Shown piece after piece: positions 1 to 64,000 of a stretch of DNA of 64,000 nucleotides. Location: NCBI GenBank assembly GCA_037447605.1, contig CM074813.1, positions 2,170,001 to 2,234,000 on the forward strand, read 5' to 3'. Position 1 is the first letter of the stretch; each line of letters starts with the position of its first letter. Source of the DNA: Zygnema circumcarinatum SAG 698-1b (Eukaryota > Plantae > Zygnematophyceae). The notes under the pieces were generated by a model that made no database searches, was not told where the DNA came from, and saw only the letters and a list, made by a program, of their open reading frames with translations. A program made the position numbers and the translations under genes.

Positions 1-1178
1 CGTGCCATTCGCTGGGACCGAGCCCGGCTGCAGATCTAACGGTTGCCGTGGGCGATTTGCAATGGACTCGACGGCCGCGATTCACACCACGTGTGGAGGA
101 CGCACACCTCGAACGATCTTGTGGCGGACGGATCTTCCGCTCCGAGCTGATTCGGGCAGGCCGATATTTTCTTATCTCAAAAAAGAAATTCAGGGGGACG
201 AGATATTCAAATCAAATTAACGGGGTATCATTTTCCTTTTTTTCATTTCGTTCTTGTTTTGCAAAAATAAAATCTGCCTTGTATCGATTCCAAAAAGGTG
301 TGAAAAAAGCATTTTCTGTTTTTAAACCTTTTTAAAATCTGCCCGGCCTGGAAGGGTTGTTTTGATCCAAAAAAGGCATGGAAATAACACTACCCTTTTT
401 GATTGGAGGAGAAAATTTCATTGAACTCACGATGGCGAGGCCATCAAAATGTACATGGACAAAAGCAAAATGCGGAACCACGAGTGACTGGCCGCAAAAG
501 GATCTAGGCACAAACGATAGAAGCTAAGAGCGGAAAACTACGCCTAGGCGCACAACGCAGCCCCTAGAAGCAGCCACGAAGGTCACCGATGTGAGGCACA
601 TCGCGAGCTGCGGAAGTCCACCGACACGGTTGGACCAATCAAAAATTTCCACGTCAAAAATGTAACACGTGGCATATGTTGATTGGTTGGGAGCTAATCC
701 CAGATCTCGAGATCTCGGGCCGAGGGACGCGCGCACTCGCAAGTGCAATCCGGCTTTGAGGGGATTCGTGGGCGCTTTCCATTCGCTGAGATCGAGCCCG
801 GCTGCAGATCGAACGGTCATTTGCTGTGGTGCGATCTGGGAGGGAATCGACAGCTGCGATTGACACACACGTGTGAAGGACGGACACCCGCGAACGATCT
901 CGTGGCGGACGGATCTTCCGCTCCGAGCGGATTCGGGCAGGCAGATATTTCTTTCCCTCAAAAAAAAAAAATCAGGAAGGCGGGATACAGTATTCAAAAT
1001 GCGGTGACGGGGTATCATTTTCCTTGGTTAGCAAAAATATAATCAGCCGACGGAAGAAGGTGGGTATCGATTCCAAAAAGGTGTGAAAAAAGCATTTTTC
1101 GTTTTTAATCCCTTTGGAAATCTGCCCGGCCGGGAAGGGGTGTTTGGATCCAAAAAAGGGGTGGAAATAACACTACCC
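1..1178. repeat. Two diverged direct copies (~1-395 and ~775-1178) of a ~390-bp repeat, probably transposon terminal sequence
   Basis: Both copies share blocks such as GAGCCCGGCTGCAGATC, GTGGCGGACGGATCTTCCGCTCCGAGC, GTATCGATTCCAAAAAGGTGTGAAAAAAGCATTTT and end in GGAAATAACACTACCC. No credible coding frame. Confidence 0.8.
410..490 (+). repeat. ~70-bp dispersed repeat also present at ~49250-49320, ~22300-22375 and (reverse) ~20895-20975
   Basis: Core GATGGCGAGGCCATCAAA(A)TGTACATGGACAAAAGCA..ATG.GGAACCACGAG is near-identical at 49250-49320. A diverged version (ATGGTGAGGCCATCAAATAAACATGGACAAAG) lies inside both Mutator-like elements. Confidence 0.8.
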
Positions 1179-2978
1179 TTGCTTTTCTACCACATTCAGA
1201 TTTCAGACTCGTTCCGTGCTCCGTAGCGGCGGCACCGATGCCACGTTCGACAGATCCGGATCCTTTCCGTCCGGCATTCAGATGGGCGGTTACCATTGTG
1301 ACACGTGACACAGACTGTGACGTCATAACTGACAGTGCTAACGCAGAAATCAATCATAGCTTTTGCCAAGGTCGCTAGCGCATGTCAACGATGTACGAAT
1401 TGCAGTTGAATTATGATTTAGGACATGATCGACGTCAACGACAGGGCTCCGACTACCCCGCAACACGTCAACGTCTACGATTGAGATACTCATTGCAGAT
1501 GTACGAATTCGTTTGGCGGGATGCGCTCGCGCTCCTGAAATGTGTACTTTGTCGCTGTCGCTGGGCCACTAGGCTCTTCAGGACTCGTACGGCCGAAGAG
1601 ACGGACTGCCACGTGGCGCACGGACACGGCAGGAAGCATCCAGAATACCTCTCTCCGTACAAGAATGTTTCTGGTCAAGATTCGCTTTTTGAATCCAGCT
1701 TGAAACGTCCAAATCAGAATTTCCGTTCTCCCCTGTGAGGGCGCCAAGTGTCGCATGCTGCTTCACTCTGACCGTTGTTTTGCTTGACGTGGCGAATTGG
1801 TTTGACTGCTTCTGTGCCGTACGCCCTATCAGAGATTGCGTCGCTTCCGGGTCCTTCATGGCCGTACGGCTTAGCCCCTATGGCCAAAAGCTTTCGGCAG
1901 TGTAGCCGTGCGGCCGGCGTTAACGATGCGGCCAAGTCAGGCCAGGCTGGCGGACTTTTGGCACCGACCAATGCGACGGCTCTGACCGGGCCCAAGCTTT
2001 CTGGCGGCCTTGCCGTACATTTGTGCCAGCTGGCAGTCAACAAGGCTGCTGAGTTGGCGCTCGGATCCAGGCTTGACCGCCACGGTCCAAAGAATCTGCG
2101 TAAATACGTTCATACGTGTCAGATAACCATTCGTCCACGTGGTAATTCAAGGAAGATATGGTCGATTCTTTGTGACAGGCATCGCCCGCTCGCAGTTGAG
2201 CGGGACTGACTAACATAGAGCGCTGGAGTTTGACCAGTCAGGTCCGGTCAGTCGTAGACCCCTAGGACCTAGGTCTGCCTGGCGGAGAGGTCCCGGCGGA
2301 GGGCGATCCATGACGGGTCGAGAGCGCTGCTTGCGCCCTGGAAGCGCTGCGAGCCGCCCGGCCGCCATGGTTCGGGGAGGAAGGGGGGGGAGGTACCGGG
2401 ATTTGAGGCAGCTGCCACGCTGCGCTGGGCATGCATAGGTGTGTGCGAGGCCCTTCTGCTTGGGCTTGTTTGGGCTTCTGAAGTAGTAAGCGTGGCAGAG
2501 ACTTGGTAGAAATTGAAGGTCTTTACAGTCTTGCGTGGAGATCAGGTAATTTTTGTAGGGTTTAATTTGGCATTTTTCGACTTTTGAGGCTTTCGAAGTG
2601 AAGACCTTGAAATGAACTTAGAAGTGCATTCCACTCTTTCTCCGCCAGATAATATTAGGGTTTTATAAAGCATAACATGGCCATGGAGTAATGCGAGCTG
2701 GATTTGCATAACGTAAGCTGCAATCTTTAGTCGTTCAGTTGCTGAAGTGGACACCTTGATACCGAACCGTCAAAGTATTCTGGAGTTTAGTGAAAAGACA
2801 AGCTTTTGACGAGTGAACCTGCTGATGTGGAACCTGTGGCTGCTGAAAATTGCAGGTGCGAACTCTCTCTCTCTCTCTGTCTCCCTCACCCCCTCCCTCT
2901 CCCTCTCTCACTCTCTCACCACTCAGCAGGCCGGGACAGCTCGTGCCGGTGCATTCCCTGTTCGAACGTTTGTCGTAG

Positions 2979-4259
2979 ATGTGTCACCTCATCGAGAGAG
3001 AAGTCATGACCTGTGGCGACTCCGGAGACGTGAAGGGCTTGGCTACGCACGGAGGCCCGGGCTGTATGCTGAGCAGGAAAGTGAATCTCGAGGTTATGGA
3101 ACTTGGAGGATGTTTGGAGGGGCACAGAGAGGAGCGCAATTGGAAGGGAGAAGAACGTACCAGACGCAATACTTTTCACGCTTTCGAAGAAGGGGTATCT
3201 GGAAAAGGCGTCGGGGCGCATTCAATTGAAAGACATGATAGGAATTTCCAGATGAGAGCAAGAACTGGACCTTGGTTAAGGCGCGAGATGCGTGTACATG
3301 TGTCTGATCTTCAATCTTGGAACGTGACTCCGTCGACATTTGCTTTGAAATTGCCGGTCATGAGAGAAGATGCAACAATGCACAGGAGGTCGGAGGATGT
3401 TGAACGACCTTTTCATCTTGATCAGTGTGAAGTCCTAAGGTGCTTGGGGGCGATTGCAAACATGGAGGGGGAAGGGGGAAGGAAGGCATTAGAAAATCTC
3501 CAGCACTATTCCAGAGTCAATGATGCTGCTCGCGAAGCTATTGCGTCGGCTTCAGCACTGCCTGTGCTTATTCCTCTGCTCGACTCCAAGGACTCCTGGA
3601 TAGTGGAAGCAGCTGTGACTGTTATTTTCAACATTTTTTTGCTCCCTCAGTATAAACTGGCAGCGATAGATTGCGGTGTTTTGCCTGCTCTGGTGCGAGT
3701 TTCTCTCGAGGCTGAAAGCAGCACTGCTCGTGAAGTTGCTGTAGGTGCACTCTGCAACTTGTCCGAAGTTGACAAGAGCCGAGAGAGCATGCTGAGGTTT
3801 GGGACAGTGCCACTATTGGCCAATGTTCTGAGAGAAGGGAGTCCTCGTAGCAGGAAGGATGCAGTGGTGGGATTGTTCAACCTTGGTACAGAGACCAGCT
3901 GCAAGATTGAGATACTCCGTACAGATGTCATACAGACAGCATTGATGCTCCTTGACAGTAGAAATTGTGAATTAGAGAGAGAACTCGCAGCGTTGCTTGC
4001 GAGGTTGGCGAAGGATGAGGAGGGATGCAAGCTGATAGAGGCGATGGGCGGAGTGCCGGTGCTGTTGGAAGTGGTGGAGGGAGGCTGCCCTGGGTCAAAG
4101 GCAAGCGCAGTTTCAGCACTGCTCTCTATGGTCGAGAAGGGCGGTCAGGAGGCGGTCAATGTTTTGTGGTCCGAGGGAGCCTTGCCCTCGCTCATAGCTG
4201 TGAGCCAACAAGGAACACCCCGTGGGCGGCAAAAGGTGATGCAAATTCTTGCCAGCTAG
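2979..4259 (+). CDS. Armadillo (ARM)-repeat protein, PUB-type ARM array without a recognisable U-box
   Basis: 426-aa uninterrupted ORF. The C-terminal ~270 aa are ARM repeats (LPVLIPLL, AREVAVGALCNLS, GSPRSRKDAVVGLFNL, GGVPVLLEVVEGG, GALPSLIAVSQQGTPRGRQKVMQIL) like plant U-box/ARM proteins. The start codon is uncertain (2979, 3007 or later). Confidence 0.85.
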   Translation: MCHLIEREVMTCGDSGDVKGLATHGGPGCMLSRKVNLEVMELGGCLEGHREERNWKGEERTRRNTFHAFEEGVSGKGVGAHSIERHDRNFQMRARTGPWLRREMRVHVSDLQSWNVTPSTFALKLPVMREDATMHRRSEDVERPFHLDQCEVLRCLGAIANMEGEGGRKALENLQHYSRVNDAAREAIASASALPVLIPLLDSKDSWIVEAAVTVIFNIFLLPQYKLAAIDCGVLPALVRVSLEAESSTAREVAVGALCNLSEVDKSRESMLRFGTVPLLANVLREGSPRSRKDAVVGLFNLGTETSCKIEILRTDVIQTALMLLDSRNCELERELAALLARLAKDEEGCKLIEAMGGVPVLLEVVEGGCPGSKASAVSALLSMVEKGGQEAVNVLWSEGALPSLIAVSQQGTPRGRQKVMQILAS

Positions 4260-5656
4260 TATTCTTGAATTTCAAGAGCATCGCAGACATACACAGCATG
4301 CATAGCATTCATATGGAACAGGTGTGGGGAGAGAAGGGAGACACATTAGAGCGGGATGATGTTCGGATGAGTCACGATGGTTGCAGCTCAAAGGAGCAGA
4401 TTGTATATTGAACCGGAGGTCCTCCATTGCGCAAAACTAAGTAGTATGAAAGACTGTGCTGGATCTAAGACCGTCAGTAAGCATTCACTGCATGGCAGGG
4501 TTGCCATGCTCTCAGTGGGTGTGCATTGCACCTTGCCCATACTATTGAAGCGAGTTGAGTCCCTGATATCTGACCTCAGGTGTTCCTTTTGCAGGCGGAT
4601 CTCTTGATTGGAATTATGCGGTCGTTGCGAGACAAGTATTGACATGTATGCGCATGCATGGCTTTTGGCGCTGTATCATACTCCGGGGAACAAAATCTTC
4701 ACGGCCGCCGCACCAATTGGCTTCGCAGCTTGTAACAAATAAATGTATGTTCGGTCTCGTCCGTGAAATAGTTCAGTTCAGAAGGTCGGACTCCCTAATC
4801 TGCTTACAAGAACTTTCTCCCTCTCCTTTCAAGGGGTATAGCAATAGGTCCCAATCCTTTGTATGATTAGCGCGACCAAAAGTCCACACTTATATTCAAT
4901 GAAAGGCCAAAAGGCCGTTTCATGTTTTTCCTAAAGTGGTCAAAAGATCCTCTCCGGAACTCACATGGCAGAGGGGCTCTCTCCCTGCACAGTATGTACT
5001 GCGATGAAGGAATAGCTTGGGAATTAGGGTTTAAGGCTGAAAGGGAGAAAGGAAGGCAGGCGGGACACAAGGTGCAATGGGAATGTTCGTGTGATGGTTA
5101 GCTTTTCATGGCAGTCTTTGAGCAGCGAATTTCAATGAAATAGTGGAACTTAGGTCAGCTGAGAGGTGTGAGGTTTTATCTCCTTGGAAGAAGTGGTAGG
5201 GAGGTCTCCATGGTAATAGAGAGGTCGTATTGGCAGTAGGACACCCACAAAGGTGAAGTTGTTATCAGAAACTCTTTGGGAAGGCGACAGAGCAATGACA
5301 GGCGGCCAAAATAGTGCAGAGCAAGGGCAGAATAGGGTGTGCCAAAACGTGTGGAGAACAAGAAATACATTGTGGAAAAAATGTAATATATTTGATTCCC
5401 CGCACTTCAATGTTGAATGCGGGTTAAGATCAGTGGATGAAATACTTCCCTTTTAGATCAAGGAGACACCACAAAAATTGTAAACATCATCCACTCCTGA
5501 ATATGTACAAGGTACTCTACTTGTGTGGGCCCTGACCCCTTGACACTTTCTTGGAACCCTTTACTGTCATTGCATGTGTCTTCTAAGACTTCTTCAGACC
5601 ATTAACTCCGATCAGCTTGATGCCTTTCTTGCCACTGCACCACCAAAGGACGAACA

Positions 5657-7808
5657 TCAAATGAGCCAACAATGTGTGGCCTCCAGCCACAAACAGAGGA
5701 AGAAAGAACTGAAGAGTCTGTAAAGAAGGAATAGACCCACCTGTCCTTTCTCCACCTCCTGAGTCACGTTGGCTACAGCAGCATGTGTCGAGGCAGCTGC
5801 TCTATGGTATGTTGATGTCAGCAACTGCGCGAAAGCAGGCAATCCGCCCGCTGCCACCCCCTTTCCCTCTCCCTGTCAGTGGACTTTGCAAGTCAGCCTC
5901 CAAACATCCGAGAGGGCTGAAGAACAATCTGAGCTTACAGAATTTGACAGGACAGCCTTGTTCGAGAATGTAAGGCCTGCCTCATGCAGACTGACGGATA
6001 TGGGATTTGGACTGGGATAGAAGAAGAGGGACTAGGGTGGGAAATAGGTTGACGCCGCTGACGTATTTTTAAAAACAGAAATATGATACAGCGTAGGCTT
6101 ACCAATGAAAAATGTACATAGGACGACAGTTCTGTCATGAACATGTTTGAACTAATTGCTAAAGATGGCCAGTTGAAGTGTAGTTGGAGAGGGAGAGACA
6201 GGGAAAACAAGAAGGTAACTGAGAGTATCAAAGAGGTACAAGTTAAAGCTGTAAGTTTCAAGGGGGTTACGACTCACCCCCAATGCCTGCAAACCCTGCC
6301 GAAAACAGAATAACTGGTGGAATCTGCAAGATTGAAATAAATAACCACTAGTTATGCTTCCACAGGCCAACTTGATCCAGGCTAAGCATACATGGAACAG
6401 AGGTCGCTATTAAGGAATTGATACATTGAAATTGCAAGTTCATCTTCCATTTAGCCCAAAATAGTCAAGGGTGACAATGTAAAAGTTTTCAGACTATTGT
6501 CGATTTCTAGATAGTTCTAGTTCTTTCGTCCCTCCCTTTCTTCATTACCATAATCTCGACATCCTGCCAGAGGCCTACCACAATCAGTTCAACACTTACA
6601 CCAAGGAAGAGCTGCAAGCCGGGTCTTCCAGGAAGCTTCTTGCTGAGGAATGGAGTCACTGCATGCGGACACATATCACACATTTCGCAAAAATGTGTCT
6701 CAAATTGAGTGATGAGACATTCACATATAAATTGAAGTTGAACGAGAGACTATACACTGGCACTCCAGCTAGAAAATACTGAGTGGCAACTGACCCAGCT
6801 CTCACATAGGATGCATTCAGTCAATGACCAAGCAAGATTTTGTTAATTGTTGTCTCAGGAAATCGCAGCCTTTGAAATGGCACCCACACATAAAGAACGA
6901 AATGAAACACATGCATGTCTTTTGATCGCAAGGTCGCCTCTAAGAACCCCAAATCCTGAGTACTTATGGGCTGCTTCATTGCGCATCTCTATAAGAAAAA
7001 CAGTTTTCTTCAACAAACGAACTTGTGATTTGTCCTAAATTTCAATTTTTTTTTTTAAACAGCTCTCACTACCTGCATTGAAGGCATACAATCCGCTGAT
7101 GCTACCTCCAAGGGCTGTTCCCAGCTGCCAAGCGTGAGGTTGAACAAGATCCTCAGAACTGCTACTCAAGAAAATTAACAGGAAAAATAAAATTGAACAT
7201 ATGTATATCAGCGAGAAATACGTACAATACATTCATCTCCATGTTTTAGCTTATTGATACTATGTGCAAGCACAAGAATTACAAAGAAATTTGACACTAG
7301 GAACACAACAACATATCTAATGACGTAAAGAGAAATAAAGAAGCCTAATTTGATTAGCTCTCGCCAATGGTCCAAAACTAGTTCATATTACTCGTGTTTC
7401 AAAAGCGACGGTTGAAAAAAATCTTTTCAGATGAAGTAAGCAACAATACCAGCGAAAAACTGTCACGAAGAAAGGGCGCGATTGTCCATTCCTGTCCATC
7501 CTACAAAAATATACAGAGACAAACCCGCCCGATATAGTAAAACAAACAGCACATCCCTAACTTCCTGTCCTGCTCACAAATCTCACAAATTCCCTTTCAG
7601 ACACTCCGCCGGAAAGCCCAATCCTTCCACCCATTTGTCCTGCAATCGGCAATGTGATCCGGCCCCCAAACTCCTCCCCGAAGCTCCCTGTTCTAGCAAG
7701 CACCCTGAGCCCGGTTACCTGCCCAGGCGTGAGAGGCGCGGCGCAGCGCGGGCAGCGCGCGGGCTCGAGGCCGGGCCCCAGCGCGGGCGCGTACCGAGGC
7801 CCCGCCAT
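5657..7808 (-). CDS. Small conserved plant membrane protein with N-terminal CxxC and Gly-rich hydrophobic segments (about 5 exons)
   Basis: Exons 7808-7719 (MAGPRYAPALGPGLEPARCPRCAAPLTPGQ), 7151-7073 (DLVQPHAWQLGTALGGSISGLYAFNA), 6658-6600 (VTPFLSKKLPGRPGLQLFLG) and 6323-6278 (IPPVILFSAGFAGIG) join in frame at GT-AG sites. A last exon near 5850-5657 reads GGLPAFAQLLTSTYHRAA. This resembles a recalled Arabidopsis protein of unknown function (..APPVIVLSSACAGLAGGAVPALAQL..). The last acceptor and stop are uncertain. Confidence 0.7.
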
Positions 7809-8135
7809 GGCCGCCGCTCGCTCGAGCTCAACTTCGAGCGCTCTCCATTGCAGGTGCCTGCAGTTCAGCGCCGACCAATGGCGATTCGCCACGTGTACAC
7901 TTTGGCTGACGTGGCGACTCCTGATTGGATGGCTCTTGCCTCGGTGAAAGTGCTCGTCCTTTGGCGGTGCGCTCTGTCCGACCACGCGGGGGAGGGGTCG
8001 CGGCGGGGACTGGGAGAGTCTTGGAGAGTGCGGGAGGGGGGCTGAAAAAAAGCTTTTAGGAGCTTTGGAGCCTTCGGGGTGGCAGGGGTCAAAGGCTTTA
8101 AAATTTATGTCTAGTGATTTGAGAGCTTCGAAGAT

Positions 8136-8144
8136 TTAGGGTTT
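8136..8144 (-). promoter_or_regulatory. Telo-box (AAACCCTAA) upstream of the membrane-protein gene
   Basis: TTAGGGTTT on + strand, ~330 bp upstream of the ATG at 7808. Confidence 0.5.
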
Positions 8145-8472
8145 CAGGTTTCTGAGGTTATGGAGTTTGAGAGTTAAGGCTGTTGGATTTGAAAGCTGTA
8201 TATAGCTGCGAGATCCAAGGTATTTAGAGGTTTTAGCATCCGCCAAAAGGAAAACCTAAAACCCATTCAATAATAGATTAAGGTCGACTTCAACCCCTAA
8301 ATTAAGTGAAGAGGATTGCGCAAACTGTCCTGCAATGAGCTGAATTGAACCAACGGTACGGACTGTGGTCGACCCCTTCTGAACCAACAGCACCCATTGG
8401 CGGCCCATCGATATGACAAGGGGTTGAGGCTCATACAATAATATATCACAGCCCCCTTTGAAGACCTTTCAT

Positions 8473-11400
8473 TTAATTTAACTTCCTTTTCACCGCTTGC
8501 CCTATTTGCATGCCACTGTCATCCAACCTCCATTGCCGCCAATTTGTGTACAAAAGAAACGGCACAAAATGTGCAAACGAATAAGACACCATCAGTGCTT
8601 GATGAAGGTAAGGATACCGGGAAGGAGGGGGGAGGGTGGCTGCAGCCCCATGCAGGGCAATGGCTCCCACTATTGAAGCGCACATAGAAACACGGACGAC
8701 AGTTTCGTGCTTCGACTCGCCAGCTTCTCGTTCACTTGCTCCTCGTGGTTCTCTGCGCTCCTCGCCTTTGTGAAGAAGGTGTTTGGGAGAAGTTGCAACG
8801 AGATTGAACAAGAGGAGGATGGCGCCATAGGCTATGGCCAATCGGTCTCTTTTGAGAAGCGGGAACATGCTGAATGCAGCCATGGTTGTGAACCATCGGA
8901 AAAGAATGGGCTCCTCAAGTGCCAGCATGGAGGCAGGAAGGAGAGGGAGGAGGATTGACTTCTCATGAACTGCCACGAAACAAGGCAAACGATGAATAGA
9001 ATAATGGTAGGCACAAGACGAGCAGCAGGAAACTCTCTGTTAGGGTTTACAAGGACAATCATACGAACGAGAACAGCATGGATGATGCCCAAAGGGACGA
9101 AGACAAAGATAACTCGGACCCACCTTGAAATGCGAACATGTAGAATGCGAAGGAACAGTTGAGCAAGGCTAGCAGAAAGCCCCTTGGACTTGGCCAAAGA
9201 ATTTGCTGTACCATGGCTGGGAGGGCAGCCAATACTGTCATTCCCAATGCCATTCGTGCTAAGGTGTGAACTGAAAAGAGTTGCTTCCACTTTATCGCTA
9301 CAGAGGTAGAGCACCAAAAGTTTGCCACATGATCTTCATATAATCCGCGAGAGAGGGGTGCCAACCGATTGAGCACCTGCAGGCAATTTTAAAGAAATAA
9401 ACAGCAGTTGAGTGCTTGAGGTCCTTTCCTCCCCGTATGAGGTGTCGGTTAACCATTATTCGTTTAGCTACCTCTATCTTGGCGAAGGATATAGCATCGT
9501 AAAGCAACTGAACGAAATCATGACGCTTCAAATTCATCTACTGCGGATGGTCAGCAAGGGCGGAAATGAAAAATGTTATAGAAGCTATAGGAGAAACCCT
9601 GCCTGAAGAGCTGCTTCAGTGGAGGAGAGGAACGGTGCCCAGCAGACACAGAATGTGGCAAGAACAGTCAGCCCGAGGAGCAGCACTGATCGCAGCGGGC
9701 GGCGGCTTTTTAAGCAGTGGCCGAGGAGATGAGCGAAGAAAGCTGGGGCATAATACATGCTCATCTGCACACACAGGGAGCGAGAGGGGGGGCGGGGGGG
9801 GGAAGAGAGTGAGAGAGAGAGAGGAGTGAGAGAAAGCAAGGTAACTTCTGAGGGGAACTAAAGATGCTCTGGAATGAAAAAGAAAAAAAAACAGCACTCG
9901 CTTATGTTGCCCTGCCCCCTTAAGAAGCTCGTATAGAGCTTAAAATGAACATAACTAATTGAAACCACCTTGTCACTGAATGCGGTATCCAGCATAGAAA
10001 GGGAAGAGGAGAGGGGAAGAGGGAGAGTAGAGAAACAAGAGAGGAATGGAGAAAGGAGAGAGGGGAGAAGAGAGCGAGAAAGTGGCTTCTTCAAATGTCA
10101 ATGGGTGTCCCTAGAAAAAAGAAAAAAAAAATCTGTCTTTGTCGTGGCCGAGCACTCACCTGCTTGTGGTTTAGGGAAAGGCAGAAGAGAATGCTCCCTA
10201 TGATTTCTTGCCCACGTAGAATAGCAGCCACCGCAGCCATAGCCAGACCAAGACTTATGCAGTTGAACTGCAGCAGCCCCAGATAGAGCGAACGACATTA
10301 AATGTAGCACTAAAAAGAGTGTGAGCGCCTACTGCAGAAAGCTAAAAGGGGAAAAAAAAAAAAAAAGAGAAGCAACGCCAAACTATAACGAGTACTTAAG
10401 TTAGACATTATCCATCCGAAGGGTTTAACAACATCATAAAATCATGACAAGAAACACAAAGATAGCGGTTTAAAATGCAACCGACCTGGAAGTGCCCGTG
10501 ATCAATCAGAATGAAGGCAGGTTGACATAAAATAGCTGCCAAAGCCCAAATTCTTTCTGCTTTTGAGCGATTCTTGTAATAGACAGCCACAAAGGCCAGA
10601 GCAGCAGGGAAAAAGATTATAACATCTGATGATAACACGGTCCAGCGCATCAACATTTTGCTGTTCAGCCATCACAAACGAATGTCAGGCTTGAAAGGAT
10701 ATAATTTGCCGAAGCATGGACATTACTCAGCAAGTTAGCATGTACGCTCCCCCAATCACTTTGAACTTCTCTTTCCTCCCCTAAAACAGGGAGGTGGAAT
10801 ATCCTCCTTCTCCTCACACTTTCCCTCTTTCTCCGTTCTCGCTTCGCTCCGTGTTATCCGCTATCTCACCTCGCACCTTTTAGCAGATTCATGTCCCGTT
10901 GATGTCCCCAAGGCGACGGTCTGCGGGTCTAGCAAATGCAAAAGGCAGCCATGGATGAAGCTTTGGTAAGCCGTAAGTGGCGGATAATCGAGTCCCCAAT
11001 AAGTAAGGTTGTTTTGAGGCCCTCCCATATACCACTCCTTGATCGGAGTGTGAATTGTGACCTCCATCCAGTGCCGTTGAGCCTCATAGTCTCCGAACAT
11101 AGGAGGCGTACTTTCTCCTGCAAAGTAAGAGGGGAACTTCAGAAGGGACTCTACAGGGTATCTTAATAACTTCAACACCTTGCAGTATAGCCGGTTTAGA
11201 AAGCAGCAAGCAAGCAAGTCACCTTACTTGATTTAAGATATGCAAGGTTACCAGCAGGAAGTGATGGGAAGGGTTGAGGGAAACCAAGACTGCCATCTTA
11301 GGTCATCAAGAAGATGTGCATATCGCAGGTTTAAGAAACTCCTTTCTTCAGTCTGCTTCATTTCTGAAGAGAGTCTTGCTGTTCTTCCAGGAGAAGAAAG

Positions 11401-11568
11401 GCTAAAGCCTGAAGGTGAATAGCAGCAGTGAAAACGGGGAGGAGGGTGCCAACCAGAGTAACCATGGAGGCCGACCATCAAGCGCAGCAGCACGGCCGCC
11501 ATGGCGATAACGAGAGCTCCATTCCGCCCCTCTGCAAGGGCTTCGCAAAGTTTCGCAAAAGAAGTCAT
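8473..11568 (-). CDS. ALG6: Dolichyl-P-Glc:Man9GlcNAc2-PP-dolichol alpha-1,3-glucosyltransferase (7 exons)
   Basis: Exons 11568-11454, 11117-10877, 10660-10486, 10267-10160, 9764-9603, 9376-9124 and 8969-8473 join in frame. Family motifs: FGDYEAQRHWME, YWGLDYPPLTAY, LIDHGHFQ-FNCISLGL, LNHKQM, RLAPLSRGLYEDHVANFWC, FQVHEKSILLP. Intron 5 has a GC donor. Confidence 0.96.
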
Positions 11569-11772
11569 GGCGCTTAAGAGAGAGCACCCTCCCTCTTCAC
11601 TATAGCAGTTCAGCTATCACGATCCTGCAGACTTCCAGGACCACCCTATTCTCGTTCTCTCCTCCTTCTCTAAACCTAAATATCAATGGGGGCCGAAGAA
11701 CGCAGCTGACGTACTTCAAACGACTCCTGCATTTTCAATTCAAGAAATGCTTTTGCTGCAGCGCTGCGGGCC
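11569..11772. promoter_or_regulatory. Putative bidirectional promoter between ALG6 and LIP2
   Basis: Only 204 bp separate the two divergent start codons (11568 on -, 11773 on +); contains CT-rich tracts. Confidence 0.65.
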
Positions 11773-12435
11773 ATGGCGAATGCAGGAAGAACTCTGCGTG
11801 TATGGCGCATGGGCGTCGTGGAGTATGCTGCGGCTCTGCGGGTGCAGGAAGCCATGGCGGCCAGCAGAAGGACGGGGCAGGTTGGAGACAGCTTGCTGGT
11901 CCTGCAGCACTTCCCTGTCTACACTATCGGCAGGAGAAAGCCTGAGGGCCACTTCAAAGGTGGGGAGGAGGCTATGAAAGAGGTGGGAGCGGAGGTAGTT
12001 TTCGTTTCACGAGGAGGGGAGGTCACCTTTCATGGACCCGGGCAGATAGTGCTCTACCCAGTGCTCAACCTCCGTGGCCTGAAACTCGGCGCAAGGCGCT
12101 ATGTGGAGGGGCTGGAAGATGTCATGGTTAGGGTTGCTGCCAGCTATGGCGTCCTGGCGAGAGGAAGGGTTCTGGGAAGGACAGGAGTCTGGGTGGAGGA
12201 GAGGAAGCTGGGTGCTGTGGGAGTGCAGATATCAGGAGGTATCACCACACATGGCTTGGCGCTGAATGTAAACCCTAATTTGGAGTACTTTGACCATATC
12301 GTTCCTTGTGGCATCAGGGACCTGCAAGTCACGTCCTTGGAGAAGGAGCTTAAAGGGCAGGTCATGGATGTTGACTCTGTGGCTGGGAGGATGGTGCAAG
12401 CTTTTTTAGAGGTGTTTGATATGAACGTGGTTTGA
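11773..12435 (+). CDS. LIP2: Octanoyltransferase (lipoate-protein ligase B), LIP2/LipB type, intronless
   Basis: 220-aa ORF with LipB motifs LQHFPVYTIGRR, RGGEVTFHGPGQIVLYP, TGVWVEERKLGAVGV, HGLALNVNPNLEYFDHIVPCG. Confidence 0.96.
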   Translation: MANAGRTLRVWRMGVVEYAAALRVQEAMAASRRTGQVGDSLLVLQHFPVYTIGRRKPEGHFKGGEEAMKEVGAEVVFVSRGGEVTFHGPGQIVLYPVLNLRGLKLGARRYVEGLEDVMVRVAASYGVLARGRVLGRTGVWVEERKLGAVGVQISGGITTHGLALNVNPNLEYFDHIVPCGIRDLQVTSLEKELKGQVMDVDSVAGRMVQAFLEVFDMNVV

Positions 12436-12844
12436 AATGAGGCGTGGAGATAAGGTCGTGTTTCCCTAAATACGACGTTATCTGCAGAGTGTGAGAGTGT
12501 GAGAGGAAGGGGACGGATGGGAAGCACGGCAGGGAGGGGGAGAACGGAAGAATGGAAAAGCAGGAGAGCAAACGTGAAAAATTGAGGGAGGAAGCAGAGT
12601 TGGGAAGTGAAGAAAAGAGAGATGGAAAGGGAACGGCATGGGAGGCAGAAAGGAGAGGAAGTGGAAGGGGGAGAAATAGTGGAGGAAGAAAGTGGAGGAG
12701 AAGAAGGACGAGAATTGTGCAGAGGAGAAGAGGGGCAGACTAGCGAATGGTATCGAATTTAGGAGTACATTTTTCATGGCTATCAGCAAACGAGATACTG
12801 TGTGAGAAAACTTCGACCCATTTTTCTCTCTGCATGCGGCAAAC

Positions 12845-13233
12845 ATGGCGTTGCTTTTTGGTGGTAACAGTGGCCATGGCATCCCACTGGTTCCTCCCGT
12901 TCCAGTAGTAGCGCCCCCGCCTCACGGGTACCCTGGGGTTCACCCCCCTTACAAACCGTCTCCAGGTCGTCCGCCATATCCTACAACTCAGTCTTACCCT
13001 GCTGTAGGCCCATGGATGTCCAACCGGTCTTACCCTCCCCCTTATTCACAGTTTCAAGGCAAATGGAGCGTGGCTGGCAATCTGTGCCGTCTAGCCACTC
13101 TCCGCGCATGCCGAGTCCAACCCCCTCTCCTCCTCCCACATCGCCAGAGTCACTGCGAACGGCGGCCATTAGGAATGACGTAAACTTGGAGCGTGCGCTA
13201 CTCTGGACAATACTTGGTGGCCTTCTCATTTGA
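12845..13233 (+). CDS. Small Pro/Tyr-rich protein (~99 aa) with hydrophobic C-terminus; 2 exons
   Basis: Exon 12845-13058 (MALLFGG..PPPHGYPGVHPPYKPSPGRPPYP..YSQFQ) joins exon 13148-13233 (ESLRTAAIRNDVNLERALLWTILGGLLI*) in frame through an 89-nt GC-AG intron. A further GTAAG donor at ~13252 suggests a 3' UTR intron. Confidence 0.55.
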
Positions 13234-15912
13234 TGCAACAGTGGCTGAGAGGTAAGGAATTGATCGAGATAACCATGGAGGTTTTCTTAGAGTAGGTGGT
13301 ATATTGAAGCTCGCATGCGTTTGAACTATGTATATGGGCAGAGGGGAAGAACTGTTGCCAAACTATGTTATTGGGAAGGGCATTCAAAACGGATGGCATA
13401 CAAAGTGAGAGCGACGGCAACGATTCGGACAATGCTATCGGGATGGAGATTTATGTGACATTGAGATTAAATTACACTTGAACCTTTTCTATTGATGTTT
13501 CTTTGCATTCCCGATTGCTGCTAACTAGGATTGGCAGCTGGATATTCTGTGATTATGGTTTGACCGATGGAGAGGCTGGTCAGCCATAATTTGTCATATT
13601 GTGTGTAGATCAGCTTTGGTCTATGCTGGTTTGATTGGGGACGACGCTTAATAGTCAGGTGAAGTTGCTGTCATGTTTCGGGACCTTATCTTCATTTTTA
13701 AAGCTCAAGCTGCCTTGTCAATCTTTGTTTCTTTTCTTAGCATGCTCCTTTTTGTTTTCTTTTGGCGTTCACTTGGATCAAAGGCTGCTGTTTGTACATG
13801 CCGAAGGCGACCAGCAATGTTTCATGTGCAGCATGTACTTTTCCACTTCAAGGAAGGGATGTTGTAGCTGCTGTTTATCAAGGTCATTCTTACCATAATC
13901 TTCTTTCTTGAGTCAGATCTCCTCTTTGTATCTTATTACGTCAGCGGCATCGAACGTAATCATCCAACGAGTGATCCTTTTGTTGTTCATATTATTTTTC
14001 ACGTCAACGCTTACTAGACCTTTTTAAAAACTATCTTTTCCTCATGTGCCTTCGCATTTGAGCATCTTGGAGTTTTAATTTCTAAATTTTGTTTTATGTT
14101 TGTGGTCCCTTTTTTGAATGAACAGTATTTGTGTCTTCTTTGTCGCGAAGGGAGGGGAGAATTGCGGCTTCACTTCAGTACGACCTGAATTGTACACCCC
14201 AATACGCGTTCCTTTTGAGAAGGGCCTTGGACAAAAATTTCGGCAGGCCCCAGGATCAGGGGTGGATTAAAAAAAAAAAAAAAACGATAATCGTATATCG
14301 TTTATTTTTAATAAACGATTTCCAGAGGCAGAGCTGACCAGCGAACAGAAGGAACAGTATCCCCTTTTAGTCGTACGTACTGAGACTGTGCCAAAGTACC
14401 CTCCGCCAGATGCTCCGAGCAGAGAAGAGGAGTCCTTGGTGCAAAGCTGCCTATGTGGGTCCAGTCACAGACGACATATGAAAAAACAGCCTCGAGAAAC
14501 AGCCTGATAGAGAGTACATTGCCAAAGTGCTCAAGCAGAAGGCCTGGCTGGATGGGACCTAATAGCATGGTGTGTGATATTCAGTGTTATGTGCAGCAAA
14601 TGTAAGAAAGTATGGCGGTATCAACCTAACCGGTTGATCCCAACATGGGAAATTTTGAATGCCTAACCATGGTCCCATTTGTCGACGAGTCGTGGAACGC
14701 TTGCTGGAGATCAGAGTGCCTTGGAACAAAGGCTTTGACTGCAGTGCAGCGCTCACAGCCAGAAGGATCTGAAGGGCAGTGAAGGGGGAGGGATTAGATG
14801 AGTCCAAAGAAAGCCCTGCCAGGTAGGAGCATAGGAGCCATAATAAGGCTTTTTCAGGGGTTGACAGCTGTCCGGTGTGCGTTGCGTTTAGTTGTTCAGA
14901 AGGTCGCTGATTTCTGGAAGCATCAGTAAATGTGTAGAGTGTGGTATGCACGTGCGAGCTTCCGCAATTGCGGGACGTGCTGTGTAGTTGGTGGCCTTCG
15001 TCCCCAGATGTCCCTTATGGAATGTTTGGTGTACTGGCTTACACTTGCCCAATGCAATCAAAACTACTGATAAAGCCGTACTGTTATTACTTTTTGTGGC
15101 CCAAGCCATGTTCCAGAAAGCAAACTGGCACAGGCAGTCCGGAGTTCACCAGGATTCAGAGAAGCATGTGAAGTTAACTATGTTTTTTGTCTTCACTGGG
15201 GAGACACTGTCCATTTTTTATGAGGTGCTCACCAACAGCCGGCTCTAGTGAGCCACACATTACAACGGCCAAGCTAACATTCAAGGGATTCAGTTGGCTA
15301 AACAACCTCTCAACTCAGACAAGCTTTCTTTCTGAATGAGAGCCGGCTGAATGGCGGAGGCTTTGTTTGCGTTGGCTTTAGGGTGTGCTTTCATGGTTCA
15401 ACTTCATTCAACTGGTTGAGTGGAGTTAAAAACTGAGGCGGAGAGTTTGTTTTTATTTTTGAATTCCTATTCTCTCTCATTTTGCCAGCTCTTCTGTCTT
15501 TTCCAAAGACTGCGACTGACATACGACAAGATCATCGTCATTCCCGCTAGCTACTGTCTGCAGTATAACCTGTGCAGAAGAAGGCCTTTGGAAAAAAATG
15601 GAAACAGCAGAGCAGCCGCTGCAATACACGGTTGGAGCTACCTGTGCTGCCTGCTTCGTTGCAGTTAAGAAGCTTAGAGCATAGCCACTCAATTTCTTAT
15701 TCTCTCTTCTTTTCGAGTATTTAATTATTTATTTCTTGCGCTTGTCTACAGTGCACGTATTTATAGAGAACGGTCGTTCACGAGATTCAGCAAATTAAAA
15801 AAGGGCAGGAAAGGGGAGGGAGAGAAACCAGGGACAAGTCTGAGAGATTTGACAGTAACGCCTTAAGGAAACGGAACTCCTGCATTGGCATGAAGACTGA
15901 GCAGTTGTTATG

Positions 15913-15995
15913 ATTGCCATGACGACAAACCCTCCCTCCCTCCCTCTGCCTCTGCCTCTGATTTTTCGTCCTCCCGCTCTCCTCCCCACCGGAGA
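15913..15995. repeat. ~85-bp module similar to 27075-27190
   Basis: TTGCCATGACGACAAACCCTCCCTC...CTCTGCCTC...CCGCTCTCCTCCCCACCGGAGAG matches TTGCCATGGCGACAAACCCTCCCTC...CTCTGCCTC...CCGCTCTCCTCCGCAACGGAGAG. Confidence 0.65.
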
Positions 15996-16183
15996 GTTCC
16001 TTCTGTTTACGACGAACTTCAGATGAACTTCAGACTCCTCAAATTCAACGCGAACCAAACTCCTGGTATCCACCTTTACATTTGTGACTTCTCATTTCTA
16101 CAAAAGTACAATTTACAATGTACAATTTTTTACAAAAGTACCAAAATTTAACAAAGGGAGCTCCTCAACATTCTTGCGTTGTT

Positions 16184-19100
16184 TCATGTTGCTTCCTTCA
16201 CCTTACCGGCGCCCCAAGAAAAGGGAGCCTCCGGTTCCAAGGGAGGATAAACCTCATCTGCCTTACCGAAATACCGGTTCACATAATTCTTCTGCAACAT
16301 AAAAAATGTTAAGATTAAAGTTAGCGGCAAGAGGTTGCCCTTGAAAATATGCTCCTTTTTTTCTAAGACGAGCCTAAGCAGAAAAACAAAAGTACAATTC
16401 CTAACATGCAAGTTAATCACCCTACTACCAGGATGAAAATGAACACGTTTTTACCTCCCACTTCAATATTTCCGGATTTTCTGCAGTCTCCTTTGGGTAG
16501 AACTTGTACACTTCCATGAGTCGCAGTGACTCGCGCTCCGCCACTGGCATTGAATCAATCATTCGTCTTCGTTCAGCTCGGGCCTGCCATGTTGCAACAA
16601 AACTCACACTCCTTGTTAGCAAAATGTATGCAGTAAAAACAAACATTCATATCAGCATCCATACAAACTTTGATCCTTCGCTATTCAGCATTTCTAAGCC
16701 TTTCCAGTTGAACTGCAACTCCTTACATAGTGCGAACAAAGGTCAAGCGTTCGGTAACAAGACTGACAATTGGCGTAGTGAATGCACAAAGGTTGTTATT
16801 CAGGATTTCTTTAGAGCCAAAAAGCATGCAAACATCTTATTGATGACTCTAGCAACTCTAAAGGTAGACAAAGGCAACAGTTTATGTCTCAACTCACCTC
16901 TCTAATCTTGGCCTTTTCCGCATTCGCCTTATCTTTGCAGTGTGCCTGACCCATAAATTCAAAGCAATGCCAATATCACACATCCAATCAGGAAATTAAA
17001 TGTGCCCAAAGATTCTAAAACACATAAACCAAAAGCAGTAGCAGTGAGGAGTTCTAGTTGCTCCCTTAGCAGCGGCTGATAGATAGGTCCTGCCTTCCGA
17101 CTCCACTGCCAGTCCCATCACTTAGAACAAAATTCGAGATGGAGCTGGTGCCTTACCCAAAACTTCTCATGTTCTGACTGTGGCAGTGCATAGGCTTCAG
17201 AAATCCTCTCCAAAAAGTTCTGCAAGATGTACGTGGCCTTCACTCATATTAGTAGCAGTGATGCCTTGATCTTTTCCAAACCGCTCAACCCATAAACAGT
17301 TGACTTAGGATCACATTGGAAGCGGCCTTTCTCTTGGAGGACAGAAGCTGCAAAGTCCAAAATCAATGAAGGCATCACTCATACTAATGAGAGTGAAGGC
17401 CATGTACCTCTTTTTCATCCATCTTCCAATCATAATCTGTGACAATCTGCCACCCAGCCCTCATACAATCAAATATAAGACACTCTCCTTAAGCCATCCC
17501 TTGTCTGAATTTCAATTTTTGTCTTTCAGTCAAAACAGAAATGGCCTGCAAGATAGAACTAATAGTCATGGTGGCCTCAACCTTAACCCTACTAGACCCT
17601 TTCATTGCGAATGTCCCGTGAATGAACGACAGTGCTGATTCCGACGTTCATGCAAAGGTACGGACATCTGAATCATCATATCTACTCTCTTTGTTGTATG
17701 CTTGTATAGTTCCAATAACCCCGTGACTATTGGTGTATCTACTCCAGAAGACACCTCGTCCCTTTGAGTACGTTGCCCATAATAAGAACCAAGTGACGTC
17801 AAAACTAAAGTAGGAAGAACGAGGTAGGAGTTGATACATGCTAAGCATAGACACACTGGTACAACGGCCCTAAAAGCTTCTAATGCAAAGGACGCACCGG
17901 TGGCTTTTCCTCGTCATATGTGTACATGATGTCGAGTACTGAGTCTACTTCGGGATCCCCTTCCTTCTCTGGGTTTGAAACATCTGTGAAGGAACACCCA
18001 ATAGTTTAATAAAAAAGGAAAGGAAAGGCACAAGAATCTACAAGTATGTCGAATAGGAACAACTATAAAAAGGGGAAGTGACTTAAAACTCACATGGATT
18101 CAAATACTCAAATTTTTTTACATCCTCCTCTTTCATCCTTTTTAAGGTCGTCCTGCATAATGCACTTGGAAGTATGTGTTAGCAACTCACTCGACAATAC
18201 ATGATTTAAGCGTGAAGCTGGAAAACAACGGAGAAGCATCAAGACAAAAACAACAACAGTTTCCGTATTACCTCCGTAGTTGGCACTTCAATACATGAAT
18301 TTTTACTTCAGATCGTTCTGCAGGCTTTCTCCTGCACAGCCGTAATGCACACCAAACAACAGAAGGAAAAACAAATAGAATTGAGAAACCAGCAATGTTC
18401 AATCACATGAGAATACAACAGAACATGTAAAATTAACAATATCGCAAGTATTATTACCACGCCGTCTCCTCGTCAAAGTACGGAATCCAGCCAAACTTCA
18501 TTTTTTTCATGTCTACGATTTCTTCGATTTCCATTTGGATGGACTTCACCCCGAGCTTGTAAGACGGGGCCAGTGGAGAAACCACCTGCCAGTAATAACA
18601 CAAGTCTTAATCAGATTAGTCCATGACCTCTACCACATTTACAATCGCATTTGTGAACAAAGGAAATAGAGCTCTAAGGTCTGAGGGATGAGGTATAGCA
18701 AGACAAAAGCCAGCAACTTACAGAAACGATCACTGGGATAAAAAAACCTTTCCCCAGCACTTCCGAAAATTGACCTGCATTTGACAGACAGTTCAACAGT
18801 TCATCCATAAATTTCAATGCGGTCTTTTCAATGCTGACAAACAAAAACAGAGCATGGCAATTTATTACTGCTTGAAGTAGAAGAACCTAAAAGTGTAAAA
18901 CGAACTTACCTTCAGTCGTCCCGAACAGCCAACAGGTCTTGTCGTGCAGAACCCCGCCAGCCTCGAATGCTTCCTGCAATAGTTTTTGAAGCATCTTGGT
19001 TAGTACAATGAATAGCTTAAAAGTGGATAAAGCGAGCAAACCAATATATTCAGCAGTTCCACTACTACGTATCATCGCTGAAATGTACAAAAGAAAAGGT

Positions 19101-19416
19101 AGAGCGTCGAATATTTACCTCGAGGGAAGAAAAATCCCAGTTTTTTTTATGGACATCCTCGTATTGAGCCCACTGTAAAAGAGCGAGCAAGAGGTAATTA
19201 ATAGCCAGACTTTTGCAAAAGCAAAAAACAATCCAACTGGCTGCTTAAAACAATAAAACTGAAAAAGAACTCACCTCAGTTCCAACCAGAAACACCTCCT
19301 TCCAAAGATTTTCATGCAGAAGTGAAGGGAGAAGTGTCAGGCATTTCCCCAACCTTCAATGAAGATGCGTCAGCAACACAGTCAAGGATCGAATGTGAGG
19401 CAAACGTACTCACCAT
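16184..19416 (-). CDS. HIT4: HEAT INTOLERANT 4-like chromatin/chromocenter protein (13-14 short exons)
   Basis: Spliced exons give M|VFLVGTE|WAQYEDVHKKNWDFSSLE|EAFEAGGVLHDKTCWLFGTTE|GQFSEVLGKVFFIPVIVS|VVSPLAPSYKLGVKSIQMEIEEIVDMKKMKFGWIPY..|..IHVLKCQLRR|TTLKRMKEEDVKKFEYLNP|..EKPP|IVTDYDWKMDEKE|NFLERISEAYALP..|..EVYKFYPKE..|KNYVNRYFGKADEV. This is colinear with recalled Arabidopsis HIT4 (FPVGTEW..GCTEPQL..KKFEYCLPY..FYKFYP..INRYYGKAHEVL). Confidence 0.92.
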
Positions 19417-19583
19417 CTCCACAAAAAAAAAAAACACCAGATTGACCCTCCCCTTTGCGGATGCTCTCTTCCTTGACCTCCCTTCTATTCCCTCTGCTTC
19501 CTCGCCTGCACTCGCTCTTCAATTTTCCTCCTGCAAGCTCTCCGCCTCTCGCCTTCCCTCCCTCTCTCCCTGGAGACTTTGGA

Positions 19584-19900
19584 CCGTACTAGCCGTACTA
19601 GCCGTACTAGCTGTAGTAGCCGTTACGGGCTTAAATTAAACTCTCCGAATCTTCCCACAAGTGCCACCGTAAGAGGCGCTCGCTCCTCTTCCCTTCGTTT
19701 TGACTTCGATACGTAACGATACGATACGACACTGCGCCATACGTTACGATACGGTACGATATGATACGGTACGATACGTACCAGCCTACATGAACTCTAA
19801 CATAATACCGCCCGCCTATTGGTAACACGAACCTTCTATTTGCAAAATCAAGATTTTCGCCCCATATTTGCCAAAACCATGGCGAAAATATAAGGACCCC
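19584..19900 (-). mobile_element. Partial inverted copy (a) of TIR element family B
   Basis: The reverse complement matches 19917-20290 (shared GTAGCCGTTACGGGCTT, GTGCCACCGTAAGAGGCG, CGATA arrays, CATGAACTCTAACAT) and ends in GGACCCC. With copy b it forms a ~700-bp imperfect palindrome. Confidence 0.8.
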
Positions 19901-20361
19901 AAACTGTACAACTACAGGGGGTCCTCGTCATATTTTCCACCTGGTTTCGGCAAATACCGGGCGAAAATATTGTTTTTGGCAAATAGAAGGTCCGTGTTAC
20001 CAATAGGCGAGCGGACTGATGTTAGTGTTCATGTATATCCGTACGTATCGTATCGTATCGGTTTTGTCATATCGTATCGCATCGTACCGTATCGGCTACA
20101 ACAGCTCGTACGGCTAGTACGGATACTATCGTATCGGGCATATCGTATCGTATCTTATCGTATCGAAGCCAAAAAGAAGGGGAGAAGAGCGACCGCCTCT
20201 TACGGCGGCACGAGCGGGGAGATTAGGTGAGTTTTGCGTAAGCCCGTAACGGCTAGTACAGCTAGTACGTTTAGTACGGTCAGTACGAATTGTACGGGTT
20301 TTAGGGTTTTTAGGGTACGGATAGTACGAATAGTACGGCTAACTCTAAGTTACCGTACAAA

Positions 20362-21192
20362 GGGTAACTCTACTGCACCCCCGCGTTTTGTCTTTCGCAC
20401 CCCCATTTTGAAAATTTTTCCTGCCCGTTTTGGTTACCCCCCCAACTTTGAATATTTCGGGAAAAAATATTTTTCCCGCCCCTCCCGTCCCCTCCGCTCC
20501 CCCCCCTTTCTTGCGCTGTCCTCCCCTCCCCTCCTCTCCCCTCCCCTCCCCTCCCCTCCCCNNNNNNNNNNCCTGCCCTCCCTTGCCCTCCCCTCCTCGT
20601 CTCTCCTCTTCTCGGTTTGCAATGTCCATAAAAATGCTACCAACTGAGTATGAGACCCGCGATGAGCTCGTACAAGTCGAAAAAATGTTCCAATTGCAAG
20701 CAAGCAGGCCACAACTTAAGATCTTGCCTTAATTAGGGGGTCTATGATCCCAACCTGAAAACAGAGAGTAACAGTTGCCCAACATTGGTGACCTTTTGCA
20801 GCTGCGTTTAAGGCTGCGTTTTTTGTGCTTAAGCTTAGTTAGTTTAGTTTTTTGCTCCTAGTTTTTTTATTTTGTGCTTGGTTCATTAGCGACCAATTCC
20901 TTGTGGTTTCCATGTTGGCTTTGTCCATGTTTATTTGATGGCCTCACCATCTTGAGACCCAATGCAAATCCCCTTTTCTTTTNNNNNNNNNNGGGGAGGG
21001 GAGGGGAGGGGAGGGGAGAGGAGGGGAGGGGAGGACAGCGCAAGAAAGGGGGGGGAGCGGAGGGGACGGGAGGGGCGGGAAAAATATTTTTTCCCGAAAT
21101 ATTCAAAACTGGAGGGGTAACCGAAACGGGCAGGCAAAACTTTCAAAAGGGGGGTGCGAAAGACAAAACGCGGGGGTGCAGTAGAGTTACCC
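20362..21192 (+). mobile_element. Mutator-like (MULE) non-autonomous element X1
   Basis: ~200-bp TIRs starting GGGTAACTCTACTGCACCCCCGCG; exact 9-bp TSD CCGTACAAA at 20353-20361 and 21193-21201; internal CCHC zinc-knuckle remnant; two assembly gaps. Confidence 0.9.
20662..20736 (+). pseudogene. C-terminal zinc-knuckle remnant of a MULE transposase
   Basis: Reads MSSYKSKKCSNCKQAGHNLRSCLN*, a C-x2-C-x4-H-x4-C motif as at the C-terminus of MuDR-type transposases. Confidence 0.65.
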
Positions 21193-21387
21193 CCGTACAA
21201 AAAGGTGGTTTCGGCAAAATCGGTGCGAATTTATTGGTGACGCACTGTTGAAGGTGGAAAATATGACGAGGACCCCCTGTAGTAAAGTACGTCTAGTACG
21301 GCTAGTACAAATACAGTACGGTAGGGGGTCCTCATATTTTCCACCCTGGTTCCGGCCAATATGAGGCGAAAATATTAATTTTGCATA

Positions 21388-22642
21388 GGGTAACTCTACT
21401 GCACCCTCGCGTTTTGTCTTTCGCACCCCCCCATTTGAAAATTTTGCCTGCCCGTTTTGGTACCCCCCAGTTTTGAATATTTCGGGAAAAATCTTTTTCC
21501 CGCCCCTCCCGTAAACCTCCGCTACACCCCCTCCCCTGCCCTCTCCTCCCCTCCCCTCCCCTCCCTTCCCTTCCCCTCCGCTGCCCCTCCCCTGCCATGT
21601 CCTCCCCGGCCCTCCCCTCCCGCCCGCTCCCCTCCCCTCCCCTCCCCTCCTCCCCTCCCCAGCCCTCCCCTCCCTCCCTCCCACTCCCTCCCTCCCTCCC
21701 TCCCTCCCTCCCTCCCTCCTCCCTCCCTCCCCTCCCTCCCTCCCTCCCTCCCTCCCTCCCTCCTCCCCTCCCCTCCCCTCCCCTCCTCCCCTCCCTCCCT
21801 CCCTCCCTCCCTCCTCCCTCCTCCCCTCCCCTCCCTCCCTCCCTCCCTCCCTCCTCCCTCCCTCCCCTCCCCTCCCCTCCCCTCCCTCCCTCCCTCCTCC
21901 CTCCCCTCCCCTCCCTCCCTCCCTCCTCCTCCCTCCCTCCCTCCCTCCCTCCCTCCCTCCTCCCTCCTCCCTCCCTCCCTCCCTTGCCCTGTCCTCCCTC
22001 CCTCCTCCTCCCTCCTCCCTCCCTTCCCTTCCCCTCCGCTCCCCTCCCCTGCCCTGTCCTCCACGGCCCTCCCCTCCCGCCCGCTCCCTCCCTCCCTCCC
22101 TCCTCCCTCCCCGGCCCTCCTCCCTCCCTCCCTCCCTCCCTCCATCCCTCCCCCTCCCTCCCTCCCTCCTCCCTCCCCGGCCCTCCCCTCCCGCCCGCTC
22201 CCCTCCCCTCCCCTCCCCTCCTCTTTTTCTGGACATTCCACCCCCCTCGTTTTCTCCTTTTCACTATTGACTTCCAACAATGTGCGACAAAAGAAAAGGG
22301 GATTTGCATTAGTCTCAATATGGTGAGGCCATCAAATAAACATGGACAAAGTCAACATGGGAACCACAAGAAATTGCAAACCGAGAAGAGGAGAGACGAG
22401 GAAGAGAGAGGGGCAAGGAAGAACAGGAGCAGGAGGAAGGAAAGAGAGAAAGCAAACTTGGAGAGAATCCGAGGAAAGAGACAGGGCAAGGAGGCGAAAG
22501 AAGGAAAGAGAAGAGGAAGAAAGAAAGGAAGGAGCGAGCATTTTCCCGAAATATTCAAAACTGGGGGGTACCAAAACGGGCAGGCAAAATTTTCAAAAGG
22601 GGGGTGCGAAAGACAAAACGCGGGGGTGCAGTAGAGTTACCC
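21388..22642 (-). mobile_element. Mutator-like (MULE) non-autonomous element X2
   Basis: Same TIR as X1 (GGGTAACTCTACTGCACC...GGTGCAGTAGAGTTACCC); exact 9-bp TSD TTTTGCATA at 21379-21387 and 22643-22651; internal sequence is inverted relative to X1. Confidence 0.9.
21530..22230. repeat. ~700-bp polypyrimidine (CCCT/CCT)n low-complexity tract inside X2
   Basis: Almost only C and T on + strand; source of the spurious Pro-rich and Gly/Arg/Glu-rich ORFs. Confidence 0.95.
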
Positions 22643-25600
22643 TTTTGCATATATAAGGTTCGTGTTACGAATAGACGGGCGGTATTATGTTAGAGTTCAT
22701 GTTGGACCGTACGTATCGTACCTTACCATATTGTACCGTATCGCACTGTATCACTTAGCATCGTATCGTATCGCGACATATCGTGACGCATAAGCGTAGT
22801 TTTTAGGACTATGTTGTTCGTCTCATTGATGATGCTATAATTATCAATAGTGGAAGAGCACACCCATGATGAAATAAATGAGTGAGTTAATATTGGGCTG
22901 GGGGTTGACGGGCTTCCACGGCAATGAAACAAAACTGGGTGTCTTGTGCGACTGAGAAGACGCTCAATACCAAAACACCTCTTAAAGTCAATATGCTTGC
23001 TTGTAGATGGTTCATGTGGATGGTATATGGACCAGATGTAACAACTGACGGGCTAATCCCCTCAGTCGTGTGCGGAAATCGCCCAGTCTGCGGTACGTTG
23101 GTTGGATGACGACAGTCATCCTCGCCCCTATGTAGTATCGTATCGGGGAGTTTCGTGTCATATCGACAGTATCGTATCGTATCGAAGTCAAGAAGACGGG
23201 GAGAAGATTGAGCGCCTCTTACGGCGGCACGAGCGGGGAGATTAGGTGAGTTTTGCGTAAGCCCGTAACGGCTAGTACAGATAGACGGATAGTACGGGCA
23301 GTACGGACAGTACGGCTAACACAAGTTACCGTACAAAAAGGTGGTTTCGGCAAAATCGGGGCGAAAATATTGAGGACGCACTCCTTAGGGTGGTAAATAC
23401 GAGGACCCCCCACTGTACCTCATATACATTTGTACGATTATGTACGGATGGTTGAGTAATGAACAAATTGGGAGGGTGAGAAATGAACAGTCGAGAGAGG
23501 GGGGGAGAGTGGGAGAGGCAGAGGGAGAGGGAGAGGGAGAGAGNNNNNNNNNNGGGGAGGGGGAGCGGGAGAGGGAGGGGGAGCGGGAGAGGGAGGGAGC
23601 GGGAGAGGAAGGACGAGAAAGGAAATATGAGCGGTAGGAAAGGCGTTGGCGAATATGTTCGGAGTGGAGCGTGAAGGGCAGCTGAAGGGCTGTCAGATGG
23701 TGCGCAGCTGACCTCTCTACTGCTCGCTGCAATACGTCCACAACACCGCAAACAATTGGCTGCTGAGACGTGTCTTTTGCTGCTCGCCATTACACCATGA
23801 CACCGCTCTAGTCTTCATAGTACACGCTATCGGACACATAATTTTTTGTCAGAGCAAGCTCACATGATTCGGAAGTCAAACCTAAGTCATATCCGATGAC
23901 ATTGACAGTGACAATTGGCTGTCTCCTATAGTATGACCTCTAGCAACAGCATCTGCCAGTAAAATTTAAACTGGAAACTAGCACTCAAGCGGTTCGATTA
24001 GTCCCAAACGCCAAAAAAAGCAAAGACTTCCTCCATGCATTGGAATTTGACCATTGCGAAAAAAAAAAAATCATTTTCTGTATAGTAACTTAATATGTGC
24101 TACCTTTGGTCACTCATTTTGTTTGCAACTTCTGGGAGCGAATAACCATGAGTCTGTTGTATCATTCCAAGCTGGCCATTTATTAGGAGGCTCCTATATC
24201 CTCCATGCGACTCATTGGAAAGGTTCAGTATCACTACATTGCAATAAGAAGCCGCAAAAATTCACGAAGTGTTTTAGACCATCTAAGATAAGAGGTGCAA
24301 AAAGAATAACGCAAGGGATAATAATGCAAGAGAAGAGAGAGGATATGAGATGCTCTTACCTGGAAGCGCACTGTGAATGTCGGTGGTCTTTCAGTCACAT
24401 GGAAAGGTAATTGATTCAATGCCAGTTCAACGCGATTCTTTCTTGCTGTCCAAGAGCGGAGTGTGGGAACACCTCTCTCTGCAGGCGGACAGGATGCATA
24501 AGCCCACTACGCTGTGGTTCATCGCTTAAAAGTTGCTCTTTCCGAATCTTTTGTGAGCGTCTTGTGGCTTACTTTTCTCGCTTGGTTTTTTTTTCTTCCT
24601 TTGCTCCCCTTTCTCTCTCCTCCCAGCGCCCCCACTCCCCTGCCCCCTCAAGGAATTGCATAATAGAGCAAAGGACCCCTAGTTGCAAATGAAAGACAGA
24701 CATGCAAATAAGCAAAGCCTTGTTATCCGGAAAAACTGTATCGGGGAAGTGGGGAAGGAGTTGGAATTTTTTAGAAAGATAAAAAATATGGGGCAAAGCG
24801 TTCACCTCACAGCCGAGGCGGTCGAGTATTTGAAAGTGTTTGACTGAAACATATTGCTTTGACAGAAAACTGTGCTGGAGTTTAAGAAGGTTGCATCCGA
24901 CATAGTTCGAGAGGAATACCTTCCTTGTGTTCAATTTGAACCCCTGTGTTCCGTTTGGATTGTATGGCGTTCAAACTGTTGTTGCTTGAACTTGTACATT
25001 GCGATGAAGACATCAACGTTGTGGAACATTGGAGCTCCGTAGAGAAGACTTCAGTTGTATCTGCATATAGATGAATTGATATTCTCGAAGTTACTGCGTA
25101 TGCACCGAATCTGCTGCCAGTTTTTTGCGTATAAGAAAAGAAATAATGGAAGCAGTGATGACTGTGATGATCGCAGTGAATCGCTTTCATGACAAACTTA
25201 TGGCGTCCTTATTGCAAAGTTTCGATTCTACTCTGGAAAATGCGAGACTTGACGAAAGGTGTGTCTGTATTCACAAGAAGCAACAGAGTCCCATTCCATT
25301 CCCTGCAAAATCTGCGTTCAATGCAGACAGGGGTCATGGCTGTATCCTACAAACCATGTGATGCAGAGCTGGTTCTTATTGCTCGTAGGTGCATTAAAGT
25401 GACTGCTGTCACCCATACTATGAAACTCCTTTCTGTTTCGCCGACTTGAGTGGTTTGTTCAATAGTCACCCGTTTAAGTGTGTTGCATTATATATCATTT
25501 GATGTGCAGGATGGAAGTCGAGATCTGATAGGGAGCCAAGCCTTTGGGCTAAAGCTGTCTTGGTTGCACCCAGCGTGCTGGTCGGACCGCTCATTGGCGG

Positions 25601-27050
25601 CTAAGTCGGCCATGCAATAGGGGGTCGGTCCCAACTTGGAAGTAGAGGAAATTCGGGGGAAAGCAAGAAGAGCAAACCACGGTCAATTGGGCGAGGGGCA
25701 ACAGTTCAGAAGTTGAAGTCTTCCTCCAGCGGAAGCGGGGATAGAATAGGGCTTTTACCAAACAACAGCTCCGAGTTAAAGATGGTGAGGTTCAGACACT
25801 GACCACCTCTAGCTTAGCTTGGCTTTAAACAGGTGTCATTTTTTGCCTATGCGGATAGCTTTATTGTTTGGCTGACAGGTCAGGATGAGCGAATGCTTTT
25901 TTTGGGACAGTATAGACACGTACGTGGTTAACTGTTCAAGTTTTTGTCTTGTACCGGAACTTGGGCTTGTCCTTTGCATCACCCATCACTCACACTTCAC
26001 TGTTGTGCGTTTTCCTTTGGCAATGTTTTGAATGATCAGATGTACGCCAAGACCTGAAGATGGGAAGTGGGAAAGTTGCTGCACAATGTGCACGCGAGTC
26101 GCTGCCCTTTTTCTCAATGCTGAACTTAACAGAGGATAAAACCCTGGGACTGATGTTGTGGCATTCGAATTCGCATTCAAGTTTTAGTATCCCCTATGTT
26201 GAAATTCTCTGTTGTTATTGGAGGTGTGGAAAATCACAGATGCGGCGGTTGGAATATATGGAGACCTTTTCGCACGGTAAGGGCACAGTTGGGGAGGCAT
26301 GCTGAAAATTGTGGAGTGATACGAAAACGAGGGGGGAGAGAGCTCTTTCGGACGCATTCCTTACTGGCTACCAAAGGACGTACTGTGTTGATTTCAGTGG
26401 AATGGAAAATGGGTTGGTGATGGAGAGGTGGTGGAGCTGCTGTTGCAGGAAGCTGGAATGCGAAATTGACCGCCTACGTTCGGAAGGGTCTTGCTTTTCT
26501 TCCGAATGTGGGAGAAGATTGATTCTCCAGGAGGTGTTCTTGGACCATGTGGAAACTGTTGCTTCGCAGAAGTGAGCTCGTTTGTGGACTGTACAGGCTT
26601 CGCTTCTCATAGTCCTGCAAGCCATTACGATGGCAACGGTCAGCTCCCATCTGTCACATTAAAGGTCTCAAGTGGCCCAGCAATATGGTAAGGCTGCCTC
26701 TAGGAATGGGACGTCGTCTATGGGTAAGGCCACAACCGCAGAGTCTCAAGAAGATTTGGTTGCCAAGTAACGCCACTCAACAATGGGATGGAGCAGGAGG
26801 ATCTCACCGCTTTGCCATTCTTGCCAATCCTGAGGAGACCGTTTGCAGCAGACATGTTTGTATGTAGATTTATCTGCTCCAATACAAGCAGACAAAACAC
26901 CATTCGTAGCATTTCAGATAGTATTTTTCAAAAGGTCTACACTGGTTTAAGAGCGGTAAGGTGAAAAGGACCACAATTCAACACACATGAGAGCAACAAG
27001 CCGTGCCTATGAAGGCCGATCAGTTCAGAAGTACCTTTGCTTCCCATAGC

Positions 27051-27099
27051 GAGGAAGGGTTTGTCGCCATGACATTGCCATGGCGACAAACCCTCCCTC
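27051..27099. repeat. Near-perfect hairpin
   Basis: AGGGTTTGTCGCCATG-ACATTGC-CATGGCGACAAACCCT: 16-bp perfect stem with a 7-nt loop, extending to ~21 bp with one mismatch. Confidence 0.85.
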
Positions 27100-27869
27100 T
27101 GACCTCTCACTCCCTCCCTCTGACCTCCCTCCCTCAACCTCTGCCTCCCTCTAATTTTCCTTTCTCTCCGCTCTCCTCCGCAACGGAGAGAGTCAGCCTG
27201 TGAAGGGAAAGGACATGCGTACGGCACACACTGTACGGTCATCCTCCCCTAGCCCGACCGACATGACCGACCGTGCTGTACGGATATCCTCATTGCAACC
27301 GTGTAGCGTAACGGAGCTGCGTTCGACGGATTTGCGTCAGTTCAATTGTACTTGACGTATGCCTCTTCCGTGTCACGGATCAACGGAATCCAGGAGCTGC
27401 CAACGGAGATTGCGAGAAGGCGGCGCCATGCGTTGGCGGCCCACGGAACAGCACACCATCCAGCAAGGCGCACTCGGGAACACCGCCTAAGGCCGCCGAT
27501 TATCATTCGTTGACCTATCCGAAGGCTCCACGTAGTCANNNNNNNNNNCAGAATCCCTACGTCTTCCGCTGCGCGTACCTCTGAATCCCCCGGATCCTGG
27601 CTCTATGCTGCAGGCAGACCCACAGCACCACCCCAACCCTACGTCAGTTTCAGCACGGACGCTCGGGTGGCCGTACAGCATCTGCGACTAGCTCAGCAAT
27701 CTCCTTTTAACCCCACTTATCTTGTGCTACAACCGTTTGTGTACGGCAGTTCGTACGACGATATCGGATCCCGTACGGTACGGTCCTCCTCCTCCTGAAT
27801 GGACTGCTTGGAAGTCGCCCTCCGCCGCCCTGGAAACAGCTCCGCCCTCTTCGCTCGGCCCTGCGCAGC

Positions 27870-28739
27870 GTACAGCTGGCTGCAGGCTCTTGGGGAAGGC
27901 AACAGGCTGGAGCATGATTGCTGACGAATATTTCAATGTATAGGCTCTTCGGCAAAGACTGGAAATCCTACTAAGAGGTGAGTTGATGCTCGTTCTTCGA
28001 GCAGACATGTATGGGCTTACATTTCTCTGCTTTAGTCACTTCTTGCAATTTGGACTTGGGCATGGCCCACAATTACCTTTTTTGGAACGAAAAGATTGTA
28101 ATATAAGAGGGAGGCGGTTTGGTTTTTCGCAATTTGCAGCAGCTCGCTCTGGACGACGTCCTCATAGATAATTAGCTTCAGCATGTGTTCATGGGAGTTA
28201 AAATTAGCAGCTTGAGATTATTGTTTTGGGTCTCTTTTGTTCATCATATTACCTTCACTGGTATTCAAGTCCCTGACAGGGTTCTAGTAATTTTTCCCTT
28301 GAAGAGTTTCTTAGAGCATAAGGTGCATACGCTGAGAAAGTAGTACAGTGAATTTTTTGTATACTCCCGTTTCTTCTGCGGCTATGCTTGCTGTTTAAAA
28401 AAATTGAATGCGCAATAGTATCGTTCAACATTGAAGTTAAGCGTGGACATCAGTGCATAGCGATGGAGGAGGTCGTCAACTTTTTGTCCGACAATACTTT
28501 TATCGTGAAATACGTCTTTTTTAGCTAGCTACACCAGGATTGCGAAACAATGCTCTTTGTTAATTTTGAAGACATGGCCCTCCCTACAAAACAAACTTGA
28601 TATAAACAAACTTAAGCATACAGCACGCCAAACTACGTATTCGTTTTCCCGGTGTTGTTATGGTACGGCAATAGTCCTCTGAACATTTTAGGGCCTGGCA
28701 GTTATGAATTTTTGCAGTTCTGTTGACAGGCTGCTTGAG
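27870..28739 (+). promoter_or_regulatory. Putative PRT6 5' leader exon and leader intron (27978-28729) with two short uORFs
   Basis: Donor AG|GTGAGT at 27978 and acceptor TTGACAG at 28729, 10 nt before the PRT6 ATG. uORFs MIADEYFNV* (27914-27943) and MYRLFGKDWKSY* (27936-27974). The transcription start is unknown. Confidence 0.45.
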
Positions 28740-31700
28740 ATGGAGCCTTCGTGGCACTCTTCTCCTCGGCTGTCCACTTCAACTTTGCAGGTACTTGTCA
28801 TCATGTCGTACTTCTTGAGTAGCTTTCTATTTAAAACAAGGTTGCAGAGAGCAGTCTTATCCCAGTGAGAAGCCTGTCAGGTGATCACTATTTTACTAAT
28901 GCATTTGTTTTCATTGTGGCTTCTTTTGAACGAGTATTCCTTGATATTCAGAAACCAGCTTGTGACTCAAATTCATGCTTGGAGGGAGATACCCAGTTAA
29001 AAGATCTTATTCAGTTGCACAAGGTTCATGCCAAATAGCGGTTATCTGTTTGACCCAGTTTGCATATTCGCTTGTGGACCCTGTTTGCAGAGGCTGGCCT
29101 CTCTTCTCCCTGCCCGGTCCATCGTAGGAGGTTTACCATCTCTGTACTTGCATATCAAGGCGCAGCCTGATCTTGCAGACGAATTAGTTCGAGCTGTTCT
29201 TCTTGGACCAAGCGATGCAAGCGAGAGTCCCTCTATTCTTCAGGCGGAGTATGAGGAATCCATGGAGTGTGTGGAGTGGCTGATCTGTGGGGGCAAACTG
29301 CCAGATGCACTTGTGGCTACAGGAGTACTGCCAAAGGGGGTTGCTCAAGGAGGCGTTTGTGGGAACGTGTGGGGCCCCAACGACATCGCATATCGTTGCA
29401 AAACATGTGAACATGATCCCACCTGTGCTATTTGCGTGTCATGTTTTCAAAATGGAGACCATGAGGACCATGATTATTCGATGATTCGAACCGGGGGTGG
29501 TTGCTGTGATTGTGGAGATATAACTGCTTGGAAGAGAAGTGGGTTTTGCAAACGTCATGGGATCCCAGATATAGCTCCGCCACTTCCGCAGGCATTTGTG
29601 CATCATGCTCGACGAATTTTGGTGGTGCTTTTGAAGGCATGGGTAGACAAGTTAGGGGCCATGGAAAGGCACGTGGGAATAACGGCAGCTGCTCAGACAA
29701 AAGAGCAAAAGGAGGCCAACGAGATGACTAGCGCAGTTTGTCGGAAGCTGCTTGAGCTGTGCAATATTAGTGAAGGCTTGGTGAAGCTGATTGCGAAGTT
29801 GGTAGCTGATACCTCACTTGGCATTCTTCCCATGCTGATGCGTAACGAGAATGTGTTTTCAAGCCGTAGCATAGTTGCTACCCATGCCCTTCTGTACAAG
29901 CTACTGGGAGTTCCTGAGTTCAAACAGGCATTTGCTGTAAACTTCCTTGCTCACTATCCGAGCTTTCTGAAGGATCTGGAAGATGACTCAGCCTTTGCGT
30001 CCCATGGCCAGTCCATGCTTGACAATTTTTCGGTGCAGATTTTTACGGTGCCATTCCTGACACCCGACCTTGTGGCCCGAGCCGGCTTGCTTGACATGCT
30101 GCTCGGTGCCTTTAAGGACGTTTTGTTGGCTGCAGCCGATGGAAACGGACGCATCGATGTACGTTGGTTTCTCTGCGTTAGTCACCCTTCGTCTTGCCTA
30201 TGCTAACACCTGCACAACAACACAAACTCAACATGCCACATGACTACTTGAATTTATGTGCAATTGGCCAAATGCATTGTCAAGGCGCTTGCAAGAGAGA
30301 TTCGGCATCGGCTTTACAGAGCATATGAAGAATGCAGTAGGCATGTCCTCTAGTTTAGGTTATGGCTAGGAGTTGTCCGGTATAAGAGGCCATCATTATG
30401 TCATTTCGTGTATCAATTTGTTAAGAGGCATTTAAGCTAGGTCAACTAAGCGAAACTAAGGAAAGCTAAAAACCCATCGAACAGCCGTTTCATATTGGCG
30501 AACTTATCTTACTTTGTGACTGCATCTTGAAACATTACAACGCGTATATGCTTTGTTTTGACGCTTTCTCAATGTGCATTTGTTAATGTTATGTAGACGG
30601 GCAAAGTAATTGGAAGCGCAAAGCAGACGCGAATTACAGGCGACTTGCGCTATGTGTTGAGCCATAAGGAGGCGGCTCGGTTTGCGGCATGGCAGCGGGA
30701 AGACCTTCTCTTGGTCGTGCTTGAACTTCTCGCGTATGTGCAGGGAATGTGCCCACAGAAAAGGATGATTCATGCGCATTTGGAGCATGAAACTGAGGAC
30801 TGGGGTCACGCGTATCTGTTGGAAGTGCAATTGTCTGTTCTTCACCCTCTCCTTGTTAGGGGAGCAGCCTGCGTTGAAAATGAAGAGAAGTGGGTTGCGG
30901 AATACAACAATAGAATTGGGATCGATGAAGATGTGCATAGCCACGAGGTGCACATGGAAACGAGGAAGTCTGCTGCCGAAGGTGGAAGAATTGGAATTCA
31001 GTTAGGTAGAAGATATTCCACAGCTCTTGGTGGAAAGGCTGCTTTGAGACAGGAGGAAAGTGATAGACAACTTCCGGATACAATTCAGGAAAAAGGGGGC
31101 TACGTTTCCGGACGAAGTGCTGACGATGTGAAGATAAGCGAATTGCAAATGCAAGGAAGCTTCCCTAGTTTAGAATCTCCTTATGTCATCCTGCGAGGTG
31201 TAGCTGTGCCACGTGCATTGATGAATTTCTTACATAGTTGCATACGAGTGCTTGTGGCTTGGATCATGATTGATTCCCATGCCATTCAGAAGCCCCCACC
31301 GGACAAATTCTGGATTTCTGAAGGAGGTGGTGGAGAAGCAGTGCGAATATTGGCTCAGACTGAAAACAGTAATGAGGTGCTTTCTGGTTTGCAGGAGTTT
31401 GAAGCTTCATGGAAACTAGAGACTAAGCACAAGAAGCCTATCTTTGCCCCTGAAACATGCAATTTTGAACATTGGCAGGCGATATCGTACGACGTTTCCA
31501 AAGAGGAGATATCCTTCCATCTCCCTCTTCACAGACTGTGCTCACTACTGTTGCATACAACATTGGAAGCCTTCGGTCTGCCTGTCCAGATAGAAGAGAA
31601 AGAAGATCTTTTGGATCGGGTCTTTGATGGTCTCGAATCTTCTTCACCTGCCGATGAACTAGCATCCAAAACCCTCAGTGTCGATAAAGATGCTGGAAAA

Positions 31701-34700
31701 GTGCAGGAGGAAGCAGGTCATGCAGGGAAGGTTCAAAGGCAGGTTCAACCAGAGGACTTGCTACCACCAAGATTTCAAGGGCCGGGCTTTGCAGCCATCC
31801 TCATGGAACATCCGTTACGCGTTGCAGTTGTCTGTTCCCAAGTGCAGGCCGGCATGTGGAGGCGGAACGGCCATGCCATGGCGGCCTACAGCAATCTGTA
31901 CCACAGTGCACACTGGTAGGGGAGCTACAAAAATGACGAGGAAGAAATAAAACCAAGATTGTAGCTGTGTAGGTTGAGATTGCCTTCATACTGATTAGTG
32001 GTGGCCATGCCTTGAATGGGAGCATCTCATTTGGGAATGGCCATATTGCCTTGCCATATTGCCATTCCCAAATCCGGACATCCTCCTGTGCTGTGCAACT
32101 GATGGGTGCAGGAAGATGTTGCAGGTGTGAAGATACGTTGGAGCTTGACATCTTCCTGTTGCAGTACTGCTCTGTAATGGCCCCCCCTGAGGAAGTTGTC
32201 GCTCGAGTGCAGGACCGCTTTGGGTTGAGCCTTTACTTCACTCTCGACGCAGCTCCGGCACCCGAGTAAGTGAATAAATCCTCCTCAAACAAACTGCATC
32301 ATAACTAGCAGGGCGATATATGGTGGGATGTATGTGTATGCATAGTGCATCCCATAGTAACTATGCTTTTCTCCTTGTGGTTTTGGGGCTGCTTCATTTG
32401 TAGGTTTCAAGCGTCTTTGGCGCGAGATTTTTTGTGTTTTTTGATCCGTCTGGTCGCTGAGCGAACCCTTTGTGGTCTCACCCCTCCGGAGGTGCTGAGA
32501 AGAGAACTCATTCAGCGGCTCGCAGTGGCAGATGCCACTCACAACTCACTGATCAAGTCTTTGCCATGCCGGCTAATAGAAAATCCCCAGCTTCCAGCTA
32601 TTCTGGGAGCTATTGCTACATATAACGCGCCATCAGGGATGCAACAGGCATGTCTCAGAAACCCAATTTCAGAAGTTTTCGGATGGGTGAAAAATTAGTA
32701 AAACCTAGATGCCTCTTTACGTGCCTGTGATGGCTGCTCTACTGATTATGCCATGTGGAATTTGGTAAGCTGTGGGTTTTGATTGGTAATTTTGGCGAGC
32801 TACAATGCTGACATCTTGCTTCTCAAAAAGCAAACAATGCTGGAAAAAAGTAAAATGTATAAATTGTATATTTTTTGCAGGGCAAGTACATCCTTCGCCC
32901 TGAATGCTGGCGGGAGTTGGACTTGCATCACCCGCGATGGTCTCCACGTGAGCTTCAGAGGGCTGAAGAGAGGTATCGACAAGTTATGAAGGCATCAGCA
33001 ATAGCCGATCGGTTTCCTCGATGGCAAACTCCCTTCCCCACTTTCAATCGTCTTCAGCATATACCAACTTGTAAAAAAGTTTACGACATTCTTATTTCAG
33101 TCTTTCATCATGCCGCTTTGAATCGGCCGAGTACGGAAAGCAGGGCTCCTGATGGAGTCTTACATGCAGCCCTCCATTTGCTTGCATTAGCTCTTGATGC
33201 ATATGAAACTGCCTGTAAACGAAATGCAGAAGGTTCAGCTTTGGGGCCAGAAAGAATGCTGGGAGACACCACTAGAGATGAATTACCTCCTCTCATTGCG
33301 AGAGCAAAAGATGTCCTTCCAATGGAGCGAGAAGTTGGGAAGAAGGTCAAAGAGGACCACAGCCTCCTCTCTCTTTTAGTTTTGTTGCTTCATCAGTGGG
33401 GGGGTAAATCCTTACGAGTGGTCAAACCATTAGAAGGCGTTTCTCCTGCAGACGTAGTTGTTAAGGCATCAGATGAAGGTGAGAATGGGGAAGAAGGAAA
33501 TCGTGAGCTTGCACGTTTGGTATTGCGGCTTTTGCTGCAATTTGCATCCTTCGACAACGGTTGCAAGCGGGAGATTGAAGCACTTGCACCTGAGATTTTT
33601 GGAGTGCACATTGGGCCTGCTCAAGATGGGGGAGGTGGCGGAGATGTGGAGAAGAGGAAGGCACGTGCAAGAGCAAAGCAGTTGGAGGCTTTGGTGAGTT
33701 TGTTTAAAACTCGGGTTATTTGAAAACTCTTCTTTATTTGGCGTTGTTGAAATCCAACACCAATGTTGAGAGAAAATTCTGACGATAACTGCTTCTGCAT
33801 TGTCGGGCTTATTTTTAGTTAGGGGTGGAGCAAAAGTCATCACCGTCAGCAAAACAACATGAGGACGTTATCACATCATTATTGCATTACCAACAACATA
33901 ACTTACTGGTATAAGTCATGATAGCTAGCTATGTTAGCTATGTTAGATAATAAGCGTATTGGTTGAAAGCATGTGCGAATTATCAATTTGGACAAAGTAT
34001 CATTTCGTATACAAATCATCTTAAACTATTTCTAGCTTGCTGCCACGAATGCAGGAAAAGATGAAGGCCGAGCAAGCGAAGTTCGCAGCCGCTTTTGGGG
34101 CTATGGAGGAGGGTCAAAGCGACGAGGATTTAGACCAAAGGGAAAATGAGGAGGCTGTGCACGAGCAAGACATGGGCCGTGCATTTAACCAGACAACATC
34201 TGTGTCCAAAGAAGAGGGCGTGAAAGAGTCATTTTTCTGTGCTTTATGCAAAGAGCCTGACTCAAGCAGAAGCCCTCTATGCCATGTTATTCTCGCTCAG
34301 GTCTGTTTCCATTCGTTCCACTTGACTCTTTTCTTTTTTCTGTTGCCTTCCTCCTCAGGCTCTTTTCCTCCTATCTTGCTTCCTTCCTGTTACACCCCAA
34401 AAGGTGACATTGAACATATTCCCCACAATTGTTAGGATTTCTCCATCCTCCCATGGGCTAGGAAACTCACCTTACACATTTTTTATGTGAAGTTTCTGAT
34501 GGAAATCTTTCCTCCACTCCCACGTACCTTTCATGTTCCCCTCCCAATTTCAAGATGCCCATTGGTTCTGCGGATGATCAACCTAGCAAAACTATATTGA
34601 CAGTCCCTTATGTCTTAGAGCCATCTACTTTCTTTGTAGGCCAATTCAATTGCAGTTTTGGGAGGTTTGCAGAGATCGCGGCTTCTAGCCATTGCTGCGG

Positions 34701-37700
34701 AGCCACTATGGAGGTGGGACAAAGGCCCCCGAGGTCAGTACAAAAGTGAACATGAAGGGCTGAAGCAAACTGACTCCAAACGGAAAGCAGGGAAACGAGC
34801 TGACGAATGGGAGCTCAGTATCCCCACATGGGGCGGAGCTGAGACCGACCTTCAGATTCAGTCTTCATCAACCCTATCATCCGTTGCATTGAAGCTTTTA
34901 CAATGGCTCCGCAAAATGCTGGAAATGGAGGAAGGTCGACAAGTGTCTTTGGAGAAAAAGGACGCCAATATTGTGAAGGGACGTGAGGAAATCGCAGCCT
35001 TTTTGAGGGAAGTTGCTTCAGAAGAAAGCGACCACAGCGCGGGAATGAGTATTCATGCTGATGTTGACATGGAAGAGAACGGAGATTCTAATGTGATGGC
35101 AGGTGTCTCGCGAGAAGGTGAAGCAGATGGAAGTCAGTCTCGAGGGGAGGAATGTCAGGCGGAGGGGGGAGCTGTTGTTGCTTCTGAAGGTCTTCGAGAG
35201 GAGGGGGGTGGGATGGGAGAGCAAAGGGAGGTAGGGAACGAGATAGGCTCTGCTGGGTTGGAGGAAGTTGGAGAGACATTTTTTGAAATAAACGAAGGGA
35301 GTGCAGGACATACACAAGATGCGGAATGGAGCGGTGGGCGGGAAGTAGCAGATGCTGTTTTGGGGAACCCAAGGCATGAAGCTCAGGGGTCTATAAGTCA
35401 GGACGATACAAGGTGGCCTGGAAACGACCGTGGGGATGAGGCTGGGGAGGTTGACATGAGAGATGGAGAGATATGGAGAGAAGACGATGGTGGAAGAGTG
35501 GAAGGAGGTACTGATCTTGCAGGAACAGTCGGCGAGAGTGTGTCAAGAGACGGAATATTGGCTCATGTTTTGGATGAGGATGCACCACTCTGGATACTCC
35601 TTATCGAATACTGGGACGCGGTTCAGGGAGACAGGAGAGACAGACAGGCAAGGAGAGCTGAAAGAAGAGGAGGGAGGGAGGGGAGGGAGAGAGAAGCTGG
35701 TGAAGGTGCTCCGGCTATTACCGGTTTCTTACGGCAAAGAGGGGGGAGAATGAGAGCTATGGGGATGCGTCCTGGGGCAGAGTCTGGTCAGGAGTCCGTA
35801 CTTGAGAAGCTTCCCCCTGTGGGAGTACATGTGCTGGGATGTGGCCATAAGGTCCATCAGGGGTGTTTAGACCGCTACATCTGCTCCCTCCTGCAGAGGT
35901 GGGTGACAGGGAAACTCAAACATTGGAAAATGATGTGAAACGGGGCTGGGGGAGCCCTCGTTTTTGTATGTCTTGGGATACAATTAGTTGGGTCATTCGA
36001 CTTGTGGGTTGGCAACTCGCATACCGCGCCTGTATGAGCAATGCAGCTCTATGCATGCATGCATGAAATGCATGCAGATGTGTTCATTGTAAGCTGACAT
36101 TTGGGAGGAGATGGATTTGCTTGTATGGGAACAGGCACTTGGCTCGAACGCCTTACGAAGGGTCGCATATCGTAAACTTGGAAGTGGTGAGTTGTTTTTT
36201 GTTGAATCATGGCTATGTGGAGTGAAAGCTAGAATCGCATGTTTTGGCTAGGTGAATTCTTGTCCATGGTCTATTGACATTGAGGCAGAGTTAGAGAAAA
36301 CGGTTAATTGCAGCAGCTCTTCGTCTTGAAATCTTAGTTCTACCTTGGCGACACGTGTATTGATAGGATCTTCTTTGACTGTGCGGTAATAAGCATAATT
36401 GCATCTTTCAGGAATTTATCTCTTTTCCCCTTTTTTTTTTTTTTTTCCTTCGTTTTCCATATCCATAGCATTCTTTTTAAGCCTCTTTTTTGACAGATTT
36501 TGTGGGAATTTTGCTGCTTCTGGTCTTAGGACGAGTACCTTTGCCCAATTTGTAGACGTTTGGCAAATGGCATCCTCCCCCTTATCCAATCGAAAAAAGA
36601 CGCAATCCAACAGGACCTGCAAAGCAACACATCAATCACCCCTTCCAAACTTGGGAAGGAAACCTCGAAAGTCTTCCGCACTGAAGTTGTAGCAGTAGCC
36701 AATGACGAGGGGGAACAGGCTTCAACTTCCTCAAGCGAGCCATGCTTGAAATCGCAGCCATGGGGGCAGATGGGATTGCCCAAAAAAGATGCTTTGGGTG
36801 AAGAGATGGGTAGAGGGAATTCCAACCAAAGAGGCGTTTCTCTGAGTGGGGTGATGGACGGGGTCAGAATTCTCTTACGTGCTGAGAGAGTCTCTGCTTT
36901 AGCAGGCAATGCAGTTCTGTCAGAGTCAGCTCTCCCGCACCTGGAGGGTGCTTTGACATCTTTTGCTTCTCAACTGAATCAAGTGTCACATCTGGGAGAG
37001 GACATTCCTAGACTGCCAGTTTTCACAGACATTCAGGCCCTTCACATGTGGGAATCCATGTGGTACAGCGTTGCCAGCTCAGAGCTTGCAGCTCGAGGTG
37101 CCCAACAGGAAGGAGTGCAGGTCGGTACGGTGGAAGCAATATTAGAGGGCAGTTTTCCGAGTGTTGCGGGGTATTTTTTGCCCACAGTGGAAGCGCGTAT
37201 AGCTGCCCTCTCACTGGTTGTAGATGAGGGGAAAGGGTCCCTTCTTTGGGACCTTTGTAGGGGAGCTGTCATCAGGAGAAACTGTAGTCGAGCAGCAATT
37301 TTGGCACGAGGTAGAGGGCTGCAGCTTTACGCTCGGTCTGTCGTAACGGGAAAGTCACGCGATAAGATTACTCCGGATGGAGGGGAAGGCTTGATAGGTA
37401 TGTTCTTCCTGATTACTTCATTGCAACAGGTAACCTTGTATACAGAACAGCATTAGGCATATATTGAGTGCGGAAAGGAAAATGTCGTTCTCCAGCGCAT
37501 ACTTAATTGGTATTGACCAGCTGCTCGAATTCAGGAAGTATTGTCTCCTGGTCTTAACATCCAAGTTAATCCTATCAACCATATGCAACGTTAACACAAC
37601 CAGCCCTGCTGTTAGTGTATGCAACAAACGCATCCAACTACTGCGATCAACACCCACCTGCTAGAAAACATGCCCTGATTTCGTTCTCGAGTCCTTGCCC

Positions 37701-40700
37701 TGTTAGCTTCCGAAAGCAATTTCCTCCTCGTGTGCTAAACCCCCTCTGAAGGAGGACCTGTGCTTGCAGGCCGCGAGGACGGAGGGCGGGCCAACCAGCC
37801 ACCGACATCTGTCCCAGAAGGCGACTTTACGGCATTTTGGCAGCATGCAGCGGAGCCTGTTCTGACGACAGATGCCTTCGCAACTCTGGCGAGACTTATC
37901 TTCTGCCTGCCCGACGAGGAGGACTTGCAAGGAGCGTTTCAGGGATTAGTTCATCTCGTGTACCTTATCTGCGTTGTTCAGGTGTGTTCACTTTCTCTCT
38001 CCCTCTCCCTCTCCTTCTCCGTCCCTTTCCCCCTCCCTCCCCCTCTCCCTCCTCCCTCCTCCCTCCCCTCCTCCCTCTCCCTTTCTTACTCCCCCCTTCC
38101 CACTCCCCCCTCCTCCCCTCCCCTCTCCCGCCTCCCCCCTTCCCTCTCCCCCCTCCCCCCTTTCCTCTCCCCCTCNNNNNNNNNNCCCCCACCTCCCTTC
38201 ACTCTAGCTCTCCCTCTCATGTGGATTTTCTTTGCTTTCTGTAGGTCATCGCACGCTTGGGACGTCATCTTGTGGTGGACAAATCCATCCCACCGCGAGT
38301 GCGATGGCTGATTGGCTTCGTGCTCTGCTCAACAATGGACCTCCCCGTTTGCTCCGTTTCAGAGGACTTAGTTCCACTGCAGCCGCACTGCAGTCAGTGG
38401 TCACATTGGATCCATATTCACACCTTACCTTTCCTCCGAAGCTGTGTCCTCCTCCAACAGCTCCTTTTCGAAAATGTGGAGCTGTTTGTAAATAAAGTAT
38501 CCTTAAAAGGATCAACTCTTTCTCTACATCGTTCACCTTCAAACGCTCAGTCAGTGCTCCAAACTCAAGCCCAATCAGATGTTCGGGTCGGGTCGAGTAG
38601 GCTGTCTGAACCTGCTCAGCAAAGCATCCTATCGGGGGGAGAGAAGAGAAAAGCTTTATGTTCATCGACTTTATCCGAAGCGTGCCCTTCACTAAGGTCA
38701 GGCTCTCATCTCCCTCGCTTAGACGAGGGACGTGCCGATCTCCCTTCAGCAAGTGTAGTAATTGACGAATGGGGAACTTCAAGAACGCCGGCTGCCCTTG
38801 CAGCCATGACAGTGGATGGCCCATCTCCCCAGAGTGTGAAAGATAGGCCTCCCATCTCCCCTATAGCGCTCTCTTCCAATGGGGTTGACTGGAGAGCAGA
38901 GAAACTTCAGACTGACGTGCAGCTGCAAGAGTTTCAAGTGTGGGAGCGAGCATTCAAATTGCCCCCACTTGAAGCCCTGCTGTCCGATGAAGGGACATGG
39001 ATTTTCATTGCAAGGTGGTGCCGCCATGCAGTAGAGAAGTCGAAGAATGGCGAACTGCGAGAGCTGGTCACACCGGGGCCGGCATCACCATTTGCACTTA
39101 CGAGGCTGCCTTATCGATTCCATGAGCTTTTCCAAAGGTGGGTCTCACATAGGCCATTTCGTTTTAGGCTCTGGAGTTGTTCACTTTCTAGACGATGCGT
39201 CGAACTCACTAAACACTAAAGATGCTGTTGGTGATGGGTCTCATATTGTTGTTTACGTATTTTGTGCGCTTCTGTTTTGTTCTTTCCTTTTGGTTTTCTG
39301 ATGTTTTTTTTTGCATTGTACATCATTTCTTTTTCATTTTGTTCCTGAACATAGGTATGTGAGGGAGCCATGCGTCTTCTGCGGATCCATTCCTGAGCAG
39401 CCTGTGCTCTGCCTCTTTTGCAATGCCTTCTTTTGTGGTGCTCATTGGTGAGTTGTGACTTTTTCACTGCCCCTTGCATCTTAAGGAACGTTTAAGGGAC
39501 GTCAGTGGATGACGAAGCGAAAGGTTTCACTGCTCTATGCTGTCCATTCCCTGCATGTATTGGTTCTGCTGGTGGTTCTAATGTGGTAACCTTCGTGTTT
39601 TCTTACTTTGCTCTTTGAAGTAGCAAGAACACATGTCTGTTGGGGGGGAAGAGCTATGTGCCTTAGAGGTTAGGTAAAGTAACGTTGATTCAAGTATATC
39701 TATGTTTCTCTTGAGCTACAACTTTCGTAACTTGGAAAAGCAATTTCTTTTCAGTTACCTTCAAGCAGTAGCACCTGTAACGGAATCTTCTCCTTACTTA
39801 TGCCCTAAAATTGGGAGAAGAAGCTTCTTTAGAATTGTTTGGAAATCGGTAACTGCTAGTTTAGTTTTGGCATGATTGGACATAACTTAAATCATTTGAA
39901 GACAGACAGACAGTGAAGAGGAGCATGCAGGAACAGCATGGGTTTGTTTGCATGTACTTATACGCCAAACTAGGTATGGGCTCTAAATTTCCACCAAGGC
40001 TCGCATGTTTCTCAACAGGGACAGCGCGAGGAGGAGCCGCAGCCAAGGAGGGTGTGGAGAGGTCTATTCTCACGCAAAGAAGTGTGGGGGGGGAACGGGA
40101 GTTTATCTCATGCTGCGGGTATGGACTGTACTCGGAATAGGAGTCCTGACGAGCTTCTATGATGCAGCTGACTGGACTTTTCAATCTTGTCTTCCCAGAA
40201 TGTCTGTCGATGATCAAGCAACTCTTGCATGCTCAACCTTTCTCGGAACTTTTTTTCACTCTGTCTAACTTCACTTCCTTGTATAAGTCGGTGTTCTTGG
40301 TCGAATCTCCGCACTTATCATTAGATTACCGGATTGAGGAGTTTTCTTTTTGGAATTGTTGAACGAGCAATATGAAGAGTTAGTCAAGTATCGTATGTGA
40401 GCTGTTGGGTCCTGTGTGAGCCTTTGCAGAGGACGACTGTGCTCTTGTTGCGTGAGGAGAGATATGCCATGTGGCCCTCGCCGTACTTGGACGCCTATGG
40501 GGAGGAGGATGAAAATCTGCGCAGGGGCAAGCCCTTGTTTCTCAGTCAAGAGCGCTATGCGGCACTAACTGCGCTGGTCAGTTTCTCTCTTTGGCACTTT
40601 GTCGAGCGGCTATGTGGGTTTCGAAGGGACTCCTATTTCATGGATGGGTTCGAGTGAGTCTCTATGTAATCTATGCATTGGGATACCGTGTTAGGGTGGC

Positions 40701-40959
40701 TTAAAATCTTCAAACCTTTTTGGTGACCCTAATTTTTTTTTTAGGCTTAACTTTTTTTTGGTAAACCCTAAAACCCTGGAGGCAAACTATGCACAAGTTG
40801 GGCAGCATTTCCTGATACGAACATGCAGACAGGTTGATCAGGTTCTTATTCTCCAGACTTACATTGTTGCGCTTTGGGATGTGCACGCAGGTGGCGTCAC
40901 ATGGACTCGACCACAGCACTGCAGTCCTTTCTCAGAGCGGCAGGGGGGGGCTCTTTTAG
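28740..40959 (+). CDS. PRT6: PROTEOLYSIS 6, UBR-box/RING-H2 N-recognin E3 ubiquitin ligase (16 exons)
   Basis: UBR box CGNVWGPNDIAYRCKTCEHDPTCAICVSCFQNGDHEDHDYSMIRTGGGCCDCGD..FCKRH; RING-H2 CGHKVHQGCLDRY..EYLCPICRRLAN; C-terminal CLFC..HAKKCGGGTGVYL..WPSPYLDAYGEED..RRGKPLFLSQERY. Approximate exons: 28740-28790, 29091-30158, 30597-31915, 32125-32265, 32404-32647, 32881-33693, 34055-34300, 34673-35898, 36136-36186, 36529-37398, 37771-37981, 38245-39137, 39357-39447, 40019-40118, 40428-40577, 40891-40959. Confidence 0.96.
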
Positions 40960-41920
40960 AACTGTGAGCTGCAAAAGTGGGCGAAACTCACCGTCGCAGG
41001 ACCGATCACTTGCTGTCCCGTCCTTCCTCTAGCCTGTGTCTGCAGGGACCGCCCTGCAGCCTCTCAAGGAGAGATGCAGGGTACTCAGTCCCTGGGAGAA
41101 ATGCTGCAATACATGTACATAGTCTGTGTTTGCAGGTTAGAAGCAAGTGATGGCAATGTTGTTGTTTAGGATCGAAAGATGCCGGCAGCCGCCGTTGGTT
41201 CGAGAGCTCGAGTGATCTTGTATAGTGCGCATCAATACAATTCCAAGGGCATGTGAAGCTGTTAACACGTTAATCTGTTACATGTTAATTCGTTATTCGA
41301 ATTCGAGTAATTCGAGTGATTCCAACCATGCTTGAATGTCGGTGTACGGAGACCATGCGTAGCTTGCGCCAAAGCGTGGGACATTATGAGGTGTCTCCAA
41401 TTGTCAACCGCAGTTTGTTGACACGCCATCTACGAGTAGTCCGGTTCATGGGATCGCACAGCTAGGGGGAGAAGGGGAAGGATGAGAGGGCGGAGGGGAA
41501 AGGGGGGAGGGGNNNNNNNNNNGAGGGGGGAGGGGGAGAGGGCGGAGGGGAAAGAGGGGAAAGGGAGAGGGGGGAGGAAGGAATAGGGGGGAGGGAGAGG
41601 GGGCAGGGAATAGGGCCAGGGGCGGGTTGGAGGGGAGAGGGCGAAAGGGGGAGGGAGATGAAACGAGAGGTACAGGGGCGCATGAGAAGATGATACATCC
41701 AGTGGCCAGAAATAAAAGGCTCTGCATTAAGGCTGTGAAGCTGTGTGAACAGGGCCATCCTGGAAGCAGATCTTCCCCAACGGAAGCCTCTTGGACCCGG
41801 ACTCCCCTCCAATAGCCTACACTACGCCCATAAGCTGCTCAGCTCTTTATATTCCACGACTCTTTAGCTACCGCTACCTACAAAGCGTACAGAAAATTAT
41901 GTGCAGGGAGGACCGAATAA

Positions 41921-44900
41921 CTACATCATTTCTTGAGATCTTCGTACGATTCGGCTGACCTTTCTCTTGAACTCCTCCTTGTGGTCACGCCAATCCTTCT
42001 GCAGTCAGCATCCCAAACACACTCAGCACGATCCTCCTCGCTATACTTCCCCAACGAAGCTCAAGGTCCATTGTAGAAGATGGAGGAGGTTACGCAGGAG
42101 ATAAGGGAAGAGAGGGGCAGGCTTGAAGGCACATGAGGAAAGGAAACAAGGAGATACGGAAATGGGGTGGTTTTATGGTTTTTAGGGTTAAAGCGCTGAG
42201 CTCGGAGATGAGGATGCAGGAGAGGGAGGGGAGAGAGTCAGGAACAAGAAAGGGAGGGAAGGCGACAGTGGACGTCCAATACACGGGCTGTATCGGGTAA
42301 AGCGTTAAGGTCAAGAGAAGAGGAGGAGAGAGGGGCCTTTCCAGTGTGAAAGCACCCCTAGTAGAGGTAACCTAAAAGGAGGTTAACCACAGAGTCGACA
42401 CTAGTCCATATGCTAAGAGTGTTTTTACTCGGATCACAACCAAATGCTTTTTGAAACATCACTACAATCACTCATGTCAAGTCTGTAGTGAAGCAAGCAG
42501 AAGCCTTACCGCTGCGTCAATGTTTGCAGGAGACTCGTCATTAGGACCAGACAGCATTGAGATGATGCTGAGCAGAATAGTCTCAACCTGCGTTAAGACA
42601 AACCTGCCGTATGTAAGTGCGCTGGTAAAGCAAAGGACGAGAGCGCCGGAACAGCGCTACTAACTGAAGCATACATGAGGTACAAACGGTATACAGAGTC
42701 AACAATAAGCAAGAGGTCAAATGACGTTCAGCAGCTTACTGCACACATTGGTTGGGAAAGTATAGCCATAACCCCCTTGAGGACATATATTCTAGATATT
42801 GTGGACATTCATATCAGCCTCCCAATAAATGGTTGTCGTGTATAGGACTTACAGAGGCACGAAACTCGAGGCAAAAAACTGATCTGACTTTGGCCTTGCT
42901 GCACATTTAATTTCTGATCTCTCGTTTCAGCACTACTATATTCACTAACGACCCGTTCAAGCAGCTGCTCAGTGTTCCCGAACAAATTCTGGTAAGAGCC
43001 CAAAACACTTAACAGTACAGGACGACAGGTGTGATAGACTAAAGAAAGAAACAAGAACTGCACTGGAGATTCTGTGTGTGAAAGCCGTCCAAAGCCAATG
43101 CCAAAAATTAGACTCCAAGCCTTTCCCAGTTATACTCCTAGTGCACCGCCTGAGGAAAAGGCAGAAAGTAACCTTTAATGGTCTTACAGAGAGGGCGACA
43201 ATCAGCTATGCCCAAGTACATATGGGGCTGACCTAGTAATGACTACCCAATTACTATACAAGCAATACGTTACGTGTGCATTCCTCGCAGCCGATCCAGC
43301 TCTGCAAACATGGCTCCACCAAAAAAAAAATCTTCCTACTTACCGTATGAACCGGAGTCCACCTCTCGCTGGCAAGCTCATAGCCATTGGGGTCATCCCC
43401 AGGAGCGTGGAGGATAGAGATACAAACACGGCCATCTGGGTACACTGCAGGCCGAATAGATTGAACACAAACGCACGGTAAGCTGCAGTTGCTGTAACAA
43501 GCTGCTGGATCAGAGCCGGACCAAAAAACCTGCAGTTTGCCATTCAGATGGTCAAATCCACAGAAAACTTCAAGGAGCAACGTCCAAAACCGGTCGAAGA
43601 ATGAGACCTTCTCATTGTCATAACTGCACAAAATCAAGCAGCTGACGAGGACCCAAGCTACATATCAGACCTTAACACGACATGCAGATTTGAAAAAAAT
43701 TACAAACTCGGCAAGATTTAGTGTAAGATAGACACCTCTCCAGCTCCCACTAAACAATAATGTAGATAATGCAGGCATCTCACACTGAAATGTGTCCTTA
43801 TCGAAAACCTAATGCAGTATCTGCAGTATGTGCAGCATCTGTTGCACATTCCTAAAAATAGAAATCCCTTGCTCAGAGCTAGAAATACTCAATAGAACTA
43901 AAGAACGTATAATTCTAGATTGCCCAAACGCTCCATCACTTCGACAGGATTTTACTGTCTTTGCAAGCTGCTCTAATTGCAAACTACCTTGAGTCCCTCT
44001 CAGCCAGAGCTTCCACTATGCCGAACCCCAAGTCCAGACACTGGCCAAAGCATCAAGCAGGTCCGGAACTCAATTCATACATTGTGACAGGGCTTATGCA
44101 CAAAAGAGAGCGAAGTGAGGAGAGAAGTATGACGAGCGAGAGAGAAGAACGAGAAGAAAGTGGATACGAGAGAGAAGAAAGAGGGCAGGGTCAGGTTAAG
44201 ACGAGTGATTATAGGGTATTGGAATGAAAGTGTGAGAGAGAGAAATTAGGAAGGGGAGTGAAAAAAGGGGGAGGGAGAGTGAGTTATAAGGAAATTGCTC
44301 AAAAAAGCTCAGGACTCGGGCAATAAGGTTGAAACTTCGTTCGCACCATTAGGGTGCCACATCTCTGAAGTGAAGCGAACAGAAGGGGGACTGTTCGGGT
44401 AATTGCTGGGAAAGCTCATAATCGCATTGAAGAATCCTCCCTCACTGAACATGCACGAGATACAACCCAATTGTAATAGTCAATATCTGCATAAACTTCA
44501 CTAACGCCACACGATTTGTGTCATAACCACGGCCCTCCCATGAGTGCAGAGGGTAGCCGAGATTGTCACAGCATCGAAACAATTAACGTCAGAGCGGTTT
44601 CAATATATTTAAGGATTGGAAGGGAACGGAAACTCTTACTAGAGAGTGTCTGGCGGTCCAATAATTGTCACTTGCCATTCAAAGACGTTGGAGTCATCCA
44701 CTAGACCCGCTGAGAAGCCATCTACGGGATTCCTTGTTAAGTCTGTTGTGTCAGACCAATCAGGGCACAGAAATGAGCAGATGAGAAACACGGTCTTTCC
44801 AAAAACCCTACAGTTAGTCCCTCCTGATCCTTCCAATGAAACAGGCCACAAAGAAGTGCGCGCGCGGTACCTTGAGTCAAAATCCTACAGAGCTCTTCTC

Positions 44901-45039
44901 TCTAGACACAGAAAAAGACAAATCACACAATCCTGCAGGAGTGCCCTAATACCCTGAGCGCAGCTGAGGGCTCTCCTTCTGCAGAAGCGCTACCTTTCAG
45001 CTGTTTACGCAATAGCAGGCTGGCCTGGTTCTCGGCCAT
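41921..45039 (-). CDS. UBC7: Ubiquitin-conjugating enzyme E2, UBC7/13/14 (UBE2G1) class (6 exons)
   Basis: [15 protein letters not shown]|[35 protein letters not shown]|[32 protein letters not shown]|[34 protein letters not shown]|[26 protein letters not shown]|[25 protein letters not shown]. Catalytic Cys and the class-specific acidic loop are present. Confidence 0.96.
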
Positions 45040-45114
45040 CAGAGTACTGCAAGGAGCCTCCCTTTGAAGCACAAGCTGGGTGGCTCTGCGTTTGATAGAG
45101 GGGCCACTCTGATC

Positions 45115-45123
45115 AAACCCTAA
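45115..45123 (+). promoter_or_regulatory. Telo-box upstream of the UBC gene
   Basis: AAACCCTAA ~76 bp upstream of the UBC ATG (45039). Confidence 0.55.
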
Positions 45124-45950
45124 TCCACCCGAGACAGCGCCGCTCCCCCTTCCGCTCCGTTCCACGCAACGCCAAAATATAACAAATTCGGCTCCTTAGG
45201 GACCCCCCTTTTGCTGCGCAGACTTCCTCTCCGAGCCTGCACAATGCTCCCTATTGGAAACGATAGCCACTGGAGAGGGATACCGAGCGGAGAAAAAGCA
45301 GAGAGGAGAGAGGGAGAGAGGGACGGATGAGTGAGCAGGGAGGTGGCAGGAGGGAGGGAGAGAAGCGAGCAGGACGGCAGAGGGAGGGCGGAAGCACGAG
45401 ATAGGGAACAGCGGGGACGAGAAGATAGGCACGATGAGAGAGCGCCCGATGAGGGAGCGAGAGGGCGGCGGCCAACGAGAGAGACAGGGAGAGAGAGTGA
45501 TAGGGGGAGAGAGAGGCAGTGAGAGAGAGGTAGAGAGAAGACGGGGTCTGTGGCGGAGGGGAGAGGACGGACGGACTGAGAGCAGGCGGAAGGAGTGACA
45601 GAACAGTCCAAACCAACAGGATCCTTTTCCACGATTCCAGGATCAACTTCGAGTCGGTCTCTCCTGGACTGATCAAGAGTTGATCCAAAAAGGTAGATCC
45701 AAGAAAGGACCGTGTGCAGGCAGAAGTTCTGTGAGACTAAAGACTTTGGACCCATCCGTTTTATGGCTCCATCCATTCTGTGGATCCACCACGGTGGATC
45801 CCGTTGGAGAGTGTCAGTAGGTGACTCGGTGGATCCGGCGGAAGGCGCAATCGATGGCGCCACGTGGCCGTCGGCCGGGCAGCGCCGAAAAACCGGCAGC
45901 AGCCTCGGAGGGCGCGCCAGCTGGCAGCCGCCGCCCTTCCCCCCCTTCCT

Positions 45951-46070
45951 GCAGTTCAGTTCCGTTTCGTTCAGTTCAGCGCAGTTCGATTCAGACCAGT
46001 CTAGTTCAGTTCAGACAAGTTCAATTAAGTCCAGTTCAGTTAAGTCCAGTTCAGTTCAGTCCAGTTCAGT
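45951..46070. repeat. Degenerate (GTTCA)n pentamer array
   Basis: Repeated GTTCA/GTCCA units, e.g. AGTTCAGTTAAGTCCAGTTCAGTTCAGTCCAGTTCAGTC. Confidence 0.85.
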
Positions 46071-46778
46071 CTTGTGTTCCTTCATGTTCATATCTCCGCC
46101 ACATGCTATCGCTAGCGATGTCTGCATCATGGACATGCATCATATCCGAAATGGACAATCACGTTTCCGTCCGTCGCTCTCTCGCATCTGCTTGCGGATG
46201 GGAGGCACCAAAACCCTGTTTTCCAAGATCGGATATAAGAGAAAAAAACACAGAAAAAGCTTTGATGCAACGAAAACGGCTGACATTTGCAAGAAAGAGC
46301 AGGAGGCTGCCTGAACGAGAATCCACGGCTGAGATATAGAAGAAAAGAGAAGGGACAACGGGGGGATAGGGGGGAGAGAGAGCGAAAGAGGGACAAAGAG
46401 GAGGGAGCGAGAGATATGCTTTGGAATCCGAATAATTGAAAGCATACCGTAACTAAGGCAGGTATTCCACTAGGCCTCGGTAAGCTCTGGCCCTTGCAGC
46501 CGGAGAACGAACTCACAACTATGTGCTAGTTGTGCCGCATCTAATCGCACGGGACAAGGCGAATGAGAACTGGCTATTTCCTAACCTGTAAAGCGAAATG
46601 GACCCTTTCAAGAGCTAAGGTACTCAGAACCTCTGTCATCGCCCTCTGCTGGCTCATTTCAATACCTCACTTTACTAAGAATACGGTCGTAAATGACATG
46701 AGATCTTTCTCACTCAAACAATTAAGACTATCACTTCCCATTCACTGCGCGATTCCCAACAATGTCTAGAGTTTCTGT

Positions 46779-48729
46779 CTACGCCCAAGCTCGAGTTTTC
46801 TTGACCAAGTCTCTTGTGTCAATGAGGTCAATCTTCGCCGCCAAAATGAAGTCATTCATAGTTACTCCTCCTGCACAGAATAACTCAAACGCCTCTCTGA
46901 AACCCTTCCACTGGCCATACATACAATGAATACGGAATTTGATGAAACACCCTGATCTTTACAGAGCAGGATTCCATGTGTTGGCAGCAGAGGAGGCGTG
47001 TATTCACCTGTAGAGTGGCTGTAAAGGTCGACAGTCGCTCGATTCCAACCCTCGAGATGAAGGTCCGGATGATGGTTCTCCTTTTCCGCAACTTCTGATA
47101 TTCTCTTAAAGAGCTCGAGGCCTGACACAAAGTCTTTCATCTTCCACTCTCCCCTAAGTCGGATTGTGCCATCCACCTCAGCCAGCTTCCAGCCCACAAC
47201 CTGACATGCACCAGAAGTAGCAACTTCGAATGAAATCCAACCCACTTGCTACCATTCATAAAGAGTCATCTTTTTAGACAAGTAACTTATCAATAGTCGG
47301 AAGGCTTTGAGCACTGTTGCGGCGTATGTTCCTATCACAAAAGCAGAAAAAGGAGATACCCTTTCACCTCCGTCATAAAAAATACTGAAGGAGATTTATC
47401 AATTACCATCTTGTGCCAGAGAATGCCTCGTTACTTCCTCCCACTTGAATAATGCTTTAGGAGTGCCTTTGGAGATTGGCTGGAGGACGATCAAAAACGA
47501 ATGCAGAGGCCAGTGCTAGGGCTACTAGAAGCTAAGTACCTTCCGAAGAAGCGCTTTTGCATCATCAAAAGACAACATAGGCGGCGCTTCACCAGATGTC
47601 TGGCAACTGTACTGAGCAAGCCCAGTAATTTCTCTGCAAGGTTCGAGCCAAAAAAACGGTCATTTAACCTCGCAGATGATAACCGGCACATAGAGCATAC
47701 CAACGTCGAAAACAAGCTGGCAGCCGCAGCATGCAAACTAAAACCAAAATGAGGAAGACGTAGTTCCAAACGCTTATTCATTTGGCCAAGATCTTTACAT
47801 GTTGCGGTGCAGTTTTTCATTAGCAGGAGTCTTGCTTCAAAGATGCTGCACCCACACAAACGCTCTAAAACCTAATAATGAAATCCTCAGTACAGGAAAA
47901 CCATATCTTGCCCTCCGGCAGTAAAAAAAAAAAAGTGGCTTAGAAGGACATCCAGGGAAACCTTTTACTTTTTCCAGGAGAGCGCAGAATAGGATCGGGA
48001 ACATTTGAAATTCTAGCAAAAAAAAATTATCAAAATGTTTTGCCAAAGTGTAAAAATGCCAAAATGTATATTCTGAAGTCCAGTTACAATTCTAGACAAC
48101 CTAGTTCTCGCCAGGTTTCAGAAATCGTGTTTGACAATGTAAGGTGTCCTACATTGATCAGTTCTGTCAAAATTCCGCCCTGTCAAAATTAAGTCGCATG
48201 AGGACAAAAAAATATGGACCATCTTCATACCGTCTCCATTTTGCCATAGGGGCAAAATGGAGCCAATGACAAGGAGGGAGAAAAGGAAGGGAGAGGGAGG
48301 GAGGAAGGGAGCGGGGGGAAGGGGGACGAGCCAAATAGGGAAAGGGAGCGAAATGTGGGAAAAGGGAAGGAGGGAGGTGGAAATGACGGACTGGAGGAAA
48401 GCGCTAACGGTAGAAGAAATGAGGATAAGAAGGAGGGCGGGAGCCGCTGACCTGACATTCGCCGGCAGCAGAATCCGATGCTCCGTGTCTGCCATGCCCA
48501 GAGGCTTCTCTCCGAAACCGGAGCCTATCTCTCCGGGGAAGGGATCCCTCGCTCCCATTGAGCCCAGCGGGTCGCGCTCTGCCGAGGCCCAGCAGGTGCC
48601 GCGCGGTCTCCCATGGCGCGCCCTTAAGGGCAGCGATCCATGGCGGCGATCGAAGGGAGCGTGAGAGGAGGAGAGCTTCGCCACGCTGTGGCTGGCAGCC
48701 AGATGAAGGGAAGCACTGCAGGCAGCCAT
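46779..48729 (-). CDS. RAF2: Plastid pterin-4a-carbinolamine dehydratase-like protein, RAF2/SDIRIP1 type (4 exons, 218 aa)
   Basis: Exons 48729-48452, 47633-47540, 47200-47008 and 46870-46779 (657 nt, in frame). Ser/Ala/Arg-rich transit peptide, RAF2-type segment GARDPFPGEIGSGFGEKPLGMADTEHRILLP, PCD domain, and C-terminal NDFILAAKID..RAWA* as in recalled Arabidopsis At5g51110. Confidence 0.9.
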
Positions 48730-49098
48730 GGCGGCTGGGAAGCAATGAGGGAGGAACAAGGACCTTGGAGGGGCTATGCAAAAAGCGCTGCCACGGATCG
48801 TTCCATGCGGACAGCGTTACACTCTGTTCCTATCTCCGTTGTACAAAGCACGAGTGCGAGTTTCCATGCCCTTGTTCCTGTTTCAGTTTCCCCGTGACGT
48901 TGCAAACCAGTTCCATTCGCATGAATCTCTCCTTTGCGAGTGGTTGGTTCCTCGTGGTTCCCCAGTTGTGTACCGCGTTCTCTCTATAAGTAATTGGCGA
49001 AATTAGACAAAACACAAGCTCCTAGAAAAATTTGATGTTTTTCTTTTTCGGCAAATAGAGAAACCTCACGTTCCAAACTAGGACAATAACGCGGTCCC

Positions 49099-49320
49099 TG
49101 AGCTACCTTCGATGGCCTCTCTCGCCATCGTGAGACCAAAAGTGCCAAATTCTCTTGCCTTCTTCCACCCCTAGACACGTTTCCATTCCAACGTCCCCAC
49201 ATGGTGCGTGCCAGTGCAGGCAAAGCCGCCGGTATTCAAAGGAGGAAAATGGCATTGAACTCACGATGGCGAGGCCATCAAATGTACATGGACAAAAGCA
49301 GCATGTGGAACCACGAGGGA
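49099..49320. repeat. Short inverted repeat plus MULE-related dispersed motif upstream of RAF2
   Basis: TTCGATGGCCTCTCTCGCCATCGTGAG (~49099-49135) is the inverse of CTCACGATGGCGAGGCCATCAAA (~49260-49283); the right arm continues into the motif shared with 410-490. Confidence 0.65.
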
Positions 49321-50637
49321 AGGGTATTCAAAGGCTCTCGTTTGTGAGTGAGCTTGCATGGATCGGCTATTGCGCTCACACGACGGGTCTGGCGAACAGC
49401 TGGCTCTATGACGGGTCGGCACATGGGTACCGTACGTTCTACAATCGGTTATGTCCTGTCTAGGGTTAATTCCTGATGACTGCACACCGCTCATAGTACT
49501 GTAGTTTGTGTGGGCAGACAAATACTGTGGGCACGCAACTACTGGCTGTCTTGGGCCAACTCATGCCGCAATTTAGAGTGGGCTGTTTACGAAGTTTATT
49601 TTTATATGAGAGAGGATCTATGGGTATGTGTATAGGAAATACTCATTTACATGAGCCGAGGTATCGCTATGATCGATGGACAGTTGTGAGACACTGAGCG
49701 AGGTTCTAGCACCATTGCAAGTTTGCTGCCTCCAGTTTGCAATTCCAATCGGTCAGTTTCGACCCGTGAGTGAACTTCAATTGAAACTATCTGGTCAATA
49801 GTACGCGATTCAATAGCTGAGTGCTTTGTTGTCATGTGCTTCTTTTTAGTGCTAAAAAACCCGGAACGGAGGGAGAGGAGGGCCAGGAGAAGGAGACAAA
49901 AACATGCGATATTGTAAAAAATCAATAATAAATTTGCCCTTCAGGATCCGAATCACTATCGATCGGTTCAGGACAAGGTTAAGAGATATCCGTATATTGC
50001 AATTACATGATCTTCAGGAGCCGGATCCGTGGCGCACTGGCGTCAAGGTGGAACTACAGTTCAACAAAAAACCCGACGTTTCTAAGTCGATTTCTTTATC
50101 CCTTGCATCTCCAGCCCAGTTGCACAGCGTAAGCCTGAACTGCGCTAAGCGTAAAAAGCTGTTGCCTCTGCTTTCATGCAGTACATTGTGAAGCCCATTG
50201 AACTAAATACACTCAACCTCCAAATCACAGTTGCGAAGCGTCCTTCACTTGCAGAAGGATGTCCCACGAAGCGCGACAAGAGAGAACAACAGAACAAAGC
50301 TGGAGAAGAGGGAGTAACGAATCATCTGCTGTACTGTACTGTCAGCTTGGATATCCTGCCAATCAATCTTCCACCTTCAAAATTGGAACTATAAGCGGGT
50401 GCACTTGTGCCAGGTAGACAATAGCCCATCTGCAGGGAAGTAAAGTGCAACCTTTGTGTGTGAGGGAAAGAGATAGAGACACGCACGACGGGACAGGAAA
50501 AGGAGGGAGAGAGGGGAAGGAGAAGAAAAAAGGGATAATGGAGAGGAGGTGCAGACGAGAAGAAACGGTGAAAGAAGGGGCAGAGGCAGGGGGGGGGAAG
50601 GGGGAAGGAAATGGAGCCGGAAACGAATATGAAAGAG

Positions 50638-50794
<157 letters not shown>

Positions 50795-50926
50795 AGGGGT
50801 GGGGGAGGGGAGGGGGGAGAGGGGGGAGTGGGAGGACAAGACAGAAAGTTGCATCTGTCACAGGAAGCAGTCTAAGCCACACATAAATGCAGAGGGTTCG
50901 TCTCGGATGCAGCCATGCACGAAACG

Positions 50927-51490
50927 TCATCCCAATTGCTGTTTCCAACTTGAAACTATGGTTTCAAAGTTGACAGGAACTCTGCGTGGCCTTCGCACGC
51001 AGAGTGAAGAACTCAAGATTGTTCCAGGATGAACGTATTTGACTGTTACTGAATATCAAAGCATTCTTTATTCGCACTGGGCATAACTGCAAAAGCAACT
51101 TACACCATCCACAAGCAGAGGACTGTAGTGATGGCGAGCGTCATGTGTAGCCTGCAAACACAAACAAGAAGGTAAGCAAAGAAGAAGAGCGGGTGGGGCA
51201 GCGAAATCAAATTCTGCACCGCATGAGCCTCCTTTCAAAAGCAACAAGAAGCCTCCTGCAGACTGCAGAATAAAAAGGGGCAGTAGATCGACATTCTGTG
51301 AGGATTGCACCTCCAAACAATCAATAGATACTTGTAAGGTCAAATGACCTCATACTGGTAGCTGATACGCGCAAGACAATGCGGACACTTACAAGCTTGT
51401 AGAGGGACTCTTCTTGCTGTAGACGCGGGCTCCAACTGCTGCGAGGAAGCCAATCGCAAAGAATAGAAGTGACGTCGTAAAGAACTTCAT
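50927..51490 (-). CDS. 78-aa microprotein with two hydrophobic segments (4 coding exons)
   Basis: Exons 51490-51393, 51255-51220, 51151-51104 and 50981-50927 (237 nt, all GT-AG, phases 2/2/2 consistent) give MKFFTTSLLFFAIGFLAAVGARVYSKKSPSTSLRLLVAFERRLMRLHMTLAITTVLCLWMVVPVNFETIVSSWKQQLG*. Confidence 0.65.
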
Positions 51491-52977
51491 CTTTCACTCT
51501 CTCCGGAAAGACAATTCAACGCTTTTTTGTGAAATAGGATCAAGGGAAACTGATATCCCTGCAGGAAGTTTGAAGCTCCGACAGGAAGGACAAGCTAAAG
51601 CAGGTATTATACTATCCGTTCAGATATATCTATCTATTCACGACGGCAAAATTAATTGAAAGTTTACGCAGCTTGATCATGCAAAGCAGACCCAGTGGCA
51701 ACGGAGGAGAGCTTGCCCTAAAATGAACCAGCAGCCTCCACCTTCCAAAGCGGGCAAAAAGCTCCTGCCCAAAAATTGGCCCACTGCTGAACGGGCAGCT
51801 TTTTAAATTACTATTCCATTCCCCACTGACCGATAAAATGTTTGGAGCAGGCGTGGCCGTCCGATCAAAACAATCGACCGACAAAATTTCGCCCGTACTT
51901 ACAAGTACAGAAACAATTTCCTTCCTTTTTTATTTCAATGTTTCTTCTTACTTTTCTGACCCTTGGAAGCGACCCTTCCCCTCGGAGGCTCCCAAGCTCC
52001 CGGTTGGACCAAAATGGCCTCTCCTGTACGGCCCTACGAAAGTACGGTCCTATAACGGAACAGTGTACGGCACCCTTCCCATGCGCAGCGGAATAACTGT
52101 TGTCAAACTGTCAGCGCATGGAACCGTTCGCACTGGCCTCGCTGGTCTCTCCCTAGTCGCTGAAGTCCTTCGCGCCCAGTTCCTCGTGGTTCCCCATGAT
52201 GATTTTGTCCATGTACATTGATGGCATCATCGCCATCGTGGGATCAATGCCATATCTTCCCCTTCTAAAAGTTATAATGAGGCCTCTCTCGTTTTTGAAA
52301 AAAGTTTCAGGCCGCAAGCGATCACCCAACTTCATAAAACTCGACCAGGCCAATTCGCCACCAAGGAAACTCTTATTCAACTTATTGAACTCACAGCCAG
52401 GAGAAGGCTTCACTTGCTGCTCTAACAAAAAATTCCCGACAGTATGACCTACAGAGTTTGAAACCCGCGTTTGAAACAGAGTCTCGATCAGAGTACTTGG
52501 CACAAGACAGGCTGCTTTACTGAGGATTGATGGATCTGAAAGAATAAAGAATGAAAAAGCACGTCTGCTGCTACTGCTGCTGCTGCTGCTGTACTATCCT
52601 TCTATTAGGCTTTACAGAGTTATAGACTTGGAGAACAACAGCATCCTTTTCCAATCAACCAAGCCAAACGAAGGGCCCAGGATCGAAGAAATTCTCGTCC
52701 GTAGTGCCGATTGTTTGTTTCAAGTCTGGTCGTCTTGACATGTATTAACTCTCCATCAGTCAACAGGCGTCGTTATCATTTCAGGGGAACCACAAGGTCA
52801 TGTGCTGCTCCGTCCCATCACCCCCACACCAAAGCCATCAGTACGAAGCCGGTGAACTTGCAAGCATCTTGGCTTTCAGATGCATGCTTTATCAGCAGCA
52901 TACATCGCACTTGTCTGAACGACGCAGAATAGACAACTTACTGAAGCTTCACAATGCCACAAGCAGCGTTGTTCAAG

Positions 52978-54990
52978 TCAGGAAGCCCATGTACAGGCAG
53001 AAGAACATGTGCGGACACTGAAAGCCAATGCCGACCCCTCAGCAAAGCCATGACCAAACGCACCTTTCCACTCCCAGACAACACGCGGCAGCCCGTCCAC
53101 CTTGTGCTGGTAAATAGCTATCCGAGAGTCTTTTTTAACCAGCAGCTCCACTCGCTGCCAGACTTCTCTCCTTCCTCGCTGCTCTCGGAGGGAAAGGAGA
53201 GTATCCCTGAGATGGACTGCGACTACCCGGCGCATCGCAGTTTCCTTCGCTTGAGCACGACTCAACAATTCAATGCAAATCTGCCCTCCCACATGGTACA
53301 ATATACTTGCTCAGTGTGCTATTTTAATGAGACGCTTTACTTTCTGTATTCTGCGACAAAGCTATCCTAACACCTGTAATCTTCTCACACGGTCCAGCTG
53401 AAATTGCAACAGACTTACTGCCAGCGAAGCGTCTTTAAGACAAGCAATTGCAGAAACAAAGCATGTCTCAACCGATCCACGATGCAGCACATCATACCTG
53501 ACTCGTGTCGAAAAGTTTAGCCAAATTCGCAACAACTTCCTGATGGTTGGTCCTTCCTCACTAAAAGTTACCAGACGGCCTGAGGGCAGGGGCTTTATGG
53601 GAGCTAGGAAACCTTGTCACTTCAAAAGAGCTGTGGCGAATAGACTCACCTTTTCATAAATTTCTTCCGCTCGTCTCTGCACCTTCCGATTCTTCCAAAG
53701 AAGTCGCATCAAGCACATCGCAATTATAGTAATGAAGACAATAAGCAGAAAAAATGTTGGGTTGGACGTTATCCAGTTGCGAAGGTAACAGCTGAAGCGC
53801 GTGAATATCGGCACTACATCGTGTGGACATCGAAACTTCACCTCCCCAGTTTCAAGGTCCTCTTCACGTTGCAGTATCCTAGCTACTGCATGGAACGCCT
53901 TCTGAACCACAATCTGCTGCCGGGCCTCCGGACTCAAATCTCCCGTATCATATCTTTCCTTTCCGAGGCTTACTTCTGTGCTCCTACCCGTGGCTTCCTC
54001 TTCACTCCAGACCTGACCATCAGCCGCTTTCAAAATATCCATGGAGTTAACAAATTCGGCCTCCCCACAGAATTTACTCCGCTGTGCACAAACAAAATGA
54101 AACATTTTCTGTTCTAATTCCTCCACTTCTCGCCTCAAGAACCGATCCGGAATACAGCGGCCAAAAGACTTCTGAAATCCGAATTCGCAATGAAAGGATT
54201 CCTTGGAGCAAGACGCGTGCATTGGACATGGCTTGCAGTGACTCAAAAAGCCGATACTGTTTAAGGAATCCGGCAGCCAGGAAACAGTGTGACTCGGACC
54301 TTCACAGTAGGGCTTCAATAACATCCTTGATAAAAAGATGATATTAAAACGAACAAAATATGCTATTGCGATGAGCCCAGCAACCCTTGTGATGACCAAA
54401 ACAGCCTCTGCTGCTAGCTTCGAGCGGCGCAAGAAAGTGAAAGTACCAGCAGGACGTTTCTTTTTTTTCGAAGAGACTTTCGACTGGAATGTATTGCCAG
54501 CACTCTGGATATTCTGCCAGTTGTCCGACAACCTTTCATTTAAGGATGCAGATTTCTGCTCTTCACAAACTTTCCTTTTGTCCATCGCACATTCTAGAGC
54601 TCCTTTAGCTTCATTTCCTTGGAAGGGTGAGGAAACAGAATTCAAGGAAGAAAGGCGCCCAGCTCTGTAGCTTTTCGGACTACCTCCACGTGACGAAACG
54701 GTTTTTGGCGGTTCAGAATTTAATCCCGTTTTCTGACTTCTGATGTCGACGTTTACAAGAGGACCAGCAGCAGTAGCAGCAGCAGCAGTCTGTTCTAGAA
54801 CAGGCCATCCCGGTGAGGGAATGGCTGTGACGCCCACACCATATGCAGAGGAGAATAGAGGGGGCGAGGAAGGGCTACAGCTCGATCCTGAAATACGGAT
54901 AGGTTCAGAGGGAGTAGCCTCAGAGTCCGCGCGATCGTGTCGCTGGGTTAGATATGGAGATTTATTAACGGAGAACGGTTTCTGCGCCAT
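52978..54990 (-). CDS. MAN1: Inner nuclear membrane protein MAN1/Src1 (MSC domain)
   Basis: Exon 54990-53651: low-complexity N-terminus, TM1, Cys-rich luminal domain (CKPCPMHASC..C..GFQK..GRCIPD), TM2, RAEEIYEK. Exon from 53283: ICIELL..VHLRDTLL..WQRVELLVKKDSRIAIYQHKVDGLPRVVWEW (winged-helix MSC). The C-terminus may splice to a further exon ending near 52395. Confidence 0.88.
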
Positions 54991-55159
54991 TTTCGCACAT
55001 CAAATTAGTGCGAAAGAACCTGAAAGACAGAAGAGGAAGAGAGGTATGCGTGGGAGGGAGGGAGAGAGAGGGATAGGAGACAGTGGGAGGCGAAATGCTG
55101 AGACGGAGGGGGAAGGAGACAGGCTACGGGAGAGGGAGCAAAATTTGAGCACTGTTATC

Positions 55160-55290
55160 CGATATCGTATCGGTACCATACCGTATTGTATCGTATCGGT
55201 AGCTTACGGCCACCAACGGCACCAAATTTGAGAGTACAGTACAGTACTGTACCGTACTGTCAATTTTTTGTACGGTACGGTATGACCAAC
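55160..55290. repeat. TATCG/GTAC short-repeat cluster upstream of MAN1
   Basis: GATATCGTATCGGTACCATACCGTATTGTATCGTATCGG...GTACAGTACAGTACTGTACCGTACTG...GTACGGTACGGTATG; the same motifs as the interior of family B elements. Confidence 0.75.
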
Positions 55291-56209
55291 CCGATCAACC
55301 GATGAAAGTGCCAACCATTGGCGATGGCTGGCTGGTTCCACCAACCAATGGATACAACCGTTGGCCATCGGCTGACCTAATGATTCGACCCGTCTTAGGG
55401 CTTGACGTGTATCACATGAGGAGGGCAAGGCTCTCCCCTCTTGAAAAGGAAAGGAGGGGATAAGGATGGAGTCCAAAAGACTGGCAATGCTGGAGAGCAC
55501 TCCTTTAGGACAAAACGTCTGCGCTTAGATGTTTGTAAGGTGGATGCACTCCCCTCATTGCCCGCACGTACCTCCATGAATCAGACTGAAAAACGGAAAA
55601 AGGAGCTCCCACAAATTATGCAGCGAAAGCATTTCGTTGCACAAAGCGCACACCACTGTTGCTGCAAGGCCAATCCAGCACACCCACGTTTTCGCATCCG
55701 CTAGAACTGTGCTAGGTGACACGTGACAGAGATTAGGAGGCTGCAAATGAGACGCGTCTACGAGTCCACAGCTGCTCTCTCAGGCTCATCTAATATTCGT
55801 ATACGGCTGGTTTCTAAGTCGCAGTTTGAAAAACACGAGCGTGTGTACAGCAGCAGAGCGCGGCGAATGGCTGAATGGCGATGGGATGCACATGGCGCAT
55901 GGCCGACTGACTATGGCGATGAGCCATGGGGACATGCAGGCCGCCCTTCGGATGCCATGGCCACCCCCTTCCCCACTTCCCCATCCACAGAGTAGCTGCA
56001 ATGCCCTCTTAACTCATGAATGGAAGGACTATGAGAATGGGAAAGGAGGAGCACTTGGCTAACCACAAAAAGGATGTTACACAAGAATGCGCGGTTGTAC
56101 AAAGGAGAGACACTCCTTGGCTAAAACAAGACGCAGAATCTATACAACTCCTCCATTGCCTTCTGGAAGTGTCCTCGTTCACAACCATAAAGGAGCATAG
56201 AAATGCCAC

Positions 56210-59200
56210 TCATGTCTTCAAAGGCGCCTTCTTTTCTCGATCAGATATTCGTGCAGGCCCTGTCGTATGTGACTTGAACCTCCCTCTACCCCCTCCATCC
56301 TCTTCCTTATCCTGCTTCCAACCACCCGCGAACAAAGACCTCACGTTAACATCAAATACGGCATGCAATTTGTGAGCACAATCGAGTCGCAACGCCTGCC
56401 CACGTAATCTCTAGCGGAATGACTTGATTCGTTGTCAAATCTAACAGTCTAGGGTAAAATTCCTCCTAAAGGGAGGCTCCCTCATAGGGGGTTTACCTTT
56501 TTCTTGACAATTTGGACAACATCCTCGTCATGCAAAGTATGTGACGTCCCGCAGCGCTGGGGGTAGTGCTTAGCACTGGTCCCCCAGCATAAAACATATT
56601 TGACATCTTTCAGTAAGCTGCGATGGATGTGATTGCAGAAGTCCTCAACAGAGCAACCACCTCGATCCTGCACAACCACCAAGTAACGCTCAGAACAAAG
56701 AGAAACATTTAAGAAATTGTACGATATCACAAAAGGTGACATACCGACACACAAGCATCGGCACTGACAATGTCATGATAGCCAATGTAAAGCAATCACC
56801 GCCGAAAAAAAGGACTTTCAGGGCACTACATAAGTCAATAAAGTCGTTTTCAGCCATTAGATGACGAGCGAAGTATAGGTCTCACCGTTGAGAGAACAAC
56901 TGGCTCGGAAAAGTCGGGCTGTTGGCCCTGCGGCTTTGTGTACACTCGCACAAGGCCCATCTCCTCCCACATACGGGCGAGCAAGCGGTCAAGGTTCAGC
57001 TGGGGGCCACACGTGCAAGGAAACCATCATCATCATCACTTGCGTTTTCTTACAATGGACACCGCTACGAACAACTGTCAGGGAGGTTCCATACAGCCCA
57101 ATATAGCTGCAGCTTGCCTTCAGATATGGCCTCGATCATGTCTTTGTGTGCAGACTGGACTGCCACAATGCGGCTACATACTTACAATAACTTTTTGAGA
57201 CAGCAGAATAAGGAAGGCAAGACCTCAAGTCTAAGAGTAACCAAGCTTACCCTGAGATTACAACTGATAACAATGGAGTTGGCTTGACGTGCGAGTCGGT
57301 CCACATCGTCGATACCGACCACATCAATCTTGTTGTATACATATACGCACTTAATGTACTTTCTGTTACCCTCAATGACGTCAATCAGGTCGTCTACAGT
57401 AGCATCCTCTCTGAACAGCACCTGGAGAAAGGAAAATAGGTCACAGGATGAATCGTAAGAAACTGCGTCTGCAGAATGAGATGAAACCGAAGAAGAATGT
57501 AGAAGAATGTGCATTAAGGACTACAGTATCTAGAGGAAGATAGCAAAATAGAATGATGCAAAGTCGTCAAACGAACTTTAAGAGAAAAATGAAGGAAAGG
57601 AAAGGTGTGTGAATGTCGCTGTCCAGGTAAGCTAAGAGGAGTCACCTCCGCATTGTGAATCTTGTATTCATGCAAAATTTGGTAGCACAGCTTCTCATCG
57701 ACGTGTGTGAGAGCCGACGTTGTATTGAAGGAAATACCTCCAGTTTTTTTGCGTTTGAAATATATCTGCTCCATGGAAAAGCTGGTGAGATCAACTCCTA
57801 TTCAATCTCGTGGCTCATAACACGTGTAACGAAAGTATACTTGGGCACAGGAAGCGTACAAGCAACAACGATCCAACCAGGCGACCAAAACCACACAAGC
57901 CCCTTTGAAAGAAACCAGCAATCCACTTTAACCACCCCCGAGTGTGCCTCTTTTCACCTGAGGAGGTCGCTTGTTCAGCCGAAGGCCGACAGCCTCCAAC
58001 TCTCGCGTTAAAATCTGTCTATGCCCCTCGCTCTGCAGTTCAAGCCCTTTCCCCAAATTTTCCCGTGCTTTCCGCTGCGTAAATATCCTCCTAACATGTT
58101 GACTTAAGCTTCCAACCTCACAACTCACTCCAAGGGGCTTCCGAGATGCTCAAGGGCTCCATGACTCTTCTCTGTTATCCAAAGCAGTGTGATGTACACC
58201 TTATGTTTTCATGACTGATTACATTTTTAGCATACTCCTTAAATTAAGTGAGAGATTTTTTAGACCAGGTGACACTGTTTACCAACTTTTCCCTCCGCAA
58301 CAGAGCAATTGTAAGCGCACCTTAGAAGCATCGAGCACCATCAACACAACGTCTGATGACTTTGCAACTGCAATTACCTGGCCATTCAGAACCGACCAAT
58401 AGTCTTAGTAATGATGTACCATAAGTGGTCAGATCTCATGATGTGAGGGCAAGGGGCTGCAGATGTACATCATGCTACACTGAATGAAGCAATACAAAAC
58501 AGTGAAACTTCCCGCATACCGTCGTTCAATTCGCCAAAATGGATAACTACCAAAGGATGACCCAAACAAACTCCTGATTTCCTATTTTTGTAGGGGAGTC
58601 GTTCACATGGTTCTCCCAGCCTAAGCTGCCTTTGGGGAAACACCAAATGCAGCTGATATCAGCACAAACTACAGGAGGTGGTCTAAGACTTTAGGAGCTT
58701 CATACTACTTAGTTGCTTGGAGTCCTCAGGGTACAAATAAAAAAACCATAAATGCCGTGTCTCACCTGCCGACCGCGTCCCTTGCCTTCGGAAGCACCCT
58801 CGATAATACCCGGCAAATCCAGAAGCTGAATTTTAGCGTCATTATAGTGAATGATTCCGGGAATGCACGTCAGGGTGGTGAACTCGTAAGCAGCAGCTTC
58901 CGACTGTGTCCCGGTGAGCAAAGTAAGCAATGTCGACTTTCCAACACTGTCAAACGCACCTTCCCAACCAAGGGGAATTAAGAGATAAAGAAAAGGAGAG
59001 AGGCGAGGGGAGAGAAGAGAAGGAGACAGAGATTTATGCATATATAGCGAAACAATTGGACTACAGCGCTTGCGCACATCTTTGCCGTAGTTTAAGTTCA
59101 ATTATATTTTTTCTTTAAGTAGGGAGAGAAAGGATGAGATCGGCTGTCAGGAAAGCTAACGGGACAGAGGACAAGCGATCGTGATGCACCTGGGAAATCC

Positions 59201-60380
59201 AATGAGTGCCACGCGACCATGCCCAAATTTAGTCACCTCGAAGCCGTCTCCAGCGCCGCTTGCTCCCTGTCACGAGAAGCCAATCAGTACTGAAGACGAA
59301 AATCAAATCTAAAAGACACAACCAAGGACCCCCTGTGTGCTCACACCTTGCTCAGATCCAGTCTGGTTTACTGAACTCCATGCTTGACAATTCAGCAGTT
59401 GGTAGAAGAGCGCGACACAAGTTTTGCTATCAAGCCGCAGCAAATGGGATATAGCCAGACCTTTATGTGGTTTGAACCAACGCAAGCATCCACAGGCCGT
59501 ACCGTTCCTACATCCCATTCTAAATCAAGTTTTTCCCAGTTGCTATGTGTTCCTCCTTACTCAAAATTTCAAAACATTAGCTTAGAGCACTTGCTCCTAT
59601 CCATCCCTATTATCATCCGCCCCTTCACATTGTCGTTTGCAGATTCCATATGTAATGACATAAACTTGAATTTTTTCTAGCAAACACGGTTTCTTCCCAT
59701 ATGGATAACATAGTTGGGGGCATCTCGTCATGAGACTTGAAAATAACGAGTCAATAATAGTTTCTCCCCATAATGCTTAAGTTAGTAGTTTCAAAATGAA
59801 ACTCACACCACTAGGCGACTGTCATAAGGACAGCAAGAGGGGTAAACTTCCGCCGAATGATGGCAGATGAACCTACAAACAAAAAAGAGGCACAACATCC
59901 GAGCAGAGTCTAACGAATATAGAGGAGAAGAACGTTGTCCCAATCATGAATACGAAAAGTGAAACCGCAACAACGAGAGAGTGGCTACCTTTGGTGGCTC
60001 CAACAATTGGGTTCTGAGCTTAGCAAGTTTCGCCTTCAACTGGCCGAGATGATATTCTGTCCGTCAAACAGCAGTTTAAAAATGTCACACAACATTGGAT
60101 GAAATTGAAACAAGCAATTGATCATGAATGTGAATAGTCGATGATGCTAGTCAATAAAATGTTCACAGTGGTCAAGATTATCTTGCTGAATTATAGCAGC
60201 TCGGCGCAAACATGAAAAAGACAGCTATGAGGACGACCCACGCGTAGCCAAATTAGCGAGAAATAAGCGTTAAAAAGAAGCAGGCGGAAAAAAAATCAAA
60301 AGAACCAAACCTGTGGCCTTATTCTTCTGCGTACGACCCATCTCTGCTTCAATCTCCTTGATCTTCTCGAGGACCCCCAT
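56210..60380 (-). CDS. DRG: Developmentally regulated GTP-binding protein (OBG family, DRG2-type; about 10 exons)
   Basis: [23 protein letters not shown]|[23 protein letters not shown]|[26 protein letters not shown]|[39 protein letters not shown]|VIAVAKSSD..|..NKIDVVG..|..TGS domain..|[34 protein letters not shown]1-G4 motifs present. Confidence 0.96.
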
Positions 60381-61533
60381 CCTGCCTTTCTGGTTAACCC
60401 CTTATACTCCTCTCCTGGCCCCCTAAGTATCTCCAAAGGGCTTTCCCTGCAAGCCGTGCGTCCTCCTGTCCGTCTTGCCTGAAGTCGCTGCAGAGCTTCA
60501 AGCAGCAGCGTCGCCCCCTCGCCCCTTAGTTCGCGCCCTCCCTCCGCCCTGCCCTCATCCACGCTGCCTAAGGGCGCGAGGCCGACCCTCCCTGCCAGTG
60601 CCGCCAGGCGCATTCAGGAACGCCACAACCCTAATACAGTTCTATGCTCGTTGTTGCACAGAGCGTTAGCAGCCAGGGAAACAGTTTGGCAGTTTTTGGA
60701 AAAAAATCCTGTCGTTGCAAATTTATTTTTCTGGTATTTTTAATCTTTTTCGGGCAGGAGAACGAAGTTGGGGAAAAATATATGTCAGAATATGACAAAT
60801 TTCAACACGACAGCGTGGCCTGCACACGTGAGAGACGAGATCCGTACGTACGGCAACTACAAACGGAGGGTGCGGATGTTTGCACGTGTTATAGATGGCC
60901 CAGATTTGGCGAGCGCTCCCATGATGCGGATAGGTACGGGAGGTGCTGGATTCAGTTACCGAGTGGACCGCAATTCGTACATTTTCCACCTCAAGAACGT
61001 GTATGGTGACCGTAGAAGGTACAGTATCTGATACCCAGTGACGTAATAATGGCCATTGGAGACAGAAGTTAATGTACAGTACACGACAAACTGTACGATC
61101 ACGTTCGTACAGTGTACAGTAATACGAAGCTTACCGCATGTTGGGTTCACAAAAACTGAGAAAATGTTTGATGAATATTTTACCAAAGTAGCCTAAATAC
61201 TACGATTTCATTTCCGTTTGGTAAAATTTTTTCAAGAAAATTTCTACATAAATTAGACTGGCGGCCTAAAAGCTGCATTCACGGCCTGCCCGTTCCACGT
61301 GTCGCCATTCGAGTGGGCGATGCGCTGCCGAATACGAAATATTCTTATATAAATAAATTTAGCGAGTGGACGGCGCGCCCCAAAGCATCAATTTATACGG
61401 AACTGTGGCAGCGAACGCGGAGTGCAGGTCAGGTCGGCTTCCATACGGGGCCCTGCAAGCACAGCATGCCGCGGAGGGGGCGGGGAGGGGACAGGTGTTA
61501 AAAGACAGACAGGAGGAAAAGGCTGTCGAGCTC

Positions 61534-61542
61534 AAACCCTAA
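61534..61542 (+). promoter_or_regulatory. Telo-box upstream of the right-edge gene
   Basis: AAACCCTAA ~340 bp upstream of the putative ATG at 61883. Confidence 0.5.
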
Positions 61543-61882
61543 CTTGCTGCTCGCGCTCCTGTCAAGGATTACATGGCTGCCGGCTGCCTCGCCTCCCGCT
61601 AGTGCATGTGCCGAGGAAGGAGAGGCGCTCTTGCAGGTGCTGCTTCACGCTGCTTTTGCCATGAGCCCTGTTTGCTTGCTCAGGTGGAAGACTCTGTTAT
61701 TGAAGTAATAAGAGCAGCAGATTGACTCAATGTTGGCGATGTTTGCAGGAAGGAACCTCTTCTACGCATTGCAGAGTGACATAAGCGCCAGCAGCAAGCG
61801 TGCGTGGTGCAACGGCGAGCGCATCTCTGTGCTGTGGAGCGCAAAACGAACTGTTTAAGACGTTCTGCTAAAGATAGAAGTC

Positions 61883-64000
61883 ATGGCGGATCTCTTGAAC
61901 GAGGTAGAGGTGAATACAATTCTTTTTTTAGGGCCCTCAGAAAGACCATACGTATTTTTTAGGCACCATTTAGATGCGAAATTATTCTGATATAGCAGAA
62001 CAGAAGCAGAGGCTGAATATGCATTAGCCCGATGAACTAGAACCCTGCATTAGATGCACTTCTTCTGCAAATAGCCAGTCTTTACTATTTTGTCGTGATA
62101 GGTGAATTGCATGTCCTTGCAACTATGCATCTTATGAACGGCACAATTTTGGCGCCAACAGTAGCAAAAACACTGCGATGGAATGTGGAATGCGTCCCCT
62201 TCCACATGATCTTCCTTCCATTCGAATTTTTCTTCTACAATTACTGTGTTGAAGCAGAGGACTTCTATGATATCTGGTCGTTTAAGGCGTTTGCGAAAAG
62301 CGAATGTGCTTAGAGTGAACAGCTGACGCTCCCATGCAGCGTCGTTTTTACGAGGTGTTTTTGTTCATTACGCATGTACGATGGATGTAGGTCAGGATGG
62401 TAACCGGCTGAAAAAAGATTGAACGCATTGTCCTTGTTGGCTGTCCATTGTGGATGGAAAGAAGGTCGCTCCTCCAGAGAATAAAATGGATGATGACGAA
62501 TGGAAGGAGCGATATCCTGACGTTTACGGCAGTTCAGAACCACCGCCTGCGAATGATTCTGGTACGCTTAGCTAGCCTGCAGTAGTGGCAGGCCATTTGA
62601 GTGAGACAAAAAGGTGTAGGGATCTGTCATGTTGCGTTTATTCAGAATTCCTTCAGGTATTGTGCAAGGCTCCGTTCAAGCTGTGCACTAATGAATCGCT
62701 GTCGTACTTGAGGTGCGTCTCAATGTGCAAGTTACAGAATACTCTTCAATTTTCGGGTACATTGCTTCAGAAAGAACAGCTTTAGAATGGATGTGTCACT
62801 TTGTACCTCGTCTGCTTTATCATTAAGTGACCAGTACCGCTTGTGCGATGATGCCGATTCTCTGGTTGACTTATTGGCAGTCTCAGCTGTTTCTCTGGAG
62901 GGGACGCTCACGGTTGTCAGAGAGAAAGTTTGGAGTTTTGGAGATGGTAAGCAACGTTATGAAAGCCCTTTCATGACACACAAAGCTTTGACGGGCTGAA
63001 GGATGATCATGCTTTTCAGTTCTTGGTGACGTTGGCAATACGTGAAATGTAGCATACAATAACCTGAAGATCTAAGTCCTCTGAAAACCATGTTTCAAGT
63101 GCCCCAAATTAGTTGCTCTCATTTTTTAGAACAATTTTTTGCATTAACGCCCCCTATGTTTTTCCTGATCGAGAAAGTATCAGGTTATTGCCATTATATA
63201 TACTATAATAATAATTAATTAATTACATATTATATAGTTTTGCACTTTCGTGTTATAATGTGAGACGGCATACAGTAGGTTGTGACTGTGAGATAATAAC
63301 CCTAGTTTTTATCGTGTTTTTGCTGGCAATTTTTGAGAGTTATGGATGAAGTTATGTTTGTTAATGAGGCCTTTTCGTTCCCCGTTTCCTGTACAGCTGC
63401 GCTAAAAAGTGTGGCGGAGGTTCTTGTTGGATTTGGCATCAGTCCAACGATTCTGGGCTATTCGTATCCTAAATGCAAAAACATTGCTGTTAGCACGGCA
63501 GGAGGAGCAGCAGGGGCAGGCCCATCTAGTCATTTCCCTGTCGGGCTTTGAAGAGAAATGGCTCATGACATCCTGGAAAGTGGGACTTCGTCTTTGTCAT
63601 TCTCCTCCGAGATTCAAATTTATTGTAGCAAGAGAAAGGATTTGGAAGCTGTTAATTTTTTTGACACATTCTTGTTTGCAGACTGGCACTGGCAGATGGA
63701 AGTAAGCACTCCATGCTTTCAGGAGGGATATTCATTGTAATGCTCAGATTGACCTTTGTCTCAACTCACATACTCAGCATATGCGTAGGAAACTCTTTCA
63801 TAGGCTGGTACGTCATTGCATTGTTTGTGCCTCCTTGACAAAACGTGCAACAGAGAAGAAGAGTTGCTGGAGGGAGAGGAAACCGCAGAAGCAGCTCGAC
63901 TGCGAATCCAGAAAGATGAAGTGCTCTCGAAGTCCTCATTTGCAATGCGTTCGGAAGAGAACATCAACAGACGTCGTGCAGATGAAACGTTGCAGCAGCC
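61883..64000 (+). CDS. Unidentified multi-exon gene, truncated at the window edge
   Basis: GTCATGGCGGATCTCTTGAACGAG|GTAG start context. Candidate exons near 62660-62715 (VLCKAPFKLCTNESLSYLR), 62770-62927 (KNSFRMDVSLC..SLEGTLTVVREK), 63410-63580 (WRRFLLDLASVQRFWAIRILNAKTLLLARQ..) and 63851-64000 (EEELLEGEETAEAARLRIQKDE..). Exact structure is unresolved. Confidence 0.45.

Follow-up and report, generated by a model that had tools for sequence, protein, structure and literature searches.

The closest described relative of the gene reported here is RAF2 (Rubisco accumulation/assembly factor 2, or type 2 COG2154). RAF2 is needed for Rubisco accumulation and binds RbcS and RbcL, as established only in maize, in Arabidopsis, and by reconstitution in E. 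coli (summarized in a review). RAF2 is routinely called an inactive pterin dehydratase (PCD), and the literature has yet to settle what precisely it does in Rubisco assembly (the same review and a 2021 Chlamydomonas paper, in which RAF2 is an inactive PCD with an unclear role). Our literature search found no functional data on any algal RAF2.

We analyzed a 64,000-nucleotide stretch of DNA from Zygnema circumcarinatum (the window; all positions are counted from its first letter). It contains a RAF2 gene on the minus strand, at 46779-48729. The coding sequence has four exons and 657 nt, which corresponds to 218 codons and a TAG stop. In the order of transcription, the features are:

48730..48990, minus strand: probable 5' UTR, of uncertain extent; RNA contig X6 spans 48452-48990
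48452..48729, minus strand: coding exon 1, from Met1 into the Arg93 codon (its first two bases), with the ATG at 48729 and a GT donor just past 48452
48565..48729, minus strand: residues 1-55, presumed to be a chloroplast transit peptide (Ser 9, Ala 10, Arg 7, His 5, acidic only 3)
48469..48555, minus strand: RAF2-clade N-terminal module, G59-L87, GARDPFPGEIGSGFGEKPLGMADTEHRIL, aligned with the module of every RAF2-clade protein
47634..48451, minus strand: intron 1, 818 nt, GT..AG
47540..47633, minus strand: coding exon 2, from the third base of the Arg93 codon through Lys124, with both flanking joints seen in four runs and the frame checked
47201..47539, minus strand: intron 2, 339 nt, GT..AG
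47008..47200, minus strand: coding exon 3, from Val125 into the Gly189 codon (its first base), encoding the PCD/DCoH domain core
47015..47086, minus strand: codons of the catalytic-signature residues E163, H167, H168, P169, W176 and H186
46871..47007, minus strand: intron 3, 137 nt, GT..AG, which interrupts the codon for Gly189
46779..46870, minus strand: coding exon 4, Gly189 to Ala218 and TAG, with D195 at 46851-46853 and the RAWA tail at 46782-46793
46316..46778, minus strand: 3' UTR; spliced RNA contigs extend without mismatches to 46316-46487

This gene is real, expressed, and spliced as modeled. All three splice joints are seen exactly in spliced RNA contigs from four of four runs (three studies), and read depth is in the hundreds over the exons, versus about 5-17 over the introns. 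The joint for intron 1 (47633/48452) is present in four runs, and the joint for intron 3 (46869/47007, cut +1) has a depth of 183-755 across four runs. At the 5' end, other RNA contigs stop at 48738 or 48678, short of the 48990 reached by X6. Because there are four upstream ATGs within 48730..48990 (at 48922, 48916, 48867, and 48806), X6 may be read-through out of an upstream repeat. Rfam gave no match around the gene. (Intron 1 also includes a purine-rich tract at about 48250-48420, and an alternative joint, 47633->47799, was seen at low depth in a single run.)

We then examined the protein. It starts with a leader of about 55 residues, rich in Ser, Ala, and Arg, which is followed by three conserved parts: an N-terminal module specific to RAF2, a domain with the PCD fold, and the RAWA tail. 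The leader and the module are both encoded by exon 1. In an alignment of the clade, residues 1-55 show no conservation, and conservation begins around residue 57. The composition of the leader, together with orthology, suggests that it is the chloroplast transit peptide. The module (residues 59-87, N-terminal of the PCD domain) has the pattern G-A-R-D-P-x-P-x-E-x-x-S-x-F...(D)T-E-H, and in the clade alignment it is absent from type 1 and bacterial PCDs. Within it, G59, R61, E67, F72, T82, and H84 are invariant in algal and land-plant sets alike, as is P89, just beyond. At the other end, the basic C-terminus reads ...KKTRAWA and then stop, which fits the [FVA]-W-A tail that is common to the RAF2 clade. 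As for the domain itself, Pfam PF01329 (Pterin_4a) matches with E = 2.7e-14 from exon 3 alone, and exon 4 carries on the profile (positions 75-89). The best solved relative by sequence, from a search with exon 3, is Thermus DCoH (PDB:1uso; E = 1.6e-7). (Similarity searches used exon pieces and relatives as queries; the whole 218-amino-acid protein was analyzed in scripts only.)

To place the protein among its relatives, we relied on a database-wide search and a profile word search. (An initial word search with exon 3 gave just four fragments.) The 173 fetched proteins share both the N-terminal module and the C-terminal WA tail with the Zygnema protein. Their names at the source include "RAF2" (Auxenochlorella) and "pterin-4-alpha-carbinolamine dehydratase, chloroplastic" (Selaginella, Lotus, Typha, and others). 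In a quick tree, a 47-row clade held all 46 of the RAF2-type rows (SH-aLRT 94). In a careful maximum-likelihood tree, the RAF2 clade had support of 97/94 and type 1 PCDs formed a separate clade (91/81). The Zygnema protein is sister to P0292 and then to Spirogloea, within a 29-row streptophyte set (98/99); in this tree it adjoins a zygnematophyte alga and lies close to land plants.

Could this be a canonical, mitochondrial (type 1) PCD that was mistaken for RAF2? Its complete motif (see below) would fit, as would its 52% local identity, over 111 residues, to a type 1 protein from Mesotaenium. But type 1 proteins have neither the RAF2 module nor the WA tail, both of which are present here, and the protein lies inside the RAF2 clade in both trees. 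Also, an AU test rejected a clade that combines the Zygnema protein with type 1 (delta lnL 42, p = 0.0035). We give a mistaken identity hardly any chance. Trees and architecture together confirm that the gene is an ortholog of RAF2 (type 2) and not a type 1 PCD. A preliminary description of this DNA had proposed this identity from the N-terminal segment and the RAWA end, and had named a tree with mitochondrial type 1 PCDs as the check; the identity holds up.

Active PCDs reportedly share the signature [EDKH]-x3-H-[HN]-[PCS]-x5,6-[YWF]-x9-[HW]-x8,15-D (attributed to Naponelli et al. 2008). A regular expression for this signature matches the Zygnema protein exactly, at E163, H167, H168, P169, W176, H186, and D195, and residues 163-195 read E-KEN-HHP-DLHLEG-W-NRATVDLYS-H-STGGVTMN-D. 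The motif is complete, as the preliminary description had it, and the degenerate, "inactive" PCD residues of the usual description of RAF2 are not found in this protein. Profile scores tell a graded story. The NCBIfam models for 4a-hydroxytetrahydrobiopterin dehydratase match exon 3, below their cut-offs. With NF002016, RAF2s with intact motifs score 83-94 bits, type 1 proteins score 102-115 bits, and RAF2s with broken motifs score 48-64 bits. The equivalog cut-off of 133 bits is missed by the motif-intact relatives and by plant type 1 proteins alike; these models were built for bacteria. Evidence on the fold is by proxy, with P0292 (the closest full-length relative, 53% identical) modeled in place of the Zygnema protein. 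In the AlphaFold model of P0292, pLDDT exceeds 95 in the PCD domain, and the closest structural matches are to true PCDs (TM 0.75-0.89, 25-37% identity).

How widespread is the complete motif? We found it in 68 of the 173 fetched members of the RAF2 clade. It is intact in all 14 of the named RAF2s from chlorophytes and in those of Klebsormidium, Chlorokybus, Spirogloea, Sphagnum (a moss), and Diphasiastrum (a lycophyte). Degenerate sites occur in Ceratodon, liverworts, Selaginella, one fern, and angiosperms. RAF2s from gymnosperms keep the three histidines and have lost the aromatic residue. A comparison of 19 algal RAF2s, selected by taxonomy, leaves only 28 invariant sites among the 161 mature positions. 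H167, H168, P169, H186, and D195 are among them, and position 176 is Y, W, or F throughout. Across 20 RAF2s from land plants, positions 168, 176, and 186 vary freely. Angiosperms have Y/F/L at 168, P/S at 176, and A/S at 186; for example, the site in Eutrema reads GHYPSLHLENPTQVRAELSTASIG, so the contrast with angiosperms that had been proposed is real.

Since the full motif is found in 14/14 named chlorophyte RAF2s and 3/4 named streptophyte algae, the ancestral site was intact, as the preliminary description had suspected. Judged by this distribution, the RAF2 clade started out with the complete motif, which is still common in it, and the histidine-less "inactive PCD" form of angiosperms is derived. 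With 68 of the 173 members having the full motif, degenerate residues mark derived members from land plants and do not define the clade. The same distribution undercuts the implied unusualness of the Zygnema gene: the motif is also present in green algae, Sphagnum, and Diphasiastrum, and is nearly intact in gymnosperms. The possibility had been raised that the intact motif runs across the RAF2s of non-seed plants. In the sequence data it does recur there, but it is not universal (it was lost in Ceratodon, liverworts, Selaginella, and a fern). Overall, the Zygnema gene is an ordinary algal RAF2, and the pattern across the clade is of moderate interest.

When mapped onto the species tree as accepted, the "inactive PCD" state reads as having arisen several times. 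A count on the gene tree gives three changes only, with the motif-broken sequences from land plants grouping together with weak support (22/0, 72/69). We take this count as a lower bound, and it may be an artefact of parallel relaxation. In a keyword search of the literature, we found no paper noting an intact motif in algal RAF2, and Naponelli et al. 2008 may already describe the algal state. (One apparent match turned out to be the vector name pCDF.)

We conclude, with a probability of about 0.85, that this is a nuclear gene for chloroplast RAF2, with an ancestral PCD signature and with its function assigned by orthology. By orthology, the protein would be imported into the plastid to give a mature protein of about 160 residues, which would act after the chaperonin in Rubisco assembly, in contact with RbcL and RbcS. 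Conservation of the signature puts the chance that it has kept binding and dehydration of 4a-hydroxytetrahydropterin at about even. We tentatively suggest, at somewhat less than even odds, that the RAF2s of green algae, Sphagnum, and some lycophytes might be both a plastid pterin/folate carbinolamine dehydratase and a Rubisco assembly factor. If so, the enzymatic half would have been dropped independently in bryopsid mosses, liverworts, Selaginella, ferns, and angiosperms.

The main challenge to two functions is that the His-His-Pro...aromatic...His...Asp site could have been kept for non-catalytic reasons, such as binding a ligand or client peptide, the fold, or the dimer. In that case, RAF2 would act purely as a chaperone for Rubisco and would lack PCD activity in vivo. 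Land-plant RAF2s do assemble Rubisco without these residues (according to the review of work in maize and Arabidopsis), and gymnosperms kept the three histidines while losing just the aromatic residue. The N-terminal module is equally conserved in algae and land plants, so the chaperone-type function is probably ancient. Also, Naponelli et al. 2008 are said to have tested plastid type 2 proteins from higher and lower plants and to have found them without PCD activity, and Pribat et al. 2010 are said to have reported that, in non-flowering plants, a chloroplast-located PCD accompanies the plastid aromatic amino acid hydroxylase. Given these reported results, a second PCD activity in the plastid may be unneeded. 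On the other hand, residues that serve the chaperone should not vanish where RAF2 itself was retained, as they did in several lineages of land plants; the residues that are conserved are precisely those of the signature derived from active PCDs; and the domain scores near those of active type 1 PCDs. We find a non-catalytic site just as plausible as two functions, and likewise somewhat short of an even bet.

The opposite view is that algal RAF2 works mainly, or even solely, as a plastid PCD in recycling the hydroxylase's cofactor, and that the role in Rubisco assembly came later, in land plants. The signature is complete and invariant in algae, and the literature search found no report of a Rubisco phenotype for algal RAF2. 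Functional plastid phenylalanine hydroxylases are reported in Chlamydomonas, Physcomitrella, and pine, not in angiosperms, and it is in angiosperms that the RAF2 site is most decayed. (For the distribution of the hydroxylase in Marchantia and Selaginella, our literature search found nothing.) But enzymatic PCDs have nothing that corresponds to the module or to the WA tail, both of which are invariant all the way from chlorophytes to angiosperms. This speaks for a single conserved, non-enzymatic function throughout the clade. There is also a separate, canonical PCD in the green algae Monoraphidium, Klebsormidium subtile, Mesotaenium, Closterium, and Spirogloea. Finally, the RAF2 site of Ceratodon is fully degenerate, and its moss relative Physcomitrium has the hydroxylase. 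By analogy, this would count against catalysis in general and against a purely enzymatic algal RAF2 in particular. We consider a purely enzymatic algal RAF2 improbable.

What would each outcome mean? The label "inactive pterin dehydratase" suits only some land plants, as green algae hold the whole signature and the RAF2 modules invariant. If algal RAF2 is active, then it is a dated and repeated example of an enzyme becoming a chaperone, and it would suggest a link between the biogenesis of Rubisco and the recycling of plastid pterins or folates. If algal RAF2 is inactive, then the published signature is insufficient to predict activity. And if algal RAF2 has both functions, then the clade offers a natural series from enzyme to pure chaperone.

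Among known systems, a distant comparison is to acRAF from the alpha-carboxysome (PDB:4low), which uses a PCD fold in Rubisco assembly and is reported to be without PCD activity (review). It is a functional analog and not close kin: we rejected kinship because the structural match of the P0292 model to acRAF (TM 0.69-0.71, 14-15% identity, E = 2.5e-3) is far below those to true PCDs, and 4low gave no sequence match in the search of solved structures. The PCD/DCoH proteins of bacteria and animals (Thermus 1uso, Geobacillus 2ebb, Brucella 3jst, and human PCBD1/2) include the best solved relatives, both by sequence and (for the modeled P0292) by fold, and have the same catalytic residues, but they are only about 80-105 residues long and have no plastid leader or RAF2 modules. 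Type 1 PCDs of plants, which are mitochondrial and reported to be active (Elaeis XP_010924301 and Mesotaenium P0030), share the fold and the signature, with 44-52% identity across the domain. They lack the N-terminal module and the WA tail, and they form their own clade.

The RAF2s of plants (Arabidopsis At5g51110, maize GRMZM2G139123, and Chlamydomonas Cre01.g049000) belong to the same clade as the Zygnema protein and have the same architecture: leader, GARDPxP...TEH module, PCD-fold domain, and [FVA]WA end. Its nearest relatives are from Spirogloea (P0021), Klebsormidium (P0214), Chlorokybus (P0265), Chlorella, Chloropicon, Sphagnum (P0185), and Diphasiastrum (P0170), all with the full signature and the RAF2 modules. 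The Zygnema protein is 58% identical to the one from Spirogloea (in the aligned columns of the tree) and 47-55% identical to RAF2s from algae and early land plants (in local pairwise alignments). It differs from these only by ordinary divergence; for example, it ends in RAWA, whereas most of its relatives end in FWA. Identity to the RAF2 of a Brassicaceae (Eutrema) is 48%. Unlike the RAF2s of angiosperms, however, the Zygnema protein keeps H168, the aromatic residue at 176, and H186, so at the level of sequence, the label of "inactive PCD domain" does not fit it.

The minus-strand gene at 48729..46779 is expressed and encodes an ortholog of RAF2 whose PCD signature is intact. (RAF2 is a chloroplast Rubisco-assembly factor and the plant type 2 PCD-like protein, COG2154; type 1 is the canonical mitochondrial PCD.) The coding sequence is 657 nt (218 codons and a TAG stop) in four exons:

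Coding exons of the RAF2 gene
48729..48452, minus strand, exon 1
47633..47540, minus strand, exon 2
47200..47008, minus strand, exon 3
46870..46779, minus strand, exon 4

All three introns (818, 339, and 137 nt) start with GT and end with AG. We checked the region 46300-49300 against contigs from four public runs (three studies), and all three joints are exact in all four runs. Depth is in the hundreds in the exons and about 5-17 in the introns, which, together with the joints, shows that the runs contain spliced RNA. (These runs were listed as RNA by guess; it is their splicing pattern that identifies them as RNA.) The contigs extend to 46316 on the 3' side and, in one run, to 48990 on the 5' side. 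Because this 5' stretch contains four upstream ATGs, the extension may be read-through.

One run also has a joint at 47633->47799 (165 nt skipped, depth around 8) beside the main intron 1 joint, 47633->48452; it resembles a minor splice variant or an incompletely spliced intermediate. Intron 1 has a long purine-rich tract (GGAAGGGAG-like) at 48250-48420, which is pyrimidine-rich on the coding strand. At 47650, 47922, and 48017, all in introns, the public runs differ from the window by a 2-nt deletion and by single-A insertions in A-runs, which probably reflect polymorphism between strains or errors in homopolymers.

Immediately upstream of the gene is a foldback or MITE-like element (listed at 48948-49320, and 52180-52196), with nested inverted repeats:

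48950-48964 with 49304-49318, inverted repeat
49104-49119 with 49271-49286, inverted repeat
49121-49139 with 49255-49273, inverted repeat

Its end motif, TGGGGAACCACGAGGAA, has 3 copies in the window (0.02 expected), and numerous unrelated RNA contigs enter the element, with a summed depth of about 10,000-30,000 at 49229-49300. Farther out are a long (CT)n/(GA)n microsatellite at 50445-50948, which gives SL or ER repeats in mechanical ORFs; an unbroken 457-amino-acid ORF at 53617-54990 (minus strand) with Ser/Pro-rich N-terminal parts and hydrophobic stretches, which may be an intronless membrane-protein gene; and, around 38150-38200, a short run of Ns (an assembly gap) that appears as XXXX in a mechanical ORF.

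To find relatives of the gene's product (the window protein), we queried with exon pieces and stored relatives, in place of the whole spliced protein. A database-wide search with exon 3 gave 998 relatives, a word search with a profile of nine full-length relatives gave many proteins with source names, and a word search starting from Sphagnum added others. The alignment contains a sharply bounded clade with a non-conserved leader, the module G-A-R-D-P-x-P...E...F...T-E-H, and a C-terminal [FVA]-W-A. Its members include a protein named "RAF2" in Auxenochlorella and proteins named "pterin-4-alpha-carbinolamine dehydratase, chloroplastic" in Selaginella, Lotus, Typha, Ricinus, and others. In a careful maximum-likelihood tree (66 rows, LG+C20+F+G4), this RAF2 clade has support of 97/94 and its order tracks the organisms: Mesostigma together with Chlorokybus, followed by the chlorophytes and, after these, the streptophytes. 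The window protein's sister is a transcriptome protein (P0292), the next relative is from Spirogloea muscicola, and the window protein adjoins the land-plant group (100/98). Type 1 proteins form a clade of their own, which contains source-named proteins from Elaeis ("mitochondrial"), Araucaria, Mesotaenium, Closterium, and Klebsormidium subtile, plus a Spirogloea row, so zygnematophytes have both paralogs. Before any tree was built, the preliminary description had set placement with type 1 as the alternative; the AU test rejects a joint clade (delta lnL 42, p = 0.0035). Every sequence-level test places the window protein in the RAF2 family, which is a known family.

The window protein matches the complete published PCD signature, [EDKH]-x3-H-[HN]-[PCS]-x5,6-[YWF]-x9-[HW]-x8,15-D, at E163, H167, H168, P169, W176, H186, and D195, and all of the strings quoted in the preliminary description are present in the translated, spliced CDS. 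Exon 3 alone matches Pfam Pterin_4a (E = 2.7e-14). The intact motif is not unusual: 68 of the 173 RAF2-clade proteins fetched, which are search returns and not a designed survey, have the full signature.

State of the PCD signature in RAF2 proteins (hornworts, Physcomitrium, and most ferns are absent from the sample)
Chlorophytes, 14/14 named (Chloropicon, Pycnococcus, Chlorella, Nannochloris, Auxenochlorella, Coccomyxa, Trebouxia, Botryococcus, others): complete
Klebsormidium, Chlorokybus, Spirogloea: complete
Sphagnum, three species: complete
Diphasiastrum (lycophyte): complete
Mesostigma: a single departure, N instead of E/D/K/H at the first position
Ginkgo, Wollemia, Cryptomeria: HHP, H, and D retained; aromatic residue replaced by G
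Marchantia, Riccia, Calypogeia (liverworts): decayed
Ceratodon (moss): decayed
Selaginella: decayed
Adiantum (fern): decayed
Angiosperms: decayed

The intact signature is the ancestral state of the RAF2 clade. The fewest state changes on the gene tree is 3, a count that rests on weak branches (22/0, 72/69) grouping all decayed land-plant sequences. The accepted organism tree, with mosses and lycophytes each monophyletic, gives at least five separate losses of the histidine triad, in bryopsid mosses, in liverworts, in Selaginella, in ferns, and in angiosperms.

Two streptophyte-type relatives from public runs (P0036 and P0307) retain HHP, H, and D, and a short insertion (LVAGQTTNATVD) replaces the segment with the aromatic residue, a different route to a broken signature. 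Sphagnum species also have a second RAF2-like paralog (P0088, P0171, P0283, P0285) with an intact signature, a partly deleted N-terminal module (FGTRDTFPEEHNSM), and an end at KKKS without the WA tail.

We then compared 19 algal and 20 land-plant RAF2s, grouped by taxonomy and not by motif state; these too are search returns. In the algal group, only 28 of the 161 mature positions show no variation, including five of the seven signature positions (H167, H168, P169, H186, and D195). Of the other two, position 176 has Y, W, or F in every protein, and position 163 is E in 17/19. Among the land-plant proteins, there is wide variation at positions 168, 176, and 186. Neither group shows any change at the RAF2-specific N-terminal residues G59, R61, E67, F72, T82, H84, and P89. 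Thus, algae conserve the catalytic site as well as the RAF2 modules. Against a bacterial PCD model, scores follow the same gradient:

Scores against NF002016
Type 1: 102-115 bits
Motif-intact RAF2: 83-94 bits
Motif-broken RAF2: 48-64 bits

As a proxy for the window protein's fold, we modelled P0292, its closest full-length relative (53% identical; alignment of 91 sequences). In this model, pLDDT is >95 in the PCD domain and reaches 58-78 at most in the N-terminal module, which may need a partner for ordering. A PDB search gave no sequence match to a plant RAF2 structure. The top Foldseek ranks are true PCDs (Geobacillus 2ebb, Brucella 3jst, Toxoplasma 2v6t, DCoH, and Thermus 1uso), mostly with TM 0.75-0.89 (target-length normalised) and 23-37% identity. 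In contrast, the carboxysomal assembly factor acRAF (4low) falls far below them (TM 0.69-0.71, 14-15% identity).

By orthology with maize and Arabidopsis RAF2, the window protein would be imported into the plastid, dimerise, and act after the chaperonin in Rubisco assembly, contacting RbcS and RbcL. The conservation of the site suggests that it still binds 4a-hydroxy-tetrahydropterin or an analogous folate, and we give a probability of roughly one half to the prediction that it also dehydrates this substrate. The preliminary description had raised an enzymatically intact or bifunctional ancestral state as a possibility. A possible natural client is plastid phenylalanine hydroxylase, which is reported from Chlamydomonas, Physcomitrella, and pine and not from angiosperms. 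It is possible that the RAF2 site serves this enzyme, but the site is decayed in the moss Ceratodon. Also, Pribat et al. 2010 reportedly located a PCD in the chloroplast of non-flowering plants, and the plastid type 2 proteins tested by Naponelli et al. 2008, from "higher and lower plants", are reported to have been without activity.

Our literature searches found no mention of the full signature being retained in algal RAF2, although the pattern may be documented (Naponelli et al. 2008 was outside their coverage). The clade-wide pattern raises a moderately interesting and directly testable question. RAF2 is described in the papers covered here as an inactive PCD, even in the context of Chlamydomonas. 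The usual label of "inactive PCD domain" does not suit the window protein, whose signature is intact; it fits only the derived land-plant members of the family.
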